From IMG/VR virus record IMGVR_UViG_3300029517_000011: a stretch of DNA of 31,484 nt; one strand, written 5' to 3'. How positions within the stretch are numbered: the stretch's first letter is position 1; the number at the start of each line of letters is the position of its first letter. The position numbers were made by a program, and so were the translations under genes. Shown one piece after another: positions 1 through 31,484 of this stretch. This DNA comes from a virus (Duplodnaviria > Heunggongvirae > Uroviricota > Caudoviricetes). The notes beneath the pieces are model-generated. The model had not been told where the DNA came from. It ran no database searches and saw only the letters and a program-made list of their open reading frames with translations.

Positions 1-88
1 GCGGTGAACGTACCGTCCTGGTTGGGGAACACGCCACATACCAGAGATTCGCTGTTGCCAAGATCGATAGTATCCATGCTGACCTCAT
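1..88 (-). CDS. Hypothetical protein, N-terminal 29 codons only (candidate first gene of the leftward early operon; continues past the window start)
   Basis: ATG at 86-88 (minus) immediately after an in-frame stop, open to the window edge (MRSAWILSILATANLWYVACSPTRTVRSP...). Lies downstream of the operator-like palindrome at 191-210. SD-like AAGGGG is very close to the ATG. Confidence 0.25.
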   Translation of the reverse strand, partial: MRSAWILSILATANLWYVACSPTRTVRSP

Positions 89-190
89 TTCCCCTTAACG
101 CCGGGGTAGCGGAACTGTTTGCTGAGAACACCGTGCGGTGTCTTGATGGAAAATAATTTAGAATAACCTAACATGAGAGGCAAGTGTTTT

Positions 191-210
191 TTGTTAGATT
201 GATCTAACAA
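191..210. promoter_or_regulatory. Operator-like palindrome TTGTTAGA-N4-TCTAACAA on the distal side of the repressor gene (OL-like)
   Basis: Perfect 8-bp inverted arms separated by 4 bp; same half-site (TTAGA...TCTAA) as the palindrome at 703-720 on the other side of the repressor gene. Confidence 0.5.
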
Positions 211-245
211 AAAGGGTGGGCGCAACTAATCACTTGAAAAGAATG

Positions 246-653
246 TTATTTTATTGATTTATTTTTACGCGCTTTAAGCATTTCTTCGAAGAGTTTGTTG
301 AAGTTTTCTACTCTTGCGCGCATTTCAGACAGCAAGGCTTCCTGCTCGGAAGATGGAAGAGCATCGAATAATTCGATCAATTCTTTGTGGTTGGGAGTTA
401 GCTCTGTTTCCACATGAAGTTCTTGTGCAGGCACTGGTGCCTTGTCTTCGTCACCAAACATTAGCCATGTAGGTGAGCACTTCAGAGCATCCGCTAAAGC
501 AAACAATCGTTTTCCGACTGGCTGGGTTTCGTCTCTTTCCCATTGTGAAATTGTGACGTGAGCAACTCCAGCGAGGCGCGCGGCTTCTCGTTGTGTTAAG
601 CGTAATTCTTTTCGTCGCGCCAGAACTCGCTGGCCCAGGGTTCTTGTATCCAT
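246..653 (-). CDS. dicA: Phage repressor, DicA-like XRE-family HTH protein (135 aa)
   Basis: 135-aa ORF with an N-terminal HTH (LRLTQREAARLAGVAHVTISQWERDETQP) and a C-terminal segment (CSPTWLMFGDEDK...NFNKLFEEMLKARK) that I recall as characteristic of E. coli Qin DicA. Divergent from a small cro-like gene, with palindromes on both flanks. Confidence 0.8.
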   Translation of the reverse strand: MDTRTLGQRVLARRKELRLTQREAARLAGVAHVTISQWERDETQPVGKRLFALADALKCSPTWLMFGDEDKAPVPAQELHVETELTPNHKELIELFDALPSSEQEALLSEMRARVENFNKLFEEMLKARKNKSIK

Positions 654-662
654 AGTTAGGTA

Positions 663-720
663 ATTCTAATTTTTCTTGACTTAGGTATCCCGCGCACAAT
701 AATGTTAGAAAAGTCTAACA
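663..720. promoter_or_regulatory. Divergent promoter/operator region between the repressor and cro-like genes
   Basis: Plus strand: TTGACT (676-681), 16-17 bp spacer, AATAAT/ATAATG (698-704), overlapped by palindrome TGTTAGA-N4-TCTAACA (703-720). Minus strand: TAGAAT -10-like hexamer (663-668) 9 nt before the repressor ATG with no SD, suggesting a near-leaderless repressor mRNA. Confidence 0.5.
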
Positions 721-734
721 AGAGGGGGGCTTTG

Positions 735-962
735 ATGCTTAAAGTTGACGCAATTACTTTTTTTGGCAGCAAAACAAAGCTTGCCAATGCCGCAGGAGTG
801 AGGCTGGCAAGTGTTGCTGCTTGGGGGATACTGGTTCCTGAAGGTCGCGCGATGCGTCTACAGGAGGCATCTGGCGGGGAGCTTCAGTATGATCCCAAAG
901 TTTATGATGAATATCGTAAGACGAAGCGGGCGGGGCGGTTGAACAATGAAAATCACTCCTGA
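735..962 (+). CDS. dicC: Cro-like small regulator, DicC-like (76 aa)
   Basis: ORF track frame 702-962; I place the start at ATG 735 because the predicted transcript start lies near 710 and AGAGGGGGG precedes 735. 76-aa product (MLKVDAITFFGSKTKLANAAGVRLASV...) matches DicC in length, position and, as far as I recall, sequence. Confidence 0.7.
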   Translation: MLKVDAITFFGSKTKLANAAGVRLASVAAWGILVPEGRAMRLQEASGGELQYDPKVYDEYRKTKRAGRLNNENHS

Positions 963-1467
963 ACAGGCTCGTGAGGCTCTGGATGCCTGGATATGTCGAC
1001 CAGGAATGACACAGGAGCAGGCGACGATATTAATCACTGAAGCATTCTGGGCTTTGAAAGAGCGCCCGAACATCGATGTTCAGCGTGTCACAGATGAAGG
1101 TGGCGCGGTTGATCAGCGAGCGCTTGGTGTTAATCGAGTGAAGATATTCGAACGCTGGAAGGCTATCGACACCAGGGATAAGCGTGAAAAGTTCACGGCG
1201 CTAGTGCCTGCGATTATGGAGGCTATCCGGATTAGTGATTTCAGGTTGTATCGTGAAATTACTGACGGAAAAAGCATCACGTGCATGATCGCCGGGTTAA
1301 ACAAAGAATATGGCGATGTGGTGGAGTCCGGACTGCTTTTTGCTGATCCTGCCGTAGTGGATCGTGAAACTGACGAACTTATAGAAAAAGCAATTGCTTT
1401 CAAGCTTGCGTATCGACAGCAATACCAACAAAAAGCTGGATGGAATTATGAGCCTTCTTTTTGCTGA
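946..1467 (+). CDS. Hypothetical early-region protein (173 aa), in the position of cII/YdaT-type regulators
   Basis: ORF track 946-1467; its start overlaps the end of the cro-like gene and its end overlaps the replication gene start. Function is inferred from position only. Confidence 0.6.
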   Translation: MKITPEQAREALDAWICRPGMTQEQATILITEAFWALKERPNIDVQRVTDEGGAVDQRALGVNRVKIFERWKAIDTRDKREKFTALVPAIMEAIRISDFRLYREITDGKSITCMIAGLNKEYGDVVESGLLFADPAVVDRETDELIEKAIAFKLAYRQQYQQKAGWNYEPSFC

Positions 1468-2413
1468 ACGCCCACTGGTTATAAACACGCAGCTGGCAAT
1501 GAAAATTGGCTTAAACGAAGCCATTGTTTTGCAACAACTGCACTACTGGTTGAGAGATACCAACTCCGGCATGGAATGTGATGGTGTTCGCTGGATTTAT
1601 AACACAACGGAACAATGGCTGGAACAGTTCCCATTCTGGTCAGAGTCAACGTTAAAGCGCGCGTTTGCAAGTCTGAAAACGCTGGGGCTTTTGCGTTGTG
1701 AAAAGCTCAATAAATCAAAGCGCGATATGACCAATTTCTACACGATCAACTATGGGAGCGAGCTTTTAGATGGTGGCAAATTGAGCGAATCCATCGGTTC
1801 AAAATGCGCCGCTCCATCAGGTCAAAATGACACGATGGAAGAGGTCAAAATGAAACGCTCCATTGGTTCAAAACGACCCAATGTCATCGGGGCAAAATGG
1901 CCTGATGATCTTACAGAGAATACAACAGAGATTACTACAGAGAATAAAAACACTTTTCGTCCGGAAGCTTCGCAACCGGACCCGCAGACGACTGAACAGG
2001 ATTCTTTAACCCGGAACTCCGACGCGGTTGTGTTTAGTGCGAAAAAACGCCAGTGGGGTAGCAGGGAGGATTTGGCGTGTGCGCAGTGGATCTGGGGGCG
2101 GATCGTGGGTCTCTACGAACAGGCAGCCAGTGATGATGGCGAGATCATGCGACCAAAAGAGCCTAACTGGACTGCCTGGGCCAATGACGTGCGCACAATG
2201 CGGATGCTGGATGGCAGAAGCCACAGACAAATTTGCGAAATGTTTGGTCGGGTTCAGCGAGATCCATTCTGGGTAAAAAACATCATGAGCCCGTCAAAGC
2301 TCCGCGAAAAATGGGACGAACTGGTCATCCGCCTGGGACGTTCACCTGTACAGCGTTGTGTTAATCATATTTCTGAACCGGATACAGAAATTCCGCCTGG
2401 TTTCAGAGGATAA
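1448..2413 (+). CDS. Phage replication initiation protein (O-like; iterons lie inside the gene)
   Basis: ORF track frame 1394-2413; I prefer ATG 1448 (MSLLFAERPLVINTQLAMKIGLNEAIVLQQLHYWL...), which gives an N-terminal HTH-like domain. Five 23-bp direct repeats sit mid-gene as in lambda O. The C-terminal half resembles primosomal/DnaT-like replication proteins from memory. Confidence 0.6.
   Translation: MSLLFAERPLVINTQLAMKIGLNEAIVLQQLHYWLRDTNSGMECDGVRWIYNTTEQWLEQFPFWSESTLKRAFASLKTLGLLRCEKLNKSKRDMTNFYTINYGSELLDGGKLSESIGSKCAAPSGQNDTMEEVKMKRSIGSKRPNVIGAKWPDDLTENTTEITTENKNTFRPEASQPDPQTTEQDSLTRNSDAVVFSAKKRQWGSREDLACAQWIWGRIVGLYEQAASDDGEIMRPKEPNWTAWANDVRTMRMLDGRSHRQICEMFGRVQRDPFWVKNIMSPSKLREKWDELVIRLGRSPVQRCVNHISEPDTEIPPGFRG
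1791..1950. repeat. Candidate origin of replication: five tandem 23-bp iterons (1791-1905) followed by an A-rich segment (1906-1950)
   Basis: Units start at 1791, 1814, 1837, 1860 and 1883, with consensus about CCATNGGTTCAAAATG. Exact 23-bp periodicity (TCAAAA at 1799, 1822, 1845, 1868, 1891). Followed by TACAGAGAATA-type A-rich repeats. Confidence 0.7.
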
Positions 2414-2453
2414 GTGTTGATTTCAGGTCATGAGGTAATTTTAAGGGGGACTT

Positions 2454-2876
2454 GTGGCAAAAGTTTTTACACAAGAAGAGCGGGAAAAAATTAAATGGCA
2501 GGTGGTGGAACTCGTGCGCCAGAGCGGCCGTGAGACGTTACGGCAACTGGAAGCTAAAACAGGTGCGACTAGATATCTGATGAGCGTTCTTGCCAGAGAG
2601 CTGGTAGCCAGTGGCGATGTATACAACTCCGGCTACGGGTTATTCCCCTCTGAACAGGCGCGTAAGGACTGGCAAAACGCCCGCAAAAAACTCTCGAGGG
2701 CAAAGGTGAAGAAACCTGCTGTGGTTGATCCGGACCTTATCTGGTCATCACCTGACGGAGAAATACGTCGCTACGACAGTCGCCTAAACATAATCTGTCG
2801 CGAGTGCCGGAAGAGCGAAGTTATGCAGCGCATACTGGCTTTCTATCAGGGTAATTTTCAGGACGTGGCGCAGTGA
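2454..2876 (+). CDS. Hypothetical protein (140 aa)
   Basis: GTG start at 2454 preceded by SD TAAGGGGGA. Stop overlaps the next gene's start (GTGA at 2873-2876), suggesting translational coupling. Confidence 0.6.
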   Translation: MAKVFTQEEREKIKWQVVELVRQSGRETLRQLEAKTGATRYLMSVLARELVASGDVYNSGYGLFPSEQARKDWQNARKKLSRAKVKKPAVVDPDLIWSSPDGEIRRYDSRLNIICRECRKSEVMQRILAFYQGNFQDVAQ

Positions 2877-3229
2877 GTGCACCGGCAACCATTCTTGATA
2901 TGTGCTGTGGCAGCCGCATGTTCTGGTTCGATAAGTCTGACAAACGGGCGATATTCAGCGATATCAGAAAAGAAGGATACACATTACGCAATGGGAGACG
3001 CTTGATTATCAGCCCTGACATTATCGCAGATTTTCGTGCATTATCATTTGCAGACGCATCTTTTTCGATGGTTGTATTAGACCCTCCGCATCTTGAGCGT
3101 GTTGGTGATAACGCCTGGATGGGAAAGAAATATGGACGGCTGAATAAAGATGCCTGGCGTGATGATTTGCGACAGAGATTTAAAGAAGCTTTTCGGGTGT
3201 TGAGGCCGCACGGCGTTCTGATTTTTTAA
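2873..3229 (+). CDS. SAM-dependent DNA methyltransferase-like protein, probably C-terminally truncated or interrupted by an in-frame TAA
   Basis: Motif I-like LDMCCGSRMF near the N-terminus and DPPH (motif IV-like of N6/N4 amino-methyltransferases) at about residue 70. ORF ends at TAA 3227-3229, but the same frame stays open for 29 more codons (WNETQIPVSQILALTDRKPVICQRTGKKR) to TAA 3317-3319. Confidence 0.5.
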   Translation: MSAPATILDMCCGSRMFWFDKSDKRAIFSDIRKEGYTLRNGRRLIISPDIIADFRALSFADASFSMVVLDPPHLERVGDNAWMGKKYGRLNKDAWRDDLRQRFKEAFRVLRPHGVLIF

Positions 3230-3491
3230 TGGAATGAAACGCAAATACCGGTAAGCCAGATTCTGGCACTGACAGATAGAAAGCCTGTTATCTGTCAACG
3301 AACAGGGAAAAAACGATAAAACCCACTGGATTATTTTTATGAAAGAGGCATCCAGTGAGTAGATTCGTAAGGTTACAGATACGTATATCTGAATAATTAA
3401 ATTCAGTTCTGTAAATAAAACTTAATCCTTAACCGGATGGATTTCTGCACCCTCAGAACATCAGGAGGCCGCCCGAAAGGGCGGTAGTGAA

Positions 3492-3602
3492 ATGCGAAAG
3501 TTCAAAATTATTATTGAAACGGGAATAGCTGGTGGAGATTTTGAGGATGTATTCGAAGTGGACGATGACGCAACACCTGATGAAATTCATGACGGAGCAT
3601 AA
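3492..3602 (+). CDS. Small acidic hypothetical protein (36 aa); frame remains open for 23 codons beyond the TAA
   Basis: ATG 3492 follows a GC hairpin (3468-3485, GAAA loop) and GGAGG at 3463-3467. Product MRKFKIIIETGIAGGDFEDVFEVDDDATPDEIHDGA. Below the size cut-off of the ORF track. Confidence 0.3.
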   Translation: MRKFKIIIETGIAGGDFEDVFEVDDDATPDEIHDGA

Positions 3603-3666
3603 GAAATTTTCTTTAACTACTGCAATTACTCATACCACGAAATAAAAGACGATGAGGAAGAACAAA

Positions 3667-3777
3667 GTGGCTGATTTTTGTTCAGCTAAATATAACATCA
3701 GTTTTGAAGAGCGGGATGAACTATTAATGGACTATGGTGAATTACGCGGTGGAAGTGCTGCTGATGTCGAATCCTAG
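3667..3777 (+). CDS. Small hypothetical protein (about 37 aa); same frame reopens after TAG 3775-3777 for 21 codons
   Basis: SD GAGGAAG at 3655-3661 then GTG 3667 (alternative ATG 3652). Acidic, protein-like product (...YNISFEERDELLMDYGELRGGSAADVES). Confidence 0.25.
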   Translation: MADFCSAKYNISFEERDELLMDYGELRGGSAADVES

Positions 3778-3839
3778 CGTGATGACTATGAAGCGGGAAA
3801 AACTCCGGTCGAAGCATATTGTGATGAGTGGGGCGATGA

Positions 3840-4094
3840 ATGAGCGAGATTAATTATCAGGAAGGGCATGAAACGGCGGGGCAAGCAAAACCAGTGGCAT
3901 GGCGATATCGCTACGTGAAAAAAGCGTTACGGACTTTCAGGGGAAGTAGTGGTCTGGTGACTGGAAATATGTACCGAAAAAAGAGGATTGTAACGACAGG
4001 CCGAACTATCAAATTCAGGCCTTATTCACTGCCTCACCAGTCCCGGTTACATCAGAAGAACTGGTTAAAGCTGTGCACTTTTATGAACAACTAA
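3840..4094 (+). pseudogene. Possible frameshifted or degraded small gene
   Basis: ORF-track ORF 3840-4094 starts plausibly (MSEINYQEGHETAGQ...), but its 3' half looks non-protein-like while the -1 frame reads a protein-like ...VPVTSEELVKAVHFYEQLKRENPPTSGN. Confidence 0.3.
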
Positions 4095-4380
4095 AACGCG
4101 AAAATCCACCAACATCCGGCAACTAGATTAATGGATTAACTATGTCGGTTAAACGACCAGCCAACTGAAAAAGCGGAAACCTGATTACAGGTTGCCAGAT
4201 AAGGCAATGAGCTACCTGGCGCGGAACGGACTGATAAGTATGGGGAATGTTTTACGATGAACCTTTAGACTAAAGAGTTTGTAACGCTATGTAAGTGATT
4301 TTTTCTGGTTTAGATATTTATATGTCCGGCCAAATTGAGGTGTGTTTAAATGTAATTGCACATTGATTGTAGGAGGAATA

Positions 4381-4560
4381 ATGAAAAACGCATTGCAGTT
4401 TTTGTTTGTTGCGTTCTGGTTGTTCGCATCATGTATGCCCATCATCTTCACAGCAAGGTATATGGAAAAAGTTGATGTTTTGATATTAATATTTGGATAT
4501 ATAAATGCCCTTTTTTTAGGGGTGTTCATGGCGGTCATGTGCATTGAATACTGGCGGTAA
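4381..4560 (+). CDS. Small hydrophobic membrane protein (59 aa, two predicted TM segments)
   Basis: ORF track frame 4342-4560; strong SD AGGAGG then ATG 4381 (MKNALQFLFVAFWLFASCMPIIFTARYMEKVDVLILIFGYINALFLGVFMAVMCIEYWR). AT-rich upstream region. Confidence 0.55.
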   Translation: MKNALQFLFVAFWLFASCMPIIFTARYMEKVDVLILIFGYINALFLGVFMAVMCIEYWR

Positions 4561-4708
4561 ATACAGCGAACTCCATTGGTTTAGTTGGATATTTACTGTG
4601 CTGGACAAAAACGGTTTGCGGGGAAATCTTAGTTAAGTAGAATGACTGCGGGTGCTTGAGGCTATCTGCCTCGGGCATGGACACCAACGGCAGATAGAGA
4701 AAAGCCCC

Positions 4709-6584
4709 AGTTAACATTACGCGTCCTGCAAGACGCTTAACATTAATCTGAGGCCAATTTCATGCTAGACACATGTAGGTTAGCCTCTTACGTGCCGAAA
4801 GGCACGGAGAAGCAGGCTATTGTTAACACCAAGCTGTAATGTCCCCTTTGAACCATTCTAAAATGTCCCCAGACAATTCTCTGGGGGATTTTTCATGACC
4901 AAAGAAACTGTTACGATGAGTCATAAGGAACTCCACCGACTTCAGATTATTCAGGAGTCAATTAATCGACATATTACTCAGGAACAAGCTGCGGCACGCA
5001 TTGGCATTTCTATTCGGCAGGTTAAACGTCTGGTGCAACGGTATAGAAATGAAGGGCCTTCTGGTCTGGTTTCCCACCGACGTGGAAAGCGTCCTAATAA
5101 TTCCTTTTCTACTGAATTCAGAGCAACAGTAATTTCACTCCTCAAAGGCCGTTACGCTGATTTTGGACCTACGTTTGCGTGCGAAAAATTGCGCGAGATA
5201 CACGGTTTATCTTTATCCGTTGAAACTCTCAGAAAGTGGATGATAGAAGAGGGGTTATGGCGTGAACGCCGTCGTAAAATTGCCCGTATATATCAACGCC
5301 GCATGCGACGACCATCTTACGGTGAACTGATCCAGATTGATGGCTCACCTCATGACTGGTTTGAAAATCGAGGCCCCAGATGTACACTGATCGTTTTCAT
5401 TGATGATGCCACCAGTGCGTTGATGGCGTTGCGTTTTGTGCCTGCTGAAACAACCCGGGCTTACATGGAAACCCTCCGGGGTTACCTTAATGATCATGGC
5501 GTACCGCTCGCTCTCTACTCTGATAGACACAGTATATTCAGGGTAAATAACCCAGAGCGGGAAGGTGAGCTGACCCAGTTCACTCGTGCGATAAAGACAC
5601 TGGGCATCGAGCCAATCCATGCCAACAGCCCGCAGGCAAAAGGGCGGGTAGAGCGCGCCAATCAGACACTACAGGACAGGCTGGTCAAAGAAATGCGGCT
5701 TCAGAATATCAGTGATATTGAAACAGCAAATGCATGGTTGCCGACCTTTATTGAAGCCTATAACAACCGGTTCGCTACGTCGCCTCGTACTACTGATAAT
5801 GCTCATCTTGATGTGCACCATTCTGAAGAGGAACTGGGTTATATCTTCAGCCTACAGGCGAAGCGCGTTCTGTCTAAAAATCTCACTTTCCAGTACAAAA
5901 GCAGTGCGTTTCAGGTACGCAGTGAGGGCCGGGGATATCGACTTAGGCATTCGGTTGTTACTGTATGCGAGAACTTTGACGGTGAAATTAACGTTCTGTA
6001 TGACGGGAAAGCGCTGGGCTGGGAAAAGTATGTTGATGGCCCGGAGCCTATACCACTGGATGATGAAAAGAGTGTCCATGAACGAGTGGATAATGCCCGT
6101 ATTGATTTACGCTCAAAATACTATGTTAAACCTAAAGCTGACCATCCCTGGCTTACGCGCCGAACGCAAAGTCATCAGCAAGTTAAGCCCCCGAAGTTAC
6201 CTAAAAAGAAGCCTGATCCCGATAAAAAAGATTGAAACCAAGATCGATTCGGTTGAGTGCATATCCATTCATAGGGTAGATTCTTAAGTCGCGTTTCTGG
6301 TGTTCATTTTCGGGTGGTTTGTTACTTGTTTTACCGGGGATATGCCAGAAACGCGCTGAGTCAGTCTGGGCGGTGCGCGTAATGAGGCGTTATGGTAAAT
6401 AGCCTATGCTAATGTCCGCTAAGAGCAAGAAGCGGAAGTTGGCAGTTTTGTGGACTGTCCCCACAAAAGTGACTACAGAAATAGTTGCAATTCATAATTG
6501 ATCATGGGTTGTCAGTTAAACTCGTGGCGATTTAAATAGACTAATTGGGAGTGCGTCCATTACTTATATCTTGTAATGTTAACT
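4709..6584 (+). mobile_element. Insertion sequence with a single rve-type DDE transposase; ends not resolved (4709 and 6584 are only a provisional 12-bp inverted match)
   Basis: Single transposase gene 4895-6235 with no second IS gene, interrupting the phage nin-like region. AGTTAACATTAC (4709-4720) is the reverse complement of 6573-6584. No convincing longer terminal inverted repeat found by eye. Confidence 0.3.
4895..6235 (+). CDS. IS transposase, HTH N-terminus plus rve integrase-core DDE domain (446 aa); IS481/ISNCY-like architecture
   Basis: ORF track 4895-6235. N-terminal HTH (ITQEQAAARIGISIRQVKRLV). Catalytic-core-like segments LIQIDGSPHDW, ALYSDRHSIF and ANSPQAKGRVERANQTL fit D, D, E spacing of retroviral-integrase-type transposases. 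SD GGGGGA sits inside a hairpin (4867-4886) before the ATG. Confidence 0.85.
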   Translation: MTKETVTMSHKELHRLQIIQESINRHITQEQAAARIGISIRQVKRLVQRYRNEGPSGLVSHRRGKRPNNSFSTEFRATVISLLKGRYADFGPTFACEKLREIHGLSLSVETLRKWMIEEGLWRERRRKIARIYQRRMRRPSYGELIQIDGSPHDWFENRGPRCTLIVFIDDATSALMALRFVPAETTRAYMETLRGYLNDHGVPLALYSDRHSIFRVNNPEREGELTQFTRAIKTLGIEPIHANSPQAKGRVERANQTLQDRLVKEMRLQNISDIETANAWLPTFIEAYNNRFATSPRTTDNAHLDVHHSEEELGYIFSLQAKRVLSKNLTFQYKSSAFQVRSEGRGYRLRHSVVTVCENFDGEINVLYDGKALGWEKYVDGPEPIPLDDEKSVHERVDNARIDLRSKYYVKPKADHPWLTRRTQSHQQVKPPKLPKKKPDPDKKD

Positions 6585-6630
6585 ATCAGAAATGATACAA
6601 AGATAATATGTCTTTAAAGAAAAGGCTGAT

Positions 6631-6657
6631 GGCGAAAAGTGGCCCGATGAGGGCCAC
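6631..6657 (-). terminator. Intrinsic terminator downstream of flxA
   Basis: On the minus strand: stem GTGGCCC / GGGCCAC with a 5-nt loop followed by a U-run (complement of GGCGAAAA at 6631-6638). Confidence 0.55.
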
Positions 6658-6671
6658 AATACGGCTGTCAC

Positions 6672-7004
6672 TTAGACGTAAATATCAATGGTGCCAGCGG
6701 TATTTGTATCGTCTTTTTTCTCTTCTTTTTTATCAGGCTGAACTGTCGCGTCTTCATTCTTTTTCTCTGCCTGCTGCCTTAACAACTGCTCCAGTTGAGC
6801 CCAGAGGCTTTCAATTTGCTTCTGTACCAATGCAGCCATTTCTTTTTTCTGCTGTGTCGTCATCCCCTCTTCCGATGAGATTTTCCCAAGCTTTTCAGTC
6901 AGCACCTGAATTTGTCTTGTGATTTTGGCTATTTCTGATGTTCCTTCCGGGGCGGAGTTGTTTGAAATAACGGTTGAGGTATTTCCCTGAATTGTGACAG
7001 ACAT
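6672..7004 (-). CDS. flxA: FlxA-like protein (110 aa)
   Basis: ORF track 6672-7004. N-terminus MSVTIQGNTSTVISNNSA and 110-aa length match my recollection of E. coli Qin FlxA. Preceded by SD AAAAGGAGAAA and a sigma-28 consensus promoter. Confidence 0.7.
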   Translation of the reverse strand: MSVTIQGNTSTVISNNSAPEGTSEIAKITRQIQVLTEKLGKISSEEGMTTQQKKEMAALVQKQIESLWAQLEQLLRQQAEKKNEDATVQPDKKEEKKDDTNTAGTIDIYV

Positions 7005-7027
7005 AGATTTCTCCTTTTAAAAAAGCA

Positions 7028-7054
7028 CTATCGGCATGAACAAAAAAATCTTTA
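7028..7054 (-). promoter_or_regulatory. Sigma-28 (FliA) type promoter for flxA: TAAAGATT-N11-GCCGATAG
   Basis: Minus-strand sequence TAAAGATTTTTTTGTTCATGCCGATAG matches the FliA consensus TAAAGTTT-N11-GCCGATAA at 7/8 and 7/8 positions with the canonical 11-nt spacer, about 25 nt upstream of the flxA ATG. Confidence 0.7.
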
Positions 7055-7206
7055 ATCGTATTTCTTGTGTCATTAATTGTTTGATGTTCAGATTGTTTTC
7101 CTCGCGGGCTGGCGCGCCTCAGAAAGTAAAGCTTGTTGACAGGGGTAAACGTTCGGCAATAATTTTCTGCCGCATGCGGGTGTTGCATAAAACGTGTTAC
7201 GTTCCT

Positions 7207-7512
7207 TTATCGACAGGTCAGGTCACCGCTCACCCGCCGACGAGAAAGCAACACTGACATGCTAAAGCAAAAAATAGATGAATAAGTTGAGTTGTGCATA
7301 TGTAGCCTGACCGTCACAAAGTATATGGTGTCTGTACCAGTAAGATGATGGCCGGACTCTTTAAAAACGAGCTGACCTGCACAATACAGGATGGACTTAG
7401 CAATGGCTGCTCCTGGCACAAAGCGGACAGTGATCACCGTTCTTACGACTACTTTCTGACTTCCTTCGTGACTTGCCCTAAGCATGTTGTAGTGCGATAC
7501 TTGTAATGACAT
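7207..7512 (-). CDS. Hypothetical 101-aa ORF (possibly YdfV-like by position); may be non-coding
   Basis: ORF track 7207-7512 between flxA and relB, same strand as flxA. Composition is not convincingly protein-like and it overlaps the relBE promoter/operator. Confidence 0.25.
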   Translation of the reverse strand: MSLQVSHYNMLRASHEGSQKVVVRTVITVRFVPGAAIAKSILYCAGQLVFKESGHHLTGTDTIYFVTVRLHMHNSTYSSIFCFSMSVLLSRRRVSGDLTCR

Positions 7513-7525
7513 TTGTAATTACAAG
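7473..7525 (+). promoter_or_regulatory. relBE promoter with operator palindrome (relO-like)
   Basis: TTGCCC (7473-7478), 17-bp spacer, GATACT (7496-7501), overlapped by inverted repeat CTTGTAAT-N10-ATTACAAG (7500-7525). SD AAGAGGTG precedes relB ATG 7537. Confidence 0.55.
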
Positions 7526-7536
7526 AGGTGTAAGAC

Positions 7537-7776
7537 ATGGGTAGCATTAACCTGCGTATTGACGATGAACTTAAAGCGCGTTCTTACGCCGCGCTTGAAA
7601 AAATGGGTGTAACTCCTTCTGAAGCGCTTCGTCTCATGCTCGAGTATATCGCTGACAATGAACGCTTGCCGTTCAAACAGACACTCCTGAGTGATGAAGA
7701 TGCTGAACTTGTGGAGATAGTGAAAGAACGGCTTCGTAATCCTAAGCCAGTACGTGTGACGCTGGATGAACTCTGA
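7537..7776 (+). CDS. relB: RelB antitoxin (79 aa)
   Basis: ORF track 7537-7776. MGSINLRIDDELKARSYA...KPVRVTLDEL matches E. coli RelB as I recall it. Stop overlaps the relE start (TGATG). Confidence 0.9.
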   Translation: MGSINLRIDDELKARSYAALEKMGVTPSEALRLMLEYIADNERLPFKQTLLSDEDAELVEIVKERLRNPKPVRVTLDEL

Positions 7777-8063
7777 TGGCGTATTTTCTGGATTTTGACG
7801 AGCGGGCACTAAAGGAATGGCGAAAGCTGGGCTCGACGGTACGTGAACAGTTGAAAAAGAAGCTGGTTGAAGTACTTGAGTCACCCCGGATTGAAGCAAA
7901 CAAGCTCCGTGGTATGCCTGATTGTTACAAGATTAAGCTCCGGTCTTCAGGCTATCGCCTTGTATACCAGGTTATAGACGAGAAAGTTGTCGTTTTCGTG
8001 ATTTCTGTTGGGAAAAGAGAACGCTCGGAAGTATATAGCGAGGCGGTCAAACGCATTCTCTGA
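7776..8063 (+). CDS. relE: RelE mRNA-interferase toxin (95 aa)
   Basis: ORF track 7776-8063. MAYFLDFDERALKEWRKLG...; RelE/ParE-family size and position immediately after relB. Confidence 0.9.
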   Translation: MAYFLDFDERALKEWRKLGSTVREQLKKKLVEVLESPRIEANKLRGMPDCYKIKLRSSGYRLVYQVIDEKVVVFVISVGKRERSEVYSEAVKRIL

Positions 8064-8134
8064 ACCAAAGCATGACATCTCTGTTTCGCACCGAAGGTGA
8101 CACTTCTGCTTTGCGTTGACAGGAGAAGCAGGCT

Positions 8135-8290
8135 ATGAAGCAGCAAAAGGCGATGTTAATCGCCCTGATCGTCATCTGTTTAACCGTCATAGTGACGGCA
8201 CTGGTAACGAGGAAAGACCTCTGCGAGGTACGAATCCGAACCGGCCAGACGGAGGTCGCTGTCTTCACAGCTTACGAACCTGAGGAGTAA
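8135..8290 (+). CDS. hokD: Hok-family small membrane toxin, HokD/RelF-like (51 aa)
   Basis: ATG 8135 to TAA 8288-8290, translated by hand: MKQQKAMLIALIVICLTVIVTALVTRKDLCEVRIRTGQTEVAVFTAYEPEE. Below the ORF-track size cut-off. Hok-family hydrophobic N-terminus with the conserved Cys. Confidence 0.85.
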   Translation: MKQQKAMLIALIVICLTVIVTALVTRKDLCEVRIRTGQTEVAVFTAYEPEE

Positions 8291-8358
8291 GAGACCAGGC
8301 GGGGGAGAAATCCCTCGCCACCTCTGATGTGTCAGGCATCCTCAACGCACCCGCACTT

Positions 8359-8385
8359 AACCCGCTTCGGCGGGTTTTGTTTTTT
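8359..8385 (+). terminator. Intrinsic terminator after relBE-hokD
   Basis: Stem AACCCGC / GCGGGTT with TTCG loop followed by TTGTTTTTT. Confidence 0.7.
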
Positions 8386-8457
8386 CCTGGCATTCTGGTT
8401 TACAATTCGCACGCCAGCCTGAACAACTGGCACCTGCTGCGCCAGCAGAGACAACCG

Positions 8458-8736
8458 ATGGCGCACGATACCAAATTACACAATTCTGATGATTCTGCCG
8501 TCTTTGCCAGCAGGCACGGGCGGCGTTCCCGCACTTTCAAATCTGACTGGTTCCAGCATGACCCATGCACTGAAGAACAGGCCGAGTGGCTAATTCAGTG
8601 CTACCGCAGACACGGATACGAGATTAAGAAAGCCCTCAGCCTCGATTATCGTCACTGGATAATCTCCGTCAGGCTTCCTTACTCTGAACGCCCACCGCGT
8701 CCGTCTCGCACATTCCAGCAGCGTATCTGGAGGTAA
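8458..8736 (+). CDS. Hypothetical protein (92 aa), Rem-like by synteny with Qin (relB-relE-hokD-rem)
   Basis: ORF track frame 8329-8736; I start it at ATG 8458 because the 5' extension overlaps the terminator at 8359-8385. Stop TAA 8734-8736 abuts the next gene's GTG. Confidence 0.5.
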   Translation: MAHDTKLHNSDDSAVFASRHGRRSRTFKSDWFQHDPCTEEQAEWLIQCYRRHGYEIKKALSLDYRHWIISVRLPYSERPPRPSRTFQQRIWR

Positions 8737-8737
8737 C

Positions 8738-9793
8738 GTGCGGGTATTACTTCGACCTGTTCTGGTACCGGAACTCGGGCTGGTGGTCCTTAAGCCGGGC
8801 CGTGAATCCATGCAGGTATTTCATAATCCCCGGGTGCTGGTGGAGCCGGAACCGAAAAGCATGCGCGGTCTGCCGTCAGGAGCTGTTCCTGCCGTGCGCC
8901 AGCCGCTCGCGGAAGATAAATCATTACTGCCATTTTTCAGCGATGAGCGGGTGATTCGTGCTGCTGGCGGCGCTGGCGCATTGTCTGACTGGCTGTTACG
9001 CCATGTTAAATCCTGCCAGTGGCCTCATGGTGACTACCACCACAGTGAAACCGTCATACATCGTTACGGTACCGGCGCGATGGTATTGTGCTGGCACTGT
9101 GATAATCAGTTACGCGACCAGACTTCAGAATCACTCGGGCAACTTGCTCAACAAAACCTGACATCCTGGATGATTGACGTCATCCGCCACGCAATAAACG
9201 GTACACAGGAGCGGGAGTTATCGCTGGCTGAATTATCCTGGTGGGCGGTCTGCAATCAGGTAGCGGACGTATTGCCGGAGGCAGTATTACGTCGTTCTCT
9301 GGGATTGCGTGCGGAAAAAATCCGCTCGGTGTACCGCGAAAGCGACATCGTACCGGGAGAGCAGACCGCCACCAGCATACTGAAGCAGCGCACAAAAAAT
9401 CTTGCGCCGCTGCCTCACGCCCACCAGCAAAACCCGCCACAGGAAAAGACGGTGGTCAGCATTGCCGTTGATCCGGAGTCACCGGCTCAGTATCTCCAGC
9501 GCCAGAAACCACAACGGGAAGAGATGCCTGTATACACGCGCTGGGTAAAAACGCAGAAATGCATGACGTGCGGTAATCAGGCAGATGATCCGCATCACAT
9601 CATTGGTCATGGACTGGGAGGGATGGGAACAAAGGCTGATGATTTGTTTGTTATTCCGCTGTGCCGCAAATGTCATAACGAACTGCACGCCGGGGTAAAA
9701 GATTTTGAAGAAAAACACGGCAGCCAGCTGTTGTTGCTGATTCGTTTTTTAATGCACGCGAGAAATTCGGGCGTCCTGAAGTGGAAAGCATAA
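8738..9793 (+). CDS. DUF968-type protein (YdfU-like, 351 aa) with C-terminal Cys/His HNH-like motifs
   Basis: GTG 8738 preceded by GGAGG. C-terminus CMTCGNQADDPHHIIGH...CRKCHNELH resembles a zinc-finger/HNH-like motif. Size and position match Qin ydfU from memory. Confidence 0.65.
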   Translation: MRVLLRPVLVPELGLVVLKPGRESMQVFHNPRVLVEPEPKSMRGLPSGAVPAVRQPLAEDKSLLPFFSDERVIRAAGGAGALSDWLLRHVKSCQWPHGDYHHSETVIHRYGTGAMVLCWHCDNQLRDQTSESLGQLAQQNLTSWMIDVIRHAINGTQERELSLAELSWWAVCNQVADVLPEAVLRRSLGLRAEKIRSVYRESDIVPGEQTATSILKQRTKNLAPLPHAHQQNPPQEKTVVSIAVDPESPAQYLQRQKPQREEMPVYTRWVKTQKCMTCGNQADDPHHIIGHGLGGMGTKADDLFVIPLCRKCHNELHAGVKDFEEKHGSQLLLLIRFLMHARNSGVLKWKA

Positions 9794-10171
9794 ATGACAG
9801 AATGCATAGAGTTTGTTTTGCCTTACCCGCCGACGGTGAACACCTACTGGCGCCGTCGTGGTAGTACATATTTTGTATCAAAAGCTGGTGAGCGTTATCG
9901 CCATGATGTGGAGCTTATTGTTCGCCAGCAGCGACTGAAATTAAATCTGTCCGGTAGGTTGGCAATCAGGATTATTGCAGAGCCACCGGATAAGCGCCGC
10001 CGCGACCTGGACAATATCCTGAAGGCACCACTGGATGCGCTGACACATGCAGGACTGCTTATCGACGATGAGCAGTTTGACGAAATCAATATAGTGCGCG
10101 GTTTGCCTGTTCCTGGTGGGCGACTGGGCGTGAATATTTTCGTAATAAGAGGTAGTAATGATGGTGCGTGA
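9794..10171 (+). CDS. rusA: Holliday-junction resolvase RusA (125 aa)
   Basis: ORF track 9794-10171. PYPPTVNTYW...DKRRRDLDNILKAPLDALTHAGLLIDDEQ shows the RusA pattern (acidic DxD catalytic region) and typical lambdoid nin-region position just before Q. Confidence 0.85.
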   Translation: MTECIEFVLPYPPTVNTYWRRRGSTYFVSKAGERYRHDVELIVRQQRLKLNLSGRLAIRIIAEPPDKRRRDLDNILKAPLDALTHAGLLIDDEQFDEINIVRGLPVPGGRLGVNIFVIRGSNDGA

Positions 10172-10529
10172 TATTCAGATGGTTCTTGAGCGGTGGGGGG
10201 CATGGGCTGCGAGTGATAGCTCTGGGGTAGACTATTCACCTATAGCAGCTGGTTTTAAGGGGCTTATGCCGCAGATAAGTAAAACACGAATTTCTTGTAC
10301 AGACGATGACGCTCTTATCATTGAGAGCTGCCTTGCTTTACTAAAAAAGAAAAAACCGTACGAACATTCTCTGATTGTGGCTCATTACCTATACGGCATC
10401 TCGAAACGGAAGATTGCAAAGGCACGCAAAAAAGATGAGAAATTGATACGGATAGAGATCCAGATGGCAGAGGGCTTTATCGATGGCTGTCTCTCAATGC
10501 TTGATGTTCGTCTCGAGATGGAATTGTGA
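10158..10529 (+). CDS. Late-gene antiterminator Q, short Q family (123 aa)
   Basis: ORF track 10158-10529. N-terminal IQMVLERWGAWAA motif typical of the roughly 125-aa phage antitermination-Q family; positioned between rusA and the lysis region. Confidence 0.7.
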   Translation: MMVRDIQMVLERWGAWAASDSSGVDYSPIAAGFKGLMPQISKTRISCTDDDALIIESCLALLKKKKPYEHSLIVAHYLYGISKRKIAKARKKDEKLIRIEIQMAEGFIDGCLSMLDVRLEMEL

Positions 10530-10545
10530 ACCTCTTGAATATTCT

Positions 10546-10573
10546 AAACGGCCTAAGGGCCGTTTTATTCTTC
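10546..10573. terminator. Convergent hairpin terminator shared by Q (plus) and the inverted cassette (minus)
   Basis: Perfect 8-bp stem AAACGGCC / GGCCGTTT with TAAG loop at 10546-10565, followed on the plus strand by TATTCTTC. Lies 17 nt after the Q stop and directly after the stop of minus-strand gene 10565-10993. Confidence 0.6.
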
Positions 10574-10993
10574 TTTAGTAACTTCAATAGGTAAAACTTC
10601 TACATTCTTACCAATGTTAACAATCTTTCTAACAGTTTCTTCCCGATCAGCAATAAGCTCAGCTTTAAATTTCTCGCTTAGATGAGGGCTTTTCAGTTGC
10701 TCATCAATACCTTTTAAATCTCTCTCAAGGCGATTTCTTAGGGCGGCTTCGGCTGGAGACTCAAGTCCATGTCGATTGATAACATACAACATAATGTAGG
10801 TTAGCATTGCTGACACTAATGGGGCGAGGGCATACAAAAAAGCTCTCCATTCACTATTAGGGTCAGGCGCCAATAGTGGTACCAATGTAGTTAGAACTGC
10901 GCCAATCCCGCCTGTTGTTAGACCAGAATTACTACTTAAAATGCTTTTTTTATCACCGCTCATTATTTGACTGCCTGTGCGCGGTTGCATCAT
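10565..10993 (-). CDS. Cassette gene 3: membrane protein (about 142 aa, two predicted TM helices, charged coiled C-terminus)
   Basis: ORF track 10565-10996; start among clustered ATG/TTG codons at 10990-10996. Hydrophobic stretches GIGAVLTTLVPLLA and FLYALAPLVSAMLTYIMLYVI. Overlaps the end of cassette gene 2. Confidence 0.6.
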   Translation of the reverse strand: MMQPRTGSQIMSGDKKSILSSNSGLTTGGIGAVLTTLVPLLAPDPNSEWRAFLYALAPLVSAMLTYIMLYVINRHGLESPAEAALRNRLERDLKGIDEQLKSPHLSEKFKAELIADREETVRKIVNIGKNVEVLPIEVTKEE

Positions 10994-11216
10994 CAATTAG
11001 CTCAACGATCTTCTTTCCATCTTTAGCATCTAAGTGGATAGTAATCGTTTTTTCAAGCATGCGTTCAGCACTGTAAAACCTTAGTTCTACGATTTTTGTA
11101 GGAAAAATTTTACGCCACAACAACGCGGAACCAGCATAAACAAAGCGATAGAAGGTCGGGAGACTTACAAGCACCCCCAACCAAAAAACGATTTGTAAAA
11201 GCTGTTGCTGAATCAT
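10953..11216 (-). CDS. Cassette gene 2: small membrane protein (87 aa, one N-terminal TM helix)
   Basis: ORF track 10953-11216. LLQIVFWLGVLVSLPTFYRFVYAG hydrophobic segment. Starts 15 nt after the stop of cassette gene 1. Confidence 0.6.
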   Translation of the reverse strand: MIQQQLLQIVFWLGVLVSLPTFYRFVYAGSALLWRKIFPTKIVELRFYSAERMLEKTITIHLDAKDGKKIVELIDDATAHRQSNNER

Positions 11217-11231
11217 TAGTTTCTACCAAAG

Positions 11232-12113
11232 CTAGATCAATTTTTTCCCTTGAATCACGCGATGACGAAGTACTTTCTTGATAACATACTTTTCTGTTTG
11301 TCCTCGTGCGGAAGTTGTACGTGTTGTTTCTAGAAGCACAGAAAACATATCTTCACTTGTGATCGTTCCCTCTGCTTGCCTTACTTTAGCTAAAAACTCA
11401 TAGTCTGTAAGTAGTACGGAGTGCTCATCTTGGTTGTAGTCCATCCTCCACCCCTTCTCACTATGAAAGTTAACTTGGGTAAATTTTACATTAACCTCTT
11501 TTTCTTCAACTGTTTTGGTCAAAAGCGTCCCTCTGGGAAGGGGTTTAATCTCTTCAGTTTGCTCTCCTTCAAGCTTGAGCAAAACTTTATCATTCTCATC
11601 TACAATTTTAAAAATGGGAGAGTCTTTACCATCTAAAGGAGCCTGAACAACAGAAATCAACGCATCCCGAATTGTTGGCTCAGTTACCAAGGTTGCAACT
11701 GCTGATGAGCATTCAATCTCACCATCTTCAAATTCAAGAACAGCCTTATCTGTTCCTGCTTTTTTGGTAATCGAAACAACTTTTTTTGAGCCTAATTGTC
11801 TTATTAACGATAAAGCGGTGGCATGAGCTGTTGCGCCCACAGTTCCAACAATCCCGATAGTTTGCAGAACGTCAATTGCATGCGGTAGGAGTTGCACTAC
11901 AGTATATGCAATACCCACAGATCCTTTCTGGATGGGGGCAGTGACTAAAATTTTTACAGATTTGTTGCCCTCATTTAACAAGCTATCAGCTTTATTAATA
12001 AGAGTTGTCATGGAAAGTATTGATTTACCAAGTGTTTCAGCGTCAATAGCATGCTTTGACAATTCTTTATCATTGGCGTCATAAAACACCTTAAAGGAAG
12101 TTGACTTCTCCAT
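11232..12113 (-). CDS. Cassette gene 1: soluble protein of unknown function (293 aa)
   Basis: ORF track 11232-12113. SD AAGGA 5 nt before ATG (minus-strand mRNA ...gcatagcAAGGAccgtcATG). No recognisable catalytic motif (no P-loop, HxD, etc.). Confidence 0.7.
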   Translation of the reverse strand: MEKSTSFKVFYDANDKELSKHAIDAETLGKSILSMTTLINKADSLLNEGNKSVKILVTAPIQKGSVGIAYTVVQLLPHAIDVLQTIGIVGTVGATAHATALSLIRQLGSKKVVSITKKAGTDKAVLEFEDGEIECSSAVATLVTEPTIRDALISVVQAPLDGKDSPIFKIVDENDKVLLKLEGEQTEEIKPLPRGTLLTKTVEEKEVNVKFTQVNFHSEKGWRMDYNQDEHSVLLTDYEFLAKVRQAEGTITSEDMFSVLLETTRTTSARGQTEKYVIKKVLRHRVIQGKKLI

Positions 12114-12371
12114 GACGGTCCTTGCTATGCCTCATTGATTAATGCATATCTTGTTGATGGCTAAATTTGTAGAGACTTAATTTACCTAGAAAAGAAGATA
12201 AAATCACTAACGCGGTCCGCATTTTCTTGTTTATTGTGTTAAGAGTGGTCACTTCGGCATACAGCTTAAAACCGCTGCCGTGCGTTTTTTTGTCGTTTAT
12301 CTCTGATAATTATGGTGAATGCGCTGGTGGAGGAGGTAAGGGTGATTTTTAACCAGGTGATTTTTGAATGC

Positions 12372-12400
12372 TTGCAACATTGATTTCGTAACGTTATTAT
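12372..12400 (+). promoter_or_regulatory. Sigma-70 promoter TTGCAA-N17-TATTAT immediately upstream of the tRNA cluster; candidate late promoter (PR-prime equivalent)
   Basis: TTGCAA at 12372-12377, 17-bp spacer, TATTAT at 12395-12400; first tRNA begins at 12410. Preceded by direct repeats GGTGATTTTT (12341-12350 and 12356-12365). Confidence 0.55.
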
Positions 12401-12409
12401 CCTGCGCCC

Positions 12410-12485
12410 GGCCCTTTAGCTCAGTGGTGAGAGCGAGCGACTCATAATCGCCAGGTCGCTGGTTCAAATCCAGCAAGGGCCACCA
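12410..12485 (+). tRNA. tRNA with anticodon CAU, ileX/ileZ-like (tRNA-Ile2 lysidine type, or Met)
   Basis: Hand-folded cloverleaf: acceptor GGCCCTT/AAGGGCC, D-stem GCTC/GAGC, anticodon loop CUCAUAA, T-loop TTCAAAT, encoded CCA. Close to E. coli ileX as I recall it. Confidence 0.8.
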
Positions 12486-12486
12486 A

Positions 12487-12563
12487 CCGCCACTAGCTCA
12501 TCAGGAAAGAGCGTCAACCCTTTAAGTTGAGTGTGCGAGGTTCGAGTCCCCGGTGGCGGTCCA
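12487..12563 (+). tRNA. Atypical tRNA: anticodon loop CCUUUAA (formal anticodon UUU, Lys-like) with C instead of U at position 33; C1-G72 acceptor pair
   Basis: Folds as a cloverleaf (acceptor CCGCCAC/GTGGCGG, D-stem GCTC/GAGC with GG in the loop, anticodon stem TCAAC/GTTGA, T-arm GGTTCGAGTCC, encoded CCA) but has a noncanonical position 33 and an A-C mismatch in the T-stem. Confidence 0.55.
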
Positions 12564-12565
12564 GT

Positions 12566-12641
<76 letters not shown>

Positions 12642-12644
12642 TAT

Positions 12645-12719
<75 letters not shown>

Positions 12720-12925
12720 GTTAGAGTCTTTCAGTCTGCGATGATGGGAAAGCCCGGAGTGACTGAAAGACGTTTGGGTTATGAATGAGCGTCTTTTTTG
12801 CAAAATTGCTGTGCAGGAATAACAACCTTCGGGCAGGCGATCATTCATAAGCACTCTGCTTTTATTCCGATTAACTGTGGGTGGTTTGTTGGATAGAGTG
12901 CTTTCCTGACTGTAGATCCAATTTC

Positions 12926-12950
12926 GCCCGCTTTTGCGGGCTTTTCTTTT
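12926..12950 (+). terminator. Intrinsic terminator between the tRNA cluster and the holin gene (candidate tR-prime-like Q-sensitive terminator)
   Basis: Perfect stem GCCCGC / GCGGGC with TTTT loop followed by TTTTCTTTT. Confidence 0.55.
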
Positions 12951-13010
12951 CAAATCCCTTTCATCTCTCAGTGTAAAACTACGCCATCCGTTATTTGCGG
13001 AGGTGAGGCT

Positions 13011-13226
13011 ATGAAATCCATGGACAAAATTTCAACTGGCATTGCCTACGGCACCTCCGCAGGCAGTGCTGGCTACTGGTTTTTACAGTGGCTTGATCAG
13101 GTCAGTCCGTCACAGTGGGCTGCGATTGGTGTGCTGGGGAGTCTGGTTCTGGGCTTCCTGACTTATCTGACAAATCTGTACTTCAAAATCAGAGAAGACA
13201 AGCGTAAGGCTGCGCGGGGAGAGTAA
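13011..13226 (+). CDS. Holin, phage-21 S-type (pinholin-like) with dual start motif (71/68 aa)
   Basis: ORF track 13011-13226. [28 protein letters not shown]... with Met1 and Met4 (antiholin/holin dual start), SD GGAGGTGAGG, two TM segments and a charged C-terminus. Confidence 0.85.
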
Positions 13227-13230
13227 TTTA

Positions 13231-13581
13231 ATGACTCAAAACTATGAACTGGTTGTTAAGGGAGTCCGCAATTTTGAGAATAAAGTTGCGGTAACTTTAG
13301 CCTTACGGAACAAAGAACGCTTTGACGGTGAAATTTTTGACCTGGACATCACCATGGACCGTGTTGAAGGTGCTGCGCTGGAGTTTTATGAGGCAGCAGC
13401 CAGAAGGAGAATCAGACAGGTATTTCTGGATGTTGCTGCCAGGTTATGTGAATGGGATGAGCCGTCGCCAGAAAAACGCCCCATAATTTTTGAGGCGCAG
13501 AATGTGTGGGTAACCTACAAAGGAAAGCTACCGGGAAGAATTACTTGTTCTCTGAAGACTCCTCCGGAATCGCAACCTTAA
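13231..13581 (+). CDS. Hypothetical protein (116 aa) inserted between holin and endolysin
   Basis: ORF track 13231-13581. SD GGAGAG 8 nt upstream of ATG. No TM segments; not a canonical lysis gene. Confidence 0.6.
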   Translation: MTQNYELVVKGVRNFENKVAVTLALRNKERFDGEIFDLDITMDRVEGAALEFYEAAARRRIRQVFLDVAARLCEWDEPSPEKRPIIFEAQNVWVTYKGKLPGRITCSLKTPPESQP

Positions 13582-13644
13582 GCCACTGACCGGAACAGAT
13601 AAACCTGTCCATGGGCAGAAACCGGTAAATTCTGATAAATATCC

Positions 13645-14178
13645 ATGAACGCAAAAATCAAATACGGCCTGTCAGCTGCCGTTCTGGCGCTGATTGCTGC
13701 AGGCGCGTCTGCTCCTCAAATACTTGACCAGTTTCTGGATGAAAAAGAAGGTAACCACACAACGGCATACCGTGATGGTTCTGGCATATGGACCATCTGT
13801 CGTGGTGCCACAATGGTGGATGGTAAGCCCGTCATACCGGGAATGAAGCTGTCGAAGGAAAAATGCGACCAGGTTAACGCTATTGAACGTGATAAGGCGC
13901 TGGCATGGGTGGAGCGCAATATTAAAGTACCACTGACCGAACCACAGAAAGCGGGTATAGCGTCATTTTGTCCCTATAACATTGGCCCCGGTAAGTGTTT
14001 CCCGTCGACGTTTTATAAGCGGCTGAATGCCGGTGATCGTAAGGGTGCATGCGAGGCGATTCGCTGGTGGATAAAAGATGGTGGGCGCGATTGCCGCATA
14101 CGTTCAAATAACTGCTATGGACAGGTTATTCGTCGTGACCAGGAAAGCGCATTAGCCTGTTGGGGGATAGATCAGTGA
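13645..14178 (+). CDS. Endolysin, lysozyme (T4-lysozyme-like fold) with N-terminal signal-anchor-release (SAR) segment (177 aa)
   Basis: ORF track 13645-14178. N-terminal hydrophobic [16 protein letters not shown] followed by a lysozyme catalytic region ([22 protein letters not shown]); the phage-21 R-type arrangement paired with a pinholin. Confidence 0.85.
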
Positions 14179-14612
14179 GCAGAGTCGCCGCGATTATTTA
14201 TGCTCTGGTTATCTGCATCATCGTCTGCCTGTCGTGGGCGGTCAATCATTACCGTGATAACGCCATCGCCTACAAAGAACAGCGCGACAAAGCCGCATCC
14301 ACTATCGCTGACATGCAGAAGCGTCAACGTGATGTAGCAGAACTCGACGCCAGATACACAAAGGAGCTTGCTGATGCTAACGCGACTATCGAAAGTCTCC
14401 GTGATGATGTTTCTGCTGGGCGTAAGCGGCTGCAAGTCGCCGCCTCCTGTGCAAAGTCAAAGACCGGAGCCAGCGGCATGGGCGATGGAGAAAGCCCAGG
14501 ACTTACAGCAGATGCTGAACTCAATTATTACCGTCTCCGAAGTGGAATCGACAAGATAACCGCGCAGGTTAACTACCTGCAGGAATACATCAGGACGCAA
14601 TGCCTGAAATAA
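14175..14612 (+). CDS. Spanin inner-membrane subunit Rz (i-spanin)
   Basis: ORF track frame 14160-14612 begins at TTG; I prefer GTG 14175, which overlaps the endolysin stop. Sequence [30 protein letters not shown] is close to lambda Rz as I recall it. Confidence 0.8.
14368..14559 (+). CDS. Spanin outer-membrane lipoprotein Rz1 (o-spanin), embedded in the +1 frame of Rz
   Basis: ORF track 14368-14559. Signal peptide ending in lipobox LLGVSGC; proline-rich mature part ([16 protein letters not shown]). Confidence 0.75.
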
Positions 14613-14643
14613 TTTTTTTGCAAATCACAAAGTCAATTTAATG

Positions 14644-14667
14644 AGCCTCGCGATGCGGGGCTTTTTT
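14644..14667 (+). terminator. Intrinsic terminator after the lysis cassette
   Basis: Stem GCCTCGC / GCGGGGC (one G-U pair) with GAT loop followed by TTTTTTA. Confidence 0.55.
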
Positions 14668-14814
14668 ATGTCCGCAGTAAACGCGCTTCACACGCGCGAC
14701 TTCTGAACACAGAACCTTTCAGGATGACCCTTGAGGATGCCGGTTTGGTTATCGGTGCCTTTCTGTGGGCCGGAATCCTGTGTGACAAGGTTCATCACTA
14801 AAAGGTAATTACCG

Positions 14815-15369
14815 ATGAATTATCCAACTATCGTTGACGGCATTGACTTCAAAGAACTGGTTTTTATTACCAACAATGACCCTGTCACCGATTCATTTAT
14901 GGTGGCGAAAGCATTTCGTAAGCGACATGACAACGTTGTGCGTGATGTAGAAAGAACTATCCCTGCTTGTCCTGAAGAGTTTGATACAAAACTCAATTTT
15001 GAGGTTTGCTATAAAAACAATGAGTTACAGAATGGTAAGCCACAAAAATTCTATCGGCTACGCAAGGATGGGTTGATGCTTTTGGTTATGTCCTACACCA
15101 AAAAAGAAGCAATGCGTATCAAAATTGCTTACATCAACGCATTCAACTGGATGTACGCCATGCTTCAGGTTGGTCATCGTCAATTTGAAGAAGAGCGAAA
15201 CGCCGTAATGCTGGAGTACATGAAAGAAAAGGATGTCGCCAGCATGTCTGGCCGTCTGCTCAATCGCTGGGGAAGAACGAAAAAACCTCAATTGCTTGCA
15301 AAGCTGGAACGTCTGGAGAAGCAAGGACAGTTTTTATTACCGGGATTCGATAAAGGCATTCAAGCCTGA
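14815..15369 (+). CDS. Rha-family phage regulatory protein (184 aa)
   Basis: ORF track 14815-15369. N-terminal LVFITNNDPVTDSFMVAKAFRKRHDNVVRDVERTI resembles the Rha/antirepressor N-terminal domain (KRHDNVLRDI-type motif). Confidence 0.55.
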   Translation: MNYPTIVDGIDFKELVFITNNDPVTDSFMVAKAFRKRHDNVVRDVERTIPACPEEFDTKLNFEVCYKNNELQNGKPQKFYRLRKDGLMLLVMSYTKKEAMRIKIAYINAFNWMYAMLQVGHRQFEEERNAVMLEYMKEKDVASMSGRLLNRWGRTKKPQLLAKLERLEKQGQFLLPGFDKGIQA

Positions 15370-15684
15370 CACATCATGCGCTGTATCGTCGCCGTATTCC
15401 CGTATTAACAGAGACCGTAGCCCGACGGGGAACTCCTTCTGCGCGAGTGTGCGGGAATAATCAAAAACGATGCACACCGGGTTTTTACCGCGTTTATGGT
15501 TCGCGGGTTTGTCCCTCATGCTCGCCAGTCCTGTGCGGGGGTGGAAGAAACAGGACACTTACACAGATTCTTGTGGGCACGATGCTATGCCTTTCTGGAT
15601 TATCCCGATGCCATTCATGCAAGGCGTTGTATCAGACGTTCGTCAGAGCTGTCAGGCTGACGGGTCCTCCCGGTGGGGTGGCCT

Positions 15685-15710
15685 GCCACGGGGCGGGAGC
15701 GTCGCGGAAA
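15685..15710. other. Candidate cos site (cosN-like GC-rich element) upstream of the terminase small subunit
   Basis: ACGGGGCGGGAGCGTCGCGG (about 15688-15707) resembles the lambda cosN region (ACGGGGCGGCGACCTCGCGGG from memory). Followed by an AT-rich region with an 8-bp inverted repeat ATGTCGAA...TTCGACAT and about 500 bp with no convincing ORF. Confidence 0.4.
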
Positions 15711-15876
15711 AAGGCTAGTTTTTGCATTTTTATCGGCCACCATCATCTTTGCATCTTATTGATTATTAATGGTTATTTTTTTTTTGCATGTCGAATTGAG
15801 TGTTTTTTGTTCGACATCGAACGCGTTTTCTTAAAGTTGTTCGCACGATGCATATTTAAAGCTCTCCGGAGGAAAT

Positions 15877-16368
15877 ATGGATCATGAGTTGAAAAACCTG
15901 GTGCTGAATATTAATCAACTGGCGGCTTTATCTGGTCTGCACCGCCAGACTGTCGTGGCAAGACTGAAAAACATTCGTCCCGCTGGTGGACATGACAAAC
16001 TCAAGCTATACCGGTTGACCGATATTCTGACTGAATTTATGGGGTTACCACCGCCGGTTGCTGAGGGCGAAATGGATCCACATGAACGCAAAGCCTGGTA
16101 TCAGTCTGAACGTGAGCGTCTTAAGTTCGAACAGGAAACGGCACAACTCATTCCGGCCAGTGATGTCAGACGGGAGTTTGCCATCTGGGCAAAAGCGGTC
16201 GTGCAGGTGCTGGAGACATTACCGGATATTCTTGAACGTGACTGCGGTCTGCAGCCTGCCGCTGTGAGCCGTGTTCAGTCCATTATTGATGATCTGCGCG
16301 ATCAGATAGCCCTGCGGGTGACTGAAGCAGGTGCGGATGATGAGGAGGAATTACAGCAGGAGGAGTAA
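15877..16368 (+). CDS. Terminase small subunit (Nu1-like, 163 aa)
   Basis: ORF track 15877-16368. SD GGAGGA; N-terminal HTH-like LNINQLAALSGLHRQTVVARL; 1-nt overlap with the large-subunit start (TAATG). Confidence 0.8.
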   Translation: MDHELKNLVLNINQLAALSGLHRQTVVARLKNIRPAGGHDKLKLYRLTDILTEFMGLPPPVAEGEMDPHERKAWYQSERERLKFEQETAQLIPASDVRREFAIWAKAVVQVLETLPDILERDCGLQPAAVSRVQSIIDDLRDQIALRVTEAGADDEEELQQEE

Positions 16369-18470
16369 TGCTGAATCAGGAAACCGCAAAGGCAGCACGA
16401 ACCGATTCAGGTTATATCCTTCGCGCACCGAGACGAATGCGGGTTGCTGATGCCGTTGCTCAGTATATGCGGGTGCCCATGGGGGCAGGGAACTCAGTCC
16501 CGTGGGATCCGCTGGTGGCACCGTATGTTATTGAGCCTATGAACTGCCTGGCCTCGCGTGAATACGACGCAGTGATATTTGTTGGCCCGGCACGAACCGG
16601 CAAGACTATCGGCCTGATTGACGGCTGGGTGATTTACAACGTGATTTGCGATCCTGCTGATATGCTGATCATTCAGATGACGGAGGAAAAAGCCCGCGAA
16701 CACTCCAAAAAACGACTCGCCAGAACGTTTCGCGTCAGCCCGGAAGTGGTCAGTCGCCTGAGTCCGAACAAAAATGACAACAACGTTTATGACAGAACAT
16801 TCCTTGCTGGTAACTACCTGAAAATCGGCTGGCCGTCAGTCAATATCATGTCCTCATCAGATTATAAATGCGTGGCGCTGACGGATTATGACCGTTTTCC
16901 GGAAGATATTGATGGCGAGGGGGATGCCTTCTCTCTTGCCTCAAAACGTACCACCACATTTATGTCCAGTGGTATGACGCTGGTGGAGAGTTCCCCCGGC
17001 AGGGATGTGAAGGATGTGAAATGGCGACGGACTTCACCGCATGAGGCTCCACCAACCACGGGGATACTGTCGCTCTATAACCGTGGCGATCGCCGTCGCT
17101 GGTACTGGCCCTGTCCACACTGTGGTGAGTATTTTCAGCCCTGCGGCGATGTGGTTGCTGGTTTCCGTGATATTGCCGATCCCGTGCTGGCAAGTGAGGC
17201 GGCTTATATTCAGTGCCCTTCCTGTTCAGGACGGATTATGCCTGAACAAAAACGTGAGCTGAACGGACGTGGGGTCTGGTTGCGGGATGGTGAATCCATC
17301 AATGCGGATGGCAGTCGTTATGGTGATCCCCGACGCTCACGTATTGCGTCATTCTGGATGGAGGGTCCGGCAGCTGCTTACCAGACACTCTCGCAACTCG
17401 TTTACAAACTGCTTACTGCAGAACAGGAATACGAGACAACCGGAAGTGAAGAAACACTCAGGGCGGTTATCAATACCGACTGGGGATTACCTTATCTTCC
17501 CCGCGCCAGCATGGAGCAACGAAAAAGTGAACTGCTTGAGCAGCGGGCAGAGCCAGTTCCTTCCCGCAGTGTGCCTGATGGCGTTAATTTCCTTGTGGCG
17601 ACAGTGGATGTGCAGGCGGGACGTCATCGCCGTTTTGTGGTTCAGGTAACGGGCTATGGCAGCCGTGGCGAACGCTGGATTATTGATCGTTACAACATCA
17701 CGCAGTCATTGCGCGGTGACAGCGACGGGGAGAGCCAGCGAATTGATCCGGCCAGCTATCCGGAAGACTGGGATGTCCTGCTGACGGATGTTTTTCATAA
17801 AAGCTGGCCGCTGGCCTCCGATCCTTCTCAACAAATGCGACTGATGGCAATGGCGGTGGACTCCGGCGGTGAAGACGGGGTCACTGATAATGCCTATAAA
17901 TTCTGGCGTCGTTGCCGTCGTGATGGCCTTGGTAAACGTATTTACCTGTTTAAGGGCGACAGCATCCGGCGCGCAAAACTGATCACTCGTACATTCCCTG
18001 ATAACACCGGACGAACGGGCCGACGGGCGCAGGCCTCAGGTGATGTGCCGCTCTGGCTTCTTCAGACGGATGCACTGAAAGACCGGGTGAATAACGCGTT
18101 ATGGCGTGACTCGCCAGGTCCCGGCTATGTGCATTTCCCTGACTGGCTGGGGAGCTGGTTTTACGACGAACTGACGTATGAAGAGCGGAGCAGTGACGGG
18201 AAATGGAGTAAGCCTGGTCGCGGTGCCAACGAAGCTTTTGACCTGATGGTGTATGCCGAGGCTCTGGTCATTCTGCATGGATACGAAAAGATCCGCTGGC
18301 CGGATGCACCGGAGTGGGCGAGCCGGGAAACCTGGCTGGAGTGTGTCCAGGACAGTACCGAACCGTCATCCTCACCGGAACCGGTATCCACGCCTGTTAA
18401 AAAACAAAAACGGAAGAAAACAGTAACTGACGATGTTAACCCCTGGCTGACTTCCGGAGGATGGTTATGA
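16368..18470 (+). CDS. Terminase large subunit (GpA-like, 700 aa)
   Basis: ORF track 16368-18470. Walker A-like VGPARTGKT; size and position typical of lambda-type terminase A. Confidence 0.85.
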   Translation: MLNQETAKAARTDSGYILRAPRRMRVADAVAQYMRVPMGAGNSVPWDPLVAPYVIEPMNCLASREYDAVIFVGPARTGKTIGLIDGWVIYNVICDPADMLIIQMTEEKAREHSKKRLARTFRVSPEVVSRLSPNKNDNNVYDRTFLAGNYLKIGWPSVNIMSSSDYKCVALTDYDRFPEDIDGEGDAFSLASKRTTTFMSSGMTLVESSPGRDVKDVKWRRTSPHEAPPTTGILSLYNRGDRRRWYWPCPHCGEYFQPCGDVVAGFRDIADPVLASEAAYIQCPSCSGRIMPEQKRELNGRGVWLRDGESINADGSRYGDPRRSRIASFWMEGPAAAYQTLSQLVYKLLTAEQEYETTGSEETLRAVINTDWGLPYLPRASMEQRKSELLEQRAEPVPSRSVPDGVNFLVATVDVQAGRHRRFVVQVTGYGSRGERWIIDRYNITQSLRGDSDGESQRIDPASYPEDWDVLLTDVFHKSWPLASDPSQQMRLMAMAVDSGGEDGVTDNAYKFWRRCRRDGLGKRIYLFKGDSIRRAKLITRTFPDNTGRTGRRAQASGDVPLWLLQTDALKDRVNNALWRDSPGPGYVHFPDWLGSWFYDELTYEERSSDGKWSKPGRGANEAFDLMVYAEALVILHGYEKIRWPDAPEWASRETWLECVQDSTEPSSSPEPVSTPVKKQKRKKTVTDDVNPWLTSGGWL

Positions 18471-18679
18471 ACCAGAATGATATCGAAGCCATGATTCAGC
18501 GTTATATGGAAGCTGAAATGGCGGTGCTGGACGGAAAATCCGTCACCTTTAATGGTCAGCAGATGACCATGGAAAACTTATCTGAGATCCGGCAGGGACG
18601 GCAGGAGTGGGAGCGCCGCCTTGCGGCTCTGATTACACGACGACGGGGGCATCCCGGGTACCGGCTGGCGAGGTTCTGA
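18467..18679 (+). CDS. Head-tail joining protein, gpW-like (70 aa)
   Basis: ORF track frame 18461-18679; ATG 18467 has better SD spacing from GGAGG (18456-18460). C-terminus RRRGHPGYRLARF resembles the lambda W C-terminus. Confidence 0.7.
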   Translation: MNQNDIEAMIQRYMEAEMAVLDGKSVTFNGQQMTMENLSEIRQGRQEWERRLAALITRRRGHPGYRLARF

Positions 18680-20187
18680 TGGCAATTCTTGATGATGTGA
18701 TTGGCGTTTTTTCACCTGGATGGAAAGCGGCAAGGCTGCGTTCCCGTGCGGTGATCCAGGCTTATGAAGCCGTAAAAACGACGCGGACACACAAAGCCCG
18801 ACGGGAGAACCGAACTGCCGACCAGCTAAGCCAGTACGGGGCCGTGTCGTTACGTGAGCAGGCCCGTTACCTTGATAACAACCACGATCTGGTTATTGGT
18901 GTATTTGACAAGCTGGAAGAACGGGTGGTGGGGAAAAACGGGATTATTGTCGAGCCACATCCGGTATTACGCAATGGGGCCATTGCCCGTGATCTGGCAG
19001 CGGAGATTCGCACCCGATGGAGTGAATGGTCTGTCAGCCCGGAAGTCACCGGGCAGTTTACCCGTCCGATGCTGGAACGTCTGATGCTGCGTACCTGGCT
19101 GCGCGATGGTGAGGTGTTTGCCCAGATGGTTTCCGGGCGCATAAACAGCCTGACGCCTTCTGCCGGTGTTCATTTCTGGCTGGAGGCGCTCGAGCCGGAC
19201 TTTATTCCCATGACCAGTGATGAGAGCAACAGGCTGAATCAGGGCGTGTTTGTTGATGACTGGGGGCGTCCCGAAAAATATCTGGTGTATAAAAGCCGTC
19301 CCGTATCCGGACGGCAGATGGAAACCAAAGAAGTGGATGCAGAGCGAATGCTGCATCTTAAATTTGTTCGCCGTCTGCACCAGATGCGCGGGACGTCTTT
19401 GTTGTCCGGTGTGCTGATCCGCCTCAGTGCCCTGAAAGAGTATGAGGATTCTGAGCTGACTGCAGCAAGGATCGCCGCTGCTCTGGGGATGTACATCCGG
19501 AAAGGCGACGGGCAGAGCTATGAACCGGATGGTAATGGCAGCAAGGATAAGGAACGCGAGCTTACCATTCAGCCAGGCATTATTTACGACGATCTGAAAC
19601 CCGGCGAAGAAATCGGAATGGTGAAGTCGGATCGCCCCAATCCTAACCTTGAAACTTTTCGTAATGGTCAGTTGCGTGCCGTGGCGGCGGGCAGTCGTCT
19701 GAGTTTTTCCAGTACAGCGCGCAACTATAACGGCACTTACAGCGCCCAGCGTCAGGAGCTGGTTGAATCCACTGATGGCTACCTGATCCTGCAGGACTGG
19801 TTTATTGGTGCCGTCACCCGCCCGATGTATCGTGCCTGGCTGAAACAGGCTGTGGCATCCGGTGTTATCAGGCTACCCCGCGATCTTGACCGTTCTTCAC
19901 TGTATACCGCGGTGTATTCCGGACCGGTGATGCCGTGGATTGACCCTGTTAAGGAGGCTGAGGCCTGGAAAATTCAGATTCGTGGTGGAGCAGCGACAGA
20001 ATCAGACTGGGTACGTGCAGGTGGTCGTAATCCGGATGATGTCAAACGTCGGCGCAAGGCCGAAATTGATGAAAACCGCAAGCTGGATCTGGTATTTGAT
20101 ACCGATCCGGCCAGTGATAAAGGAGGCAGCAGTGCCGCAACGAAACGACAGGAGCCGCAGCACACCGACGACCAGTCCGAAGAATAA
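18679..20187 (+). CDS. Portal protein (502 aa)
   Basis: ORF track frame 18607-20187; ATG 18679 overlaps the gpW stop (TGATG) with SD GGCGAGG. Size and position after terminase and W. Confidence 0.8.
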   Translation: MAILDDVIGVFSPGWKAARLRSRAVIQAYEAVKTTRTHKARRENRTADQLSQYGAVSLREQARYLDNNHDLVIGVFDKLEERVVGKNGIIVEPHPVLRNGAIARDLAAEIRTRWSEWSVSPEVTGQFTRPMLERLMLRTWLRDGEVFAQMVSGRINSLTPSAGVHFWLEALEPDFIPMTSDESNRLNQGVFVDDWGRPEKYLVYKSRPVSGRQMETKEVDAERMLHLKFVRRLHQMRGTSLLSGVLIRLSALKEYEDSELTAARIAAALGMYIRKGDGQSYEPDGNGSKDKERELTIQPGIIYDDLKPGEEIGMVKSDRPNPNLETFRNGQLRAVAAGSRLSFSSTARNYNGTYSAQRQELVESTDGYLILQDWFIGAVTRPMYRAWLKQAVASGVIRLPRDLDRSSLYTAVYSGPVMPWIDPVKEAEAWKIQIRGGAATESDWVRAGGRNPDDVKRRRKAEIDENRKLDLVFDTDPASDKGGSSAATKRQEPQHTDDQSEE

Positions 20188-20200
20188 TTCCTGGTTCAGG

Positions 20201-22159
20201 ATGCAGGCTGGTCACCAGAGTGACGCGGATATTTATATTTATGACGAGATTGGTTTCTGGGGGGTTACAGCGAAGCAGTTTATCAGTGATCTGAATGCAC
20301 TGGGCGATATCACTCACATTAATCTCCATATCAATTCACCGGGTGGCGATGTCTTTGAAGGCATCGCCATTTTTAATGCGCTGAAAACACATGGTGCGTC
20401 CATTACCGTTTATGTCGACGGTGTGGCGGCGTCAATGGCGTCGGTCATTGCGATGGTGGGAAACCCGGTCATTATGCCGGAAAACACCTTCATGATGATT
20501 CATAAACCATTTGGCTTTACGGGCGGTGATGCGGAGGACATGCGCACCTATGCCGACCTGCTCGATAAGGTTGAGGCGGTTCTGTTACCCGCTTATGCAC
20601 AGAAAACCGGGAAAACCACCGATGAAATTGCTGTCATGCTGGCGGATGAGACCTGGATGTCCGGTGCCGAATGTCTGGCACATGGATTTGCTGATCAGGT
20701 GACGCCAGCCGTTAAGGCAATGGCATGTATTCAGTCAAAACGTACAGAGGAATTTAAAAAGATGCCGGAATCCATTCGAAACATGATTACTCCGCCACGC
20801 AACAGTGCTCCACGCGTACAGGATGATGAACCTGCTGCCTCCCGGACGCCAGTGCAGGCAGCAGCACCCGTGGTGGATGAAAACAGTATCCGTGCGCAGG
20901 TACTGGCAGAGCAAAAAGCGCGTGTAAACGGTATTAATGATCTGTTTGCCATGTTTGGCGGGCGTTATCAGACGCTGCAGGCTCAGTGTCTTGCCGATCC
21001 TGAATGTTCGCTGGAGCAGGCCCGCGAAAAGCTGTTGAACGAGATGGGGCGCGAGTCCACGCCATCCAATAAAAATACCCCGGCTCATATTTATGCCGGT
21101 AACGGTAATTTTGTGGGGGACGGGATCCGCCAGGCGCTGATGGCGCGTGCCGGATTTGAAAAAACCGAACGTGATAATGTCTACAACGGGATGACCCTGC
21201 GTGAATATGCCCGTATGTCACTGACTGAACGGGGTATTGGGGTTTCCAGTTATAACCCGATGCAGATGGTCGGTGCGGCGTTCACACACAGTATGTCTGA
21301 CTTCGGTAATATTCTGCTGGATGTTGCGAACAAAGCCATTCTGCAGGGCTGGGAAGATGCCCCTGAAACCTATGAACAGTGGACGCGGAAAGGTCAGTTG
21401 TCTGATTTTAAAATTGCCCATCGTGTGGGTATGGGGGGCTTCAGTGCTCTGCGTCAGGTGCGTGAAGGGGCGGAATATAAATACGTCACCACCGGAGATA
21501 AACAGGCCACTATTGCACTGGCGACCTATGGCGAGCTGTTCAGTATCACCCGTCAGGCCATTATCAATGATGATCTGAATATGCTGACCGATGTCCCGAT
21601 GAAACTGGGCCGTGCGGCGAAATCCACTATTGCCGATCTGGTTTATGCCATTCTGACGTCTAACCCGAAAATCTCCACAGATAATGTAAGTCTGTTCGAT
21701 AAAGCGAAACATGCAAACGTACTGGAGAGCGCTGCAATGGACGTGGCATCGCTGGATAAAGCCCGCCAGTTGATGCGCGTTCAGAAAGAGGGGGAGCGTC
21801 ATCTGAATATTCGTCCTGCGTTCGTACTGGTACCGACGGCGATGGAGTCTGTTGCTAACCAGGTCATTCGCTCCTCAAGTGTCAAGGGGGCTGACATTAA
21901 CGCCGGTATTATTAACCCGGTGAAAGATTTTGCGACCGTTATTGCAGAGCCTCGTCTTGATGATAACAGCCAGACCACCTTCTACCTGGCTGCGTCAAAA
22001 GGCTCCGATACGATTGAAGTGGCTTATCTCAACGGTGTGGATACGCCATATATTGATCAGATGGAGGGCTTCAGTGTGGATGGCGTGACAACGAAAGTGC
22101 GTATTGACGCCGGTGTCGCGCCAGTTGATCACCGCGGTCTGGTGAAATGTACGGCGTAA
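20201..22159 (+). CDS. Prohead protease (ClpP/S49-like) fused in one frame to a major capsid protein domain (652 aa)
   Basis: ORF track frame 19940-22159; first ATG after the portal stop is 20201. N-terminal region HINSPGGDVFEGIAIFNAL...VDGVAASMASVIAMVG is ClpP-like; the C-terminal roughly 330 aa are capsid-like. Followed by a strong terminator. Confidence 0.7.
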   Translation: MQAGHQSDADIYIYDEIGFWGVTAKQFISDLNALGDITHINLHINSPGGDVFEGIAIFNALKTHGASITVYVDGVAASMASVIAMVGNPVIMPENTFMMIHKPFGFTGGDAEDMRTYADLLDKVEAVLLPAYAQKTGKTTDEIAVMLADETWMSGAECLAHGFADQVTPAVKAMACIQSKRTEEFKKMPESIRNMITPPRNSAPRVQDDEPAASRTPVQAAAPVVDENSIRAQVLAEQKARVNGINDLFAMFGGRYQTLQAQCLADPECSLEQAREKLLNEMGRESTPSNKNTPAHIYAGNGNFVGDGIRQALMARAGFEKTERDNVYNGMTLREYARMSLTERGIGVSSYNPMQMVGAAFTHSMSDFGNILLDVANKAILQGWEDAPETYEQWTRKGQLSDFKIAHRVGMGGFSALRQVREGAEYKYVTTGDKQATIALATYGELFSITRQAIINDDLNMLTDVPMKLGRAAKSTIADLVYAILTSNPKISTDNVSLFDKAKHANVLESAAMDVASLDKARQLMRVQKEGERHLNIRPAFVLVPTAMESVANQVIRSSSVKGADINAGIINPVKDFATVIAEPRLDDNSQTTFYLAASKGSDTIEVAYLNGVDTPYIDQMEGFSVDGVTTKVRIDAGVAPVDHRGLVKCTA

Positions 22160-22182
22160 ACGTCGCAGACAACAACTCTGAT

Positions 22183-22202
22183 GGCCCGTAAGGGCTTTTT
22201 TT
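22183..22202 (+). terminator. Intrinsic terminator after the capsid gene
   Basis: Stem GGCCC / GGGCC with GTAA loop followed by a 9-T run; a second hairpin lies at 22214-22232. Confidence 0.6.
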
Positions 22203-22245
22203 GTACCTGAAATCAGCCCCTGAACGGGGCTGTGCGGAGACAGTT

Positions 22246-22569
22246 ATGGCAAAGAATTTTGTAGAAGAAGGAAAAACGGTGGCGATTGTTGCCAGTGCAG
22301 CCATCAGCAGCGGAGATCTGGTGCAGGTGGGCGATGTTTTTGCGGTGGCGCTGACCGATATTCCACAGGGTGAAACAGGCGACGGCATGACCGAAGGTGT
22401 GTTTATGCTGCCTAAGCTGAAAACGGATGACATGAAAACGGGTAAGAAGGTTTATCTGAAGTCAGGAAAAGTTCAGCTGACTAACAGCGGCTCTGATCCG
22501 CTGGTCGGGGTTGTCTGGGCAGATGCCGGAACCAGTGCAGAAGAAGTGCCGGTAAAACTCAATGTCTGA
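22246..22569 (+). CDS. Small head structural or decoration protein (107 aa, DUF2190-like)
   Basis: ORF track frame 22201-22569 starts at TTG; ATG 22246 preceded by SD GGAG (MAKNFVEEGKTVAIVASAAISSGDLVQVGDV...). Confidence 0.6.
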   Translation: MAKNFVEEGKTVAIVASAAISSGDLVQVGDVFAVALTDIPQGETGDGMTEGVFMLPKLKTDDMKTGKKVYLKSGKVQLTNSGSDPLVGVVWADAGTSAEEVPVKLNV

Positions 22570-22837
22570 TCCCTTTTCCCGGCTGGCAGCGCGTATGGAT
22601 GCTATCACGGTCAGAAAGATGGGAAAGACAGCCTCGATTAATGATGTCGATATGACTGTGATCCCGGGAGAAACACTGGCAGAGCTGAATGCTCTGTCCG
22701 GACCTGCGGTCTCTCTGGTGGTGTTTTCTTCGGGATACCGCCCACGGCGCGGGGATCGCGTTGTTTATGACGGACAACAATGGACGGTCACACGGCATGA
22801 ACGCTTTAACGGTAAGCCAATGATCTTTATTGAGTAA
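22562..22837 (+). CDS. Head-tail connector / head completion protein (91 aa)
   Basis: ORF track 22562-22837. Overlaps the upstream stop; position between head and tail modules. Confidence 0.55.
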   Translation: MSDPFSRLAARMDAITVRKMGKTASINDVDMTVIPGETLAELNALSGPAVSLVVFSSGYRPRRGDRVVYDGQQWTVTRHERFNGKPMIFIE

Positions 22838-22848
22838 AGAGGTGTGGG

Positions 22849-23427
22849 ATGAAGGGGCTTGAGAATGCCATCCGCAATCTGAACAGCCTTGATACCCGTA
22901 TGGTGCCACAGGCCAGCGCATGGGCGATAAACCGTGTGGCACAGAAAGCGGTCTCGGTTGCCACCCGGCAGGTTGCCGGGAATACCGTTGCGGGAGATAA
23001 CCAGGTGAAAGGGATCCCCCTGAAACTGGTTCGTCAGCGTGTCCGGGTGTTTAAAGCCAGTCCGTCAGGAAAAATGACGGCCAGGATCCGCGTTAACCGG
23101 GGCAATCTGCCCGCCATTAAGCTGGGGACAGCCCGGGTCAGACTGACCCGGCGTGGTGGAAAACTGCAGTACCGTGGCAGTGTGCTGAAGGTGGGTAAAT
23201 ATCTTTTCCGGGATGCGTTTATTCAGCAACTGGCGAATGGTCGCTGGCATGTGATGCGGCGTATTGATGGCAAAAATCGTTACCCCATTGATGTGGTGAA
23301 AATCCCTCTGTCCGGACCGCTGACACAGGCATTTGAAGATGCCCGCGACCGCATCATTGCTGCGGAAATGCCGAAACAGCTGGGGTATGCACTGAAACAA
23401 CAACTGAGGTTATGGCTGACCCGATGA
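22849..23427 (+). CDS. Minor tail protein Z-like (192 aa)
   Basis: ORF track 22849-23427. SD AGAGG; same length as lambda gpZ and located before the U and V homologues. Confidence 0.7.
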   Translation: MKGLENAIRNLNSLDTRMVPQASAWAINRVAQKAVSVATRQVAGNTVAGDNQVKGIPLKLVRQRVRVFKASPSGKMTARIRVNRGNLPAIKLGTARVRLTRRGGKLQYRGSVLKVGKYLFRDAFIQQLANGRWHVMRRIDGKNRYPIDVVKIPLSGPLTQAFEDARDRIIAAEMPKQLGYALKQQLRLWLTR

Positions 23428-23825
23428 ACCGACATACACAAATCCGCCAGGTCGTACTGGCACGCCTTCGGGAACAGTGTGGAGACAGCGCCACGTTTTT
23501 TGACGGGCTTCCGGCATTTGTTGATGCGCAGGAACTGCCTGCCGTGGCGGTGTGGCTGAGTGATGCTCAGTACACCGGAAAAATGACGGATGAAGATGAC
23601 TGGCAGGCTGTTCTGCATATTGCTGTCTTCATCCGGGCACAGGCACCGGATTCAGAGCTGGATATGTGGATGGAGAGCACCATTTTCCCGGCCCTGAATG
23701 ATGTATCGGCACTTTCCGGACTCATCGACACCCTGATCCCACTCGGTTTTAACTATCAACGTGATAATGAGATGGCCACCTGGGCGATGGCGGAAATCAC
23801 GTACCAGATCACGTACACGAATTAA
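23424..23825 (+). CDS. Tail terminator protein U-like
   Basis: ORF track frame 23412-23825; ATG 23424 overlaps the Z stop (ATGA). ATFFDGLPAFVDAQELPAVAVWL...ELDMWMES resembles lambda gpU (TGATFFDGRPAVFDEADFPAVAVYL from memory). Confidence 0.75.
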   Translation: MNRHTQIRQVVLARLREQCGDSATFFDGLPAFVDAQELPAVAVWLSDAQYTGKMTDEDDWQAVLHIAVFIRAQAPDSELDMWMESTIFPALNDVSALSGLIDTLIPLGFNYQRDNEMATWAMAEITYQITYTN

Positions 23826-23835
23826 GGAGGTGGTA

Positions 23836-24579
23836 ATGACCACGCCAAATCCACTGGCAAAGACGAAAGGTGCGGGGACGACGTTCTGGATGTATACCGG
23901 CAACGGCGATGCGTTTGCGAACCCTTTGTCGGACACTGACTGGCTGCGTCTTGCGATGGTGAAGGATCTGCAACCTGGCGAAATGACCGCTGATGCAGAA
24001 GATGACACTTATCTCGATGATGAAGATGCAGACTGGAAAACGACAACCCAGGGGCAGAAATCCGTTGGTGATACTTCGGCGACGCTGGCCTGGCGTCCGG
24101 GTGACAGCGGGCAGAAAAAACTGGTTCAGTTGTTCGACTCCGGTGAAGTCTGCGCGTTTCGTATCAAATATCCCAACGGCACTGTTGATGTTTTCCGCGG
24201 CTGGCTGAGCTCACTGGGTAAAACCATTGCCTCAAAAGACGTGATGACCCGCACAGTGAAAATCAGCGGTGTGGGGCGTCCATATCTGGCAGAGGAGGGC
24301 ACTGAAACTGTGGGCGTTACCGGGCTGACGGTGGCACCGGCATCCGCCAGTGTCAATGTGGGAGCAACCACCACGCTGACCTTTACAGTAAAACCTGACG
24401 GAGCCAGTGACAAAGCGATCAGTGTGCATTCGACAGATCCACAGACAGCCACTGTGACCCTGAACGGACTTGTGGCCACGGTGAAAGGCGTGAAGCAGGG
24501 CAGCGTCAGCATTGTGGGCATGACCGCTGACGGGAATTTTGTGGCTGTGGCTGCGGTGACTGTCAGCGCTGCAGGTTAA
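23836..24579 (+). CDS. Major tail protein V-like with C-terminal Ig-like (Big_2-type) domain (247 aa)
   Basis: ORF track frame 23761-24579; SD AGGAGG then ATG 23836. C-terminal TVAPASASVNVGATTTLTFTVKP...VSAAG is Ig-like as in lambda gpV. Confidence 0.8.
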   Translation: MTTPNPLAKTKGAGTTFWMYTGNGDAFANPLSDTDWLRLAMVKDLQPGEMTADAEDDTYLDDEDADWKTTTQGQKSVGDTSATLAWRPGDSGQKKLVQLFDSGEVCAFRIKYPNGTVDVFRGWLSSLGKTIASKDVMTRTVKISGVGRPYLAEEGTETVGVTGLTVAPASASVNVGATTTLTFTVKPDGASDKAISVHSTDPQTATVTLNGLVATVKGVKQGSVSIVGMTADGNFVAVAAVTVSAAG

Positions 24580-24599
24580 CAGGACGATACTCATCATTT

Positions 24600-24623
24600 G
24601 CCCCGGTTATCCGGGGCTTTTTT
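24600..24623 (+). terminator. Intrinsic terminator/attenuator after the major tail gene
   Basis: Stem GCCCCGG / CCGGGGC with TTAT loop followed by TTTTTT. Confidence 0.65.
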
Positions 24624-24639
24624 GCAGGTGGAGAACATG

Positions 24640-25026
24640 ATGTTTCTGAAACAGGGCACGTTTAATTATGAAAAGCAGTCCGTGGTGCTCAGTGAGCTGT
24701 CCGGGCTGCAGAGAATTGAATATCTGGCGTTTGTTCAGCAGCGAACGGCAAAGTTTGATGCCGAAGAGGGAGAACTGCCGGAGGCTGAACGACAGATTGC
24801 TTTTCTGCGGATGGGGATGGATATCAATGCCTGGCTGGTTTCCCGCTCACTGTGGAATGCGGAACAGTCTCAGGATGTTGAGACGCTTTGCGCATCCGTT
24901 ATTACAACATGGTCGTATGATGCCCTGGGAGCGGGGGCGGAGATGGTTCTGTCGCTGAGCGGTATGGGAGCCATTGAGAATGCCGGGGATTTGGAGCATG
25001 AGGTGCTGACGCCGGAAAAGTCCTGA
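24640..25026 (+). CDS. Tail assembly chaperone G-like
   Basis: ORF track frame 24598-25026; SD GGTGGAGA then ATG 24640. MFLKQGTFNYEKQSVVLSELSGLQRIEYLA resembles lambda gpG (MFLKTESFEH...LSELSALQRIEHLA from memory). Confidence 0.8.
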   Translation: MFLKQGTFNYEKQSVVLSELSGLQRIEYLAFVQQRTAKFDAEEGELPEAERQIAFLRMGMDINAWLVSRSLWNAEQSQDVETLCASVITTWSYDALGAGAEMVLSLSGMGAIENAGDLEHEVLTPEKS

Positions 25027-25364
25027 CGCGGGAAATGCAGTTTGTCATGCGGCTTGCCCGGGAGTTCCGGCGGGCAGACTGGCGGCGGATGCTGTCGGAA
25101 ATGTCGGCCACTGAGCTTGGTGAGTGGGGCGATTATTTCCGGATGCAGAGCTTCAGTGATGTGTGGATGGATGCGCAGTTTGCCTCGCTGAAGGCATTGA
25201 TCGTGAGAATGGTGTCCGGTAGCAGTGATGCTGCGGTGGCTGATTTCAGCCTTTTACCGGAAGAGAACGGGATACCGGAGCGAACGGACGAAGAACTGAT
25301 GCATCTTGGGGAAGGTATTTCCGGAGGTGTGCGTTATGGACCAGATAGCCAACCTGGTCATTGA
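25014..25364 (+). CDS. T-frame segment of tail assembly chaperone, predicted to be made as a G-T fusion by programmed -1 frameshift
   Basis: -1 frame is open from 25002 to stop 25364 (ORF track lists it from an internal ATG at 25035). Candidate slip site G GAA AAG at 25014-25020, four codons before the G stop. Confidence 0.6.
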   Translation, partial: GKVLTREMQFVMRLAREFRRADWRRMLSEMSATELGEWGDYFRMQSFSDVWMDAQFASLKALIVRMVSGSSDAAVADFSLLPEENGIPERTDEELMHLGEGISGGVRYGPDSQPGH

Positions 25365-28300
25365 TTTGGGGATTGATGCGGCAGAGTTTAAAAATGAAAT
25401 TCCCCGTATCAAAAACCTTCTGAATGGTGCAGCCAGCGATGCAGAACGGTCTTCTGCCCGTATGCAGCGTTTTATGGAGCGTCAGACTCAGGCCGCCCGG
25501 CAGACAATGCAGGCGGCTTCTTCGGCTGCAACAGCCGCATCCGTCCATGCGCAGACGGTGGAGAAGAGCGCACAGGCTCATGAACGCATGGCCCGCGAGG
25601 TGGAGCAAACCCGCCAGCGTATGGAGGCACTGAGCCAGAAAATGCGCGAGGAACAGGCGCAGGCCATGGCTCTGGCGGAGGCTCAGGATAAAGCAGCTGC
25701 TGCGTTTTATCGTCAGATTGACAGTGTGAAACAGGCCAGTGCGGGGCTGCAGGAATTACAGCGTATTCAGCAGCAGATCCGACAGGCCAGAAACAGTGGC
25801 GGGATTGGTCAGCAGGATTATCTGGCGCTGATTTCTGAGGTTACGGCGAAAACCCGTGTTCTTACGCAGGCTGAGGAAGAGTCTACCCGACAGAAAGTGG
25901 CGTTTATCCGTCAGCTTAAAGAGCAGGCAACCCGCCAGAATCTTTCTTCTTCTGAGTTGCTTCGTGCCAGGGCTGCCCAGCTGGGGGTAAGCAGTGCTGC
26001 AGAAGTGTATATCCGCAAAATGGAGCAGGCAGGAAAAGCCACGCATTCGCTGGGTCTGAAAAGTGCAGCAGCCCGCCAGGAGATAGGCGTTCTGATAGGT
26101 GAACTGGCCCGTGGCAATTTAGGAGCGCTGAGGGGATCCGGGATAACGCTGGCTAACCGTGCCGGATGGATAGACACACTGATGTCACCGAAAGGCATGA
26201 TGCCAGGCGCGGTTATTGGCGGTATTGCCGCGGCCGTCTATGGTCTGGGTAAAGCCTGGTATGACGGTCAGAAGGAGGGGGAAGAATTTAACCGCCAGCT
26301 GTCGCTGACGGGGCATTATGCCGGAGTCACTGCCGGGCAGCTGTGGACGCTCAGTCGTGCTATTTCCGGGAATGGTATCACGCAACATGCTGCAGCCGGT
26401 GCGCTGGCTCAGGTGGTGGGGAGTGGTGCATTTCGTGGAAACGATATCGGTATGGTGGCGAGAGCTGCCGCACAGATGGAGCGATCGGTTGGCCAGTCGG
26501 TCAGCGATACCATAAATCAGTTTAAGCGGCTGAAGGATGATCCTGTAAATGCCGCGAAGGCTCTGGACAATGAGCTGCATTTTCTTACTGCCACTCAGCT
26601 TGAGCAGATACGCGTCCTTGGGGAGCAGGGGCGGTCCAGTGATGCTGCACGGATAGCCATGTCTGCACTGGCAGAGGAAACCGGTCGGCGTACTGCGGAT
26701 ATTGATAATAACCTCAATGCGCTTGGCAGTACGCTGAAGTATCTGTCTGATTTATGGAGTCGTTTCTGGGATGCGGCCATGAATATTGGTCGTGAAGACT
26801 CGCTGGATGAACAGATTGCCGCTTTACAGGAGAAAGTGTCGCGGGCGAAAAGACTCCCCTGGACGGCATCATCTTCTCAGGTTGAATACGATCAGCAGCG
26901 TCTTAACGATCTTCAGGAGAAAAAACGCCAGAAGGATTTGCAGGATGCAAAAGAGCAGGCAGAGCGGAATTATCAGGAGCAACAGAAACGCCGTAATGCT
27001 GAAAATGCTGCACTGAACCGGATGAATGAAACGGAAGCAGCACGACATCAGCGTGAAATAGCGCGTATTAATGCCATGCAGTACGCCGATCAGGCTGTCA
27101 GGGATGCGGCGATACAACGTGAAAATGAACGTTACGAGAAAGCCCTGGCATCCGGTAAGAAAAAAACACGCGAAACCCGTAATGATGAGGCCACCCGGTT
27201 ATTGCTGCAGTACAGTCAGCAACAGGCACAGGTGGAAGGACAGATTGCTGCTGCCAGACAGTCAGCAGGCATTGCCACGGAAAGGATGACAGAAGCGCAT
27301 AAACAGCTTCTGGCTCTGCAGCAGCGCATCAGCGACCTGGACGGGAAAAAACTGACGGCAGATGAAAAGAGTGTGCTGGCCCGTAAAGATGAACTGATTC
27401 AGGCACTGACGCTGCTGGATGTAAAACAGCAGGAGCTTCAGAAACAGACGGCACTCAACGAGCTGAAGAAAAAAACAATTCAGCTGACCAGTCAACTGGC
27501 TGAAGAAGAGCGCGCTCAGCGTCAGCAACATGACCTGGATATCGCCACGGTGGGTATGGGTGATCAGCAGCGACAGCGATATCAGGTACAACTGAGTCTT
27601 CGCCAGAAATACCAGCAACAGCTGGAGCAGTTGAGGCGGGATAGTGAGCAGAAAGGGACATATAACACGGATGACTACAGAAAGGCCGAGCAGGCGCTGA
27701 CGGAGAGCCTGAACCGACAACTGAATGAGAATCGCCGTTACTGGCAACAGCTTGAAGTTGTACAGGGTAACTGGAAAAACGGAGTCCTGCGTGCATTTCA
27801 GGATTTTACCGTGGATGCAGATAATACGGCAGAAACAGCAGAACAGGTGTTCTCGTCAGCCTTCAGCAACATGGGAAATGGCCTGGCAACTTTTGTCACT
27901 ACCGGCAAACTCAATTTCAAATCCTTCACCTCTTCGGTGCTGTCAGATATGGCGAAAATCCTGGCGCAGGCAACCATGATGAAATCGATAAAAGGGATTG
28001 GCAGTGTACTGGGATTTGATCTCAGCAGCCTTTCCCTGAATGCCAATGGGGGGATTTATCAGTCTGCTGATTTGAGTCGTTACAGTGGCACGGTGGTTAA
28101 CCGTCCGACGTTTTTTGCTTTTGCAAAAGGCGCGGGTGTGATGGGGGAAGCGGGACCTGAAGCCATTCTGCCATTGCGTCGTGGTGCTGACGGTAAGCTG
28201 GGGGTTGTGGCGGATATTGGGGGTTCAGGTATGGCGATGTTTTCCCCGCAGTACAACATCGAGATCAATAACGATGGCACGAACGGGCAGATAGGTCCGG

Positions 28301-28401
28301 CTGCCCTGAAGGCGGTTTATGACCTCGGGAAAAAAGCGGCAGCGGACTTTATGCAACAGCAGGCCCGTGATGGTGGTCGGTTAAGTGGAGCATATCGGTA
28401 A
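25336..28401 (+). CDS. Tail tape measure protein H-like (1021 aa)
   Basis: ORF track frame 25306-28401; SD GGAGG then ATG 25336. Long coiled-coil-rich protein; C-terminal NNDGTNGQIGPAALKAVYD matches the lambda H C-terminus as I recall it. Confidence 0.85.
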   Translation: MDQIANLVIDLGIDAAEFKNEIPRIKNLLNGAASDAERSSARMQRFMERQTQAARQTMQAASSAATAASVHAQTVEKSAQAHERMAREVEQTRQRMEALSQKMREEQAQAMALAEAQDKAAAAFYRQIDSVKQASAGLQELQRIQQQIRQARNSGGIGQQDYLALISEVTAKTRVLTQAEEESTRQKVAFIRQLKEQATRQNLSSSELLRARAAQLGVSSAAEVYIRKMEQAGKATHSLGLKSAAARQEIGVLIGELARGNLGALRGSGITLANRAGWIDTLMSPKGMMPGAVIGGIAAAVYGLGKAWYDGQKEGEEFNRQLSLTGHYAGVTAGQLWTLSRAISGNGITQHAAAGALAQVVGSGAFRGNDIGMVARAAAQMERSVGQSVSDTINQFKRLKDDPVNAAKALDNELHFLTATQLEQIRVLGEQGRSSDAARIAMSALAEETGRRTADIDNNLNALGSTLKYLSDLWSRFWDAAMNIGREDSLDEQIAALQEKVSRAKRLPWTASSSQVEYDQQRLNDLQEKKRQKDLQDAKEQAERNYQEQQKRRNAENAALNRMNETEAARHQREIARINAMQYADQAVRDAAIQRENERYEKALASGKKKTRETRNDEATRLLLQYSQQQAQVEGQIAAARQSAGIATERMTEAHKQLLALQQRISDLDGKKLTADEKSVLARKDELIQALTLLDVKQQELQKQTALNELKKKTIQLTSQLAEEERAQRQQHDLDIATVGMGDQQRQRYQVQLSLRQKYQQQLEQLRRDSEQKGTYNTDDYRKAEQALTESLNRQLNENRRYWQQLEVVQGNWKNGVLRAFQDFTVDADNTAETAEQVFSSAFSNMGNGLATFVTTGKLNFKSFTSSVLSDMAKILAQATMMKSIKGIGSVLGFDLSSLSLNANGGIYQSADLSRYSGTVVNRPTFFAFAKGAGVMGEAGPEAILPLRRGADGKLGVVADIGGSGMAMFSPQYNIEINNDGTNGQIGPAALKAVYDLGKKAAADFMQQQARDGGRLSGAYR

Positions 28402-28730
28402 TGGAGACGTTTCACTGGAAAGTGCGCCCGGATATGAATGTGGTATCAGAGCCGAAAGTGGTGACAGTGAAGCTGGGCGATGGTTATGAACAGCGTCGTG
28501 CGGCGGGACTGAATAACCAGTTGTCGACTTACAGCGTGACGATACGTGTTCGTAAATGTGAACACCCATCTTTAAAAGCCTTTCTGGAACGGCACGGTGG
28601 CGTCCGTGCATTTCAGTGGACGCCACCTTATGACTGGAAACCGATTAGGGTGGTTTGTCGTAAATGGTCGGCAAGCGTGGGGGCGCTGTGGGTAACCATA
28701 ACGGCAGATTTTGAACAGGTCGTGGCATAG
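28401..28730 (+). CDS. Minor tail protein M-like (109 aa)
   Basis: ORF track 28401-28730. METFHWKVRPDMNVVSEPKV...FEQVVA is near-collinear with lambda gpM (MKTFRWKVKPGMDVASVP...FEQVVN from memory). Confidence 0.85.
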   Translation: METFHWKVRPDMNVVSEPKVVTVKLGDGYEQRRAAGLNNQLSTYSVTIRVRKCEHPSLKAFLERHGGVRAFQWTPPYDWKPIRVVCRKWSASVGALWVTITADFEQVVA

Positions 28731-28739
28731 GAGGCTCTG

Positions 28740-29438
28740 ATGCAGGATATTCCACAGGAAACACATCATGAGACGACACGCCTCACTCAGTCAGCCCAGG
28801 TGGTGCTCTGGGAAATCGATCTGACAGAGGTCGGTGGTGAACGTTATTTTTTCTGTAATGAGCAGAACGAAAAAGGTGAGCCGGTTACCTGGCAGGGGCG
28901 GCAGTATCAGGCATACCCCATTCAGGGGACAGGATTTGAACTGAACGGCAAGGGCAGTGCTGCCCGTCCGACACTGACGGTTTCTAACCTGCACGGCATG
29001 GTCACGGGGATGGCGGAAGACCTGCAGAGTCTGGTCGGCGGAACGGTGGTCAGGCGTAAGGTTTACGCCCGTTTTCTGGATGCGGTGAACTTCGTCAACG
29101 GAAACAGCGACGCCGATCCGGAGCAGGAGGTGATCAGCCGCTGGCGCATCGAGCAGTGCAGCGAACTGAGTGCGGTCAGTGCCTCCTTTGTGTTGTCCAC
29201 ACCGACGGAAACGGATGGTGCTGTTTTTCCGGGGCGTATCATGCTGGCCAACACCTGCACCTGGACCTATCGCGGTGATGAGTGCGGTTATAGTGGTCCG
29301 GCGGTCGCGGATGAATATGACCAGCCGACGTCCGATATCACGAAGGATAAATGCAGCAAATGCCTGAGCGGCTGTAAGTTTCGCAATAACGTCGGCAACT
29401 TTGGCGGCTTCCTTTCCATTAACAAACTTTCGCAGTAA
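28740..29438 (+). CDS. Minor tail protein L-like (232 aa)
   Basis: ORF track 28740-29438. Same length and position as lambda gpL; C-terminal Cys cluster (CSKCLSGC). Confidence 0.85.
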   Translation: MQDIPQETHHETTRLTQSAQVVLWEIDLTEVGGERYFFCNEQNEKGEPVTWQGRQYQAYPIQGTGFELNGKGSAARPTLTVSNLHGMVTGMAEDLQSLVGGTVVRRKVYARFLDAVNFVNGNSDADPEQEVISRWRIEQCSELSAVSASFVLSTPTETDGAVFPGRIMLANTCTWTYRGDECGYSGPAVADEYDQPTSDITKDKCSKCLSGCKFRNNVGNFGGFLSINKLSQ

Positions 29439-29442
29439 TCCC

Positions 29443-30186
29443 ATGACAGAGACAGAATCAGAGATTCTGGCGCACGCCCGGCGATGTGCGCCAGCGGAGT
29501 CGTGCGGCTTCGTGGTGAGAACGCCGGAAGGGGAAAGATATTTTCCCTGCGTGAATATCTCCGGTGAGCCGGAGGCGTATTTCCGGATGTCGCCGGAGGA
29601 CTGGCTGCGGGCAGAGATGCAGGGTGAGATTGTGGCGCTGGTCCACAGCCACCCCGGTGGTCTGCCCTGGCTGAGTGAGGCTGACAGGCGGCTGCAGGTG
29701 CAGAGCGATTTGCCTTGGTGGCTGGTCTGCCGGGGTGAGATTCATAAATTCCGCTGTGTGCCGCATCTTACCGGGCGGCGCTTTGAGCACGGGGTGACGG
29801 ACTGTTACACGCTGTTCCGGGATGCTTATCATCTGGCGGGGATTGAGATGCCGGATTTTCATCGCGGGGATGACTGGTGGCGTCACGGTCAGAATCTCTA
29901 TCTGGATAATCTGGAGGCAACGGGGCTGTATCAGGTGCCGTTGTCAGCGGCGCAGCCGGGCGATGTGCTGCTGTGCTGTTTTGGTTCATCGGTGCCGAAT
30001 CATGCCGCCATTTACTGTGGTGACGGCGAGCTGCTGCACCATATTCCTGAACAACTGAGCAAACGAGAGAGGTATACCGACAAATGGCAGCGACGCACAC
30101 ACTCCCTCTGGCGTCACCGGGCATGGCACGCATCTGCCTTTACGGGGATTTGCAACGATTTGGCCGCCGCATCGACCTTCGTGTGA
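29443..30186 (+). CDS. Tail assembly protein K-like (NlpC/P60 plus JAB/MPN-type domains)
   Basis: ORF track frame 29401-30186; ATG 29443 (MTETESEILAHARRCAPAESCGFVV...). HSHPGG motif typical of the JAB/MPN region. 3' end overlaps the I gene as in lambda. Confidence 0.8.
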   Translation: MTETESEILAHARRCAPAESCGFVVRTPEGERYFPCVNISGEPEAYFRMSPEDWLRAEMQGEIVALVHSHPGGLPWLSEADRRLQVQSDLPWWLVCRGEIHKFRCVPHLTGRRFEHGVTDCYTLFRDAYHLAGIEMPDFHRGDDWWRHGQNLYLDNLEATGLYQVPLSAAQPGDVLLCCFGSSVPNHAAIYCGDGELLHHIPEQLSKRERYTDKWQRRTHSLWRHRAWHASAFTGICNDLAAASTFV

Positions 30187-30731
30187 AAACGGGGGCCGAA
30201 GCCATCCGGGCGCTGGCCACACAGCTCCCGGCGTTTCGTCAGAAACTGAATGACGGCTGGTATCAGGTGCGCATTGCCGGGCGTGATGCAGGTGAAACCG
30301 AATTATCTGCCCGTCTTAATGAGCCGCTGGCAAATGGTGCCGTGATCCACATCGTACCGCGCCTGGCGGGGGCTAAAAGTGGCGGCGTATTTCAGGCTGT
30401 GCTGGGGGCGGCGCTGATTGCGGTGGCATGGTGGAACCCTGCAGGCTGGCTGGGTGCTGCGGCTTTATCGGGCATGTATGCGGCAGGAGCCAGTATGATC
30501 CTAGGCGGTGTGGCCCAGATGCTGGCACCGAAAGCCCGGACGCCCACAGCGACCAGCACGGATAACGGTAAGCAGAACACCTATTTCTCGTCACTGGATA
30601 ACATGGTTGCTCAGGGCAATGTTCTGCCTGTTCTGTACGGTGAAATGCGTGTGGGGTCGCGGGTGGTTTCTCAGGAGATCAGCACGGCAGACGAAGGTGA
30701 CGGTGGTCAGGTTGTGGTGATTGGTCGCTGA
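30084..30731 (+). CDS. Tail assembly protein I-like (215 aa)
   Basis: ORF track 30084-30731. MAATHTLPLASPGMARICLYGDLQRFGRRIDLRVKTG is very close to lambda gpI as I recall it. Confidence 0.85.
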   Translation: MAATHTLPLASPGMARICLYGDLQRFGRRIDLRVKTGAEAIRALATQLPAFRQKLNDGWYQVRIAGRDAGETELSARLNEPLANGAVIHIVPRLAGAKSGGVFQAVLGAALIAVAWWNPAGWLGAAALSGMYAAGASMILGGVAQMLAPKARTPTATSTDNGKQNTYFSSLDNMVAQGNVLPVLYGEMRVGSRVVSQEISTADEGDGGQVVVIGR

Positions 30732-30750
30732 TGCAAAATGTTTTATGTGA

Positions 30751-30777
30751 AACCGCCTGCTGGCGGTTTTGTCGTTT
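30751..30777 (+). terminator. Hairpin with T-rich tail between I and J (weak terminator or attenuator)
   Basis: Stem AACCGCC / GGCGGTT with TGCT loop followed by TTGTCGTTT. Confidence 0.4.
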
Positions 30778-30791
30778 ATGGAGCATGACGA

Positions 30792-31484
30792 ATGGGTAAA
30801 GGCAGCAGTAAGGGGCATACCCCGCGCGAAGCGAAGGACAACCTGAAGTCCACGCAGTTGCTGAGTGTGATCGATGCCATCAGCGAAGGGCCGATTGAAG
30901 GTCCGGTGGATGGGTTAAAAAGCGTGCTGCTGAACAGTACGCCGGTGCTGGACAGTGAGGGGAATACCAACATCTCTGGTGTCACGGTGGTGTTCCGGGC
31001 AGGTGAGCAGGAACAGACACCGCCGGAGGGATTTGAATCCTCCGGATCCGAGACGGTGCTGGGTACGGAAGTGAAATACGACACGCCTATCACCCGGACC
31101 ATCACGTCGGCAAACATCGACCGTCTGCGCTTTACCTTCGGTGTGCAGGCACTGGTGGAAACCACCTCAAAGGGTGACAGGAATCCGTCGGAAGTCCGCC
31201 TGCTGGTTCAGATACAGCGTAACGGTGGCTGGGTGACGGAAAAAGACATCACCATTAAGGGCAAAACCACGTCGCAGTATCTGGCCTCGGTGGTGGTGGA
31301 TAACCTGCCGCCGCGCCCGTTCAACATCCGGATGCGCAGGATGACGCCGGACAGCACCACAGACCAGCTGCAGAACAAAACGCTCTGGTCGTCATACACC
31401 GAAATCATCGATGTGAAACAGTGCTACCCGAACACGGCACTGGTTGGCGTGCAGGTGGACTCGGAGCAGTTTGGCAGTCAGCAG
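30792..31484 (+). CDS. Host-specificity / central tail fibre protein J-like, N-terminal 231 codons (continues beyond the window)
   Basis: ATG 30792, open to the window end (not in the ORF track because no stop is reached). MGKGSSKGHTPREAKDNLKSTQLLSVIDAISEGPIEGPVDG is essentially the lambda J N-terminus as I recall it. Confidence 0.85.
   Translation, partial: MGKGSSKGHTPREAKDNLKSTQLLSVIDAISEGPIEGPVDGLKSVLLNSTPVLDSEGNTNISGVTVVFRAGEQEQTPPEGFESSGSETVLGTEVKYDTPITRTITSANIDRLRFTFGVQALVETTSKGDRNPSEVRLLVQIQRNGGWVTEKDITIKGKTTSQYLASVVVDNLPPRPFNIRMRRMTPDSTTDQLQNKTLWSSYTEIIDVKQCYPNTALVGVQVDSEQFGSQQ

Follow-up and report, generated by a model that had tools for sequence, protein, structure and literature searches.

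In this study, we analysed a 31,484-bp stretch of DNA (the window), the first 962 bp of which hold two complete genes, the 5′ end of a third and the control regions on either side of a repressor gene (Table 1). The repressor matches the NCBIfam DicA model NF007257 over its full length (residues 1–134 on profile positions 1–134 of 135) with 224.7 bits against a curated cutoff of 101, and is therefore a member of the DicA family; it is 57% identical to K-12 DicA over 132 aa. Pfam places a Cro/C1-type helix-turn-helix (HTH_3) in its N-terminal part (residues 12–64) and gave no match to a peptidase S24 or LexA-type autocleavage domain anywhere in the protein. Only residues 1–71 match the N-terminal domain of P22 C2 (E = 1.3e-18), a homologue whose complex with DNA has been solved, and the short C-terminal domain is unrelated to that of C2. 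The divergently transcribed gene encodes DicC, a Cro analogue, which scores 165.8 bits with its NCBIfam model (cutoff 130) and 45.9 bits with Pfam P22_Cro, and is 86% identical to K-12 DicC.

At the left edge lies ydfA, with its ATG at 77→75 (MDTIDLGNSESLV...) and the translation MDTIDLGNSESLVCGVFPNQDGTFT within the window. An earlier note on this DNA had placed the start of the first leftward open reading frame at 88. This start has to be moved, as ydfA begins at 77 and the ATG at 88→86 belongs to another frame, just upstream of GAGG (87→84), the likely ydfA Shine–Dalgarno (SD) sequence. The ydfA annotation comes from genomes 100% identical over window positions 1–1500, in which the leftward operon reads ydfA-ydfB-ydfC-dicF-dicB-ydfD and then exo-xis-int, with DicF RNA recognized by Rfam RF00039 (76.7 bits). 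The complete dicBF operon is also present in a genome that is 99.8% identical over positions 1–8384.

Table 1. Genes, promoters and predicted operators in the first 962 bp of the window
Feature	Position	Strand	Sequence or size	Basis or remark
ydfA (DUF1391), 5′ end	1–77	−	first 25 codons	window begins within the gene
Leader of the leftward transcript	89–148	−	hairpins at 127–142 and 91–106	conserved single-stranded motifs
PL-like (dicBp-type) predicted promoter	155–183	−	−35 TTGCCT (183→178), 17-nt spacer, −10 TAAATT (160→155)	
Proximal OL, predicted operator	156–173		core TTAGA-ATAA-CCTAA (158–171)	one mismatch; position of P22 OL1
Distal OL, predicted operator	191–210		TTGTTAGA-TTGA-TCTAACAA	position of P22 OL2
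DicA-family prophage repressor	246–653	−	135 aa	NCBIfam DicA, HTH_3, identity to K-12
Intergenic control region	654–734		about 80 bp	between repressor and dicC; direct reading
Oa/OR3-like candidate operator	654–671		core TTAGG-TAAT-TCTAA (656–669)	centre 662.5
PR-like (dicCp-type) promoter	676–703	+	TTGACT (676–681), 16 nt, AATAAT (698–703)	consensus scan
Om/OR2-like weak candidate site	681–694		TTAGG-TATC-CCGCG	direct reading; centre 687.5
Oc/OR1-like predicted operator	702–721 (dyad 703–720)		TGTTAGA-AAAG-TCTAACA (core 705–718)	centre 711.5
DicC (P22-Cro-type) regulator	735–962	+	75 aa	SD at about 721–728

Direct reading of the sequence gave a perfect 8-4-8 dyad at 191–210 and a perfect 7-4-7 dyad at 703–720, the latter without extension to 8-bp halves, as both 702 and 721 are A. 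The earlier note had drawn attention to these matching palindromes, and both direct reading and a motif search bear it out. Searching both strands of the whole window for TTAGA-N4-TCTAA with at most one mismatch returned four matches (158–171, 194–207, 656–669 and 705–718), all confined to the two intergenic regions on either side of the repressor gene, against 0.53 expected; none of 100 shuffles contained four or more. The 18-mer TGTTAGA-N4-TCTAACA occurs twice in the window without mismatch, and by our arithmetic the chance expectation of a second perfect copy of 14 fixed bases in 31 kb is about 1e-4. The dyads at 158–171 and 656–669 are imperfect. A palindrome on each side of the repressor, as previously described, is indeed present, but OR would comprise three sites, one of them weak, and OL two.

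The PR-like promoter has 10 of 12 consensus matches, is the only sigma-70 consensus match in positions 1–1000, and is colinear with its counterparts in K-12 and P22. Every column of the Oc-like site can be aligned with K-12 Oc (TTGTTAGTTATGACTAACAA). The site extends across the predicted +1 (about 710) and the last part of the PR −10; the dyad begins at the final base of the −10, in agreement with the overlap that had been proposed for a cro-like promoter. K-12 Oa (AGTTAGCTAATGCTAAAT) and P22 OR3 (AGTTAAGTCATCTTAAAT) are the colinear counterparts of the Oa-like site, at an equal offset from the ATG; the Oa-like site covers the repressor −10 (TAGAAT) and the predicted transcript start. Between them, with centre-to-centre distances of 25 bp (to Oa) and 24 bp (to Oc), the Om-like site has a good left and a poor right half-site, with about 7 of 10 core positions fitting the consensus; the same position in the alleles of PPompW, Enterobacter and Pantoea reads TTAGG-TTTC-TCTAC, with a single mismatch. 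In position, the three sites correspond to P22 OR3, OR2 and OR1; Oa and Oc match well, and of the middle site only the left half is good in the present allele. The roles of 656–669 and 681–694 are the weakest part of this assignment, since K-12 DicA did not occupy either Om or Oa in vivo when the site stood alone (PMC3441716, where the data are not shown).

The repressor gene has a −10-like TAGAAT at 668→663 on the minus strand, followed by 9 nt (TACCTAACT) and the ATG. No purine-rich SD was seen on direct reading ahead of this ATG (653), and no −35 is recognizable in the promoter. These readings agree with the earlier note, which had also proposed a near-leaderless repressor mRNA. The K-12 dicA counterpart has TAGCAT, 9 nt and ATG (the 9-nt stretch of the window ends CTAACT), and the −10 position is kept in 12 of the 12 loci compared. 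In K-12, the dicA mRNA starts 3 nt before the AUG (PMC4681348, Table S3), a start confirmed by RLM-RT-PCR. By analogy with this mapped leader, the start of the repressor transcript is predicted at 656, 3 nt ahead of the ATG, and a near-leaderless mRNA would fit the K-12 case.

On the left side, the PL-like promoter has 8 of 12 consensus positions, which is under the threshold of the consensus scan, and it is absent from the scan output. The same architecture is found at K-12 (TTGACC-17-TAATCT), at P22 PL (TTGACC-17-TAAATT) and at Citrobacter and Enterobacter loci; by analogy with P22 and K-12, the leftward transcript is predicted to start near 147–149. The proximal OL site sits in the PL spacer and overlaps the −10, a position that is filled in all loci of the TTAGR class, while the distal site lies just upstream of the −35, its centre 36 bp from that of the proximal site (35 bp for OL1–OL2 in P22). 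The OL site nearest the promoter is therefore the imperfect one, which corrects the earlier emphasis on 191–210.

The leader of about 60 nt that follows (148→89) contains CAUCAA, CUCAG and GUUCCGC as motifs, and it is conserved in 10 loci that differ in immunity allele and first gene and range from Escherichia through Pantoea to a Stenotrophomonas phage. Taken as this one sequence, it folds no better than shuffles; hairpin II shows compensatory changes in two of its four pairs, and in the ten-sequence MAFFT alignment hairpin I is out of register, so that RNAalifold found only hairpin II. The leader matched no Rfam family. An nhmmer profile built on it found in the window only the leader itself, with no putR-like copy downstream of PR, and found nothing in HK022 22–30 kb, a sparsely annotated record in which that stretch may not contain PL. 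An HK022 put-like RNA was rejected as an identity for the leader, as the profile finds only the leader and its orthologues. We give a small chance to the idea that the leader is an undescribed cis-acting RNA that replaces N/nut, which is absent downstream of PL in Qin-type phages; if so, it might act as a factor-independent antiterminator or as a stabilizing or processing element.

To obtain a footprint of the predicted operators, we used 83 loci (50 haplotypes) in which the repressor is 94–100% identical. A scan of viral contigs with the repressor alignment gave 80 loci, nearly all of one allele, which is useful for a footprint and not for diversity. Across the 50 haplotypes, the half-sites vary at 0–2 of 10 columns, with a minor-haplotype load of 0.6–0.9 per column, whereas the highest variability falls on the four central positions of the two perfect sites (10.25 and 8.25 per column). 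The proximal OL site is nearly invariant, and in the Oa core (656–669) all 14 positions are invariant. The invariance of Oa could stem from its overlap with the −10, the transcript start and the ATG instead of from protein binding. In P22-type operators, positions 8–11 are non-contacted (PMC4267663). Fixed halves around a variable centre are the pattern expected of such operators, which supports an operator function for these sites, and the distinction between directly contacted and non-contacted positions becomes visible from comparative data alone.

The recognition helix of the repressor and the dyads vary together. Among the 12 loci compared, helix VAHVTISQWE (VSHVTISQWE in a Klebsiella phage) pairs with TTAGR-N4-YCTAA, ISHVSVSQWE of K-12 with TTAGY-N4-RCTAA, VSGSSISLWE of mEp460_ev081 with TTGAG-N4-CTCAA, and KSSVSVFKWE of phiES15 with CTAAC-N4-GTTAG, and in each of these four classes the OR and OL dyads match each other. 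Compared with phage mEp460_ev081, only window positions 162–830 are swapped, between flanks that are 97–99% identical, and the swapped block takes in the repressor together with OR and both OL sites, as well as about the first 32 codons of DicC. This covariation of OL, OR and helix supports one repressor acting at both sides. Together with the DicA and DicC family assignments and the K-12 homologue, it favours the proposal of the earlier note that a single repressor would control both the rightward cro and the leftward early operons. There is a smaller possibility that the purine or pyrimidine at the fifth position and helix residues 31 and 34 define heteroimmune DicA classes among the Qin-type prophages of E. 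coli. Phase-constrained looping between OL and OR was considered and rejected, because the distance is not kept (the offset of OL from the stop codon ranges from 49 to more than 90 bp).

Lambdoid phages use common operators for Cro and the repressor, and the dyads could accordingly be primarily DicC sites at which DicC shuts off the repressor and damps early transcription, with the DicA-like protein binding elsewhere. The swapped mEp460_ev081 cassette includes the N-terminal, DNA-binding part of DicC, and covariation alone cannot separate the repressor from DicC, since the cassette 162–830 holds parts of both; in addition, overexpressed DicC represses dicA in O157:H7, according to work cited in PMC10448788. 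On the other hand, K-12 DicA binds the homologous Oc, a 20-bp dyad, in vivo, and binding is lost upon a single-base A→C change in a half-site or deletion of dicA (PMC3441716), and the 18-bp 7-4-7 dyad with its TTA half fits the operators of C2 from P22, a protein with a homologous N-terminal domain. Primary use by DicC is therefore improbable, and as a rival it is partial and not exclusive, because shared use of the operators by the repressor and DicC is most likely.

It is more improbable still that 191–210 is no protein site but a terminator, or a hairpin in the RNA, at which the repressor transcript would end and which would shield the leftward operon from it. On the repressor strand, the element does lie 36 nt past the stop codon of the gene, its RNA could form an 11-bp hairpin, and the 71-nt segment gives a better fold than its shuffled versions (z = −2.7). 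Nevertheless, the stem is nearly all A-U and is followed by AAAAAC with no U-tract, and the terminator scan was empty at 191–210, for which reasons a terminator there was rejected. Moreover, the half-sites recur at three further places without an expected terminator, the 4 bp equivalent to the loop vary freely while the half-sites also equal those of OR, and in other alleles this site and the OR dyad change together, a coupling that is not required of a terminator. The least credible reading, that the palindromes are a product of chance or a historical relic (e.g., a duplicated segment) with no present function, could appeal to signs of partial decay, namely IS remnants and genes with frameshifts in the near-identical genomes, but it is effectively refuted by the number of motif matches and their restriction to the flanks of the repressor, by purifying selection on half-sites beside hypervariable spacers in the 50 haplotypes, and by the covariation, as well as by an arrangement kept from Escherichia through to Pantoea and also in a Stenotrophomonas phage, and by the same design in the functional temperate phage mEp460_ev081 (PMC10448788).

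Taken together, positions 1–962 very probably constitute the immunity (lysis–lysogeny) switch of a Qin-type lambdoid Escherichia prophage, built like P22 immC. In K-12, DicA bound at Oc represses dicC and activates dicA (PMC3441716; Yun et al., 2012), and DicA also represses dicBp (PMC10448788; Ragunathan and Vanderpool, 2023). For binding, for the starts of the transcripts, for activation from Oc and for DicC at Oa, the reading given here is carried over from such homologues. A repressor dimer would recognize 18-bp dyads of the form TGTTAGR-N4-YCTAACA through 7-bp contacted halves around 4 central non-contacted bp. Occupancy of Oc (703–720) would block the rightward early genes (the cro-like gene, a ydaT-like gene and replication genes). 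To the left, protein on 158–171 would fill the PL spacer and −10 and protein on 191–210 would abut the −35, and the two OL sites together would silence the ydfA-...-dicF-dicB-exo-xis-int operon. The repressor promoter, giving an mRNA with a predicted leader of about 3 nt, would depend for its activity on repressor at Oc, by analogy with K-12. Occupancy of Oa over the −10 and start would shut this promoter, and the occupant would most likely be DicC acting like Cro at OR3, or else excess repressor. By our calculation, the proposed activating site is centred near −55.5, an odd position for a class I or class II activator.

As to induction, DicA repression in K-12 is relieved by Rem (PMC10448788). 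A rem gene was expected near 8.5 kb from a genome that is identical over the first 1.5 kb, and was rejected, as the window diverges there and has no homologue: positions 8385–8440 stand where the closest genome has a rem segment of ~420 bp, and tblastn of three Rem proteins against the 31-kb window gave no match better than E = 0.3. LexA control was likewise rejected, as no canonical box (CTGT-N8-ACAG) occurs in the whole window.

Many E. coli genomes contain the 1.5-kb region at 100% identity, and 80% or more of it is present in about 546 of the 5,426 complete genomes of the species. The design has been known since the 1980s from K-12 Qin and P22 and is no new biology; the value for annotation lies in base-level promoter and operator coordinates for a common DicA allele whose operator half-site differs from that of the K-12 reference. 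DicA controls DicB and DicF, and thereby cell-division inhibition and altered phage susceptibility and sugar uptake (PMC10448788), and a map of DicA specificity would aid in predicting cross-repression between co-resident Qin-type prophages.

Among known systems, lambda cI/PRM and PaaR2 of CP-933P share with the present repressor gene a −10 near the AUG, a predicted leader of 0–3 nt without SD, a divergent promoter, and a weak or absent −35 thought to make the promoter activator-dependent. They differ in that the proteins are not closely related and that the predicted start of the present transcript precedes the AUG by 3 nt and does not fall on its A, and the activating site would lie near −55.5 instead of at −42 as for lambda OR2. 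The short Gifsy-type repressors GfoR, GtgR and GfhR are inactivated by antirepressors (Lemire et al., 2011, cited in PMC10448788). As they are described there, they resemble the present protein in being short, in lacking an autocleavage domain and in belonging to a class induced by a small antirepressor, whereas the window encodes no Rem homologue and no canonical LexA box.

The likeness to immC of Salmonella phage P22, with its c2 repressor and cro genes, OR1–3 and OL1–3, is closest at the DNA level. Besides the homologous DNA-binding domain, the two have in common 18-bp operators in which 7 bp of each half would be contacted and the 4 central bp would not, as in P22 (PMC4267663), an equal offset of OR3 from the repressor ATG, TTGACT as the PR −35, OR1 over the PR −10 and +1, and the Om position as that of OR2; at PL they share the −35 CACTTGNC and −10 TAAATT, with one operator in the spacer and another 35–36 bp upstream, and both have a Cro of the P22_Cro family. 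In contrast, C2 has 216 aa and a RecA-sensitive S24-type C-terminus. Given that the present protein has 135 aa and no S24 domain, it is not a repressor of the C2 type, although its action on the DNA would follow that of P22 immC. In addition, the half-site is TTAGA here and TTAAG in P22, the middle OR site is degenerate, and ydfA, ydfB and ydfC follow PL in place of gene 24, the N-type antiterminator.

With K-12 Qin, the locus shares the gene order and strands (ydfA and the dicA-like gene leftward, the dicC-like gene rightward), a repressor of 135 aa and common NCBIfam families. OR and OL align colinearly with the dicA/dicC/dicBp locus, with a 20-bp dyad at the Oc position, the spacing of −10, 9 nt and ATG is the same, and the dicBF operon lies to the left in both. 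Unlike K-12 Qin, the window has no rem gene, and the prophage retains replication, lysis, head and tail genes. The repressors are 57% identical, with helix VAHVTISQ here and ISHVSVSQ in K-12, and the fifth base of the half-site is a purine here (TTAGA/TTAGG) and a pyrimidine in K-12 (TTAGT/TTAGC), which suggests that the immunity specificity of this switch probably differs from that of K-12 DicA.

Both palindromes described in the earlier note, at 191-210 and 703-720, were present when the sequence was read directly. With the core TTAGA-N4-TCTAA and up to one mismatch allowed, the 31,484-bp window contained four sites (158-171, 194-207, 656-669 and 705-718) against 0.53 expected, a number reached in none of 100 dinucleotide-preserving shuffles. 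All four were confined to the two intergenic regions flanking the minus-strand ORF 246-653, and the full 18-mer TGTTAGA-N4-TCTAACA had two mismatch-free copies in the window. The pattern is real and non-random. Matching sites do lie on both sides, as the note had stated, but they are more numerous than it counted: two to the left of the repressor gene, and two or more to its right.

The only Pfam domain of the repressor was HTH_3, an S24 peptidase domain being absent; the divergent gene, which is followed by YdaT-like and DUF977 genes, matched P22_Cro. The repressor is 57% identical to DicA of the Escherichia coli K-12 Qin prophage and the Cro-like protein 86% identical to DicC; repressor residues 1-71 matched the N-terminal domain of the C2 repressor of Salmonella phage P22 (E = 1.3e-18), the DNA complexes of which have been solved. 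Many E. coli chromosomes are 100% identical to the window over its first 1.5 kb. There this stretch occupies the Qin attachment site next to rspA/rspB and the leftward operon reads ydfA-ydfB-ydfC-DicF-dicB-ydfD-exonuclease-xis-int; at least 80% of this region is covered in 546 of 5,426 complete E. coli genomes. E. ruysiae has an identical repressor, and that of E. albertii is 99% identical.

Features of the window, with predicted promoters and putative operators
Feature	Position	Strand	Sequence	Remarks
ydfA start	77->75	minus	ATG; translation MDTIDLGNSESLV...	annotated and conserved; window's left end falls within ydfA
Leader	89-148 (148->89)	minus	CCAUCAAGACACCGCACGGUGUUCUCAGCAAACAGUUCCGCUACCCCGGCGUUAAGGGG	~60 nt, between PL-like promoter and ydfA; hairpins 127-142 and 91-106
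PL-like promoter	183->155	minus	TTGCCT(183->178)-17-TAAATT(160->155)	
Imperfect OL site	158-171			in PL-like spacer and -10
Perfect OL palindrome	191-210		TTGTTAGA-TTGA-TCTAACAA	36 bp upstream of 158-171, abutting PL-like -35
Repressor ORF	246-653	minus		135 codons; NCBIfam "transcriptional repressor DicA", full-length, 224.7 bits (cutoff 101)
Oa	656-669			centre 662.5; over repressor promoter -10 and start
PR (dicC promoter)	676-703		TTGACT(676-681)-16-AATAAT(698-703)	promoter scan
Om-type middle site	681-694		TTAGG-TATC-CCGCG	weak; centre 687.5
Oc	703-720		TGTTAGA-AAAG-TCTAACA	centre 711.5; covers -10 end and +1 of PR
Divergent ORF	735-962			NCBIfam "DicC", 165.8 bits (cutoff 130)
tRNA genes	12410-12719	plus		Met(cat), Lys(ttt), Thr(tgt), Gly(tcc)

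Alignment showed that the region between the repressor and dicC-like genes (OR) and the leftward operators beyond the repressor stop (OL) are colinear with the dicA-dicC and dicA-ydfA regions of K-12. The window dyad 702-721 matches K-12 Oc (TTGTTAGTTATGACTAACAA) column for column, and site 654-671 aligns with K-12 Oa (AGTTAGCTAATGCTAAAT). The c2-cro and c2-gene 24 intergenic regions of P22 have the same design: OR3 (AGTTAAGTCATCTTAAAT) stands as far from the repressor ATG as its counterpart in the window, OR2 directly follows the PR -35 (TTGACT), OR1 lies over the PR -10, and on the left CACTTGACC-17-TAAATT carries OL1 within its spacer and OL2 35 bp upstream. The OR sites of the window are 24 and 25 bp apart, centre to centre, and the 703-720 dyad overlaps the -10 end and predicted +1 of the cro-like promoter, in agreement with the note. 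The 191-210 palindrome, which the note took as the left operator, exists, but the promoter-proximal site is the imperfect copy at 158-171, which had been missed; because these positions map onto the left-side layout of P22, 191-210 is best placed as a distal, P22-OL2-like operator. The leftward ORF start proposed at 88 was mistaken, the ATG 88->86 being out of frame with ydfA; GAGG (87->84), immediately downstream of that ATG, is likely the ydfA Shine-Dalgarno sequence.

Every allele compared had one dyad that stood at the Oc position and recurred beyond the 3' end of the repressor gene. The dyad is TTAGR-N4-YCTAA where the recognition helix is VAHVTISQWE (the window, Citrobacter, Buttiauxella, Enterobacter, Pantoea, PPompW/Stx phages and a Stenotrophomonas phage) or VSHVTISQWE (Klebsiella phage ST405-OXA48phi1.2), TTAGY-N4-RCTAA with ISHVSVSQWE (K-12 DicA), TTGAG-N4-CTCAA with VSGSSISLWE (phage mEp460_ev081) and CTAAC-N4-GTTAG with KSSVSVFKWE (Cronobacter phage phiES15). 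Within the VAHVTISQWE class the flanking base switches palindromically, at OL and OR alike, from GTTAG...CTAAC (Escherichia, Citrobacter) to CTTAG...CTAAG (Enterobacter, Pantoea, PPompW). That OL and OR dyads change together with the recognition helix across alleles suggests, at the sequence level, that a single repressor is served by operators on both sides, as had been predicted.

A population footprint was seen in a set of 83 loci (the window, E. ruysiae, E. albertii and 80 IMG/VR contigs; 50 distinct haplotypes, repressors 94-100% identical). Across the 50 haplotypes, zero to two of the 10 half-site columns per operator were variable, mostly by fifth-position A<->G or T<->C exchanges, and the most variable positions in the entire 700-bp region were the central 4 bp of the two perfect sites. 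The minor-haplotype load per column was 10.25 and 8.25 in these centres, compared with 1.0 for the repressor coding sequence and 0.6-0.9 for the half-sites. Half-sites that stay nearly constant around a variable centre are the pattern expected of P22-type operators, in which contacts fall on positions 2-7 and 12-17 and the uncontacted positions 8-11 differ among natural operators (PMC4267663).

Work in K-12 showed in vivo binding of Oc by DicA, which a single half-site A->C change abolishes, whereas neither Om alone nor Oa alone is bound; Oc-bound DicA represses dicC and is also required for dicA expression (PMC3441716). Repression by DicA is also strong at dicBp, the counterpart of PL, and DicC acts like Cro in a bistable switch (PMC10448788). 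By homology and position, repressor on 703-720 would occlude PR, and repressor on 158-171, probably aided by the strong 191-210 site, would occlude the PL-like promoter. The repressor promoter lacks a -35 (GGGATA stands at the 17-bp position) and would need activation from Oc, centred -55.5 from its predicted start, and Oa would be where it is switched off, most likely by DicC; of these functions, those given to Oa and Om are the least certain. Exclusive binding of the dyads by DicC is unlikely given the K-12 DicA binding data and the P22-C2-type dyad geometry, and operators shared by repressor and DicC are expected. It is also unlikely that 191-210 is a transcription terminator, as its stem is A-U rich, no 3' U-tract follows, a terminator scan was empty there and the site co-varies with OR. 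Chance palindromes are excluded by the excess of core sites, the population footprint and the covariation across alleles.

The near-leaderless repressor mRNA suggested in the note is well supported by comparison, although not new. The minus strand reads TAGAAT-TACCTAACT-ATG ahead of the repressor, against TAGCAT-TAGCTAACT-ATG for K-12 dicA and TAAGAT, 9 nt and ATG in P22, and the transcript is predicted to start at 656, seven nt past the -10. The primary K-12 dicA transcript starts 3 nt upstream of the AUG by differential RNA-seq, confirmed by RLM-RT-PCR, and dicA is one of five E. coli mRNAs with leaders <10 nt, a group that also includes those of the prophage repressors racR and ymfK (PMC4681348); it is treated as a known leaderless gene (PMC8794815). 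A T-A-N-N-A-T hexamer lies 6-9 nt from the ATG in all 12 loci compared, also where the operator sequence differs.

Positions 1-161 and 831-2858 of the window share 97-99% identity with mEp460_ev081, a functional phage, whereas 162-830 is unrelated, its counterpart being an allele with TTGAG-N4-CTCAA operators. The exchanged block is made up of the repressor, OR, the two OL sites and the N-terminal part (~32 codons) of DicC, and its left junction coincides exactly with the PL -10. The swapped parts are those that have to evolve together if both sides carry operators common to repressor and Cro.

The leader between the PL-like promoter and ydfA is conserved well outside the immunity cassette, regardless of which immunity allele is present and which gene comes first downstream. 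It is kept in 10 loci (Escherichia, Citrobacter, Buttiauxella, Enterobacter, Pantoea, Klebsiella and Cronobacter phages, and a Stenotrophomonas phage), with compensatory changes in hairpin II; no Rfam family matched it and the window holds no second copy. It may be a cis-acting RNA in phages without an N gene after PL.

Decay has affected part of the prophage, although genes for replication, lysis, head and tail are retained. No complete E. coli genome matched the window at full length; the best covered 82% at 97.9% identity, with breaks at ~8.4, 9.5-12.4 and 14.2-15.7 kb. The methyltransferase ORF stops after 118 aa. In genomes 99.8-100% identical over this part of the window (L001 and L115), the annotation gives a frameshifted SAM-dependent methyltransferase gene and a truncated ISEsa1 transposase, corresponding to ~2918-3362 and ~4900-5960 of the window. 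The tRNA cluster is placed as in the closest genome, downstream of an antitermination-protein gene, where only three tRNAs (Ile, Thr, Gly) are annotated; the CAT-anticodon tRNA is Met by ARAGORN and Ile in that annotation. In K-12 the antirepressor Rem lifts DicA repression (PMC10448788); tblastn with three Rem proteins found no homologue in the window, which also contains no canonical LexA box. In the closest genomes rem lies between hokD and a DUF968 gene, in a segment of ~420 bp (L115 15384-15805) replaced by 56 bp at 8385-8440 of the window.

The K-12 Qin design has been described since the 1980s, when it was already seen as P22-like, and was revisited experimentally in 2012 and 2023. What is specific here is a common, previously uncharacterised DicA allele whose operators carry a purine at the fifth half-site position, against a pyrimidine in K-12, a difference that probably gives it a distinct immunity specificity.

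What the first reader, a model, noticed from the sequence alone, without database searches (positions are those of the whole stretch)
1791..1950. Replication origin embedded in the initiator gene: five exactly 23-bp-spaced iterons plus an A-rich segment
Five direct repeats (consensus about CCATNGGTTCAAAATG) occur at a strict 23-bp period in the middle of the O-like gene, followed by A-rich TACAGAGAATA-type repeats. This is the lambda-type ori-within-O organisation. The repeats are read in frame, producing a repetitive IGSK-type peptide linker between the N- and C-terminal domains. No separate helicase-loader (P/DnaC-like) gene follows, so the C-terminal domain may recruit host primosome factors directly.
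Basis: partly seen in the sequence, partly recalled or inferred. Interest (0 to 1): 0.55.

Follow-up and report, generated by a model that had tools for sequence, protein, structure and literature searches.

The report
Phage origin inside loader-less initiator gene
A phage replication-initiator gene carries its own replication origin in its middle, much as phage lambda does, but it belongs to a very large uncharacterised initiator family and ends in a copy of the tail of the host restart protein DnaT, which may explain how such phages replicate without a helicase-loader gene.

Summary
The repeats are real and far beyond chance. Six copies (five clear, one weak) of a 23-bp unit lie at 1767-1905, spaced 23,23,23,23,24 rather than strictly 23. 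Three 12-mers ACAGAGAnTACw follow at 1913-1948. The units fall in all three reading frames, so the repeat is a DNA feature, not a peptide feature.

Relatives of the N-terminal winged-helix domain exist from E. coli to Firmicutes (16,367 clusters, no Pfam model). Of 72 loci, 53 carry the same array at the same place.
- Each unit has a palindromic core, NNNCA-www-TGNNN.
- One amino acid of the predicted recognition helix tracks one base of the half-site: S-T, D-G, K-A, N-C.
- The 12-mer is held at the DNA level (Thr=ACA 95/98, Glu=GAG 95/98).

The C-terminal domain is homologous to lambda O's. The last 21 residues copy the tail of host DnaT. Initiators with this tail never have a P, DnaC or DnaB gene next to them (38/38, plus phages LLS and SfIV and locus L191). 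A near-isogenic E. coli relative with a lambda-like tail does have a P gene.

Verdict: a lambda-type origin inside the initiator gene, and a new variant of a known kind. Origin firing and the tail's partner are inferred, not shown.

The parts
676..703 (+). pR-like sigma-70 promoter (TTGACT-16-AATAAT). It would drive cro, the cII-like gene and the initiator gene, so transcription runs through the origin.
   Evidence: 10 of 12 consensus match. Gene order.
1448..2413 (+). Initiator gene (321 aa), called O-like. PHROG 391 'replication initiation O-like'. No Pfam hit. PGAP names it 'hypothetical protein'.
   Evidence: (phrog_391 E 1e-90)
1448..1762 (+). N-terminal winged-helix DNA-binding domain (aa 1-105). 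Predicted recognition helix aa 66-79, with Ser67-Thr68.
   Evidence: AF2 model pLDDT 84. Foldseek best matches are winged-helix initiator and regulator domains 4pql, 5kbj, 4pt7. Weak Pfam hits to PadR, HTH_36, DnaD_N. 16,367 clusters of relatives.
1767..1789 (+). Iteron R0 (weak copy), core TGGCAAATTGAGC at 1774-1786
   Evidence: (D1)
1790..1812 (+). Iteron R1, core GTTCAAAATGCGC at 1797-1809
1813..1835 (+). Iteron R2, core GGTCAAAATGACA at 1820-1832 (4 of 5 arm positions complementary). With its flanks TCCATC and GATGGA it forms a 27-bp near-palindrome at 1813-1839.
   Evidence: (I1, I2)
1836..1858 (+). Iteron R3, core GGTCAAAATGAAA at 1843-1855
1859..1881 (+). Iteron R4, core GTTCAAAACGACC at 1866-1878
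1883..1905 (+). Iteron R5 (24 bp after R4), core GGGCAAAATGGCC at 1890-1902 (4 of 5 arm positions complementary)
1913..1948 (+). Three tandem 12-mers ACAGAGAATACA / ACAGAGATTACT / ACAGAGAATAAA. Family-wide motif ACAGAGAnTACw. Proposed DNA-unwinding element.
1763..2014 (+). Segment that encodes the inter-domain linker (aa 106-189). The model predicts it to be disordered. It holds the origin DNA.
   Evidence: pLDDT below 30 for aa 109-202
2015..2335 (+). C-terminal helical domain (aa 190-296), homologous to the C-terminal domain of lambda O
   Evidence: (34% identity, E 8e-26)
2348..2410 (+). DnaT-type C-terminal tail VQRCVNHISEPDTEIPPGFRG (aa 301-321)
   Evidence: (tail profile against PDB hits only DnaT, E 1.7e-9). 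DNA homology to the P-containing relative L167 ends at 2338.
2454..2876 (+). Next gene: DUF977 / LygF / 'Ren-like' small protein. It is not a helicase or a loader.

Best explanation
The segment 1767-1948 is the replication origin of a lambdoid (Qin/mEp460-like) E. coli phage. It lies inside the gene of its own initiator.

Proposed mechanism:
1. The N-terminal winged-helix domain binds as dimers to six 23-bp-phased iterons. Each iteron is centred on a 13-bp palindrome of the type GGTCA-AAA-TGACC.
2. The resulting nucleoprotein complex melts the adjoining A-rich block of three 12-mers (ACAGAGAnTACw). Transcription from the upstream pR-like promoter probably helps.
3. The lambda-O-like C-terminal domain and its DnaT-like tail then bring in the host helicase machinery directly, because the phage has no P, DnaC or DnaB gene.

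Shown by computation:
- the repeats and their statistical significance;
- their DNA-level (not peptide-level) nature;
- their conservation and co-variation with the initiator;
- the domain homologies;
- the association of the tail with absence of a loader gene.

Inferred:
- origin firing;
- melting at the 12-mers;
- what the tail binds (DnaB-DnaC, or PriA/PriB). I put this last step at about 0.5.
For: Repeat statistics.

The units occupy all three codon phases.

In 53 of 72 relatives from many bacterial orders, the strongest periodicity in the gene is 22-24 bp or its double, and it starts at aa 85-145. About 15% would be expected if lags were equally likely.

The iteron core is a 5-3-5 palindrome whose two arms change together between clades: GGTCA/TGACC, GGACA/TGTCC, GTGCA/TGCAC, GATCA/TGATC, GCTCA/TGAGC, ACCCA/TGGGT.

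The residue before the invariant Thr68 predicts the third base of the half-site: S-T in 19 of 20 loci, D-G in 21 of 22, K-A in 6 of 6, N-C in 3 of 3.

The N-domain model is a winged helix (pLDDT 84). Its best PDB matches include plasmid iteron-binding initiators.

The 12-mer is constrained as DNA. In 98 T-E-x-T tetrads from 42 loci, Thr is ACA in 95 (background 24%) and Glu is GAG in 95 (background 47%). The third codon is A-N-T with any middle base, giving Asn, Ile, Thr or Ser.

The 12-mer block lies in the most AT-rich 50-mer of the gene.

The layout matches lambda: first iteron at codon 116 there, homologous C-terminal domain, AT-rich block on the same side.

Natural deletion variants of 290 aa lack exactly 93 bp, from R1 to R5.

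Phage isolates mEp460_ev081 and HannyBb carry the same gene.

Tail and loader evidence.
Against: - There is no experimental origin mapping for this family in the papers I could search.
- In this window the right arms of the palindromes are degenerate: only 2 of 6 cores reach 4 of 5 complementary arm positions.
- The A-rich block is only 70% AT, less extreme than in lambda.
- The window's element carries an IS insertion and a truncated methylase gene, so this copy may be a defective prophage.
- The loci compared are not phylogenetically independent, so the co-variation counts overstate the number of independent events.
- The DnaT tail is described in the literature only as flexible, with no known partner. 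It could serve self-association rather than recruitment.
- DopC, an O-like protein that carries a domain found in the C-terminus of DnaT, sits next to a P-like gene.
Confidence: 0.8

Rival explanations
1. The repeats are initiator-binding sites that serve autoregulation, copy control or incompatibility (titration or handcuffing). Initiation itself occurs elsewhere in the genome.
For: Iterons in plasmids often have both roles (established knowledge of iteron plasmids). Nothing computed here shows strand opening. The co-variation proves binding specificity, not initiation.
Against: The array always sits next to the conserved A-rich 12-mer block and at the same place as the mapped lambda origin. 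N-domain plus array plus 12-mers move as one unit when domains are shuffled. No other repeat cluster of similar strength exists in the 31-kb window.
Confidence: 0.07
2. The repeat is only a by-product of a repetitive, low-complexity protein linker and has no function as DNA.
For: The segment encodes a linker that is predicted to be disordered. SIGSK occurs twice and TE-x-T three times in the peptide.
Against: A 23-bp period puts the copies in three different frames. Synonymous positions of the 12-mer are fixed while the encoded residue varies among Asn, Ile, Thr and Ser. Both palindrome arms change together, and they change with a residue of the DNA-binding domain.
Confidence: 0.02
3. The origin reading is right, but the DnaT-like tail is a self-association element (DnaT needs its C-terminal part to form trimers), not a recruitment peptide. 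Loader-less phages would obtain DnaB by another route. Candidates are direct DnaB-DnaC contact by the C-terminal domain as with DnaA, PriA-dependent assembly on an R-loop or D-loop at the melted 12-mers, or recombination-dependent replication.
For: DnaT 1-161 forms dimers and full-length DnaT forms trimers, which points to a C-terminal contribution (review PMC5778457). The 2026 preprimosome paper favours the DnaT N-terminal domain for DnaB/DnaC recruitment. Growth of the O-only phage LLS is aided by RecBCD (PMC12315714).
Against: The tail is found on at least two N-domain families and at least three C-terminal domain types, and always without a loader gene. Relatives with the same domains but a W-x-x-x-L tail have a lambda-P gene. 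That pattern is what a partner-specifying docking peptide would give. An oligomerisation element would not be expected to track loader loss.
Confidence: 0.3
4. This particular copy is a decayed prophage remnant whose origin no longer works.
For: An IS transposase lies at 4895-6235 and a truncated methyltransferase gene at 2873-3229. The gene is found mostly in chromosomes.
Against: The initiator reading frame, all six iterons and the 12-mers are intact. They are 96-99% identical to those of phage records mEp460_ev081, HannyBb and PhiR42_1. The window also keeps lysis, terminase, head and tail genes.
Confidence: 0.15

Closest known systems
Phage lambda O protein and ori-lambda
   Same: The origin lies inside the initiator gene, between the N- and C-terminal domains. 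The first iteron is at codon ~115. The iterons have dyad symmetry and are spaced 20-24 bp. An A-rich block lies on the promoter-distal side. Rightward transcription passes through. The C-terminal domain is homologous (34% identity, E 8e-26).
   Different: The N-terminal domain is not Pfam Phage_rep_O and shows no detectable similarity to lambda O. There are six iterons with a 13-bp core instead of four 18-19-bp ones. The unwinding block is a conserved 12-mer repeat. There is no P gene. The tail is DnaT-like instead of lambda's ...TNTDWIYGVDL.
'O-only' lambdoid replication modules (phage LLS; 34 of 314 Enterobacterales lambdoid phages; Genome Res 2025, PMC12315714)
   Same: A single O-like gene with no helicase or loader. 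LLS O ends ...KIPEGFRG, the same DnaT-type tail. Shigella phage SfIV gp41 also has it.
   Different: LLS and SfIV have a different N-domain (the same type as L191, which PGAP labels 'helix-turn-helix domain-containing protein'), about 15-bp repeats and no ACAGAGA 12-mers. The paper states that replication of this type is 'not yet understood' and never mentions DnaT or PriA.
E. coli DnaT (primosomal protein I)
   Same: The last 19-21 residues match: RDVNTVSEPDSQIPPGFRG against RCVNHISEPDTEIPPGFRG.
   Different: There is no similarity to the DnaT N-terminal domain, acidic linker or three-helix bundle (NCBIfam score 16 against a cut-off of 201). DnaT does not bind an origin.
RepA_N-type plasmid initiators of Gram-positive bacteria (PDB 4pql, 4pt7) and Rep-DNA complex 5kbj
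   Same: These are the best structural matches of the N-domain model (TM 0.5-0.6). From my own knowledge, they are winged-helix dimers that bind iterons, and the RepA_N origin also lies inside the rep gene.
   Different: Sequence identity is 15-21% and the Foldseek E-values are only 4.5e-3 to 0.1. The C-terminal domains are unrelated.
DopC/DopE (domesticated lambda O/P; PMC5509034)
   Same: An O-like N-terminal DNA-binding domain joined to a domain found in the C-terminus of DnaT.
   Different: DopC lies next to a P-like gene, has no iterons and is chromosomal. The window's gene is a phage gene with iterons and no P gene.
Gram-positive phage 'DnaD-like' or replisome-organiser initiators with Phg_2220_C (PF09524)
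   Same: Many share this same N-domain, with 22-24-bp arrays behind it (loci L126, L131, L135, L143, L149).
   Different: They have other C-terminal domains and tails, and usually a DnaC/DnaI-like or DnaB-like gene next door.

Membership tests
Lambda O family (Pfam PF04492 Phage_rep_O) | N-terminal domain matches Phage_rep_O | tested here: not met
   No Pfam hit for the 321-aa protein at E<=0.01. Lambda O itself scores E 5.7e-36. hhalign of the N-domain profile against lambda O finds nothing in the N-terminal part.
Lambda O family | C-terminal domain homologous to that of lambda O | tested here: met
   BLASTP 34% identity over 148 aa, E 8e-26
Lambda-type origin (origin within the initiator gene) | Array of at least 4 direct repeats in the segment that encodes the inter-domain linker | tested here: met
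   Lambda coordinates for comparison.
Lambda-type origin | Each iteron has internal dyad symmetry (site for a dimer) | tested here: inconclusive
   In the window only R2 and R5 reach 4 of 5 complementary arm positions. The symmetry is clear across the family, with perfect 5-3-5 palindromes in L097, L100, L087, L104, L123.
Lambda-type origin | A+T-rich unwinding block directly beside the iterons | tested here: met
   1906-1955 is 70% AT, the maximum for the gene.
Lambda-type origin | Partner loader gene (P) directly downstream | tested here: not met
   The next gene is DUF977. No P, DnaC or DnaB homologue in the window.
Lambda-type origin | Fragment supports initiator-dependent replication; initiator binds the iterons | not testable with these tools
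   Needs an origin-plasmid assay and a gel-shift or footprint. The co-variation is indirect support for binding.
DnaT (NCBIfam NF002770) | Full-length match: N-terminal domain, acidic linker, three-helix bundle | tested here: not met
   16.3 bits against a cut-off of 201, and only residues 302-321 match. hhalign aligns only the last ~30 residues.
DnaT | C-terminal tail RDvxxixxpDsxIPpGFRG | tested here: met
   (E 1.7e-9; DnaT is the only significant PDB hit)
PHROG 391 'replication initiation O-like' | Profile match over the whole protein | tested here: met
   E 1.1e-90, residues 17-321
RepA_N / DnaD-N type winged-helix initiator fold | Structural similarity of the N-domain | tested here: inconclusive
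   Foldseek top hit 4pql_B: E 4.5e-3, TM 0.60, 17% identity. Many generic winged-helix regulators score similarly.
O-only lambdoid replication module (PMC12315714) | O homologue present; no helicase or loader in the module | tested here: met

The most novel reading that the evidence does not exclude
The DnaT-type tail may be a portable docking peptide. It would let any origin-binding protein plug straight into the host helicase-loading machinery (DnaB-DnaC, or PriA/PriB). That would explain how the 'O-only' lambdoid phages replicate. It would also assign a function to the conserved but unexplained flexible tail of DnaT itself.

Separately, the phylum-spanning 12-mer ACAGAGAnTACw may be a sequence-specific unwinding or priming element read by this initiator family, and not merely A+T-rich DNA.
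Probability: 0.35. Interest if true: 0.8.

Novelty: new variant of a known kind. Interest (0 to 1): 0.62.

Why it matters
The gene is present in about a third of complete E. coli genomes (1849 of 5426) and is labelled 'hypothetical protein' there. Its N-domain family has more than 16,000 sequence clusters and no Pfam model. A defined origin layout (23-bp-phased palindromic iterons, a one-residue/one-base specificity rule, a universal 12-mer) therefore allows origin prediction in very many phages and prophages.

A 2025 paper states that lambdoid phages with only an O gene replicate in a way that is 'not yet understood'. The link between the tail and loader absence gives a concrete, cheap test. 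The same test bears on an open question in replication restart: how DnaT hands over to DnaB-DnaC.

Tried and rejected
- Pfam, NCBIfam and PDB sequence searches of the whole protein gave nothing except the DnaT tail.
- The full-length AF2 model was poor (pLDDT 52) and was not used for fold search. A deeper N-domain alignment gave a usable model.
- The first viral-contig scan returned only 98-100% identical loci, useless for co-variation. The genome-contig scan gave the needed diversity.
- Literature searches for the 12-mer or its peptide (ACAGAGAATACA, TENTTE) found nothing relevant. A search for 'initiator-solo' found no paper.
A tail alignment could not seed a locus search. So there is no unbiased census of the tail.
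- Rac prophage YdaU was checked as a possible relative. It is a DUF1376 protein and therefore a different family.
- DUF977/LygF was considered as a hidden loader and rejected. It also follows P in L167 and ydaV in Rac, and it is absent from LLS.
- The idea that the C-terminal domain as a whole resembles DnaT was rejected. Only the last ~30 residues align.

Full report
**Context.** The window is a lambdoid E. coli phage or prophage of the Qin/mEp460 type, 97.7% identical over its first 4.5 kb to phage PhiR42_1.
- Gene order is: cI-like repressor (246-653, minus strand), Cro (702-962), cII/YdaT-like gene (946-1467), a 321-aa 'O-like' gene (1448-2413), then DUF977/LygF (2454-2876) and a truncated methylase gene.
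- The 321-aa protein matches PHROG 391 'replication initiation O-like' (E 1e-90) but no Pfam family.
- It occurs at 80% coverage or more in 1849 of 5426 complete E. coli genomes, where PGAP calls it 'hypothetical protein'.

**Observation.**
- Tandem Repeats Finder reports a 23-bp array (1790-1863) and a 12-bp array (1913-1946).
- In register there are five clear units with cores CAAAATG/CAAAACG at 1800, 1823, 1846, 1869 and 1893. The spacing is therefore 23,23,23,24.
- A sixth, weaker unit lies 23 bp upstream, with core CAAATTG at 1777.
- Lag-23 self-match reaches 0.641, the maximum for the whole window. The simulated maximum averaged 0.477 ± 0.015, and none of 300 simulations reached the observed value.
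- The units fall in codon phases 1,0,2,1,1. The 'IGSK' peptide repeat is therefore an incidental reading of two or three units. The thing that is conserved is the DNA.

**The array belongs to a family.** The N-terminal ~105 residues have relatives in Enterobacterales, Pantoea, Xenorhabdus, Photobacterium, Pseudomonas, Comamonas, Acinetobacter, Moraxella, and in Firmicute and Chloroflexi genomes.
- A profile search finds 16,367 clusters at 50% identity.
- In 53 of 72 loci the strongest periodicity inside the gene is 22-24 bp or its double, and it starts at aa 85-145. About 15% would be expected if lags were equally likely.
- The sequence of the units differs between clades, but every unit contains a 13-bp palindrome NNNCA-www-TGNNN whose two arms change together: GGTCA/TGACC, GGACA/TGTCC, GTGCA/TGCAC, GATCA/TGATC, GCTCA/TGAGC, ACCCA/TGGGT.
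- The residue before the invariant Thr68, at the start of helix 66-79, predicts the third base of the half-site: Ser-T in 19 of 20 loci, Asp-G in 21 of 22, Lys-A in 6 of 6, Asn-C in 3 of 3.
- These loci share ancestry, so the counts are not independent events. Even so, Lys-A and Asn-C recur in both Proteobacteria and Firmicutes.
- The N-domain model (pLDDT 84) is a winged helix. Its best PDB matches include plasmid iteron-binding initiators (4pql, 5kbj, 4pt7) at modest scores.
- Together this is strong indirect evidence that dimers of the N-domain bind the iterons.

**The 12-mers.** Directly 3' of the array, most relatives carry one to four copies of ACAGAGAnTACw. Most Proteobacterial loci carry two to four, and the motif survives into several Firmicute loci although the iterons differ.
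- In 98 T-E-x-T tetrads from 42 loci, Thr is ACA 95 times (background 24%) and Glu is GAG 95 times (background 47%).
- The third codon is A-N-T with any middle base, so the residue is Asn, Ile, Thr or Ser.
- Fixed synonymous sites with a free amino acid mean that selection acts on the nucleotides.
- The block lies in the most AT-rich 50-mer of the gene (70% AT, 48% A on the top strand).
- Copy number varies by exactly 12 bp between close relatives: L085 has four copies.
- Initiators with another N-domain but the same C-terminal half (L191, phage LLS) lack the 12-mers. The motif therefore goes with the N-domain and its iterons.

**Comparison with lambda.**
- Lambda's four iterons start at codon 116 of O with spacing 20,24,23, followed by the A-rich block. 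The layout here is the same.
- Residues 147-294 align with lambda O 135-270 (34% identity, E 8e-26). The TENTTEITTEN stretch falls opposite lambda's A-rich region.
- The N-domain is not Phage_rep_O.
- As in the classical lambdoid phages, the origin is a shuffling junction. Other E. coli genes match only nt 500-966 of this gene, that is, everything after the 12-mers.
- A 290-aa natural variant lacks exactly 93 bp, from R1 to R5. From my own knowledge, this resembles the in-frame ori-minus deletions of lambda.

**No loader, and a DnaT tail.**
- No P, DnaC or DnaB homologue exists in the window, in the complete PhiR42_1 genome as annotated, or around the initiator gene up to Q in the phage records mEp460_ev081 and HannyBb.
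- The last 21 residues (VQRCVNHISEPDTEIPPGFRG) match the C-terminus of E. coli DnaT (RDVNTVSEPDSQIPPGFRG).
- A profile of such tails from 12 initiators hits only DnaT in the PDB (E 1.7e-9). Nothing else in DnaT aligns.
- Among dereplicated relatives, 38 of 38 with this tail have no P, DnaC or DnaB gene within 1.2 kb downstream. Their neighbours are DUF977-like, ParB-like, methylase and queuine-transferase-like genes.
- All three relatives with a W-x-x-x-L tail, and Photobacterium L120, have a lambda-P homologue as the next gene. Many others have DnaC and/or DnaB.
- E. coli P0036/L167 is the clearest case. It has the same immunity region, N-domain, iterons and C-terminal domain (80.6% DNA identity across window 832-2338). 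It ends DGWEDVL and has a Phage_lambda_P gene between the initiator gene and DUF977. The homology breaks at 2338, exactly where the tail begins.
- The tail also sits on Phg_2220_C-type and a third type of C-terminal domain. It sits on a different N-domain in L191, SfIV gp41 and phage LLS, all without a loader gene.

**Literature.**
[quoted passage not shown] It does not mention DnaT or PriA (PMC12315714).
- Reviews describe the DnaT tail only as a highly flexible 20-residue tail (PMC5778457).
- The 2026 preprimosome structure paper says that how DnaB/DnaC is recruited 'remains unknown' (PMC13377028).
- An O-like protein fused to a domain found in the C-terminus of DnaT (DopC) has been described, but it sits next to a P-like gene and has no iterons (PMC5509034).

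**Mechanism proposed.**
1. Transcription from the pR-like promoter (676-703) produces the initiator.
2. Dimers of the winged-helix domain fill the six phased iterons.
3. The complex, helped by transcription through the site, opens the 12-mer block.
4. The C-terminal domain and its tail recruit host DnaB-DnaC directly, or build a PriA/PriB-type preprimosome in which the initiator stands in for DnaT.

Binding specificity is supported by co-variation. Opening and recruitment are inferred.

**Rivals.**
- A pure peptide repeat is excluded by the frame and codon data.
- A control-only role for the iterons is not excluded, but it is unlikely given the fixed association with the 12-mers and the lambda-like placement.
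- The tail may act in self-association instead of recruitment.
- This copy may sit in a defective prophage, given the IS at 4895-6235.

**Novelty.** The kind of feature (origin within the initiator gene) is textbook. What I did not find described in the papers I could search:
- the initiator family;
- the strict 23-bp architecture with a palindromic core and a simple recognition rule;
- the conserved 12-mer;
- the link between the DnaT-type tail and loader-less modules.

Noticed in passing
window 2348-2410; loci L086, L093, L120, L149, L167: C-terminal tails of these initiators look like partner-specifying peptides. W-x-x-x-L tails (as in lambda O ...DWIYGVDL) go with a lambda-P gene. A Lactobacillus relative ends DDLPF, like the tip of SSB, and has a DnaC/DnaI-like neighbour.
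   Followed up: partly
window 1813-1839; 37 of 72 relatives: Many arrays have a 46-bp super-period (best lag 45-48). In the window the spacers alternate between TCCATC and its complement GATGGA, which makes R2 a 27-bp near-palindrome.
   Followed up: partly
P0016-P0021 (290-aa variants); L085:4300-4560: Natural variants exist. One is an in-frame 93-bp deletion that removes R1-R4 and leaves a single clear iteron. Another (L085) has a fourth 12-mer (+12 bp).
   Followed up: partly
window 1448-1467: The initiator start codon overlaps the end of the cII/YdaT-like gene by 20 nt. Some database entries (448 aa, P0001) fuse the two reading frames.
   Followed up: no
window 4650-4821: sok antitoxin RNA (Rfam RF01794, 104 bits), so a hok/sok-type module lies just before the IS.
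   Followed up: no
window 4895-6235: IS transposase (HTH plus rve_3 domains) inserted in the early-right region. The methyltransferase gene at 2873-3229 is truncated (it matches only part of the full-length profiles).
   Followed up: no
window 12410-12719: Four tRNA genes in a row: Met(cat), Lys(ttt), Thr(tgt), Gly(tcc). tRNA-Thr(tgt) reads ACA, the Thr codon that is fixed in the 12-mers.
   Followed up: no
window 7776-8063 and 7537-7776: ParE/RelE-type toxin gene, with a small upstream reading frame that may encode the antitoxin, in the nin-like region.
   Followed up: no
one search hits P0241-P0271; L161: Some relatives (400-880 aa) carry two tandem copies of the N-domain in one protein.
   Followed up: no
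L191:2330-2430; L192:34500-34600: Initiators with a different (HTH_36-like) N-domain but the same C-terminal half have their own repeats at the same place (TTGACCCNTCAA-type, about 15-bp period). They have no ACAGAGA 12-mers.
   Followed up: partly
Literature: PMC5322425: Gifsy-2 of Salmonella D23580 has a 71-bp deletion in the middle of its O gene. 71 equals 23+24+24, which would fit a slip between iterons if that O gene is of this family. I did not check this.
   Followed up: no

Follow-up and report, generated by a model that had tools for sequence, protein, structure and literature searches.

A described element close to the one analysed here is the cryptic prophage Qin (Kim) of Escherichia coli K-12, with which it shares the rspAB neighbourhood and a set of markers comprising dicB, dicC, ydfA/B/C, flxA, relBE, hokD, rem and ydfU. 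The resemblance is only partial, however. The element in our window (the whole stretch of 31,484 nucleotides that was analysed, IMG/VR record IMGVR_UViG_3300029517_000011) is much fuller than K-12 Qin, having replication, lysis, and lambda-like structural genes together with a tRNA cluster. The stretch that concerns us most, from a methyltransferase gene to an insertion sequence (IS) remnant, is presumably absent in its entirety from K-12 Qin.

Defective lambdoid prophages have been discussed in terms of decay and of domestication (Bobay, Touchon & Rocha 2014, as cited in PMC7918605), and their decay or domestication is also the subject of a review (PMC6379469). In-frame stop codons in bacterial genes have been surveyed in their own right (Belinky et al. 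2021, PMC7918605); in that survey, they are commonest in mobilome genes, and their excess is attributed to pseudogenes. The stops described below are like the cases presented there (PMC7918605) in that orthologous in-frame stops persist across strains and fall in the mobilome category, but, unlike the stops that the survey treats as tolerated, they lie in a lineage whose polymorphism fits neutrality and whose genes carry additional frameshifts. As in defective lambdoid prophages, accessory genes of our element have suffered nonsense mutations, frameshifts, and IS insertions, and some of its genes are still intact.

Two further systems are worth considering as points of comparison. The A1 protein of phage Qbeta is produced by programmed readthrough of a UGA codon; throughout the family the stop is conserved, and what lies beyond it is an additional, distinct domain that is under selection. 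Our locus is like Qbeta A1 in that the reading frame stays open beyond an in-frame stop, but its stops occur in one lineage only, where they cut a domain that is continuous in all relatives. In phages that have recoded TAG or TGA, a single kind of stop recurs across many genes, most of them late, and a matching suppressor tRNA is present. The window is like the recoded crAss-like and Lak phages in combining in-frame stops in phage genes with tRNAs of its own, but it differs from them in having three kinds of stop within 1.4 kb of early accessory genes, clean late genes, and no suppressor anticodon.

A first-pass annotation of the window had drawn attention to three open reading frames (ORFs), each ending at a stop codon beyond which the same frame stays open, and had offered two interpretations, recent nonsense mutation of decaying moron genes on the one hand and stop codon readthrough or suppression on the other. 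The former is upheld here by sense codons in homologues, by the confinement of the stops to one lineage, by further frameshifts and stops nearby, and by polymorphism that fits neutrality, whereas the latter found no support. We consider it very probable that segment 2873–4260 is a decayed accessory-gene module and that its stops are ordinary single-base nonsense mutations, as expected of pseudogene decay.

Results

The module within a Qin-type prophage

The whole window represents the full-length form of a Qin-type lambdoid prophage from E. coli. The 2-kb stretch around the stops matches hundreds of E. coli chromosomes at 99.8–100% identity, and in relatives at 99.8–99.9% identity the prophage adjoins rspAB, with both gene set and locus being those of a Qin-type element. 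The Qin-type markers in those relatives are dicB, dicC, ydfA/B/C, flxA, ydfV, relBE, hokD, rem, and ydfU. Upstream of the module, the gene order in the relatives is int, xis, exo, ydfD, dicB, ydfC/B/A, a cI-like repressor gene, dicC, a ydaT-like gene, a gene for an O-like replication protein, and DUF977/LygF. Downstream, the order runs from the broken genes through an ISEsa1 remnant, ydfW, flxA, ydfV, relBE, hokD, rem, ydfU, rusA, and Q to the tRNAs, which are followed by lysis genes and then by lambda-like head and tail genes.

Segment 2873–4260 thus sits between the replication genes (O-like, LygF/DUF977) and the flxA–relBE–hokD region. It is a mosaic module, with homology to other phages from about 3389 onward and another boundary near 3796. 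The ORFs for terminase (700 aa), portal (526 aa), protease-capsid (739 aa), and tape-measure protein (1031 aa) are uninterrupted. A scan of 2800–4900 for promoters and terminators returned nothing informative.

Lesions in four consecutive genes

Features of the module and its surroundings are collected in Table 1. The three stop coordinates in the first-pass annotation (TAA 3227–3229, TAA 3600–3602, and TAG 3775–3777) are exact, as are the lengths of the open runs that follow them (29, 23, and 21 codons, respectively). Its estimate that chance would give such a pattern a few percent of the time is also reproduced, the product for runs of 21, 23, and 29 codons being 0.028. As a bare open-frame statistic the pattern is weak; inter-stop runs of at least 21 codons make up 35% of all such runs in the window and 53% of those after ORFs of at least 100 aa. 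The open runs are nonetheless not a chance pattern, because each extension is homologous to the C terminus of intact homologues, and chance open frames as the sole explanation are thereby ruled out. The comparison with homologues that had been proposed as a check gave a uniform answer: at the three stop positions, the intact homologues carry the sense codons AAA, AAA, and TGG in 9/9, 81/81, and 81/81 cases, respectively.

Table 1. Positions of the disrupted genes, their nonsense codons and remnants, and other features of the window
Feature	Coordinates	Strand	Evidence
Truncated 5' part of SAM-dependent DNA methyltransferase pseudogene, 118 codons	2873..3229	+	phrog_954; PGAP "frameshifted; internal stop"
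Nonsense codon TAA, ancestral AAA (Lys)	3227..3229	+	Lys in 9/9 intact homologues
In-frame methyltransferase remnant, 29 codons, to TAA 3317–3319	3230..3319	+	tblastn homology past the stop
+1 insertion, GGG for GG, shifting the methyltransferase frame	3305..3307	+	Comparison with intact homologues
Truncated DUF7167 gene, 36/60 codons	3492..3602	+	60-position Pfam model spans the stop
Nonsense codon TAA, ancestral AAA (Lys)	3600..3602	+	AAA in 81/81 intact homologues
In-frame DUF7167 remnant, 23 codons plus original TGA	3603..3674	+	Homology to intact gene
Truncated 58-codon gene (third gene), phrog_519	3667..3777	+	Intact homologues, profile match
Nonsense codon TAG, ancestral TGG (Trp)	3775..3777	+	TGG in 81/81 intact homologues
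In-frame third-gene remnant, 21 codons plus original TGA	3778..3843	+	Homology to intact gene
Fourth broken gene, ancestor 171 aa, phrog_660	3840..4260	+	Homologues; PGAP "frameshifted; internal stop"
IS1202-like ISEsa1 transposase remnant, directly 3' of the decayed module	4895..6235	+	Annotated relatives
Prophage tRNA cluster, four tRNAs, anticodons CAU, UUU, UGU, UCC	12410..12719	+	ARAGORN, Rfam

The first stop interrupts a methyltransferase gene whose intact homologues (phrog_954) are 158–164 aa long. The DNA at this point reads GATTTTTTAATGG, in which a run of six Ts (T6) occupies 3222–3227, and the last T together with AA makes the TAA that ends the 118-aa ORF from 2873. The lesion is an A-to-T change at 3227, at the junction of T5 and A3, that converted ATT TTT AAA TGG to ATT TTT TAA TGG. 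The lysine at the stop position falls in the motif LIFKWNE, which is invariant in all nine intact homologues, from phages of E. coli (Stx2c), Klebsiella, Salmonella, Erwinia, Pectobacterium, Cronobacter, Providencia, Morganella, and Yersinia. Past the stop, the frame reads WNETQIPVSQILALTDRKPVICQRTGKKR (29 codons) up to the TAA at 3317–3319, and a tblastn search returned 254 phage records, with alignments that cross the stop and reach residue 146–147 of the 148-residue read-through translation. The TAA at 3317 is met because the +1 insertion of a G has shifted the methyltransferase frame; the ancestral C terminus, ...GKNDKTHWIIFMKEASSE, runs on in the +1 frame to TAG 3360–3362. The sequence further departs from the nine intact homologues at 5 of the 58 columns on which they all agree (D40N, P58S, F69L (beside the DPPH motif), G102R, and K119*), against 0–1 in close intact relatives, and the repaired window protein scores 274.8 bits against the PHROG profile, versus 294.8 bits for an intact protein. 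The PHROGs collection also holds separate "half" families of this methyltransferase, phrog_11564 and phrog_6151.

The second and third genes have 81 homologous loci (80 IMG/VR contigs and phage vB_EcoS-640R1), every one of which encodes uninterrupted proteins of 60 aa (DUF7167) and 58 aa (third gene). The stop is the sole lesion of the DUF7167 gene, and the frame beyond it reads EIFFNYCNYSYHEIKDDEEEQSG (23 codons) to TGA 3672–3674. The third gene has been altered at its start as well, the ancestral ATG at 3667 having mutated to GTG; the ATG at 3652 that the ORF list gives as the start falls within the remnant of the preceding DUF7167 gene. Beyond TAG 3775–3777, its frame reads RDDYEAGKTPVEAYCDEWGDE (21 codons) to TGA 3841–3843, which together with the ATG at 3840 of the next gene forms an ATGA overlap. 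Against phrog_519, the repaired third-gene protein of the window scores 52.3 bits and an intact one 83.2 bits. Across these genes, the Pfam DUF7167 model (positions 1–60) and phrog_954, phrog_1997, and phrog_519 cover both sides of the stops.

The ancestral frame of the fourth gene contains the stops TAG 3947–3949, TAG 4124–4126, and TGA 4166–4168, and in addition to a G deletion at about 3923, which is found in 10 of 40 lineage members, the window among them, the gene has at least one more frameshift. The three stops first noticed are part of at least nine disabling changes within 1.4 kb. Some genomes of the lineage also have IS3 and IS5 insertions, and sub-lineage indels occur too.

Distribution of the stop-bearing allele

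The stop-bearing allele represents one near-clonal lineage, with fixation of all three stops. Contigs were retrieved from IMG/VR with a pattern that is specific to this lineage and surrounds the second stop; all 43 have TAA 3600. Among the aligned members of the lineage, which number at most 40, TAA 3227 occurs in 39/39 and TAG 3775 in 39/40, the remaining member having TAA, which is still a stop. The segment containing the DUF7167 gene and the third gene is carried by 1,905 of 5,426 complete E. coli genomes. By identity to the window, the matching records divide into 495 at 99% or above, 4 at 95–99%, and about 1,400 at 80–95%, the last being intact-type alleles. When both stops in the query were reverted, the best match went from one mismatch to three, and the whole lineage came out two mismatches lower; no genome having this allele with sense codons was found by this reverted query among the complete E. 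coli genomes. E. coli IAI1 (NC_011741.1) is one of the strains that carry the allele. It was further found in Shigella flexneri and in a deposited phage genome, PhiR42_1, and a scan of genome contigs gave three loci, one of them the same stop-bearing allele in Shigella. A literature search on PhiR42_1 turned up only a preprint using sister phages of the PhiR collection.

This distribution bears on whether the pattern could be an artefact, either a misread T6 homopolymer or codons left open by chance in non-coding DNA. The first stop does lie at the junction of a T run and an A run, and the window has many open runs of 21 codons or more. But the identical bases recur in 39–43 independent IMG/VR contigs, in hundreds of complete genomes, and in one deposited phage genome, and the extensions are homologous to intact proteins. 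The suspicion of an error in the T6 run, which the first-pass annotation had raised, can be dropped, as all 39 independently assembled members of the lineage have TAA 3227. An artefact, already refuted by the population data, has in our judgement a negligible probability.

Divergence and polymorphism

When the stop-bearing lineage is compared with intact alleles, dN/dS is 0.11–0.14 for the DUF7167 and third genes (dS about 0.43) and 0.16 for the methyltransferase. Values before and after the stops are both low, about 0.1 and about 0.17, respectively. These low values imply that the genes were still functional during most of the divergence and that the stops arose late on the branch of this lineage; a low dN/dS against intact alleles is not evidence of current function. 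The neutral phase after the stops looks short. The absence of differences past 3796 marks a recombination boundary rather than selection.

Within the lineage, polymorphisms in the four broken genes number 11 synonymous, 23 missense, and 0 nonsense, compared with 10.2, 22.6, and 1.2 under a neutral expectation that takes in the observed transition bias, in a test of low power. The flanking, apparently intact genes fit neutrality too (10 synonymous, 16 missense, and 2 nonsense, again with low power), and no excess of synonymous change is seen within the stop-bearing lineage by this low-power test, which reveals no constraint but does not prove that there is none. Of some 27 non-synonymous changes, 3 are nonsense versus 1.6 expected, a difference that by our rough estimate is not significant. 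Counted instead as three to four nonsense hits in a short neutral phase against about 1.6 expected, the number is, again as a rough estimate, on the high side (p about 0.1–0.2). Adenine-targeted (diversity-generating retroelement (DGR)-like) or otherwise biased mutagenesis was considered as a source of the changes and rejected, as the 35 lineage-specific differences consist of 22 transitions and 13 transversions and show no A bias. For polarising the lineage-specific changes with outgroups, the IMG/VR sample was biased towards a single intact protein sequence, and the lineage of the window lies on a long unrooted branch.

Discussion

Readthrough and suppression

The stops had been described as lying near an atypical phage tRNA, which suggested suppression, but the tRNA cluster is in fact 8.6 kb downstream of them and does not belong to the decay. 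A search for the anticodons CUA, UUA, and UCA with ARAGORN and Rfam found none among the four tRNAs of the element, which therefore include no suppressor. The atypical member, at 12487–12563, is a tRNA-Lys(UUU) whose position 33 is C rather than U; its Rfam match is weak, at 44 bits, and PGAP annotates its equivalent as tRNA-Lys in genomes at least 98.9% identical. The same tRNA-Lys-like gene is degenerate in about 969 other E. coli records, the sampled ones of which leave it unannotated. It is likewise degenerate and unannotated in strain 400660, yet the same stops are present there. In-frame stops of three kinds (TAA, TAG, and TGA) occur, all within 3227–4168, whereas the long late-gene ORFs are uninterrupted (up to 1031 aa), from which it follows that the standard code applies. 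With sense anticodons only and structural ORFs that read normally, a suppressor tRNA or an alternative genetic code is rejected. The bases that follow the stops give TAA-T, TAA-G, and TAG-C. UAA-U is the strongest terminator context in E. coli, and the classic leaky context is UGA followed by C or A; none of the three stops is of that type.

Could the stops nevertheless be decoded by phage or near-cognate tRNAs, with full-length proteins being made, perhaps at a down-tuned level? Several observations could be read in this way. Two of the stops are TAA at ancestral AAA lysine codons, the prophage has a tRNA-Lys(UUU)-like gene, and misreading of UAA by a near-cognate tRNA-Lys would, in our reasoning, restore the wild-type residue. 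The stops have also been stable through the diversification of the lineage, the one change from TAG to TAA still leaving a stop, and dN/dS against intact alleles is low. But the low dN/dS is explained by divergence older than the stops, and none of the four tRNAs has a stop-reading anticodon, with the tRNA-Lys-like gene itself degenerate both in strain 400660, whose stops are the same, and in the other E. coli records mentioned above. Neither conservation of the stops across the family nor a selected extension was found: the stops are absent from all other homologues and confined to one lineage that is at least 99% identical internally, where polymorphism fits neutrality in the low-power test. 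Moreover, the three stops represent two different codons, T, G, and C follow them at +4, with UAA-U the strongest terminator, the methyltransferase frame is shifted 26 codons past its stop, and several stops and frameshifts lie in the fourth gene. The published survey can be cited on either side, as it (PMC7918605) argues that many bacterial in-frame stops are tolerated but itself puts the excess in the mobilome down to pseudogenes. Overall, functional readthrough or suppression seems to us highly unlikely.

A more restricted possibility is that tRNA-Lys misreads the two UAA codons, boosted by the prophage tRNA-Lys(UUU) with C33, so that the ancestral lysine is inserted and traces of wild-type DUF7167 protein result. 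We rate this as slighter even than readthrough in general. If true, the DUF7167 stop would be an expression attenuator, not a knockout. Such misreading could not rescue the methyltransferase or the fourth gene, because both are also frameshifted.

Selection or drift

It is also conceivable that inactivation was itself selected. Knockouts would then have been favoured in lysogens, where leaky expression of the module might be costly, and the clustering of the lesions would reflect selection rather than time; an orphan methyltransferase, for example, may clash with methylation-dependent restriction. This idea would account for a fixed nonsense codon in each of four consecutive genes whose neighbours (O-like, DUF977, lysis, and structural genes) remain undamaged in full-length members, and for the short neutral phase inferred from dN/dS, and the phrog_11564 and phrog_6151 families hint that the methyltransferase has been fragmented repeatedly. 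However, by the estimate given above, the nonsense/missense ratio is within neutral expectation, and the multiple hits in the methyltransferase and the fourth gene resemble continued drift. Moreover, no parallel, independent knockout of the DUF7167 gene or the third gene was found in other lineages, both genes being intact at 81/81 loci. On balance, selected inactivation appears unlikely.

Pseudogene decay, the reading that we favour, may have proceeded as follows, with first hits that may have been neutral or favoured, for example by the removal of an orphan methyltransferase. A diverged but functional allele of the module would once have been resident in a Qin-type prophage; its four consecutive genes, then intact, encoded a small orphan DNA methyltransferase and proteins of 60 aa (DUF7167), 58 aa, and 171 aa. 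The element would then have turned into a long-term resident, and its four accessory genes took substitutions and small indels, among them, in one lineage, the single-base substitutions of AAA to TAA, AAA to TAA, and TGG to TAG. Fixation of these lesions would have preceded the spread of the lineage through E. coli and Shigella, and decay continues, as seen in the sub-lineage indels and the IS3 and IS5 insertions. The frame stays open past each stop because the remainder of the old gene persists and there has been little time for more stops to arise. Translation is expected to end at the stops, and the truncated peptides are probably non-functional. We infer that the genes became dispensable because the element is kept mostly as a resident prophage.

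Annotation of the locus

So understood, the finding is an ordinary one, the textbook fate of accessory genes in (semi-)defective lambdoid prophages, and it is already present in public annotation, inconsistently. PGAP flags the methyltransferase and the gene at 3840–4260 as pseudogenes and sometimes names the 36-aa fragment "DUF7167 family protein"; the 118-aa and 36-aa fragments are in some records named as intact proteins (WP_182116904.1 and WP_001224658.1) and in others flagged as pseudogenes. The stops have little import beyond annotation hygiene, for which an open frame past a stop in a prophage accessory region is best compared first with intact homologues. The stop-bearing allele is also a convenient marker of this Qin-type prophage lineage, which is found in about 9% of complete E. 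coli genomes and in Shigella flexneri.

Mosaic structure of the decayed module and the window

Two mosaic boundaries, at 3389 and at about 3796, lie within the decayed module. Homology to the widespread intact module starts abruptly at the first of these. The DUF7167 gene and the third gene hold 35 lineage-specific differences, all of them upstream of 3796; past about this position, the "intact" phages and the window hardly differ. The block 8385-12390 diverges from the closest relatives and is a probable mosaic replacement. Across 8441-9485, the homologous locus L005 and the stop-bearing phage PhiR42_1 are only 85-87% identical to the window, and from 9486 to about 12390 neither has any match to it. 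The unmatched span includes a 293-aa minus-strand ORF, at whose position the relatives carry rusA and the Q antiterminator.

Alleles and annotation of the decayed genes

The A-run GTGAAAAAA(A..)G(G) of the fourth gene (window 3912-3949) is variable in many otherwise intact phages, including the homologous loci L004 and L081 and other IMG/VR loci, and versions of 171, 119, 104, 85, and 40 aa are seen. TAG 3947-3949 also occurs in phages with intact copies of the DUF7167 gene and the third gene, and thus the pseudogene allele of the fourth gene predates the three stops and is more widely distributed than they are. The 85-aa frame annotated in phage records may be a spurious ORF.

Public annotation of the 118-aa methyltransferase and 36-aa DUF7167 fragments is inconsistent. 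Some genomes list the former as an intact "class I SAM-dependent methyltransferase" (WP_182116904.1), others as a pseudogene; for the latter, RefSeq has a separate protein entry (WP_001224658.1, "DUF7167 family protein"). In PHROGs, phrog_11564 and phrog_6151 are separate from the full-length methyltransferase family phrog_954, and each matches only one half of the enzyme, N-terminal (residues 2-93) or C-terminal (57-159). These half-length families suggest that split or truncated methyltransferase copies are frequent in phage records.

Features in the window and in homologous loci (L001-L003, in their own coordinates)
Feature	Location	Strand	Details
GC-rich hairpin	window 3468-3485	+	GCCGCCC-GAAA-GGGCGGU; 7 bp, GAAA loop
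Small ORF near sok match	window 4342-4560		
sok antitoxin RNA	window 4650-4821	+	full-length Rfam match, 104 bits
293-aa ORF	window 11232-12113	-	inside span without match in L005/PhiR42_1
tRNA-Lys(UUU)-like gene	window 12487-12563	+	Rfam score 44 bits
Inconsistently annotated fragment	L002 1474-1830		
Inconsistently annotated fragment	L001 4093-4203		
Inconsistently annotated fragments	L003 (PhiR42_1) 1474-1830 and 2093-2203		

RNA elements

In the DUF7167 gene, the hairpin separates the Shine-Dalgarno sequence AGGAGG from the ATG start codon. An alignment shows it unchanged in the intact-allele phages, and the z-score of the 61-nt fold is -2.6. The hairpin might act in translational control or serve as a site of RNA processing.

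Position 33 of tRNAs is a near-universal U. In the tRNA-Lys(UUU)-like gene it is C (anticodon loop CCUUUAA), the T stem has one mismatch, and the Rfam score is 44 bits, versus 65-74 for the three neighbouring tRNAs. The gene may represent a phage tRNA that is decaying or that decodes in an unusual way. Records at least 99% identical to it number 119, and PGAP annotates a tRNA-Lys in genomes with an identity of 98.9% or more. A 95-99% version occurs in approximately 969 other E. coli records, and in those sampled the tRNA-Lys call is absent; the version in strain 400660, a relative with the same stops, has three changes in the acceptor and D stems.

Finally, the sok match points to a toxin-antitoxin module of the hok/sok type, situated after the decayed genes and before the IS remnant and additional to the hokD and relBE loci found further downstream in relatives.

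Follow-up and report, generated by a model that had tools for sequence, protein, structure and literature searches.

The locus described here lies in the nin-like region of a lambdoid (Qin-like) prophage, within a stretch of 31,484 nucleotides (hereafter the window, denoting the whole stretch of DNA analysed). It is characterized by the leader and the toxin ORF of a hok/sok locus, between which lie a transposase gene, the passenger gene flxA and the relBE toxin-antitoxin genes. From left to right the features are:

4650-4821, plus strand: hok leader/sok antitoxin region, severed from the toxin ORF (Rfam RF01794, sok, 104.1 bits)
4806-4820, no strand: left copy of the target-site duplication, GGAGAAGCAGGCTAT, made up of the hokD Shine-Dalgarno sequence and the AT of the start codon
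4821-8121, plus strand: the mobile unit in full, 3301 bp from IRL to IRR, with a 15-bp direct repeat on both flanks
4821-4848, plus strand: inverted repeat IRL, TGTTAACACCAAGCTGTAATGTCCCCTT, matching the reverse complement of 8094-8121 at 21 of 28 positions
4895-6235, plus strand: intact 446-aa transposase gene (tnp), IS1202 family (ISNCY), DDE type
6414-6437, no strand: palindrome HP1 (GTCCGCT-N10-AGCGGAA), where the conserved left module ends
6441-7408, no strand: variable cargo segment, the sole segment that is swapped in other copies
6672-7004, minus strand: flxA, passenger gene (Pfam FlxA PF14282, 53.8 bits), inside the inverted repeats
7409-8121, plus strand: conserved right module of about 713 bp (relB promoter region, relB, relE and IRR)
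7537-7776, plus strand: relB antitoxin gene (NCBIfam NF008412 equivalog, 133 bits, cut-off 96), product 100% identical to K-12 RelB
7776-8063, plus strand: relE toxin gene (TIGR02385, 54.7 bits, cut-off 27.9), product 100% identical to K-12 RelE
8094-8121, minus strand: inverted repeat IRR, the 21/28 partner of IRL, reading ...GGTGACACTTCTGCTTTGCGTTGACA on the plus strand
8122-8136, no strand: second copy of the duplicated target, GGAGAAGCAGGCTAT, matching the left copy perfectly over 15 bp in direct orientation
8135-8290, plus strand: hokD (relF) toxin ORF, product 100% identical to K-12 HokD, now downstream of relE

The initial annotation had recognized a 446-aa transposase with an HTH and a D, D, E integrase core, and a mobile element carrying this rve-type enzyme in the nin-like region; both assignments are borne out. 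The ORF is uninterrupted, and its product shows the Pfam domains HTH_28, HTH_29, HTH_32 and HTH_23 at the N terminus, followed by an rve_3 integrase core, and matches the NCBIfam ISNCY_2 equivalog with 465.5 bits (cut-off 250). The residues D149, D210 and E253 are invariant among homologues down to 36% identity. Its length of 446 aa, N-terminal HTH and DDE/RNase H core agree with the transposases of the IS1202 family (394-507 aa); read from the eighth codon, which is also a methionine, the ORF gives 439 aa. Plasmids of Phytobacter, Enterobacter and Klebsiella encode the protein with 100% identity, and PGAP labels it 'IS1202-like element ISEsa1 family'.

The transposase gene is enclosed by IRL and IRR: a pair of imperfect 28-bp repeats, 3.3 kb apart, whose tips are TGT and ACA. 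The inner motif AATGTCCCC occurs twice at the left end (4838-4846 and 4862-4870), and matching ATGTC motifs are found at the right end. This is the form of the ends typical of the IS1202 family, namely imperfect repeats of 24-29 bp with 5'-TGT...ACA-3' tips and a second, internal copy of a motif. More than 20 independent loci share an identical IRL, and the repeat is still recognizable in relatives down to 44-62% transposase identity; at the right end the IRR core TTTGCGTTGACA is kept in relatives from Hahella, Chromatiales, Chlamydiae, Castellaniella and metagenomes. The inverted repeats are directly abutted by the two copies of GGAGAAGCAGGCTAT, a 15-mer that is found exactly twice in the window, with none expected from shuffled sequences. 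The order inside the unit is IRL (TGTTAAC...), tnp, flxA, 'ydfV', relB, relE and IRR (...GTTGACA), and the transposase ORF, both inverted repeats and both copies of the duplication are all intact.

Comparison with loci that lack the element establishes what was interrupted. An Rfam scan of 4000-8800 returned nothing but sok above threshold (RF01794, gathering score 59; the next candidate, isrK-like at 8299-8380, reached only 27 bits against 50). The sok match spans the full model (positions 1-157) and stops exactly at the insertion point, which lies in hokD between the Shine-Dalgarno sequence with the AT of the start codon and the remainder of the gene. In the window the HokD ORF, whose product matches NCBIfam Hok family models with scores below their curated cut-offs, is 3.3 kb away from the hok leader; only in empty sites are they joined. 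Two such sites (L001 and L207), in which the leader runs straight into hokD, read ...GGCAAGGAGAAGCAGGCTATGAAGCAG... and hold a single copy of the 15-mer. With the element removed, the window aligns across the junction with element-free prophages (98.2% over 440 nt for L207), and in many E. coli genomes a 105-bp two-piece match corresponds exactly to flank, one repeat and flank. These sites are devoid of the whole 3.3 kb, not merely of 1.6 kb.

This comparison with uninterrupted prophage sites, which the initial annotation had proposed, set new boundaries at 4821-8121; boundaries other than its own were what it had said would tell against it. It had envisaged an IS of about 1.9 kb between a small membrane-protein gene and flxA, with ends in a 12-bp inverted match, AGTTAACATTAC, at 4709-4720 and 6573-6584. 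The match is real and perfect, and the 12-mer occurs nowhere else in the window. Its left member, however, lies within the sok/hok-leader match (the leader, 4709-4820 included, is present in element-free prophages), copies in other contexts share sequence from 4821 on only, its right member falls in the cargo segment missing from other copies, and no direct repeat flanks 4709 and 6584. An element with these ends is refuted by the empty sites, and its probability is practically nil. The remark that long terminal inverted repeats are lacking holds within about 1.9 kb but not for the 3301-bp unit, which ends in the 21/28 pair and has flxA inside. Among 40 inverted-repeat pairs collected within 4400-6800 none is terminal; the 12-bp pair (I16) was dropped from consideration after the empty-site comparison. 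For a suggested role of the element in shaping degraded ORFs to its left no link was found: the left region is collinear with element-free prophages, and the pseudogenes that a near-identical genome has in this region are over 500 bp away from the element's left end.

Hence, 4821-8121 is very probably one 3301-bp transposon of the IS1202 family, of ISEsa1 type, that moved by joining of its TGT...ACA ends and inserted at the hokD initiation region. Passengers inside one pair of repeats, one duplication around the whole unit and occurrence at independent sites are the marks of a unit transposon, and a simple IS (about 1.3-1.75 kb, encoding a transposase alone) does not describe it. Since the 3301 bp include flxA, 'ydfV', relB and relE inside the inverted repeats, the mobile unit is more aptly termed a transporter IS or a unit transposon than a simple IS.

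Copies of this unit are built from two conserved modules separated by exchangeable cargo. The left module comprises IRL and the transposase gene, about 1.6 kb (from 4821 to about 6430-6451; 1606-1631 bp among copies), and shares 99.7% identity with its counterpart on a Phytobacter plasmid. Near its end lies the palindrome HP1, which three further copies (L007, L019 and L026) have at the equivalent place in the element; its partner, the palindrome HP2, stands ahead of the right module. Between them, the window copy carries flxA and most of 'ydfV'; other copies instead carry ncr/chr genes (L007), cation-efflux and cytochrome b561 genes (L019), an ars operon (L020) and others. The right module is 96-99% identical in L007, L009, L011, L019 and L026, independent of cargo or site; 784 plasmid records, covering more than 20 genera, contain it. 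Its genes form a canonical type II RelBE pair: an antitoxin gene of the RelB/DinJ kind followed by an overlapping toxin gene of the RelE/StbE kind, with the overlap at 7776. IRR lies just downstream of relE, and a toxin-antitoxin module is always next to IRR in the copies compared. In one of these (L025) the right-end genes gave no NCBIfam match, and Pfam identifies TacA.

The module structure bears on the published description of ISEsa1 from Cronobacter sakazakii, an ISNCY/IS1202-group element listed with 1609 bp, a 439-aa transposase and a 15/22 inverted repeat, for which neither a duplication nor a target was found (Harmer, Pong & Hall 2023, PMC10132070). Going by length, PGAP label and ORF size (439/446 aa), ISfinder's 1609-bp ISEsa1 appears to be the left module. 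The likeness extends to the PGAP name, the left-module length of 1606-1631 bp and the Met8 start that yields 439 aa; what sets the window unit apart is the published description, since the unit measures 3301 bp, ends past relBE, is flanked by a 15-bp duplication and sits in hok. One could accordingly hold that the element is the 1.6-kb ISEsa1 only (about 4821-6430), inserted with no duplication, and that flxA, ydfV and relBE are ordinary prophage neighbours. In keeping with this, the ISfinder entry cited in PMC10132070 has 1609 bp and lacks a duplication, homology among cargo variants stops at 6426-6451, and the right arm of HP1, which ends ...GCGGAAG here, ends ...GCGGACA in other copies, loosely like the IRR tip. 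The published 15/22 repeat was, however, not reproduced at about 6430 in the window copy, nor did 6425-6475 contain an IRR-like match of 15/30 or better. Of 38 enterobacterial-type copies whose sequence extends far enough, not one shows a partner repeat at 1.5-1.75 kb; in 24 the partner stands at 3.3-12.8 kb, past the toxin-antitoxin module. The 15-16-bp repeats always enclose relBE or a TacAT module, non-hok sites included, and the empty sites, as noted above, lack the full unit. The 1.6-kb reading is thereby largely refuted, and we regard it as very improbable; the degenerate ...GCGGACA within HP1 could conceivably be a relic of an alternative right end.

The full unit is observed at independent sites. 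With other cargo (nickel/chromate, arsenic, cation efflux) the tnp...relBE-IRR unit measures 3.3-12.8 kb. An identical 3301-bp unit lies in the hok locus of an Enterobacter plasmid (L006) with its own 15-bp repeat, GGAGAAGAAGGCCAT, and a 12,843-bp unit (L007) has its own duplication, GGAGAAGTCAGCTAT. These two and four more (L009, L012, L015 and L026) are insertions in different hok loci, each with its own duplication; a further four (L011, L019, L020 and L078) are at non-hok sites with unrelated flanks, again with duplications of their own. The duplication is 14-16 bp long in the tnp...relBE-IRR insertions, differing by site, and 14-17 bp in 25 related insertions. That the flanking duplication differs from site to site contradicts the notion that the 15-mers are part of the element.

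A published account has relBE integrating into hokD from plasmids, with the vehicle not named (PMC6379469). It could be read to mean that relBE entered hokD separately as a minimal plasmid cassette, with the IS beside it by coincidence, and spread among hok loci by homologous recombination, for some of which the hok leaders and ORFs are homologous enough. Against this, the left and right modules travel together with site-specific repeats, also at the four non-hok sites; the duplicated 15-mers vary from one hok locus to another and agree with the local sequence at either side; and the insertion point moves by 1-3 bp between hok loci. We consider a separate arrival of relBE extremely improbable.

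The initiation regions of hok genes are hit repeatedly at one position: at least 15 distinct hok-leader targets have been struck there. At non-hok sites, 60 of 115 unique flanks have CAA immediately beyond the duplication, the background being about 2 per position. One hok insertion (L022), seen from its left end only, runs the other way round and has no CAA motif. The enrichment in hok could come in part from selection (harmless insertions being carried by plasmids and prophages) or from homologous exchange, as opposed to biochemical targeting. A search for dif-like sites in 4000-9000 (up to 9 mismatches to E. coli dif), prompted by the targeting of dif by other IS1202 members, found none.

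Simple relatives of the element also make duplications. These include a 1449-bp element present in at least 10 copies in Hahella and elements of 1330-1475 bp in metagenomes, all with the same end motifs; their duplications are 15-17 bp long and adjoin a TG(G/T)CAA motif, which lies 15-16 bp from the point of insertion. ISCARN112 and such unnamed simple ISs (Hahella sp. SMD15-11, metagenomes) resemble the window unit in their ends (TGTTAGC...AATGTCCCC and ...TTGACA) and in 44-63% transposase identity; they differ from it in being 1.33-1.48 kb long, in lacking cargo and a toxin-antitoxin module and in occupying many sites. ISCARN112 is placed in one subgroup with ISEsa1 and is reported to be without duplication, in contrast to the 15-17 bp seen here in simple relatives; the duplication subgroups recognized in the IS1202 family are those of 3-5 bp, of 16-28 bp and of none for ISEsa1/ISCARN112 (PMC10132070). 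With 15 bp, the window unit comes close to the long-duplication class.

Other known systems share some of these properties. The transporter ISs of the IS1202 family, tISKpn21, tISRel10 and tISKpn65, also hold a passenger ORF inside their inverted repeats. They belong, however, to the subgroup with 3-5-bp duplications and lie beside dif-like sites, unlike the window unit with its 15-bp duplication, hok initiation targets, fixed toxin-antitoxin end module and exchangeable multi-gene cargo. Oriented insertion at a set distance from a recognized sequence is a likeness to the ISAjo2-type ISs, which hunt pdif/dif sites, and to Tn7. A further likeness is that PMC10132070 describes these with TGT...ACA tips and an extra internal transposase-binding repeat near each end. 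Its target is TG(G/T)CAA-N15-16, hok especially, rather than XerC/D sites (ISAjo2-type) or attTn7 (Tn7), and it is devoid of Tn7-like accessory targeting proteins. IS150 and IS186, like the window unit, are mobile elements that inactivate hok near, not within, the toxin ORF, but they are of unrelated IS families, have no cargo and no reported shared insertion point. In work of Pedersen and Gerdes from 1999, insertions of these two elements are said to adjoin the chromosomal hok loci of K-12.

The right part of the unit is also present in E. coli K-12, whose Qin prophage relBE-hokD region is 99.8% identical to window positions 6051-8384, with RelB, RelE, HokD, FlxA and YdfV 100% identical between the two. 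K-12 has lost the equivalent of 1226-6050, so that only a truncated copy of the element remains; because the hok leader, IRL and 1156 bp of tnp are missing there, the transposon origin is invisible in K-12. Judged by this comparison, the window is likely to preserve the intact ancestral arrangement of the K-12 relBE-hokD (relBEF) locus, and insertion of the transposon into hokD explains the relB-relE-hokD operon of K-12. Co-transcription of relBE and hokD in K-12 is cited in PMC5120126.

That K-12 and many other strains hold a truncated copy only could suggest that the transposase is domesticated or a dead remnant and the structure a fossil without present mobility, and in one near-identical genome the gene is annotated by PGAP as a pseudogene. 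That call, however, coincides with the ydfW ORF, annotated on its own and made up of the final 49 codons of the tnp frame; in the window the ORF, the inverted repeats and the duplication copies are undamaged. We therefore find loss of mobility in the window copy very improbable. A recent spread of the element is indicated by the 100% identity of the transposase between genera and by the 99.7% identity of the left module to the Phytobacter plasmid copy. No fewer than 760 of the 5426 complete E. coli genomes contain the element.

Taken as a mechanism, the transposase would join the TGT...ACA ends to a target cut with a 15-16-nt stagger, giving the 15-bp duplication GGAGAAGCAGGCTAT; the target was the translation-initiation region of the prophage hokD, and the transposase itself may read the TG(G/T)CAA motif. 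The insertion parted the hok promoter/mok/sok leader (4650-4820) from the hokD ORF (8135-8290), and hokD, keeping the duplicated Shine-Dalgarno sequence, was set directly downstream of relE, giving relB-relE-hokD as in K-12. Transcription of relBE could then cross IRR into hokD, in line with the co-transcription reported for K-12, and relBE may act as an addiction module that stabilizes the transposon and its replicon. More broadly, ISEsa1-type elements are probably toxin-antitoxin-stabilized cargo transposons (tnp, cargo bracketed by two palindromes, relBE or tacAT, and IRR) that home to hok initiation regions on plasmids and prophages by a TG(G/T)CAA-N15-16 rule; K-12 relBE and its relB-relE-hokD operon would be a fossil of one such insertion, and the subgroup's 'no duplication, no target' an artefact of a mis-set right end.

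The literature searched for combinations of ISEsa1, hok/hokD, relBE, ncr and ISNCY yielded no paper describing the tnp-cargo-relBE-IRR unit; the boundaries, cargo architecture and hok targeting appear undescribed there, the kind of element being known. The present analysis corrects the anatomy of a widespread element, which annotation now splits into 'ISEsa1 transposase', 'YdfW', 'FlxA', 'YdfV', 'RelB' and 'RelE', and supplies both a duplication and a preferred target for the only IS1202 subgroup with neither in Harmer, Pong & Hall (2023). It offers a concrete origin for the much-studied toxin-antitoxin system relBE of K-12 and for the odd relB-relE-hokD operon, whose hokD has so far been described only as rearranged or as 'relBE integrated from plasmids'. 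The ISEsa1-type chassis moves nickel/chromate, arsenic and cation-efflux genes among conjugative plasmids of clinical Enterobacterales. Finally, the insertion disables one plasmid addiction system, hok/sok, and brings another, relBE: this makes it a testable case of competition between such systems.

The window represents a lambdoid, Qin-like prophage of E. coli; the mobile element in its hokD locus is real and belongs to a known family, IS1202 (ISEsa1 type). The window contains just two copies of the 15-bp sequence GGAGAAGCAGGCTAT (4806-4820 and 8122-8136; chance expectation: none), and directly inside them lie terminal inverted repeats (IRL and IRR) that match at 21 of 28 positions, have the tips TGT/ACA and are both accompanied by a second ATGTC-type motif ~24 nt further inward. 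Because the 15-bp repeats adjoin the inverted repeats, the unit is 4821-8121, a transposon of 3301 bp.

Features of the element and its target in the window
4821-4848: IRL, TGTTAACACCAAGCTGTAATGTCCCCTT, directly inside the left 15-bp repeat
4895-6235, + strand: transposase gene (tnp), uninterrupted ORF of 446 aa
6672-7004, - strand: flxA
7207-7512, - strand: 'ydfV'
7537-7776, + strand: relB
7776-8063, + strand: relE
8094-8121: IRR, reverse complement TGTCAACGCAAAGCAGAAGTGTCACCTT, directly inside the right 15-bp repeat
8135-8290, + strand: hokD

The products of flxA, 'ydfV', relB, relE and hokD are 100% identical to those of K-12, and by megablast many E. coli chromosomes have the region at 99.9% identity. 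The initial annotation's description of a 446-aa transposase with an HTH and an integrase core with D, D and E holds: the ORF is intact, Pfam finds rve_3 and four HTH models that overlap one another, the NCBIfam equivalog 'ISNCY family transposase' (cut-off 250) gives 465 bits, and PGAP's name for the product is 'IS1202-like element ISEsa1 family transposase'. Alignment with seven homologues (identity down to 36%) shows D149 (IQIDGS), D210 (YSDRHS) and E253 (KGRVERANQTLQD) to be invariant. The K-12 protein YdfW (49 aa, WP_011443592.1) is the last 49 codons of this frame (6086-6235, + strand); PGAP, in a near-identical genome, treats ydfW as a separate gene and the transposase as a pseudogene truncated at its C terminus, the ORF being intact in the window.

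The same annotation gave as best candidate for the ends a 12-bp inverted match at 4709-4720 and 6573-6584. That match exists, but it does not delimit the element. The Rfam sok model (RF01794) covers 4650-4821 at 104 bits over its full length; therefore, the left arm is part of the hok/sok leader and not of an IS. Element-free prophages follow the window from 4400 to 4820 only and then pass straight into the hokD start codon, and the sequence that element copies in other contexts share with the window begins at 4821. The right arm falls within a segment absent from other element copies. Comparison with uninterrupted sites, which had been proposed, places the left end at 4821, not 4709: two element-free loci, L001 (strain CH10508) and L207 (strain ampC_0069), read ...GCCGAAAGGCAAGGAGAAGCAGGCTATGAAGCAGCAA... 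with a single copy of the 15-mer. The window minus the element and one repeat copy aligns over the junction as a single segment with both (88% identity, 2.6 kb, for L001; 98.2%, 440 nt, for L207). When the element with 60-bp flanks was searched against 5426 E. coli genomes, many gave a two-piece match of exactly 105 bp (45 + 15 + 45), and 760 contained 80% or more of the element, junctions included. We hold the ends, the duplication, the unit and the empty site with high confidence.

Upstream of the hok leader is a small hydrophobic ORF of 72 aa (4342-4560, + strand) that neither Pfam nor NCBIfam recognises; element-free prophages also have it, at least over 4400-4560 (its 3' part), since they match the window from 4400 onward. 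A frameshifted SAM-dependent methyltransferase gene and a frameshifted hypothetical gene (2919-3363 and 3841-4260; PGAP marks transferred from L003, 99.9% identical) are the degraded ORFs that the element was suggested to have shaped; they lie >500 bp from IRL and we see no link. Directly downstream of hokD, at the expected position of the hok mRNA 3' region, a weak isrK-like Rfam match (8299-8380, + strand; 27 bits against a gathering score of 50) is probably due to chance.

The whole unit has inserted independently elsewhere. On a plasmid of Enterobacter roggenkampii (L006) the 3301-bp unit as in the window, with flanks GGAGAAGAAGGCCAT, occupies a different hok locus; on a plasmid of Phytobacter (L007) a third hok locus contains a version of 12,843 bp, with flanks GGAGAAGTCAGCTAT, whose ends are those of the window element and which has ncrABCY, chrBA and further genes between tnp and relBE. 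A species-wide scan and a metagenome scan with the IRL pattern gave further copies, including 4.5-9.1-kb versions in Kluyvera, Citrobacter, Leclercia, Scandinavium and others, both in hok loci (L009, L012, L015, L017, L023, L026, L041, L094, L096, L101-L103, L160) and at non-hok sites (L011, L019, L020, L025, L039, L078); every such insertion is flanked by its own 14-16-bp repeat. Downstream sequence of at least 1750 bp was available for 38 enterobacterial-type copies: a repeat partner lies at 3.3-12.8 kb in 24 of them and at 1.5-1.75 kb in none. One copy (L022, 9767-9927) adjoins a hok ORF in the opposite orientation, its IRL beside the reverse complement of GGAGAAGAAGGCCAT and its far end outside the 11 kb examined. 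A 3274-bp variant (27 bp shorter), its transposase labelled just 'ISNCY family' by PGAP, has the hokD site and duplication of the window in metagenome contigs L123 and L200 and in E. coli matches H83-H85 and H142-H144.

Pairwise comparison of copies divides the element into three parts.

Modules, palindromes and alternative toxin-antitoxin pairs
4821 to ~6430-6451 (1606-1631 bp): left module, conserved
~6441-7408 in the window: middle, variable
7409-8121: right module, conserved (relB promoter region, relB, relE, IRR)
6414-6437 (HP1) and ~7403-7426: palindromes in the window
L019, element positions 1594-1617 and 3884-3907: palindromes
L025, 16952-17697, - strand: TacA + GNAT (TacT-like) pair, Scandinavium, next to IRR
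L039, element positions 3349-3840: TacA + GNAT (TacT-like) pair, Scandinavium, next to IRR

Wherever transposase identity is at least 81% and the right end is visible, at hok and non-hok sites alike, relBE at 93-100% identity adjoins IRR; two Scandinavium elements have in its place a TacA antitoxin (PF08681, 92 bits) and a GNAT toxin. Thus, a toxin-antitoxin pair beside IRR is a constant of the design, while its family varies; the functional roles of relBE are ones we infer. The cargo of other copies includes cation-efflux and cytochrome b561 genes, an ars operon with a ClC channel, TauE/LysR, and nested IS110- and IS30-family insertions. The 'ydfV' ORF spans the border at ~7409 and has no match in the Pfam scan. 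Its conservation in other elements is limited to the first 33-39 codons (the relB promoter region), and 'ydfV' probably does not represent a true gene. Two 24-bp palindromes with like arms (GTCCGCT-N10-AGCGGAC), resembling the subterminal AATGTCCCC repeat, flank the variable cargo of all enterobacterial elements, those of Scandinavium among them; L009 and L011 have IS110-family insertions in the loop of one or the other, and L011 an additional IS30 insertion in HP1. They may act as internal sites for the transposase or as sites of cargo exchange; alternatively, they may be what is left of an earlier right end.

The IS1202 family was defined by Harmer, Pong & Hall 2023 (PMC10132070), who list ISEsa1 as 1609 bp with repeats 15/22 and 439 aa, multiple examples showing no detectable duplication, and group it with ISCARN112 in a third subgroup whose target was not found. 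The listed length is that of the conserved left module, and 439 aa is the window ORF read from Met8; the simplest reading would be that the listed right end is the divergence point of cargo variants and not the transposon end. Integration of relBE into hokD from plasmids has been reported, the vehicle unnamed (Ramisetty and co-workers, PMC6379469); a 2026 preprint surveying Hok has 0 occurrences of ISEsa1, and in its examined passages no such element appears. The literature searched, incomplete in coverage so that an earlier description elsewhere is possible, holds no description of the 3301-bp tnp-cargo-relBE unit. Its boundaries, size, cargo and target differ both from the ~1.9-kb IS initially suggested and from the published account of this nearest named relative.

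Other relatives are simple insertion sequences: Hahella sp. SMD15-11 has at least 10 copies of a 1449-bp IS (62% transposase identity) with the end motifs of the window element and 15-16-bp duplications at unrelated sites, and metagenome elements of 1330-1475 bp have 15-17-bp duplications. Across 115 unique non-hok left flanks (L027-L206), a CAA terminates 29 times at -17 and 20 times at -16, other positions having ~2, and the preceding bases favour T-G-(G/T). The resulting target motif T-G-(G/T)-C-A-A, directly 5' of the 15-16-bp duplication, is family-wide (60 of the 115 flanks) and confined to the IRL side; no matching motif was seen on the IRR side. The hok initiation regions carry this motif (...AAGGCAA|GGAGAAG...ATG), and hok insertions keep a fixed distance from it, not from the ATG: in a hokE-like gene (L015) the insertion is 11 nt inside the ORF, yet 12 nt after GGCAAGGA. 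Head-to-tail tandems sharing a single duplication copy occur in one Leclercia hok site (L023, 6654-11554 and 11565 onward; two different family members, transposase identities 91% and 79%) and in Hahella (L028, 9929-12843; two copies), which fits re-use of a preferred site. Of the distinct insertion sites in enterobacterial copies, about half are hok loci; this excess over the bare motif may reflect either extra recognition or selection, and we have moderate confidence in hok homing as a transposase property.

The insertion parts the hokD ORF from the hok promoter, the mok start and sok. As the duplicated 15 bp comprise the Shine-Dalgarno sequence plus the AT of the start codon, this ORF retains a ribosome-binding site; hokD now starts 71 nt after relE. 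This is the relB-relE-hokD arrangement of K-12 'relBEF', reported to be co-transcribed (Gotfredsen & Gerdes 1998, cited in PMC5120126). K-12 matches the window at 824-1225 and then at 6051-8384 (BW2952, L002: 2602-3002 and 3001-5335, a 2-nt overlap at the scar); the break at 1226-6050 therefore means that K-12 Qin has a 4.8-kb deletion relative to the window. This deletion took the nin-region genes, the hok leader/sok, IRL and 1156 bp of tnp, and its scar fuses ydfX' to the 3' end of tnp: hence, the transposon origin of the locus is invisible in K-12, whereas the window preserves it.

Follow-up and report, generated by a model that had tools for sequence, protein, structure and literature searches.

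Positions 7054 to 6635 of the minus strand almost certainly hold the transcription unit of flxA in an E. coli lambdoid prophage of the Qin type, headed by a class-3 flagellar promoter for FliA (sigma-28). FliA-driven expression of flxA is already published, from Ide and Kutsukake (1997) onward, and is no discovery; the promoter as such repeats the 1997 result and carries little weight alone. The one element of the case that might be new is the setting of the gene. Within the window (the whole stretch of 31,484 nucleotides analysed here), flxA appears, from the arrangement of repeats and flanking genes, to be the cargo of a 3.3-kb transposon (ISEsa1-flxA-relBE) that interrupts the hok/sok locus of the prophage. 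The coordinates of all features are collected in Table 1.

Table 1. Features of the flxA transcription unit and of the candidate transposon around it (positions are those of the window)
Feature	Position	Strand	Remarks
-35 element TAAAGATT	7047..7054	-	7/8 identical to TAAAGTTT; same element in the K-12 FliA ChIP-seq motif
Spacer, 11 nt	7036..7046	-	Position 7039 is T (minus strand), G in K-12 MG1655
-10 element GCCGATAG	7028..7035	-	7/8 identical to GCCGATAA
Shine-Dalgarno AAGGAG	7011..7016	-	6 nt before the flxA ATG
flxA CDS, 110 aa, ATG start	6672..7004	-	Protein identical to K-12 FlxA (b1566)
Intrinsic terminator-like hairpin, GUGGCCC-UCAUC-GGGCCAC + UUUU	6635..6657	-	Fold energy -18.1 kcal/mol
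Orphaned 5' half of hok/sok (sok RNA and mok leader)	4630..4820	+	Rfam sok; contiguous with the 3' half in HannyBb and PPompW
Putative target-site duplication, left copy, 15 bp, GGAGAAGCAGGCTAT	4806..4820	+	
Transposon-like unit, 3301 bp	4821..8121	+	IRL, ISEsa1 transposase, flxA cargo, relBE, IRR
Left terminal inverted repeat (IRL) TGTTAACACCAAGCTGTAATGTCCCCTT	4821..4848	+	
ISEsa1-type (ISNCY / IS1202-family) transposase, 446 aa, intact	4895..6235	+	NF033594
Variable cargo segment	6441..7408	.	Entire flxA cassette plus two-thirds (3' part) of the ydfV ORF
ydfV ORF, 101 aa	7207..7512	-	Straddles the cargo/right-arm junction 7408/7409
relB (7537-7776) and relE (7776-8063), conserved right arm	7537..8063	+	
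Right terminal inverted repeat (IRR), 28 bp	8094..8121	-	21/28 identical to IRL
Putative target-site duplication, right copy	8122..8136	+	Covers the Shine-Dalgarno and the 'AT' of the hokD start codon
hokD ORF, 3' half of the split hok/sok	8135..8290	+	

On the minus strand at 7054..7028, TAAAGATT and GCCGATAG are separated by 11 nt and lie 23 nt 5' of the flxA ATG. The full promoter reads TAAAGATT-TTTTTGTTCAT-GCCGATAG and is followed by TGCTTTTTTAAAAGGAGAAATCT and then the flxA ATG. Against the FliA consensus TAAAGTTT-N11-GCCGATAA (as quoted in PMC2859248), 14 of 16 positions are identical and the spacer measures 11 nt, confirming the match and the exact spacing claimed in the first-pass annotation of this DNA. 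Searched as an exact string, TAAAGATTTTTTTGTTCATGCCGATAG has a single occurrence in the window, at 7054..7028 (-), and 100 shuffles did not produce it. This is also the sole site in the window within three mismatches of the consensus (it has two); 0.16 such sites are expected per window by chance, and 15 of 100 shuffles contained at least one. The motif lies just 5' of a correctly oriented flxA, with the Shine-Dalgarno between the -10 element and the ATG, and homologues have this geometry too.

Table 2 of Fitzgerald et al. 2014 (PMC4183435) then supplied the 51 other FliA ChIP-seq motifs for a FliA weight matrix. A matrix scan of this kind had been named in the annotation as a check, with a poor score counting against the promoter. 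The score was not poor: at 20.4-20.5 bits the flxA promoter was the top site of the window by about 6 bits. When the whole window was shuffled 1000 times with dinucleotides preserved, 20.4 bits was attained in just 2 cases. In a leave-one-out ranking it stood about 7th to 8th of the 52 FliA sites, beside tsr and modABC. It shares the TAAAGTTT-N11-GCCGATAA architecture with class-3 flagellar promoters (fliC, tar, flgMN, motAB, tsr) and scores within their range; unlike those genes, flxA is carried on mobile DNA and is, judging by the title of Ide and Kutsukake (1997), dispensable for motility. The runner-up matrix site, at 27798-27825 (+) in the tape-measure ORF, was rejected because its 14.7 bits are at chance level (attained by 186 of 1000 shuffles).

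The gene downstream of the promoter matches the Pfam family FlxA (PF14282) at 53.8 bits over residues 7-101 (cut-off 26.3), so that the 110-aa FlxA-like ORF of the first reading is borne out. The gene had also been credited with a terminator of its own, and this is real but modest. Its hairpin begins 14 nt past the stop codon. A GC-rich stem of 7 bp (6657..6651 / 6645..6639) closes a 5-nt loop, and UUUU follows at 6638..6635; the fold is at -18.1 kcal/mol (z = -2.6). A consensus terminator scan did not call this hairpin because it has only four U where the scan needs five. Part of the transcription may run on past it, in the direction of the 3' end of the transposase gene.

In the proposed mechanism, RNA polymerase with FliA (sigma-28) would recognise the -35 TAAAGATT and the -10 GCCGATAG, 11 nt apart. 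Transcription would begin some 7-10 nt past the -10 (near 7021-7018) and yield a short monocistronic mRNA, in which an AAGGAG Shine-Dalgarno precedes the 110-codon ORF and the hairpin-UUUU terminator forms the end; we infer both the start site and the efficiency of termination. As FliA is made under FlhDC control and is kept inactive by FlgM until the hook-basal body is complete, flxA would be expressed as a class-3 flagellar gene from a repressed prophage.

Control of flxA by FliA, the mechanism put forward in the first-pass annotation, is the right one and had been published for K-12. In Fitzgerald 2014 (PMC4183435, Table 2) the FliA ChIP-seq site TAAAGATTTTTTTGTGCATGCCGATAGT is assigned to flxA, and flxA RNA falls from 280 in the motile wild type to 2 in the fliA deletion. 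The same paper counts flxA among the well-characterised FliA-dependent promoters, citing Ide and Kutsukake 1997, whose title, as cited there, describes flxA as not needed for motility. Microarrays gave a 28.4-fold decrease of flxA in a fliA deletion and an 8.2-fold increase 5 min after FliA induction (Zhao 2007, PMC1935009). Genomic SELEX with the RpoF holoenzyme alone placed a peak in the ydfV/flxA spacer (Shimada 2017, PMC5493296). The near-zero flxA RNA in the K-12 fliA deletion indicates no significant read-through from ydfV and no significant sigma-70 transcription. Published work thus establishes FliA binding, both in vivo and in vitro, and FliA-dependent flxA RNA for the K-12 allele, from which the window allele is one spacer base off. 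Loss of function from the T at spacer position 7039 seems unlikely, since five of the 84 related loci have T there as well and the spacer does not serve as a contact element.

The window as a whole is a Qin-type lambdoid prophage, far more complete than the Qin of K-12. Over 6600-7210 (611 nt) the window differs from K-12 MG1655 at spacer position 7039 only (T here, G in K-12). The segment 6400-7400 is 100% identical to many complete E. coli genomes and is present at at least 95% identity in 1213 of 5426, where it is annotated flxA/ydfV; the K-12 record labels the flxA region cryptic prophage Qin. K-12 flxAp (Qin, b1566) and the window promoter have the same -35, -10, spacing and Shine-Dalgarno, and both precede an identical 110-aa ORF and the same terminator. 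By contrast with Qin, the prophage of the window has replication, terminase, portal, capsid and tail genes, and its transposase is intact where K-12 has only the 3' end (ydfW) left. Its early part holds a dicA-like repressor, cro, ydaT/cII and replication genes; its middle part ISEsa1, flxA, ydfV, relBE, hokD, rem, ydfU, rusA and Q; and its late part four tRNA genes, then lysis, terminase, portal, ClpP-capsid and tail genes.

The repressor apart, all phage genes are read from the plus strand, among them those for replication, lysis, head and tail and cro, rem, ydfU, rusA and Q; relBE and hokD share this strand, and flxA and ydfV occupy the minus strand. flxA is therefore antisense to phage early-right and late transcription, and its orientation opposite to the early and late genes had been read correctly from the gene strands. 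Its GC content is about 41-43%, compared with 53-57% in the neighbouring ydfU region. Related phages with the same flanking genes lack flxA: the slot is empty in HannyBb, and PPompW has paa/adfO there. The GenBank record of phage PhiR42_1 (from ECOR13) labels the gene 'Protein FlxA (FliA regulated)'.

Next, the promoter was followed across the FlxA family. The family is small, since a phmmer scan of 1.8 billion representative proteins returned only 48 FlxA relatives; genomic context was examined for homologues at 23-86% protein identity. In Pantoea and other Erwiniaceae the flxA-like gene is chromosomal, and five orthologues share the arrangement gltX ... flxA-like, LysR, SBF transporter, QSregVF_b, ligA. 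Of the other lineages, one lies beside a TraI relaxase gene, one in an Enterobacter island with an integrase and one on Citrobacter IncFIB plasmids. All examined lineages have a FliA-type promoter 22-31 nt before the start codon. In seven of nine it scores 16-20 bits, which put it first or nearly first in its locus wherever this ranking was computed; the remaining two (9.0 and 11.6 bits) score low because their spacers are 12 nt long. With the nine upstream regions aligned, the sole invariant columns were T-A in the -35, CCGATA in the -10, the Shine-Dalgarno GG and the ATG.

Beyond these, 84 close loci were compared, 5 of them from species-level genomes and 79 from viral contigs. The promoter was kept in 83, the variation being mostly at spacer position 7039 (G in 68, T in 5, A in 2). 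In the single locus without it, other sequence directly upstream of the ATG replaces the promoter; it resembles the end of an IS5 element. The scan of species-level genomes for Qin-type FlxA found only 5 loci, so that either this type is taxonomically narrow or the search patterns were too strict. Two giant proteins (P0131 and P0147) that repeatedly matched FlxA residues 8-51 were set aside as Ig/cadherin-repeat surface proteins whose matches are driven by composition, not homology.

Taken together, these loci indicate that the FliA promoter is a conserved ancestral attribute of the FlxA gene family, not a phage innovation. It predates the association with phage, since it is present in family members on chromosomes, plasmids and islands that are not phage genes, and flxA was captured together with its sigma-28 promoter. 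The promoter thus travels with the flxA family across chromosome, plasmid, genomic island and phage, and its family-wide presence argues for a conserved, flagellum-linked role of FlxA.

The evidence that flxA arrived by transposition begins with the hok/sok locus, which is split in the window. Rfam sok (RF01794, 104 bits) matches 4650-4821 with no hok ORF behind it, and hokD (8135-8290) is without sok. In HannyBb and PPompW, with the same flanking genes, hok/sok is uninterrupted and provides an empty site; its halves match the window at 4630-4820 (5') and 8121-8384 (3') and overlap by about 15 nt. The segment between them is bounded by IRL and IRR, IRR being the best inverted match to IRL anywhere in 6236-8130 (1.9 kb searched). 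The 15-bp direct repeat GGAGAAGCAGGCTAT around the unit is perfect and equals the hok Shine-Dalgarno plus the 'AT' of the ATG. The transposase, of DDE type and the ISNCY/IS1202 group, matches NF033594 (ISNCY_2) at 465 bits (cut-off 250).

K-12 keeps only the equivalent of 6051-8384. Its ydfW corresponds to the last 49 codons of the transposase gene (6085-6234), with 48 of 49 residues identical. A single transposon insertion would explain the presence in K-12 of flxA and of relBE, the model toxin-antitoxin pair, beside a hokD that lacks its regulator. The ydfV product had no match in Pfam, NCBIfam, PADLOC or PHROGs; as its ORF also spans the 7408/7409 junction, ydfV may be chimeric.

Comparison with other copies bears on where the element ends. 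Other ISEsa1 copies match the window up to about 6440 only. The right arm (7409-8121: relB promoter region, relB, relE and IRR) is at least 99% identical in 703 plasmids and, at 98.6-98.9% identity, combines with the transposase arm to enclose any of three cargos: flxA; cytochrome b with a CDF transporter on IncHI plasmids (plus a secondary IS); and the ncr and chr metal-resistance genes on a K. pneumoniae plasmid. The IncFII plasmid pYK16-mcr-10 carries the same 3301-bp flxA unit, there flanked by another target duplication. Apart from the copy in the window, three are found in hok alleles that differ from one another and have their own 13-15-bp duplications exactly at IRL and IRR (GGAGAAGAAGCCATG in L116, GGAGAAGAAGGCCAT in L115 and GAGAAGAAGGCCA in L021). 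The units span 3.3-12.8 kb and in four of five cases lie at the Shine-Dalgarno or start codon of hok. Since separate hok alleles carry their own duplications at both inverted repeats, the unit has probably transposed repeatedly and appears to prefer the hok ribosome-binding site.

The features of the unit agree with those of the IS1202 family (PMC10132070): an NF033594 transposase, imperfect inverted repeats of about 24-28 bp and a duplication of about 15 bp, like that of the 16-17-bp subgroup. It differs from the catalogued ISEsa1 in having good inverted repeats and a duplication, in ending after relE and in carrying cargo. In the list of Harmer and Hall 2023 (PMC10132070), ISEsa1 has a length of 1609 bp, its inverted repeats are 15/22, and the entry for the duplication is 'no TSD detected'. 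Our comparison suggests that the complete element ends after relE and that the catalogued boundaries of ISEsa1 may be incomplete. The chances are about even that this is an undescribed transposon (IRL, ISEsa1 transposase, variable cargo, relBE, IRR) that makes duplications of about 15 bp, prefers the hok Shine-Dalgarno/start codon and carries the flxA cassette. If so, relBE-hokD ('relBEF') and the orphan ydfW of K-12 would be an insertion scar, and the catalogued 1609-bp ISEsa1 would be the left arm of the element only. A limited literature search, which is no proof of novelty, found no paper combining ISEsa1 with relE, relB or hok, and a 2026 preprint surveying Hok does not mention ISNCY. The boundaries of ISEsa1 and its targeting of hok matter for the annotation of many resistance plasmids; on the three plasmids examined, the unit carries nickel/chromate resistance or cation efflux genes.

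It is possible, though rather unlikely, that the 3.3-kb unit is instead a one-off, in which an autonomous 1.6-kb ISEsa1 mobilised adjacent DNA through a surrogate right end near relE. ISfinder does define ISEsa1 as 1609 bp, but that form has only its 15/22 inverted repeats and no target duplication, and its right end is no closer to IRL than a control region is. Also in favour are the halt of left-arm homology among copies near 6440 and the one K. pneumoniae plasmid copy outside hok, whose direct repeat is 12 bp long and whose right end differs in the outer 10 nt. Against this, one and the same right arm encloses three cargos, and four hok alleles have their own 13-15-bp duplications exactly at IRL and IRR. 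The transposase is moreover essentially single copy in E. coli (median of 1 place per genome); 1166 of 5426 genomes have it, a number near the 1213 for flxA, both figures being totals compared across and not within genomes.

The wider claim of the first-pass annotation was that flxA is a phage moron wired into the flagellar regulon. The morons of lambdoid phages (for example bor and lom of lambda) were reportedly defined by Juhala and Hendrix in 2000. Like them, flxA is an additional gene that brings a promoter and a terminator of its own and is expressed from a repressed prophage; it is oriented opposite to the phage genes and variably present in related phages (it is absent from the syntenic HannyBb and PPompW); in this descriptive sense it behaves like a moron. 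Acquisition through phage mosaicism is where the likeness ends, as the vehicle of flxA was apparently a transposon, bounded by inverted repeats and a target duplication of 15 bp, and the same unit is found on plasmids. The promoter, too, is ancestral to the gene family and not specific to phage. The claim therefore stands for the self-contained control and the patchy presence of the gene and falls for the origin of the promoter and for the vehicle. Similarly, the description of a self-contained unit inside the prophage holds for flxA with its promoter, Shine-Dalgarno and terminator, whereas the unit that entered would be the 3.3-kb ISEsa1-flxA-relBE.

A stronger version of the moron claim, in which the prophage itself acquired or evolved a FliA promoter before an accessory gene so as to join the flagellar regulon, we consider improbable. 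The autonomy of flxA, antisense amid phage early genes, its AT-richness relative to the ydfU region, its absence from related phages that keep the flanks and its presence in PhiR42_1 would all be expected under it. The FliA promoters of the chromosomal Pantoea/Erwiniaceae, TraI-adjacent, Citrobacter plasmid and Enterobacter island genes speak against a phage origin. So do the inverted repeats and target duplication, which indicate entry as transposon cargo and not by phage recombination, and the occurrence of the 3301-bp unit on pYK16-mcr-10 at another target. Far less probable still, and hardly to be entertained, is that the motif arose by chance, or is inactive in its present form, and that flxA is transcribed by sigma-70 or by read-through from ydfV. 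Loosely matching sites do turn up in 15 of 100 shuffles and the spacer is one base off K-12, but the flxA site has two mismatches only, a score seldom reached in shuffled DNA, and a canonical distance from the start codon that is conserved across the family. Transcription by other means is opposed by the K-12 fall in flxA RNA from 280 to 2 without FliA, and a consensus scan of 6300-7600 found no sigma-70-like promoter on the minus strand. FliA-dependent transcription of flxA is the reading retained.

For the FlxA protein itself, an AlphaFold model (pLDDT 64.5) predicts disorder at the N-terminus (1-18), a helical hairpin (20-42, 50-86) and a disordered tail; the C-terminus of the protein has the conserved motif IDIYV/I. 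Foldseek of the model against PDB gave no match with E < 0.6, and a profile search of PDB sequences returned only generic or designed coiled coils. No NCBIfam or PADLOC model matched FlxA, and the matching PHROGs families are of unknown function. A 2024 y-ome review still lists FlxA as uncharacterised. In the culture supernatant of E. coli DH5alpha, FlxA has been quantified together with FlgK, FliD, FliC, FlgL, FlgM and FlgE; the same supernatant also held cytoplasmic CheY and metabolic enzymes. According to Rudenko 2019, FlxA protein and mRNA shift in opposite directions at 42 C, when FlgM secretion is impaired, as those of few genes do. FlxA could conceivably be a late substrate of the flagellar export apparatus, an idea we hold as doubtful and by inference only, as cell lysis could explain the FlxA in the supernatant. 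Hints of export come from four sides: the family-wide sigma-28 promoter, the presence of FlxA in the exoproteome, the discordance at 42 C and the modelled disordered N-terminus.

The 3301-bp unit at window 4821-8121, which comprises the ISEsa1 transposase, flxA, ydfV and relBE, is bounded by 28-bp inverted repeats (21/28 identical) and flanked by a target duplication. Its insertion point is the Shine-Dalgarno/start codon of hokD, and the hok/sok locus is thereby split. In the related phages HannyBb and PPompW the hok/sok locus is unbroken. Copies of the unit that carry different cargo occur on IncHI and IncFII plasmids, again in hok genes but in other alleles, and every one of these insertions has a separate target duplication. 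A 12.8-kb version carrying ncr and chr as cargo was found on K. pneumoniae plasmid NZ_CP056192.1 (L113/L114; about 204.6-217.5 kb), where the target is not a hok gene. This version has a 12-bp direct repeat, TTGTATGGGTCC, on both sides, whilst its right end differs from that of the other unit copies in the outer 10 nt.

Features in and around the unit and downstream of Q (window coordinates)
Feature	Position	Strand	Remarks
Target duplication, 15-bp	4806-4820 and 8122-8136		Flanks the 3301-bp unit
Near-consensus sigma-70 promoter	7136-7163	+	TTGACA-16-AATAAT, 11/12; in ydfV-flxA spacer
ydfV ORF	7207-7512	-	Crosses junction of variable cargo and conserved relBE arm (7408/7409)
293-aa ORF	11232-12113	-	Between Q and tRNA/lysis genes, on strand opposite to them
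Four tRNA genes (Met-CAT, Lys-TTT, Thr-TGT, Gly-TCC)	12410-12719	+	Downstream of Q

Comparison with the cryptic prophage Qin of E. coli K-12 (L002) identified K-12 ydfW as the final 49 codons of the ISEsa1 transposase, with 48/49 identical (window 6085-6234 (+) and L002:7175-7324). K-12 Qin has lost everything else in this IS, and with it the 5' portion of hok/sok. Searches of Pfam, NCBIfam, PHROGs and PADLOC gave no match for ydfV, which may be a chimeric, non-functional ORF.

The sigma-70-like promoter is directed away from flxA and lies antisense to ydfV, with relB beginning about 370 nt downstream. The FliA promoter of flxA was absent at only one of the 84 related flxA loci checked, IMG/VR contig L097 (560-740). 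Immediately upstream of the flxA ATG, in the promoter's place, this contig has a putative IS5 end.

A flxA-like gene with a FliA promoter was also found on Pantoea/Erwiniaceae chromosomes (L004-L006, L013-L019), in conserved synteny (gltX ... flxA-like, LysR, SBF transporter, QSregVF_b, ligA). Conservation of both gene order and promoter suggests that in Erwiniaceae the FlxA family belongs to the sigma-28 regulon and has been passed on vertically.

The literature hints that FlxA may be exported through the flagellum, as the protein was detected in an E. coli DH5alpha exoproteome alongside FlgK, FliD, FliC, FlgL, FlgM and FlgE (PMC6391000), and FlxA protein and mRNA levels shift in opposite directions at 42 C, a temperature that impairs FlgM export (PMC6551532). 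FlxA residues 8-51 matched 17 stretches of P0131 (3361 aa) and 7 of P0147 (2729 aa), both giant surface proteins with Ig/cadherin repeats. These matches probably stem from similar composition or linkers and not from homology to FlxA.

Downstream of Q, the 293-aa ORF has two family matches: PDC-S42, a candidate defence family in PADLOC (E = 4e-27), and phrog_3243, annotated as unknown function. Its neighbour, a 143-aa ORF (10565-10996 (-)), returned no hits. The tRNA set differs from that of the closest relative (Ile, Thr, Gly); PPompW has Met, Lys and Arg.

Follow-up and report, generated by a model that had tools for sequence, protein, structure and literature searches.

The stretch of DNA analysed here (the window) comprises 31,484 nucleotides of a Caudoviricetes virus and includes three consecutive genes, relB, relE and hokD, followed by a terminator (Table 1). 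The lengths proposed in the initial annotation for RelB (79 aa) and RelE (95 aa) agree with the coordinates, and so does the one-base overlap of their genes, the TGA stop codon of relB (7774–7776) and the ATG of relE (7776–7778) having one base in common. The 51-aa Hok gene that had been read by eye after relE is also there. Each of the three gene products shows 100% identity to its E. coli K-12 MG1655 counterpart (RelB, RelE and HokD), which settles the identities assigned to them. RelB aligns along residues 1–79 of 79 with chain A of PDB 4FXE (E 2.6e-46) and scores 112 bits with Pfam RelB and 133 bits with the NCBIfam RelB equivalog NF008412 (cut-off 96). RelE matches chain D of 4FXE end to end (E 6e-57), is identical to PDB 4V7K across all 95 residues and scores 51 bits with ParE_toxin and 54.7 bits with NCBIfam RelE_StbE TIGR02385. 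The hokD product scores 82.9 bits with HOK_GEF. The residues that we take to be catalytic in RelE (K52, K54, R61, R81 and Y87) are all in place when the translation is read directly.

At the DNA level, nucleotides 6051–8384 of the window are 99.8% identical to the Qin prophage of K-12; near-identity ends at 8384, and the next matching block, which starts at 8441, reaches only 85%. The arrangement is indeed the Qin relBEF layout, located between flxA and the DUF968-rusA-Q genes. The relB-relE-hokD genes are the already known E. coli K-12 toxin-antitoxin locus (relBEF), and as toxin-antitoxin genes they are the K-12 paradigm and nothing new. On antitoxin family, gene overlap, toxin fold and active site, and the relO operator, the pair classes as a RelBE type II toxin-antitoxin system. 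Co-transcription of relBEF has been described in K-12 (PMC3598666), and toxicity of RelE as well as its neutralisation by RelB are established for the identical K-12 proteins (PMC3598666, PMC2812701). The Tyr47 codon of hokD, TAC, lies within a TACG motif that is inside a predicted 9-nt hairpin loop. Editing of hokD has been reported in K-12 (PMC5630033), at a level of about 6% (PMC12214031), and hokD is regarded in that strain as an inactive locus (PMC5630033, PMC12214031).

Table 1. Features of the relBE-hokD region and of the DNA upstream of it, with positions in the window.
Feature	Position	Strand	Description	Basis
5′ half of resident phage hok/sok locus	4650–4820	+	hok mRNA leader: tac, Sok-complementary region, mok start	
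tac element	4650–4661	+	GGGTGCTTGAGG	
Truncated mok′ ORF	4762–4839	+	25 aa, translation MLDTCRLASYVPKGTEKQAIVNTKL*; crosses the junction, stops inside IRL	
Target-site duplication, left copy	4806–4820		15 bp, GGAGAAGCAGGCTAT; identical to 8122–8136	
IRL, left terminal inverted repeat	4821–4850	+	TGTTAACACCAAGCTG...	
ISEsa1-type (IS1202 family / ISNCY) DDE transposase	4895–6235	+	446 aa, apparently intact	
Variable cargo segment	6441–7409		flxA plus the larger part of the ydfV ORF; other genes take its place in related elements	
flxA	6672–7004	-	110 aa, cargo gene	Pfam FlxA 53.8 bits; K-12 annotation flxA
ydfV ORF	7207–7512	-	101 aa, doubtful gene	
Conserved right-end module	7410–8121	+	relBE promoter, relO, relB, relE, IRR	
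Probable relBE promoter	7473–7501	+	-35 TTGCCC, 17-bp spacer, -10 GATACT	Read from sequence
relO operator	7501–7524		Two half-sites, four hexads [A/T]TGT[A/C]A	
relB	7537–7776	+	79 aa, ribbon-helix-helix antitoxin, autorepressor	K-12 identity, PDB 4FXE, Pfam, NCBIfam
relE	7776–8063	+	95 aa, ribosome-dependent mRNA endonuclease toxin	K-12 identity, PDB 4V7K
IRR, right terminal inverted repeat	8092–8121	+	...CTTCTGCTTTGCGTTGACA; in the relE-hokD spacer; ends ACA-3′	
Target-site duplication, right copy	8122–8136		15 bp, GGAGAAGCAGGCTAT; contributes the hokD Shine-Dalgarno sequence and the first two bases of the start codon	
hokD (relF)	8135–8290	+	51 aa, Hok-family membrane toxin; 3′ half of the split hok locus	
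TACG at Tyr47 of hokD	8273–8276	+	TadA A-to-I editing site recoding Tyr to Cys	
fbi (fold-back inhibition) element of hok mRNA	8340–8352	+	CCTCAACGCACCC	
Intrinsic terminator of hok mRNA	8359–8385	+	Would now end the relB-relE-hokD transcript	Terminator scan and fold

The best promoter hexamers upstream of relB give a match of only 8/12, and the relBE promoter was not called by a generic sigma-70 scan. Its placement rests on the published relO footprint, which spans from -10 to +17 (PMC2812701); substitutions in relO that fall within the -10 box abolish promoter activity (PMC2812701). A promoter overlapped by an operator, as had been suggested for this position, is thereby located. The operator is made up of two abutting half-sites of 12 bp each, TTGTAATGACAT (7501–7512) and TTGTAATTACAA (7513–7524), which match base for base those defined by mutagenesis and footprinting, with one RelB dimer per half-site (PMC2812701). 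The autoregulatory operator of the initial annotation is therefore relO, but the single palindrome with an N10 spacer by which it had been described does not correspond to its architecture. The string CTTGTAAT-N10-ATTACAAG (7500–7525) occurs a single time in the window, and 100 shuffles yielded 0 matches with 2 mismatches allowed. For the identical K-12 sequence it is known that RelB dimers repress the promoter via the two relO half-sites, aided by RelE at low RelE:RelB ratios, and that derepression follows from an excess of RelE or from Lon-dependent loss of RelB. The clean intrinsic terminator reported downstream of hokD was recovered as well: its stem (8359–8376) has 7 pairs, 5 of them G-C, and is followed by TTGTTTTTT, the hairpin having a folding energy of -14.6 kcal/mol.

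No Sok/mok leader accompanies hokD: model RF01794 of Rfam finds no match in 7300–8600, even at E values of up to 10. A permissive Rfam search at hokD returned only a sub-threshold isrK-like match, which falls on the hok 3′ UTR. The leader is located 3.3 kb upstream, at 4650–4821, where RF01794 scores 104 bits (gathering score 59) up to the expected position of the hok ATG. The fbi element located downstream of hokD is complementary, except for one bulged base, to the tac element of this leader; the roles of tac and fbi belong to established hok/sok knowledge, and both elements are now on separate transcription units. The intact hok loci of phage PPompW and of a prophage of E. coli ST648 are colinear with the leader of the window, and the PPompW segments 5849–5927, 5946–6016 and 6001–6265 correspond, in that order, to window positions 4631–4709, 4749–4820 and 8121–8384. 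When uninterrupted E. coli hok loci were aligned (24 of the 30 sampled rows), all of them stopped matching at query position 171, that is, window position 4820. In plasmid L005, an ORF just to the left of the equivalent junction (4013–4078) is annotated as a DUF5431 family protein. A remainder of hok directly after the transposase gene was also considered and discarded, as none exists in 6236–6672; the remainder is hokD, at 8135. The window has a Hok toxin ORF, the promoter/mok/Sok leader is not contiguous with it, and tac and fbi are not on one mRNA. By this arrangement hokD is an orphan hok ORF without a functional hok/sok module, having lost Sok and mok because a transposon split the resident locus. 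The notion of a complete three-gene toxin-antitoxin operon has to be abandoned.

The two halves of the hok locus flank a segment of 3,301 bp (4821–8121) in which IRL, the transposase gene, flxA, ydfV, relBE and IRR follow one another. Of 30 positions, 22 agree between IRL and the inverted IRR. No other such match in the 31-kb window exceeds 19, and this one adjoins the direct repeat. IRL starts with 5′-TGT, as do the ends of the IS1202 family (PMC10132070), and loci L005, L007, L010 and L026 carry identical IRLs. The transposase scores 465 bits with NCBIfam NF033594 (cut-off 250), contains Pfam HTH domains and rve_3, is identical to the plasmid copies at 445 of 446 residues and is annotated in RefSeq as ISEsa1 family. 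By its type of transposase, its imperfect 5′-TGT...ACA-3′ repeats, and the duplication together with the empty sites described below, the element is assigned to the IS1202 family. Judged from sequence, relBE and its promoter are the right-end module of this ISEsa1-type (IS1202-family) transposon. The insertion sequence, previously read as a neighbour of the locus, constitutes the left end of this element, whose mobility is deduced here from comparative structure. Silencing of the hokD Shine-Dalgarno sequence by pairing with IRR was considered and rejected: a 6-bp pairing exists, yet shuffled sequences fold equally well (z = 0.32).

Related elements have only two modules in common, 4821–6440 and 7410–8121. 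Homology to the 12.8-kb element found in Phytobacter ends at 6440 and restarts at 7410, the intervening segment being replaced there by ncrYCBA, chrBA and further genes. The right-end module is 98.6% identical to positions 12747–13458 of L007 although the cargo differs, and relO is present in L005 and L007 alike. The ydfV ORF has no match in Pfam or NCBIfam, its start codon is within relO, and it straddles the module boundary at 7410.

Independent insertions with different target sequences were found. The element in an Enterobacter IncF plasmid has 3,301 bp and is flanked by a perfect 15-bp duplication, GGAGAAGAAGGCCAT, and that in a Phytobacter IncF plasmid, with ncr and chr cargo, has 12,843 bp and the perfect 15-bp duplication GGAGAAGTCAGCTAT; a version of 6,093 bp was also found. 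The duplications of the window, Enterobacter and Phytobacter insertions differ, and each matches its own hok allele. Among loci of other genomes and viral contigs, duplications are perfect in 32 of the 35 that have both ends, and IRR adjoins a hok start in 80 of 99. No fewer than seven different Hok alleles have it next to their start, and the genera concerned are Escherichia, Shigella, Enterobacter, Klebsiella, Citrobacter, Kluyvera, Buttiauxella, Pantoea and Pseudocitrobacter. A few loci are rearranged (L009, L013, L018 and L028), and four exact IRR matches come from non-enterobacterial MAG contigs (L020, L021, L023 and L029). Empty sites are available as well. The restored site of plasmid L005 is found in Enterobacter ludwigii plasmid CP123378 (100.0%, 500/500 nt). 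The E. coli ST648 prophage (L008) has a single copy of the 15-mer and an intact Sok/hok leader (117 bits); its uninterrupted locus encodes an identical HokD (WP_000813254.1), and the genes downstream equal those of the window (hypothetical-DUF968-RusA-Q).

These data bear on how the locus came about. The initial annotation took relB-relE-hokD for one complete operon, equipped with promoter, operator and terminator and carried as a prophage moron; on this view the insertion sequence would be unrelated to it. Co-transcription of the three genes in K-12, the promoter and operator in front with the terminator behind, and the end of K-12 near-identity just past the terminator would all fit such a unit, but the boundary between presence and absence is 4821–8121 and not 7473–8385. 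The arriving unit would be the transposon, with hokD and the terminator coming from the phage's own hok/sok locus. Furthermore, 2,558 of 5,426 E. coli genomes have hokD and its terminator without relBE, as intact hok/sok loci; in plasmids, relBE has entered other hok alleles along with the transposase and IRR; and hokD is devoid of Sok and mok, which define a hok/sok module. As the empty sites already contradict it, we consider the moron explanation highly improbable. Hardly credible is the proposal that a 1.6-kb ISEsa1 inserted alone beside a pre-existing flxA-ydfV-relBE-hokD array, the IRR-like sequence at 8092–8121 and the second 15-mer being coincidental. It would accord with the ISfinder entry (1,609 bp, without target duplication) and with the end of the Phytobacter homology at 6440, close to that length. 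However, a right end near 6429 was rejected, the best match to a right inverted repeat around that ISfinder end being 12/22, and the best inverted IRL match of the window lies at 8121, adjoining the repeat. Three elements that differ in size, with perfect duplications of differing sequence that match their own hok allele, and precise empty sites speak against it too, and among the loci examined we saw no independent 1.6-kb copies with a right repeat of their own at non-hok sites without relBE.

A real transposon could also have been gained by homologous recombination with an occupied hok locus of a plasmid or phage, with no direct transposition into this phage. Flanking hok sequences are common to many replicons, one IMG/VR viral contig with mismatched left and right flanks shows that such recombination happens, and the left flank of the window is 82–94% identical to phage PPompW as against 99.6% for the right flank. 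Both 15-mers are nevertheless of the HokD type, with 2 and 3 differences from the plasmid alleles, a locus with these flanks also occurs without interruption in this prophage context, and the same junctions are common to many E. coli and viral contigs. We regard recombination as an unlikely origin of this insertion. In part, the element could nevertheless have spread from one hok locus to another by homologous recombination within the hok halves on either side.

We favor with good confidence transposition into a phage hok gene as the event that produced the classical relB-relE-hokD (relBEF) transcription unit, a reading based on sequence comparison. The ISEsa1-type transposon of 3,301 bp would have hit the Shine-Dalgarno sequence and start codon of hok, duplicating 15 bp. 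The left side would have kept the hok promoter, the tac element, the Sok region and the mok start (4650–4820), and the right duplication copy would have rebuilt the hok ribosome-binding site and ATG, so that the orphan hok part, with its ORF, fbi and terminator, came to lie 58 bp past the relE stop. Transcription would then run through IRR into hokD and end at the hok terminator; freed from Sok/mok control, hokD would now rely on the relBE promoter. As a fixed right-end module of a transposon family, relBE is probably the addiction module of the element itself, and it probably replaces the hok/sok system disabled by the insertion. We infer that the transposase gene might use the hok promoter. 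A shorter, autonomous form of ISEsa1 may exist, because ISfinder and Harmer & Hall 2023 define a 1,609-bp IS.

A broader reading, which we offer tentatively and which is rather doubtful when taken as a whole, is that relBE is built into the right end of transposons that target hok and exchange one addiction module for another, a family so far unrecognised. The transposase would recognise the conserved translation-initiation region of hok on plasmids and prophages. Insertion would sever hok from its promoter, mok and Sok, thereby disabling the type I system, and would install a type II system with the captured hok under RelB control; the transposase itself may sit behind a strong hok promoter and a Sok-controlled leader. 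The catalogued ISEsa1 (1,609 bp) would in that case be the left arm only.

An origin by transposition explains the odd composition of relBEF, in which an orphan type I toxin comes after a type II pair. The K-12 annotation can be read anew as well: ydfW would be what is left of the transposase, and ydfV probably does not represent a gene. ISEsa1 would be redefined as one arm of larger cargo transposons that make a 15-bp duplication and have hok, the commonest addiction gene of plasmids and prophages of Enterobacteriaceae, as specific target. The same elements would move genes for nickel and chromate resistance from one IncF plasmid to another. Should the targeting prove real, this would be a new case of a mobile element homing on another selfish module, and a hok-targeting element may be of use as a tool for site-specific insertion. 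The structure of the transposon (size, duplication, hok target) appears to be undescribed in the 2023 survey of the IS1202 family. According to what PMC6379469 relays of it, Ramisetty & Santhosh 2016 (FEMS Microbiol Lett 363:fnv238) reports that integration of relBE shortened an ancestral "hokD" ORF, with a plasmid origin.

Compared with Qin relBEF of K-12, the proteins, relO, the gene overlap, the 71-bp relE-hokD spacer and the terminator are all identical. K-12 differs in having lost the equivalent of window positions ~1226–6050 (phage genes from 1226, the 5′ hok half, IRL and most of the transposase), so the window shows the complete element and K-12 a remnant, its "ydfW" corresponding to the final 49 codons of the transposase. 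On the downstream side, rem is present and rusA absent in K-12, whereas the prophage of the window has a hypothetical gene, DUF968, rusA and Q. With hok/sok (parB of plasmid R1; hokW/mokW in phages) the locus shares the Hok toxin, the 3′ fbi element and terminator and, in the same window, the tac/mok/Sok leader; it differs in being split by 3.3 kb and in that hokD is without its own promoter, mok and Sok.

The IS1202 family has imperfect inverted repeats of 24–30 bp, long target duplications (16–17 bp in the ISTde1 subgroup, 27–28 bp in the IS1202 subgroup) and both target-specific and passenger-gene members (Harmer & Hall 2023; Siguier et al. preprint 2022). The element described here has the transposase family and the 5′-TGT...ACA-3′ ends in common with it, but its site is the hok translation start and not dif. 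Published ISEsa1, in ISfinder and in Harmer & Hall 2023, has 1,609 bp, 15/22 inverted repeats, no detectable duplication and no target, whereas the elements found here range from 3.3 to 12.8 kb, have a 15-bp duplication and always carry relBE at the right end.

Like phage morons, the insert forms an accessory, non-essential block with a promoter before and a terminator after it, between early and late regulatory genes. Unlike them, it is bounded by inverted repeats and a duplication, encodes a transposase and borrows the terminator of its target. It is not self-contained as a moron is: in the prophage without the insert the flanks are two hok halves, and the terminator is there without relBE. 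Tn3-family transposons reportedly carry toxin-antitoxin pairs beside the transposition module (an observation attributed to Lima-Mendez et al. 2020). In these as in the element of the window, a type II toxin-antitoxin pair is a conserved part of the transposon and not variable cargo. The differences are that the transposases are unrelated, that there is no resolvase here, that the toxin-antitoxin pair is at the end opposite to the transposase, and that the target is itself a toxin-antitoxin locus.

We compared the products of relB, relE and hokD with known proteins, and the identities assigned in the initial annotation were confirmed. They match the Pfam families RelB (112 bits), ParE_toxin (51 bits) and HOK_GEF (83 bits), and the NCBIfam RelB equivalog (133 bits vs. 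a cut-off of 96) and RelE_StbE models. Each protein is 100% identical to its E. coli K-12 MG1655 counterpart. RelE is identical to the ribosome-bound chain solved in PDB 4V7K, and RelB is matched end to end by chain A of the RelB2E2 crystal structure (4FXE). As proposed, relB and relE overlap by the single base shared by the relB TGA stop and the relE ATG. At the DNA level, identity to the K-12 Qin prophage is 99.8% over window nucleotides 6051–8384, and at least 80% of the 913-bp region comprising the three genes (7473–8385) is present in 1,164 of 5,426 complete E. coli genomes. As a toxin–antitoxin locus it is the already known K-12 relBEF, and the genes themselves are ordinary. The hokD Tyr47 codon, TAC, lies within a TACG motif (8273–8276) in a predicted hairpin loop; in K-12 hokD, TadA A-to-I editing at TACG converts Tyr to Cys at about 6% (PMC5630033, PMC12214031).

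Coordinates of the toxin–antitoxin genes and of the fbi element in the window
Feature	Position	Strand	Remark
relB	7537–7776	+	79 aa ORF
relE	7776–8063	+	95 aa ORF
hokD	8135–8290	+	51 aa ORF
fbi	8340–8352		complementary to tac at 4650–4661

The palindrome CTTGTAAT-N10-ATTACAAG, previously put forward as the operator, is present at 7500–7525; it had no match in 100 shuffles and is not expected by chance. Its reading as a spaced palindrome has to be amended, as it is really the published operator relO, built of two abutting half-sites. One RelB dimer occupies each half-site, a gap between the two is not tolerated, and the operator covers positions −10 to +17 of the relBE promoter (PMC2812701). 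The promoter hexamers are most likely TTGCCC-17-GATACT (7473–7501); because they fit only 8 of 12 positions, the promoter was not called by a generic scan. The terminator also stands: a 7-pair stem (8359–8376; −14.6 kcal/mol) followed by a T-run, the sole plus-strand terminator called by the scan. In Rfam, the stretch 8299–8380 (hok 3′ UTR and terminator) matches the Salmonella sRNA isrK at a sub-threshold score (27 bits vs. a gathering score of 50), probably on account of the shared terminator hairpin.

No Sok/hok leader was detected by Rfam beside hokD, even at a permissive threshold. A leader match of 104 bits lies instead at 4650–4821, ending exactly at the expected position of the hok ATG, and is followed by an ISEsa1-type transposase gene (4895–6235). 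In phage PPompW, 933W (hokW) and other phage hok loci, the match to the window begins only at 8121. Segments 5849–5927, 5946–6016 and 6001–6265 of the intact PPompW locus are colinear with window 4631–4709, 4749–4820 and 8121–8384. The last two PPompW segments overlap by 16 bp because the window carries a perfect 15-bp direct repeat, GGAGAAGCAGGCTAT, at 4806–4820 and 8122–8136. The mok reading frame is cut to a 25-aa ORF with its stop inside the left inverted repeat (IRL). The comparison shows that hokD, the fbi element and the terminator make up the 3′ half of a hok/sok locus that belonged to the phage itself.

Directly inside the repeats, the intervening DNA starts with TGTTAACACCAAGCTG at 4821 and finishes with CTGCTTTGCGTTGACA at 8121. 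These ends pair at 22 of 30 positions (no other such match in the 31-kb window exceeds 19) and have the TGT/ACA termini typical of the IS1202 family. Because of the colinearity, the 15-bp duplication and the terminal inverted repeats, the 3,301-bp sequence 4821–8121 therefore has transposon anatomy: IRL, transposase, flxA, ydfV, the relBE promoter with relO, relB, relE and the right inverted repeat (IRR). It sits at the hok ribosome-binding site and start codon, and the Shine–Dalgarno sequence and ATG of the present hokD are rebuilt by the right copy of the duplication. No right inverted repeat was found near the 1,609-bp ISfinder boundary (best match, 12/22). The ORF ydfV (7207–7512, minus strand) starts inside relO, runs across position 7410, where variable cargo gives way to the conserved relBE–IRR module, has no Pfam or NCBIfam match and is probably not a real gene. 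The sequence comparisons show that relBE came in, with its own promoter, as the right end of the transposon. The earlier view of a complete operon carried as a prophage moron is not sustained, hokD and the terminator being attributable to the resident hok/sok locus.

When the sequence without the insert and one repeat copy was used as query, the restored site was found uninterrupted in many E. coli (at least 80% covered in 2,558 genomes). One such site, in an E. coli ST648 strain, is part of a Qin-like prophage: the same hypothetical–DUF968–RusA–Q genes follow downstream, the encoded HokD is identical, the 15-mer occurs only once and the Sok/hok leader is complete (117 bits). A left-junction probe was compared with a spread sample of 30 E. 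coli matches, 24 of them uninterrupted hok loci; in all 24 the match breaks off after window 4820, where the repeat ends.

The same 3,301-bp element (99.2% identity) occurs in the R1-type hok of an Enterobacter roggenkampii IncF plasmid, flanked by a perfect 15-bp duplication of different sequence, GGAGAAGAAGGCCAT; its restored empty site is present in an Enterobacter ludwigii plasmid with 100.0% identity (500/500 nt). A Phytobacter IncF plasmid (NZ_AP018757) carries a 12,843-bp element (616–13458 of the extracted locus), again at a hok start and with a third perfect 15-mer duplication, GGAGAAGTCAGCTAT. Its transposase is the same at 445 of 446 aa and its right end has the same relO–relB–relE–IRR, flxA–ydfV being replaced by ncrYCBA (nickel), chrBA (chromate resistance) and other genes; only 4821–6440 and 7410–8121 are in common with the window element. 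The larger relatives (the Phytobacter element, L010 and L026; sizes of 12.8 and 6.1 kb) share only the transposase and relBE–IRR arms, and they also lie within plasmid hok loci downstream of psiB–psiA.

Searching with the 22 outermost nt of IRR gave 99 loci, 23 from species-representative genomes and 76 from IMG/VR contigs; at 80 of them IRR abuts a hok start. The loci involve at least seven distinct Hok alleles, in Escherichia, Shigella, Enterobacter, Klebsiella, Citrobacter, Kluyvera, Buttiauxella, Pantoea and Pseudocitrobacter. Element sizes include 2.3, 3.3, 4.7 and 6.1 kb, and duplications are perfect in 32 of the 35 loci holding both ends. One viral contig has a 3,300-bp element with unlike flanks (GGAGGGGCTATGATG left, GGAGAAGCAGGCTAT right), which suggests recombination between copies in two different hok loci; in two others IRR is fused to the hokD interior (CTGCGAGGTACGAAT), suggestive of an adjacent deletion. 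Exact 22-nt matches without adjoining hok were obtained in L020, L021, L023 and L029, MAG contigs labelled Pseudomonadales, Anaerolineales and Azotimanducaceae; contamination, chimeric assembly or an element in another context are possible.

In K-12, where the sequence is identical, RelB and RelB2E repress at relO with conditional cooperativity, and Lon-dependent RelB turnover derepresses the promoter and frees RelE (PMC2812701, PMC3598666); relB, relE and relF/hokD are co-transcribed from the relBE promoter (PMC3598666). Transcription from this promoter would cross IRR into hokD and end at the hok terminator. relBE probably acts as the transposon's own addiction module, in place of the disrupted hok/sok, and the transposase may benefit from the hok promoter on its left.

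Elsewhere in the prophage, four tRNA genes (Met-CAT, Lys-TTT, Thr-TGT and Gly-TCC) form a cluster at 12410–12719, with the Q antiterminator gene on its upstream side and the lysis genes on its downstream side. Other sets (Ile/Arg, or Met/Lys/Arg) occupy this position in related prophages.

K-12 Qin retains only a remnant of the element, with the left end deleted (window ~1226–6050 is missing there), and the 49-aa ydfW (Qin locus 4614–4763) is exactly the last 49 transposase codons (6086–6235). Near-identity ends at 8384, the end of the hok terminator T-run, and homology resumes from 8441 at 85%; relative to K-12, 8385–8440 is a mosaic joint at the terminator. K-12 has rem after the hok terminator (Qin locus 6913–7336 region), whereas the window prophage lacks it. 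Integration of relBE, of plasmid origin, into an ancestral "hokD" ORF is attributed to Ramisetty and Santhosh (2016) where cited in PMC6379469. ISEsa1 is described as 1,609 bp long, with 15/22 inverted repeats and no detectable duplication, and its no-duplication group as showing no evidence of a conserved target sequence (Harmer and Hall, 2023). A 2022 preprint (Siguier et al.) gives ISKpn21, ISKpn65, ISKpn63, ISShal2 and ISRel10 as IS1202-family members with a passenger gene; ISEsa1, hok and relE are absent from its text. We found no account in the accessible literature of the element as a whole, of its 15-bp duplication, of the fixed relBE end or of the targeting of hok. These familiar genes sit in a variant of an IS1202-family element that is well supported and has apparently not been described.

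Follow-up and report, generated by a model that had tools for sequence, protein, structure and literature searches.

The tRNA-like sequence at positions 12487-12563 of the window (the whole 31,484-nucleotide stretch of DNA analysed here) is a genuine tRNA-type gene, and its odd anticodon loop, with C at position 33, is neither a misfold nor a sequencing error. By alignment and covariation the gene, here called LysX, is an anticodon-arm-remodelled allele of argN, the tRNA-Arg(UCG) of Stx phages. The gene, its anticodon arm and its T-stem mismatch are located as follows.

12487..12563, plus strand: LysX, a 77-nt tRNA gene with anticodon UUU, C33, U73 and an encoded CCA (ARAGORN, Rfam, argN alignment, covariation)
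12514..12530, plus strand: anticodon arm UCAAC-CCUUUAA-GUUGA, with C33 at 12520 and the anticodon UUU at 12521-12523 (direct reading)
ends at 12538 and 12550, plus strand: A51.C63 mismatch in the T stem of LysX (Rfam), also present in the F349-type allele of argN

ARAGORN assigned a tRNA-Lys(ttt) at exactly 12487-12563 on the plus strand. The Rfam model RF00005 matched 12487-12560 over its full length with 44.4 bits (gathering score 29) and yielded the same cloverleaf, in which one non-standard pair, located in the T stem, was flagged. A sequence-only reading of this DNA had proposed a cloverleaf with U8, A14, G18G19 and an encoded CCA, and that fold was recovered by both programs. The features it had described as unusual or diagnostic, namely C33, the loop CCUUUAA, the anticodon UUU, the C1-G72 pair and the A-C pair in the T stem, could each be read from the sequence. 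The acceptor stem is CCGCCAC/GUGGCGG, closed by C1-G72 on direct reading. U8 precedes the D stem GCUC/GAGC and the D loop AUCAGGAAA, which bears A14 and G18G19. The anticodon loop C32 C33 U34 U35 U36 A37 A38 occupies 12519-12525, the T stem CGAGG/CCCCG carries the loop UUCGAGU, and U73 at 12560 is followed by the encoded CCA. All conserved tertiary nucleotides are present in the window copy (U8, A14, G18G19, A21, U54-U55-C56, A58 and C61). The U33 that makes the U-turn of the tRNA family is replaced by C at 12520. In five IMG/VR contigs the T-stem pair 51:63 is restored by C63U.

It had been allowed that tRNA-finding software might assign a standard loop under another fold. Both ARAGORN and Rfam keep CCUUUAA as the loop of an anticodon arm of standard geometry (7-nt loop, 5-bp stem), and an alternative fold or register with a standard loop was not obtained; ARAGORN and Infernal gave the same fold. 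The Rfam score of LysX was 20-30 bits below the scores of its three neighbours (72.5 for Ile2/CAU, 73.8 for Thr/UGU and 64.9 for Gly/UCC), which are canonical tRNAs as had been claimed. In other genomes the identical sequence is labelled tRNA-Lys by PGAP, which relies on tRNAscan-SE. U33 was present in 105 of the 128 distinct tRNAs found in ~2 Mb of DNA examined; the other 23 were 22 LysX alleles and one tRNA-Val from an unrelated MAG. Thermodynamic folding was uninformative, as the minimum-free-energy structure of the canonical neighbours was not a cloverleaf either.

The window is a lambdoid (lambda-like) prophage of E. coli with the order DUF968 gene, rusA, Q, three reverse-strand ORFs, tRNA cluster, holin, ydfR, lysozyme, Rz and terminase. 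The earlier placement of the tRNAs in the Q-to-S cluster of such a prophage was correct. The features around LysX are listed below.

10158..10529, plus strand: late antiterminator Q gene, upstream of the tRNA cluster (Pfam PF06530, E = 5e-52)
10565-12113, minus strand: three reverse-strand ORFs, the largest matching the candidate-defence model PDC-S42 (PADLOC)
12372..12400, plus strand: candidate late promoter (pR'-like), TTGCAA, 17-nt spacer, TATTAT (sigma-70 consensus match only)
12410..12485, plus strand: tRNA-Ile2 (CAU), ileZ homologue (ARAGORN, as Met/Ile2 CAU; Rfam; tRNA-Ile in PGAP)
12566..12641, plus strand: tRNA-Thr (UGU), 100% identical to host thrU (ARAGORN, Rfam, alignment)
12645..12719, plus strand: tRNA-Gly (UCC), 100% identical to host glyT (ARAGORN, Rfam, alignment)
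12926..12951, plus strand: candidate tR' between cluster and holin, hairpin GCCCGC-UUUU-GCGGGC followed by a T run (consensus match only)
13011..13226, plus strand: class II holin gene, the first lysis gene downstream of the cluster (ORF; PGAP on an identical locus)

The promoter-like site ends ~10 nt before the first tRNA, and the spacers within the cluster are only 1, 2 and 3 nt long, so that a single base separates the CCA end of tRNA-Ile2 from the start of LysX. From the two consensus matches we infer that the four tRNAs would form the leader of the late transcript, in the manner of the lambda pR'-tR' segment. A link between LysX and the adjacent reverse-strand PDC-S42 module was ruled out, as the module is absent from other LysX loci.

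LysX aligned over its whole length with argN of the ileZ-argN-argO cluster, which lies between Q and stx in Stx-converting phages and also occurs in other lambdoid phages. Both genes occupy the same slot, one base after ileZ and downstream of Q. The nearest argN allele is 84% identical to LysX and has in common with it C1-G72, U73, A20, the D arm and the T arm. The differences are the loop, CUUCGAA in argN and CCUUUAA in LysX, and the pairs 30:40, 27:43 and 7:66, which are swapped. The arginine determinants C35/G36 and both CNG motifs of argN are gone from LysX, which carries UUU instead of the UCG anticodon of the argN family and keeps A20. The homology to argN had escaped the sequence-only reading; C1-G72 and U73 are inherited family traits. 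A search of the literature on ileZ/argN and prophage tRNAs returned nothing relevant, and a paper discussing the LysX sequence was not found. Pattern scans of IMG/VR gave two discrete classes with no intermediates.

Arg class: anticodon stem UCAGC or CCAGC; loop CUUCGAA; cluster Ile2-Arg(UCG)-Arg(UCU)
LysX class: anticodon stem UCAAC; loop CCUUUAA; cluster Ile2-LysX-Thr-Gly, or Ile2-LysX-Arg(UCU) in PPompW prophages

Eight LysX states, at positions 7, 30, 33, 35, 36, 40, 43 and 44, were never seen in ~35 argN alleles. Six of them (30, 33, 35, 36, 40 and 43) fall in the 17-nt anticodon arm (Fisher p = 0.0011); position 44 abuts that arm, and the change at position 7 upgrades U7.G66 to C7-G66. 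None of the eight breaks a helix. The pair 30:40 changed from G-C to A-U with full compensation, and 27:43 became U-A, upgraded from U.G. Among 30 distinct argN/LysX alleles, 97.6% of the cells in the covariation analysis were paired. Full compensation was seen for four swapped pairs, and three of them (7:66, 27:43 and 30:40) are those separating LysX from argN. The private changes of the arm, together with the compensated pairs, point to a remodelled argN allele shaped by selection for tRNA helices. A dead gene that decays neutrally would not be expected to show compensated swaps of this kind. Alternatively, the LysX arm may have been received from an unknown functional donor.

For the role of the gene, we tentatively prefer to see LysX as a phage tRNA under structural constraint whose anticodon has been switched and which would act as a nuclease-insensitive decoder of AAA/AAG. 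Nearly as likely, though doubtful in itself, is that it is an inert relic. LysX would then be an argN allele that has lost decoding through C33 and its mutated anticodon and is kept between useful tRNAs as RNase P punctuation, with its acceptor/T-arm minihelix still guiding RNase P to the site where cleavage releases tRNA-Ile2 at its 3' end. With spacers of 1-3 nt, formation of the Ile2 3' end should require the cut that defines the LysX 5' end. C33, U73, A51.C63 and the low Rfam score are all consistent with a relic. RNase P does not require an anticodon stem, and the compensated swap and the upgrade from U.G to U-A inside exactly that stem therefore argue against punctuation as the sole function. 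By sequence analysis, a working tRNA, a relic and a decoy cannot be told apart. Of the options named by the sequence-only reading (a functional tRNA with altered decoding, a pseudo-tRNA or a decoy), the gene proved to be a real tRNA-type gene with a loop fixed in its lineage, and altered decoding was unsupported.

The distribution and variation of LysX bear on both readings. LysX is carried by 798 of the 5426 complete E. coli genomes (~15%). It also appears in 15 phage records in the databases, and four of these are independent isolates. Among GTDB species representatives it was present only in E. coli and Shigella flexneri; 21 other GTDB matches were chance matches or unrelated tRNAs. Two of the isolates, 606R7 and 689R5, have the canonical allele. 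The variant in PhiR47_1 (C2U, U45A) is near-neutral, whereas that in Evi contains G3.U70 and mismatches C7 with A66. A version of LysX with U33 was not found in the 5426 complete E. coli genomes, where the best match of a U33 query reached 98.7%, and an IMG/VR pattern demanding a base other than C33 returned only an unrelated tRNA-Arg(CCU). In 118 IMG/VR copies collected with a 3'-end anchor, which is independent of the arm, positions 33-38 (CUUUAA) were invariant and position 32 was C, U or A. This invariance speaks against a relic, but its probability by chance under the observed site density is ~0.08, so that it counts as a trend only. LysX and its three neighbours have 20-24 segregating sites per 100 nt, compared with >90 in the flanks; this contrast is weak evidence because the flanks are mosaic and partly non-homologous.

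Extra damage was found in about a third (~36%) of the sampled LysX copies. C4U, U8C and C11U occurred together in ~20% of copies, and a one-base D-stem deletion (the PPompW type) in ~11%. Rarer forms had breaks in the D stem or T stem, and one heavily mutated copy included G18A. The common damage thus strikes the D arm and U8 (U8C, C11U, the U12 deletion, G24A/U and C25A), and the acceptor and T arms stay paired, which is the pattern that selection for RNase P recognition alone would permit in a relic. The damaged variants gave no Rfam match even at E <= 1 and were left unannotated by PGAP, whereas the flanking tRNAs of the same loci scored 57-74 bits. Overall, ~45% of the LysX copies in E. 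coli genomes were called by PGAP, and the half or so that PGAP and Rfam miss would also suit a relic. In a control, every sampled argN allele (90.9% to 100% identity) was annotated by PGAP; this contrast between LysX and argN is due in part to the low baseline score of LysX. Detection by ARAGORN was discarded as a measure of decay, being too lenient (97 of 99 copies called). In an IMG/VR control, about one third of the argN copies, which presumably encode a working tRNA, also had a defect. For that reason decay is not clearly specific to LysX, the relic reading loses some of its force, and the statement that LysX decays faster than a working tRNA was downgraded. The window copy itself has as defects only C33 and the inherited A.C pair, and its lineage-specific stem changes are all compensated.

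The codon usage of the prophage gives LysX no evident task. Compared with usual E. coli values, the late genes were apparently enriched in ATA, ACA, GGA, AGA, AGG and CGA, and not in AAA. This enrichment suits the neighbouring tRNAs and not LysX. AAA is an abundant codon and is served by six host genes, and with late genes not enriched in it, a codon-supply rationale for LysX is lacking. The missing need for a lysine tRNA is in line with an inert relic.

With respect to tRNA-Lys(UUU), LysX has the anticodon U34-U35-U36 and the U36-A37-A38 context for t6A37; it lacks the discriminator A73, having U73, and is not related to lysT. In an alignment with K-12 lysT, similarity was confined to the universally conserved tRNA positions. 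The earlier statement that the loop differs from that of host tRNA-Lys holds at position 33 only (host loop CUUUUAA); apart from this loop, LysX and lysT are not related. U36-A37-A38, which arises with the new loop, is the strict determinant of t6A37, and the bacterial enzyme makes no base-specific contact at position 33 (PMC13276492). Lysine identity in E. coli is determined principally by the anticodon triplet together with A73, and any other base in place of A73 lowers lysine acceptance (PMC9976931). Since A73 contributes to lysine identity, U73 should reduce the charging of LysX. The main determinant for E. coli ArgRS is A20, with C35 as the other major one, and U36 is acceptable to ArgRS (PMC9976931).

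Because A20 is retained, the amino acid charged on LysX is uncertain. The tRNA might have kept its arginine identity through A20 and insert Arg at Lys codons, or be charged ambiguously, as with the Candida tRNA-Ser(CAG). We consider this improbable. The retained A20 and the tolerance of ArgRS for U36 (PMC9976931) would allow it, and the Candida tRNA, which has G33, is a documented elongator without U33 that underwent a change of identity (PMC5041475). However, C35 has been lost, and a proteome-wide replacement of Lys by Arg would bring the phage no obvious benefit.

Elongator tRNAs carry U33 almost without exception, and this base helps to form the U-turn required on the ribosome (PMC5041475, PMC13276492). 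Natural tRNAs that, like LysX, lack U33 are known: many eukaryotic initiator tRNA-Met have C33, and the Candida tRNA-Ser(CAG) has G33 (PMC5041475). In the latter the non-U33 base is coupled with a changed anticodon meaning, as in LysX (PMC5041475). These tRNAs are eukaryotic and have documented functions, whereas LysX is an elongator-type tRNA of a bacterial virus, with a predicted function. A weak U-turn could make LysX prone to shifting at the -1 frameshift site of the tail chaperone, or a U-turn at U34 could let U35-U36-A37 read UAA. Both forms of altered decoding are purely speculative and, in our judgement, very improbable. The G/T overlap ends CCG GAA AAG TCC TGA. Slippage would presumably occur at its AAG, a Lys codon, and the T ORF follows in the -1 frame; in LysX, UUA does stand in the loop one base downstream of the formal anticodon. 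Yet loop and stem are of standard size (7 nt and 5 bp), and in-frame stop codons were not seen in the late genes. Lambdoid phages lacking such a tRNA carry out the same tail-chaperone frameshift. A link to the frameshift site was rejected, as the AAG is present at the G/T slip site and nothing ties that site to LysX.

P2-OLD is known classically for excluding lambda. Host tRNA-Lys(UUU) is a target of the PARIS nuclease AriB (PMC12409363), of PrrC (PMC2275089) and, less efficiently, of P2-OLD (PMC12445682). The AriB site in host tRNA-Lys is U36-A-A-U-C/A41 (cut at the slash), and the single change U39A abolishes cleavage (PMC12409363). At this site LysX reads U36-A-A-G-U-U41, with GUU at positions 39-41 and not the UCA of the published motif. 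P2-OLD requires paired CNG motifs at positions 28-30 and 40-42 (PMC12445682). Both are present in argN (CAG/CUG), and the swap to A30:U40 eliminates both from LysX. [quoted passage not shown]

Two phage tRNAs provide the closest comparison. [quoted passage not shown] Those papers describe it as a tRNA-Lys variant altered at a few bases close to the anticodon stem-loop, whereas LysX has an Arg-type body, C33 and U73. Resistance and rescue were demonstrated by experiment for the T5 tRNA; for LysX the comparison is one of sequence. Phage 21, also lambdoid, carries a tRNA-Thr(UGU) that is partly resistant to P2-OLD and has anticodon-stem mutations near both cleavage sites (PMC12445682). It differs from LysX in isoacceptor identity, and the Thr tRNA of the window is the sensitive host thrU. 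As thrU is a prime target of both P2-OLD and AriB, the cluster does not form a coherent nuclease-resistant set.

On the absence of these motifs rests the more specific proposal of a counter-defence tRNA, in which an arginine scaffold was turned into a lysine decoder that would be invisible to the Toprim nucleases AriB and P2-OLD, with C33 blocking a PrrC-type cut between 33 and 34. We hold this to be possible but less probable than the inert relic. If it were true, a natural and functional bacterial elongator-type tRNA without U33 would be present in ~15% of E. coli genomes. Alternatively, LysX could be a decoy or inhibitor, a look-alike of tRNA-Lys that remains uncleaved and outside translation and titrates a nuclease or modification enzyme directed at tRNA-Lys. 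This appears unlikely. It would fit the display of UUU in a loop altered at the scissile position of PrrC and the absence of the AriB and OLD motifs, and over-expressed viral tRNAs have been raised as possible inhibitors of AriB (PMC12409363). A single-copy prophage gene would, however, be a weak titrant compared with the abundant host tRNA-Lys.

In the favoured reading of LysX as a nuclease-insensitive decoder, a lineage of argN would have changed its loop from CUUCGAA to CCUUUAA, its 30:40 pair from G-C to A-U and its 27:43 pair to U-A. The four tRNAs would be transcribed together between the late-promoter-like site and the terminator, and RNase P would presumably free LysX along with its neighbours. 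LysRS would charge LysX via the UUU anticodon, an activity weakened by U73, and the charged tRNA would decode AAA/AAG at low efficiency. Judged by its motifs, the arm should not be a substrate for AriB, P2-OLD or PrrC during abortive infection, and LysX may aid late gene expression while host tRNA-Lys is under attack. The homology to argN and the common slot after ileZ in two cluster architectures support this reading, as do the compensated helices, the clustering of changes in the arm, the fixed C33/UUU, the t6A37 context, the lysine anticodon and the absence of the published nuclease motifs. Precedent is given by the P2-OLD-resistant tRNA-Thr of the lambdoid phage 21. The reading is weakened by C33, U73, the A.C mismatch in the T stem, the low Rfam score, the retained A20, the ~36% of damaged copies, the missing codon-supply rationale and the nuclease-sensitive thrU copy next to LysX.

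Recent work has established that phage-encoded tRNAs can rescue infection from defences that cleave tRNAs, and these systems repeatedly target host tRNA-Lys(UUU). The rescuer tRNAs that we found described in the literature were only variants of the cognate tRNA. If LysX is inert, it would be a clean example of a tRNA-like element retained as processing punctuation, and would call for caution with annotation pipelines, by which it is named 'tRNA-Lys' across hundreds of E. coli genomes. If it is functional, a lysine anticodon on an arginine tRNA body with C33 fixed would represent a different evolutionary route to nuclease escape, and LysX would provide a natural test of the importance of U33 for elongation in bacteria.

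A second tRNA with the anticodon UUU, distinct from LysX (the remodelled argN allele with C33), was found in five IMG/VR contigs (L164, L168, L175 and two more). This tRNA is thrU-like with the substitutions G35U and A26G (homologous window position 12600) and has the anticodon loop CUUUUAA and A73. From these features it looks like a Thr-type tRNA body carrying an apparently canonical decoding arm for Lys. LysX is present at its most altered in the same five contigs (C4U, U8C, C11U, C63U and U73G). The thrU-like tRNA may represent a second, independent path by which phages acquire a UUU tRNA; alternatively, it may have arisen by chance in one clone. Apart from the LysX alleles, the sole tRNA lacking U33 among 128 distinct tRNAs examined was a C33 tRNA-Val(GAC), detected with ARAGORN in an Acidimicrobiales metagenome-assembled genome (L128).

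In the acceptor stem, G3.U70 occurs in argN, the tRNA-Arg(UCG) gene, of Stx2a_F349 (L001, 1608-1684), in LysX of the PPompW prophages (L003, L153) and in LysX of phage Evi (L205); the window LysX has G3-C70. Since G3.U70 is the major identity element for AlaRS, mischarging of these Arg- or Lys-anticodon tRNAs with alanine is a possibility.

The prophage Thr(UGU) gene (12566-12641) is 100% identical to host thrU, and the Gly(UCC) gene (12645-12719) is 100% identical to host glyT. In the prophage the two are 3 nt apart, whereas in the host operon they are separated by tyrU and a 116-nt spacer. Full identity combined with this difference in spacing suggests either capture of the host genes followed by deletion, or gene conversion that is still ongoing.

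Further features were located in the early region, beside the cluster and in related prophages:

4650-4821, plus strand: full-length sok antitoxin RNA (Rfam, 104 bits)
10565-12113, minus strand: three ORFs (293, 87 and 143 aa), an insertion separating Q from the tRNA cluster
L004, 1880-2085: sRNA STnc100 (Rfam RF02076, 158 bits)
L153, 2439-2611: sRNA STnc100 (Rfam RF02076, 101 bits)

The sok match, together with the annotation of hokD at the identical locus of E. coli strain AMSHJX01, identifies a type I toxin-antitoxin module in the early region. In PADLOC the 293-aa protein matched PDC-S42 (E = 4e-27), a model for candidate defence systems, and Pfam gave no match for it; the reverse-strand module is absent from other LysX loci. 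STnc100 lies directly downstream of the tRNA cluster in both related prophages and was not detected within the 31,484-nt window.

Two ORFs of the late region resemble the tail-assembly-chaperone genes G and T:

25012-25026: end of the tail-assembly-chaperone G-like ORF, CCG GAA AAG TCC TGA
25035-25364, -1 frame: T-like ORF, next after the G-like ORF

Programmed frameshifting is likely here, at a site that includes a Lys AAG codon and differs from the lambda heptamer GGGAAAG. Late-gene codon usage (plus-strand ORFs, 13000-31484) per 1000 codons was 6.6 for ATA, 11.5 for ACA, 13.8 for GGA, 5.8 for AGA, 4.5 for AGG and 7.6 for CGA, roughly a 1.5-fold to 3.7-fold excess over the usual E. coli frequencies. 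This raised usage fits a putative role in codon supply of the Ile2, Thr and Gly tRNAs, as well as of the Arg tRNAs in the sister clusters.
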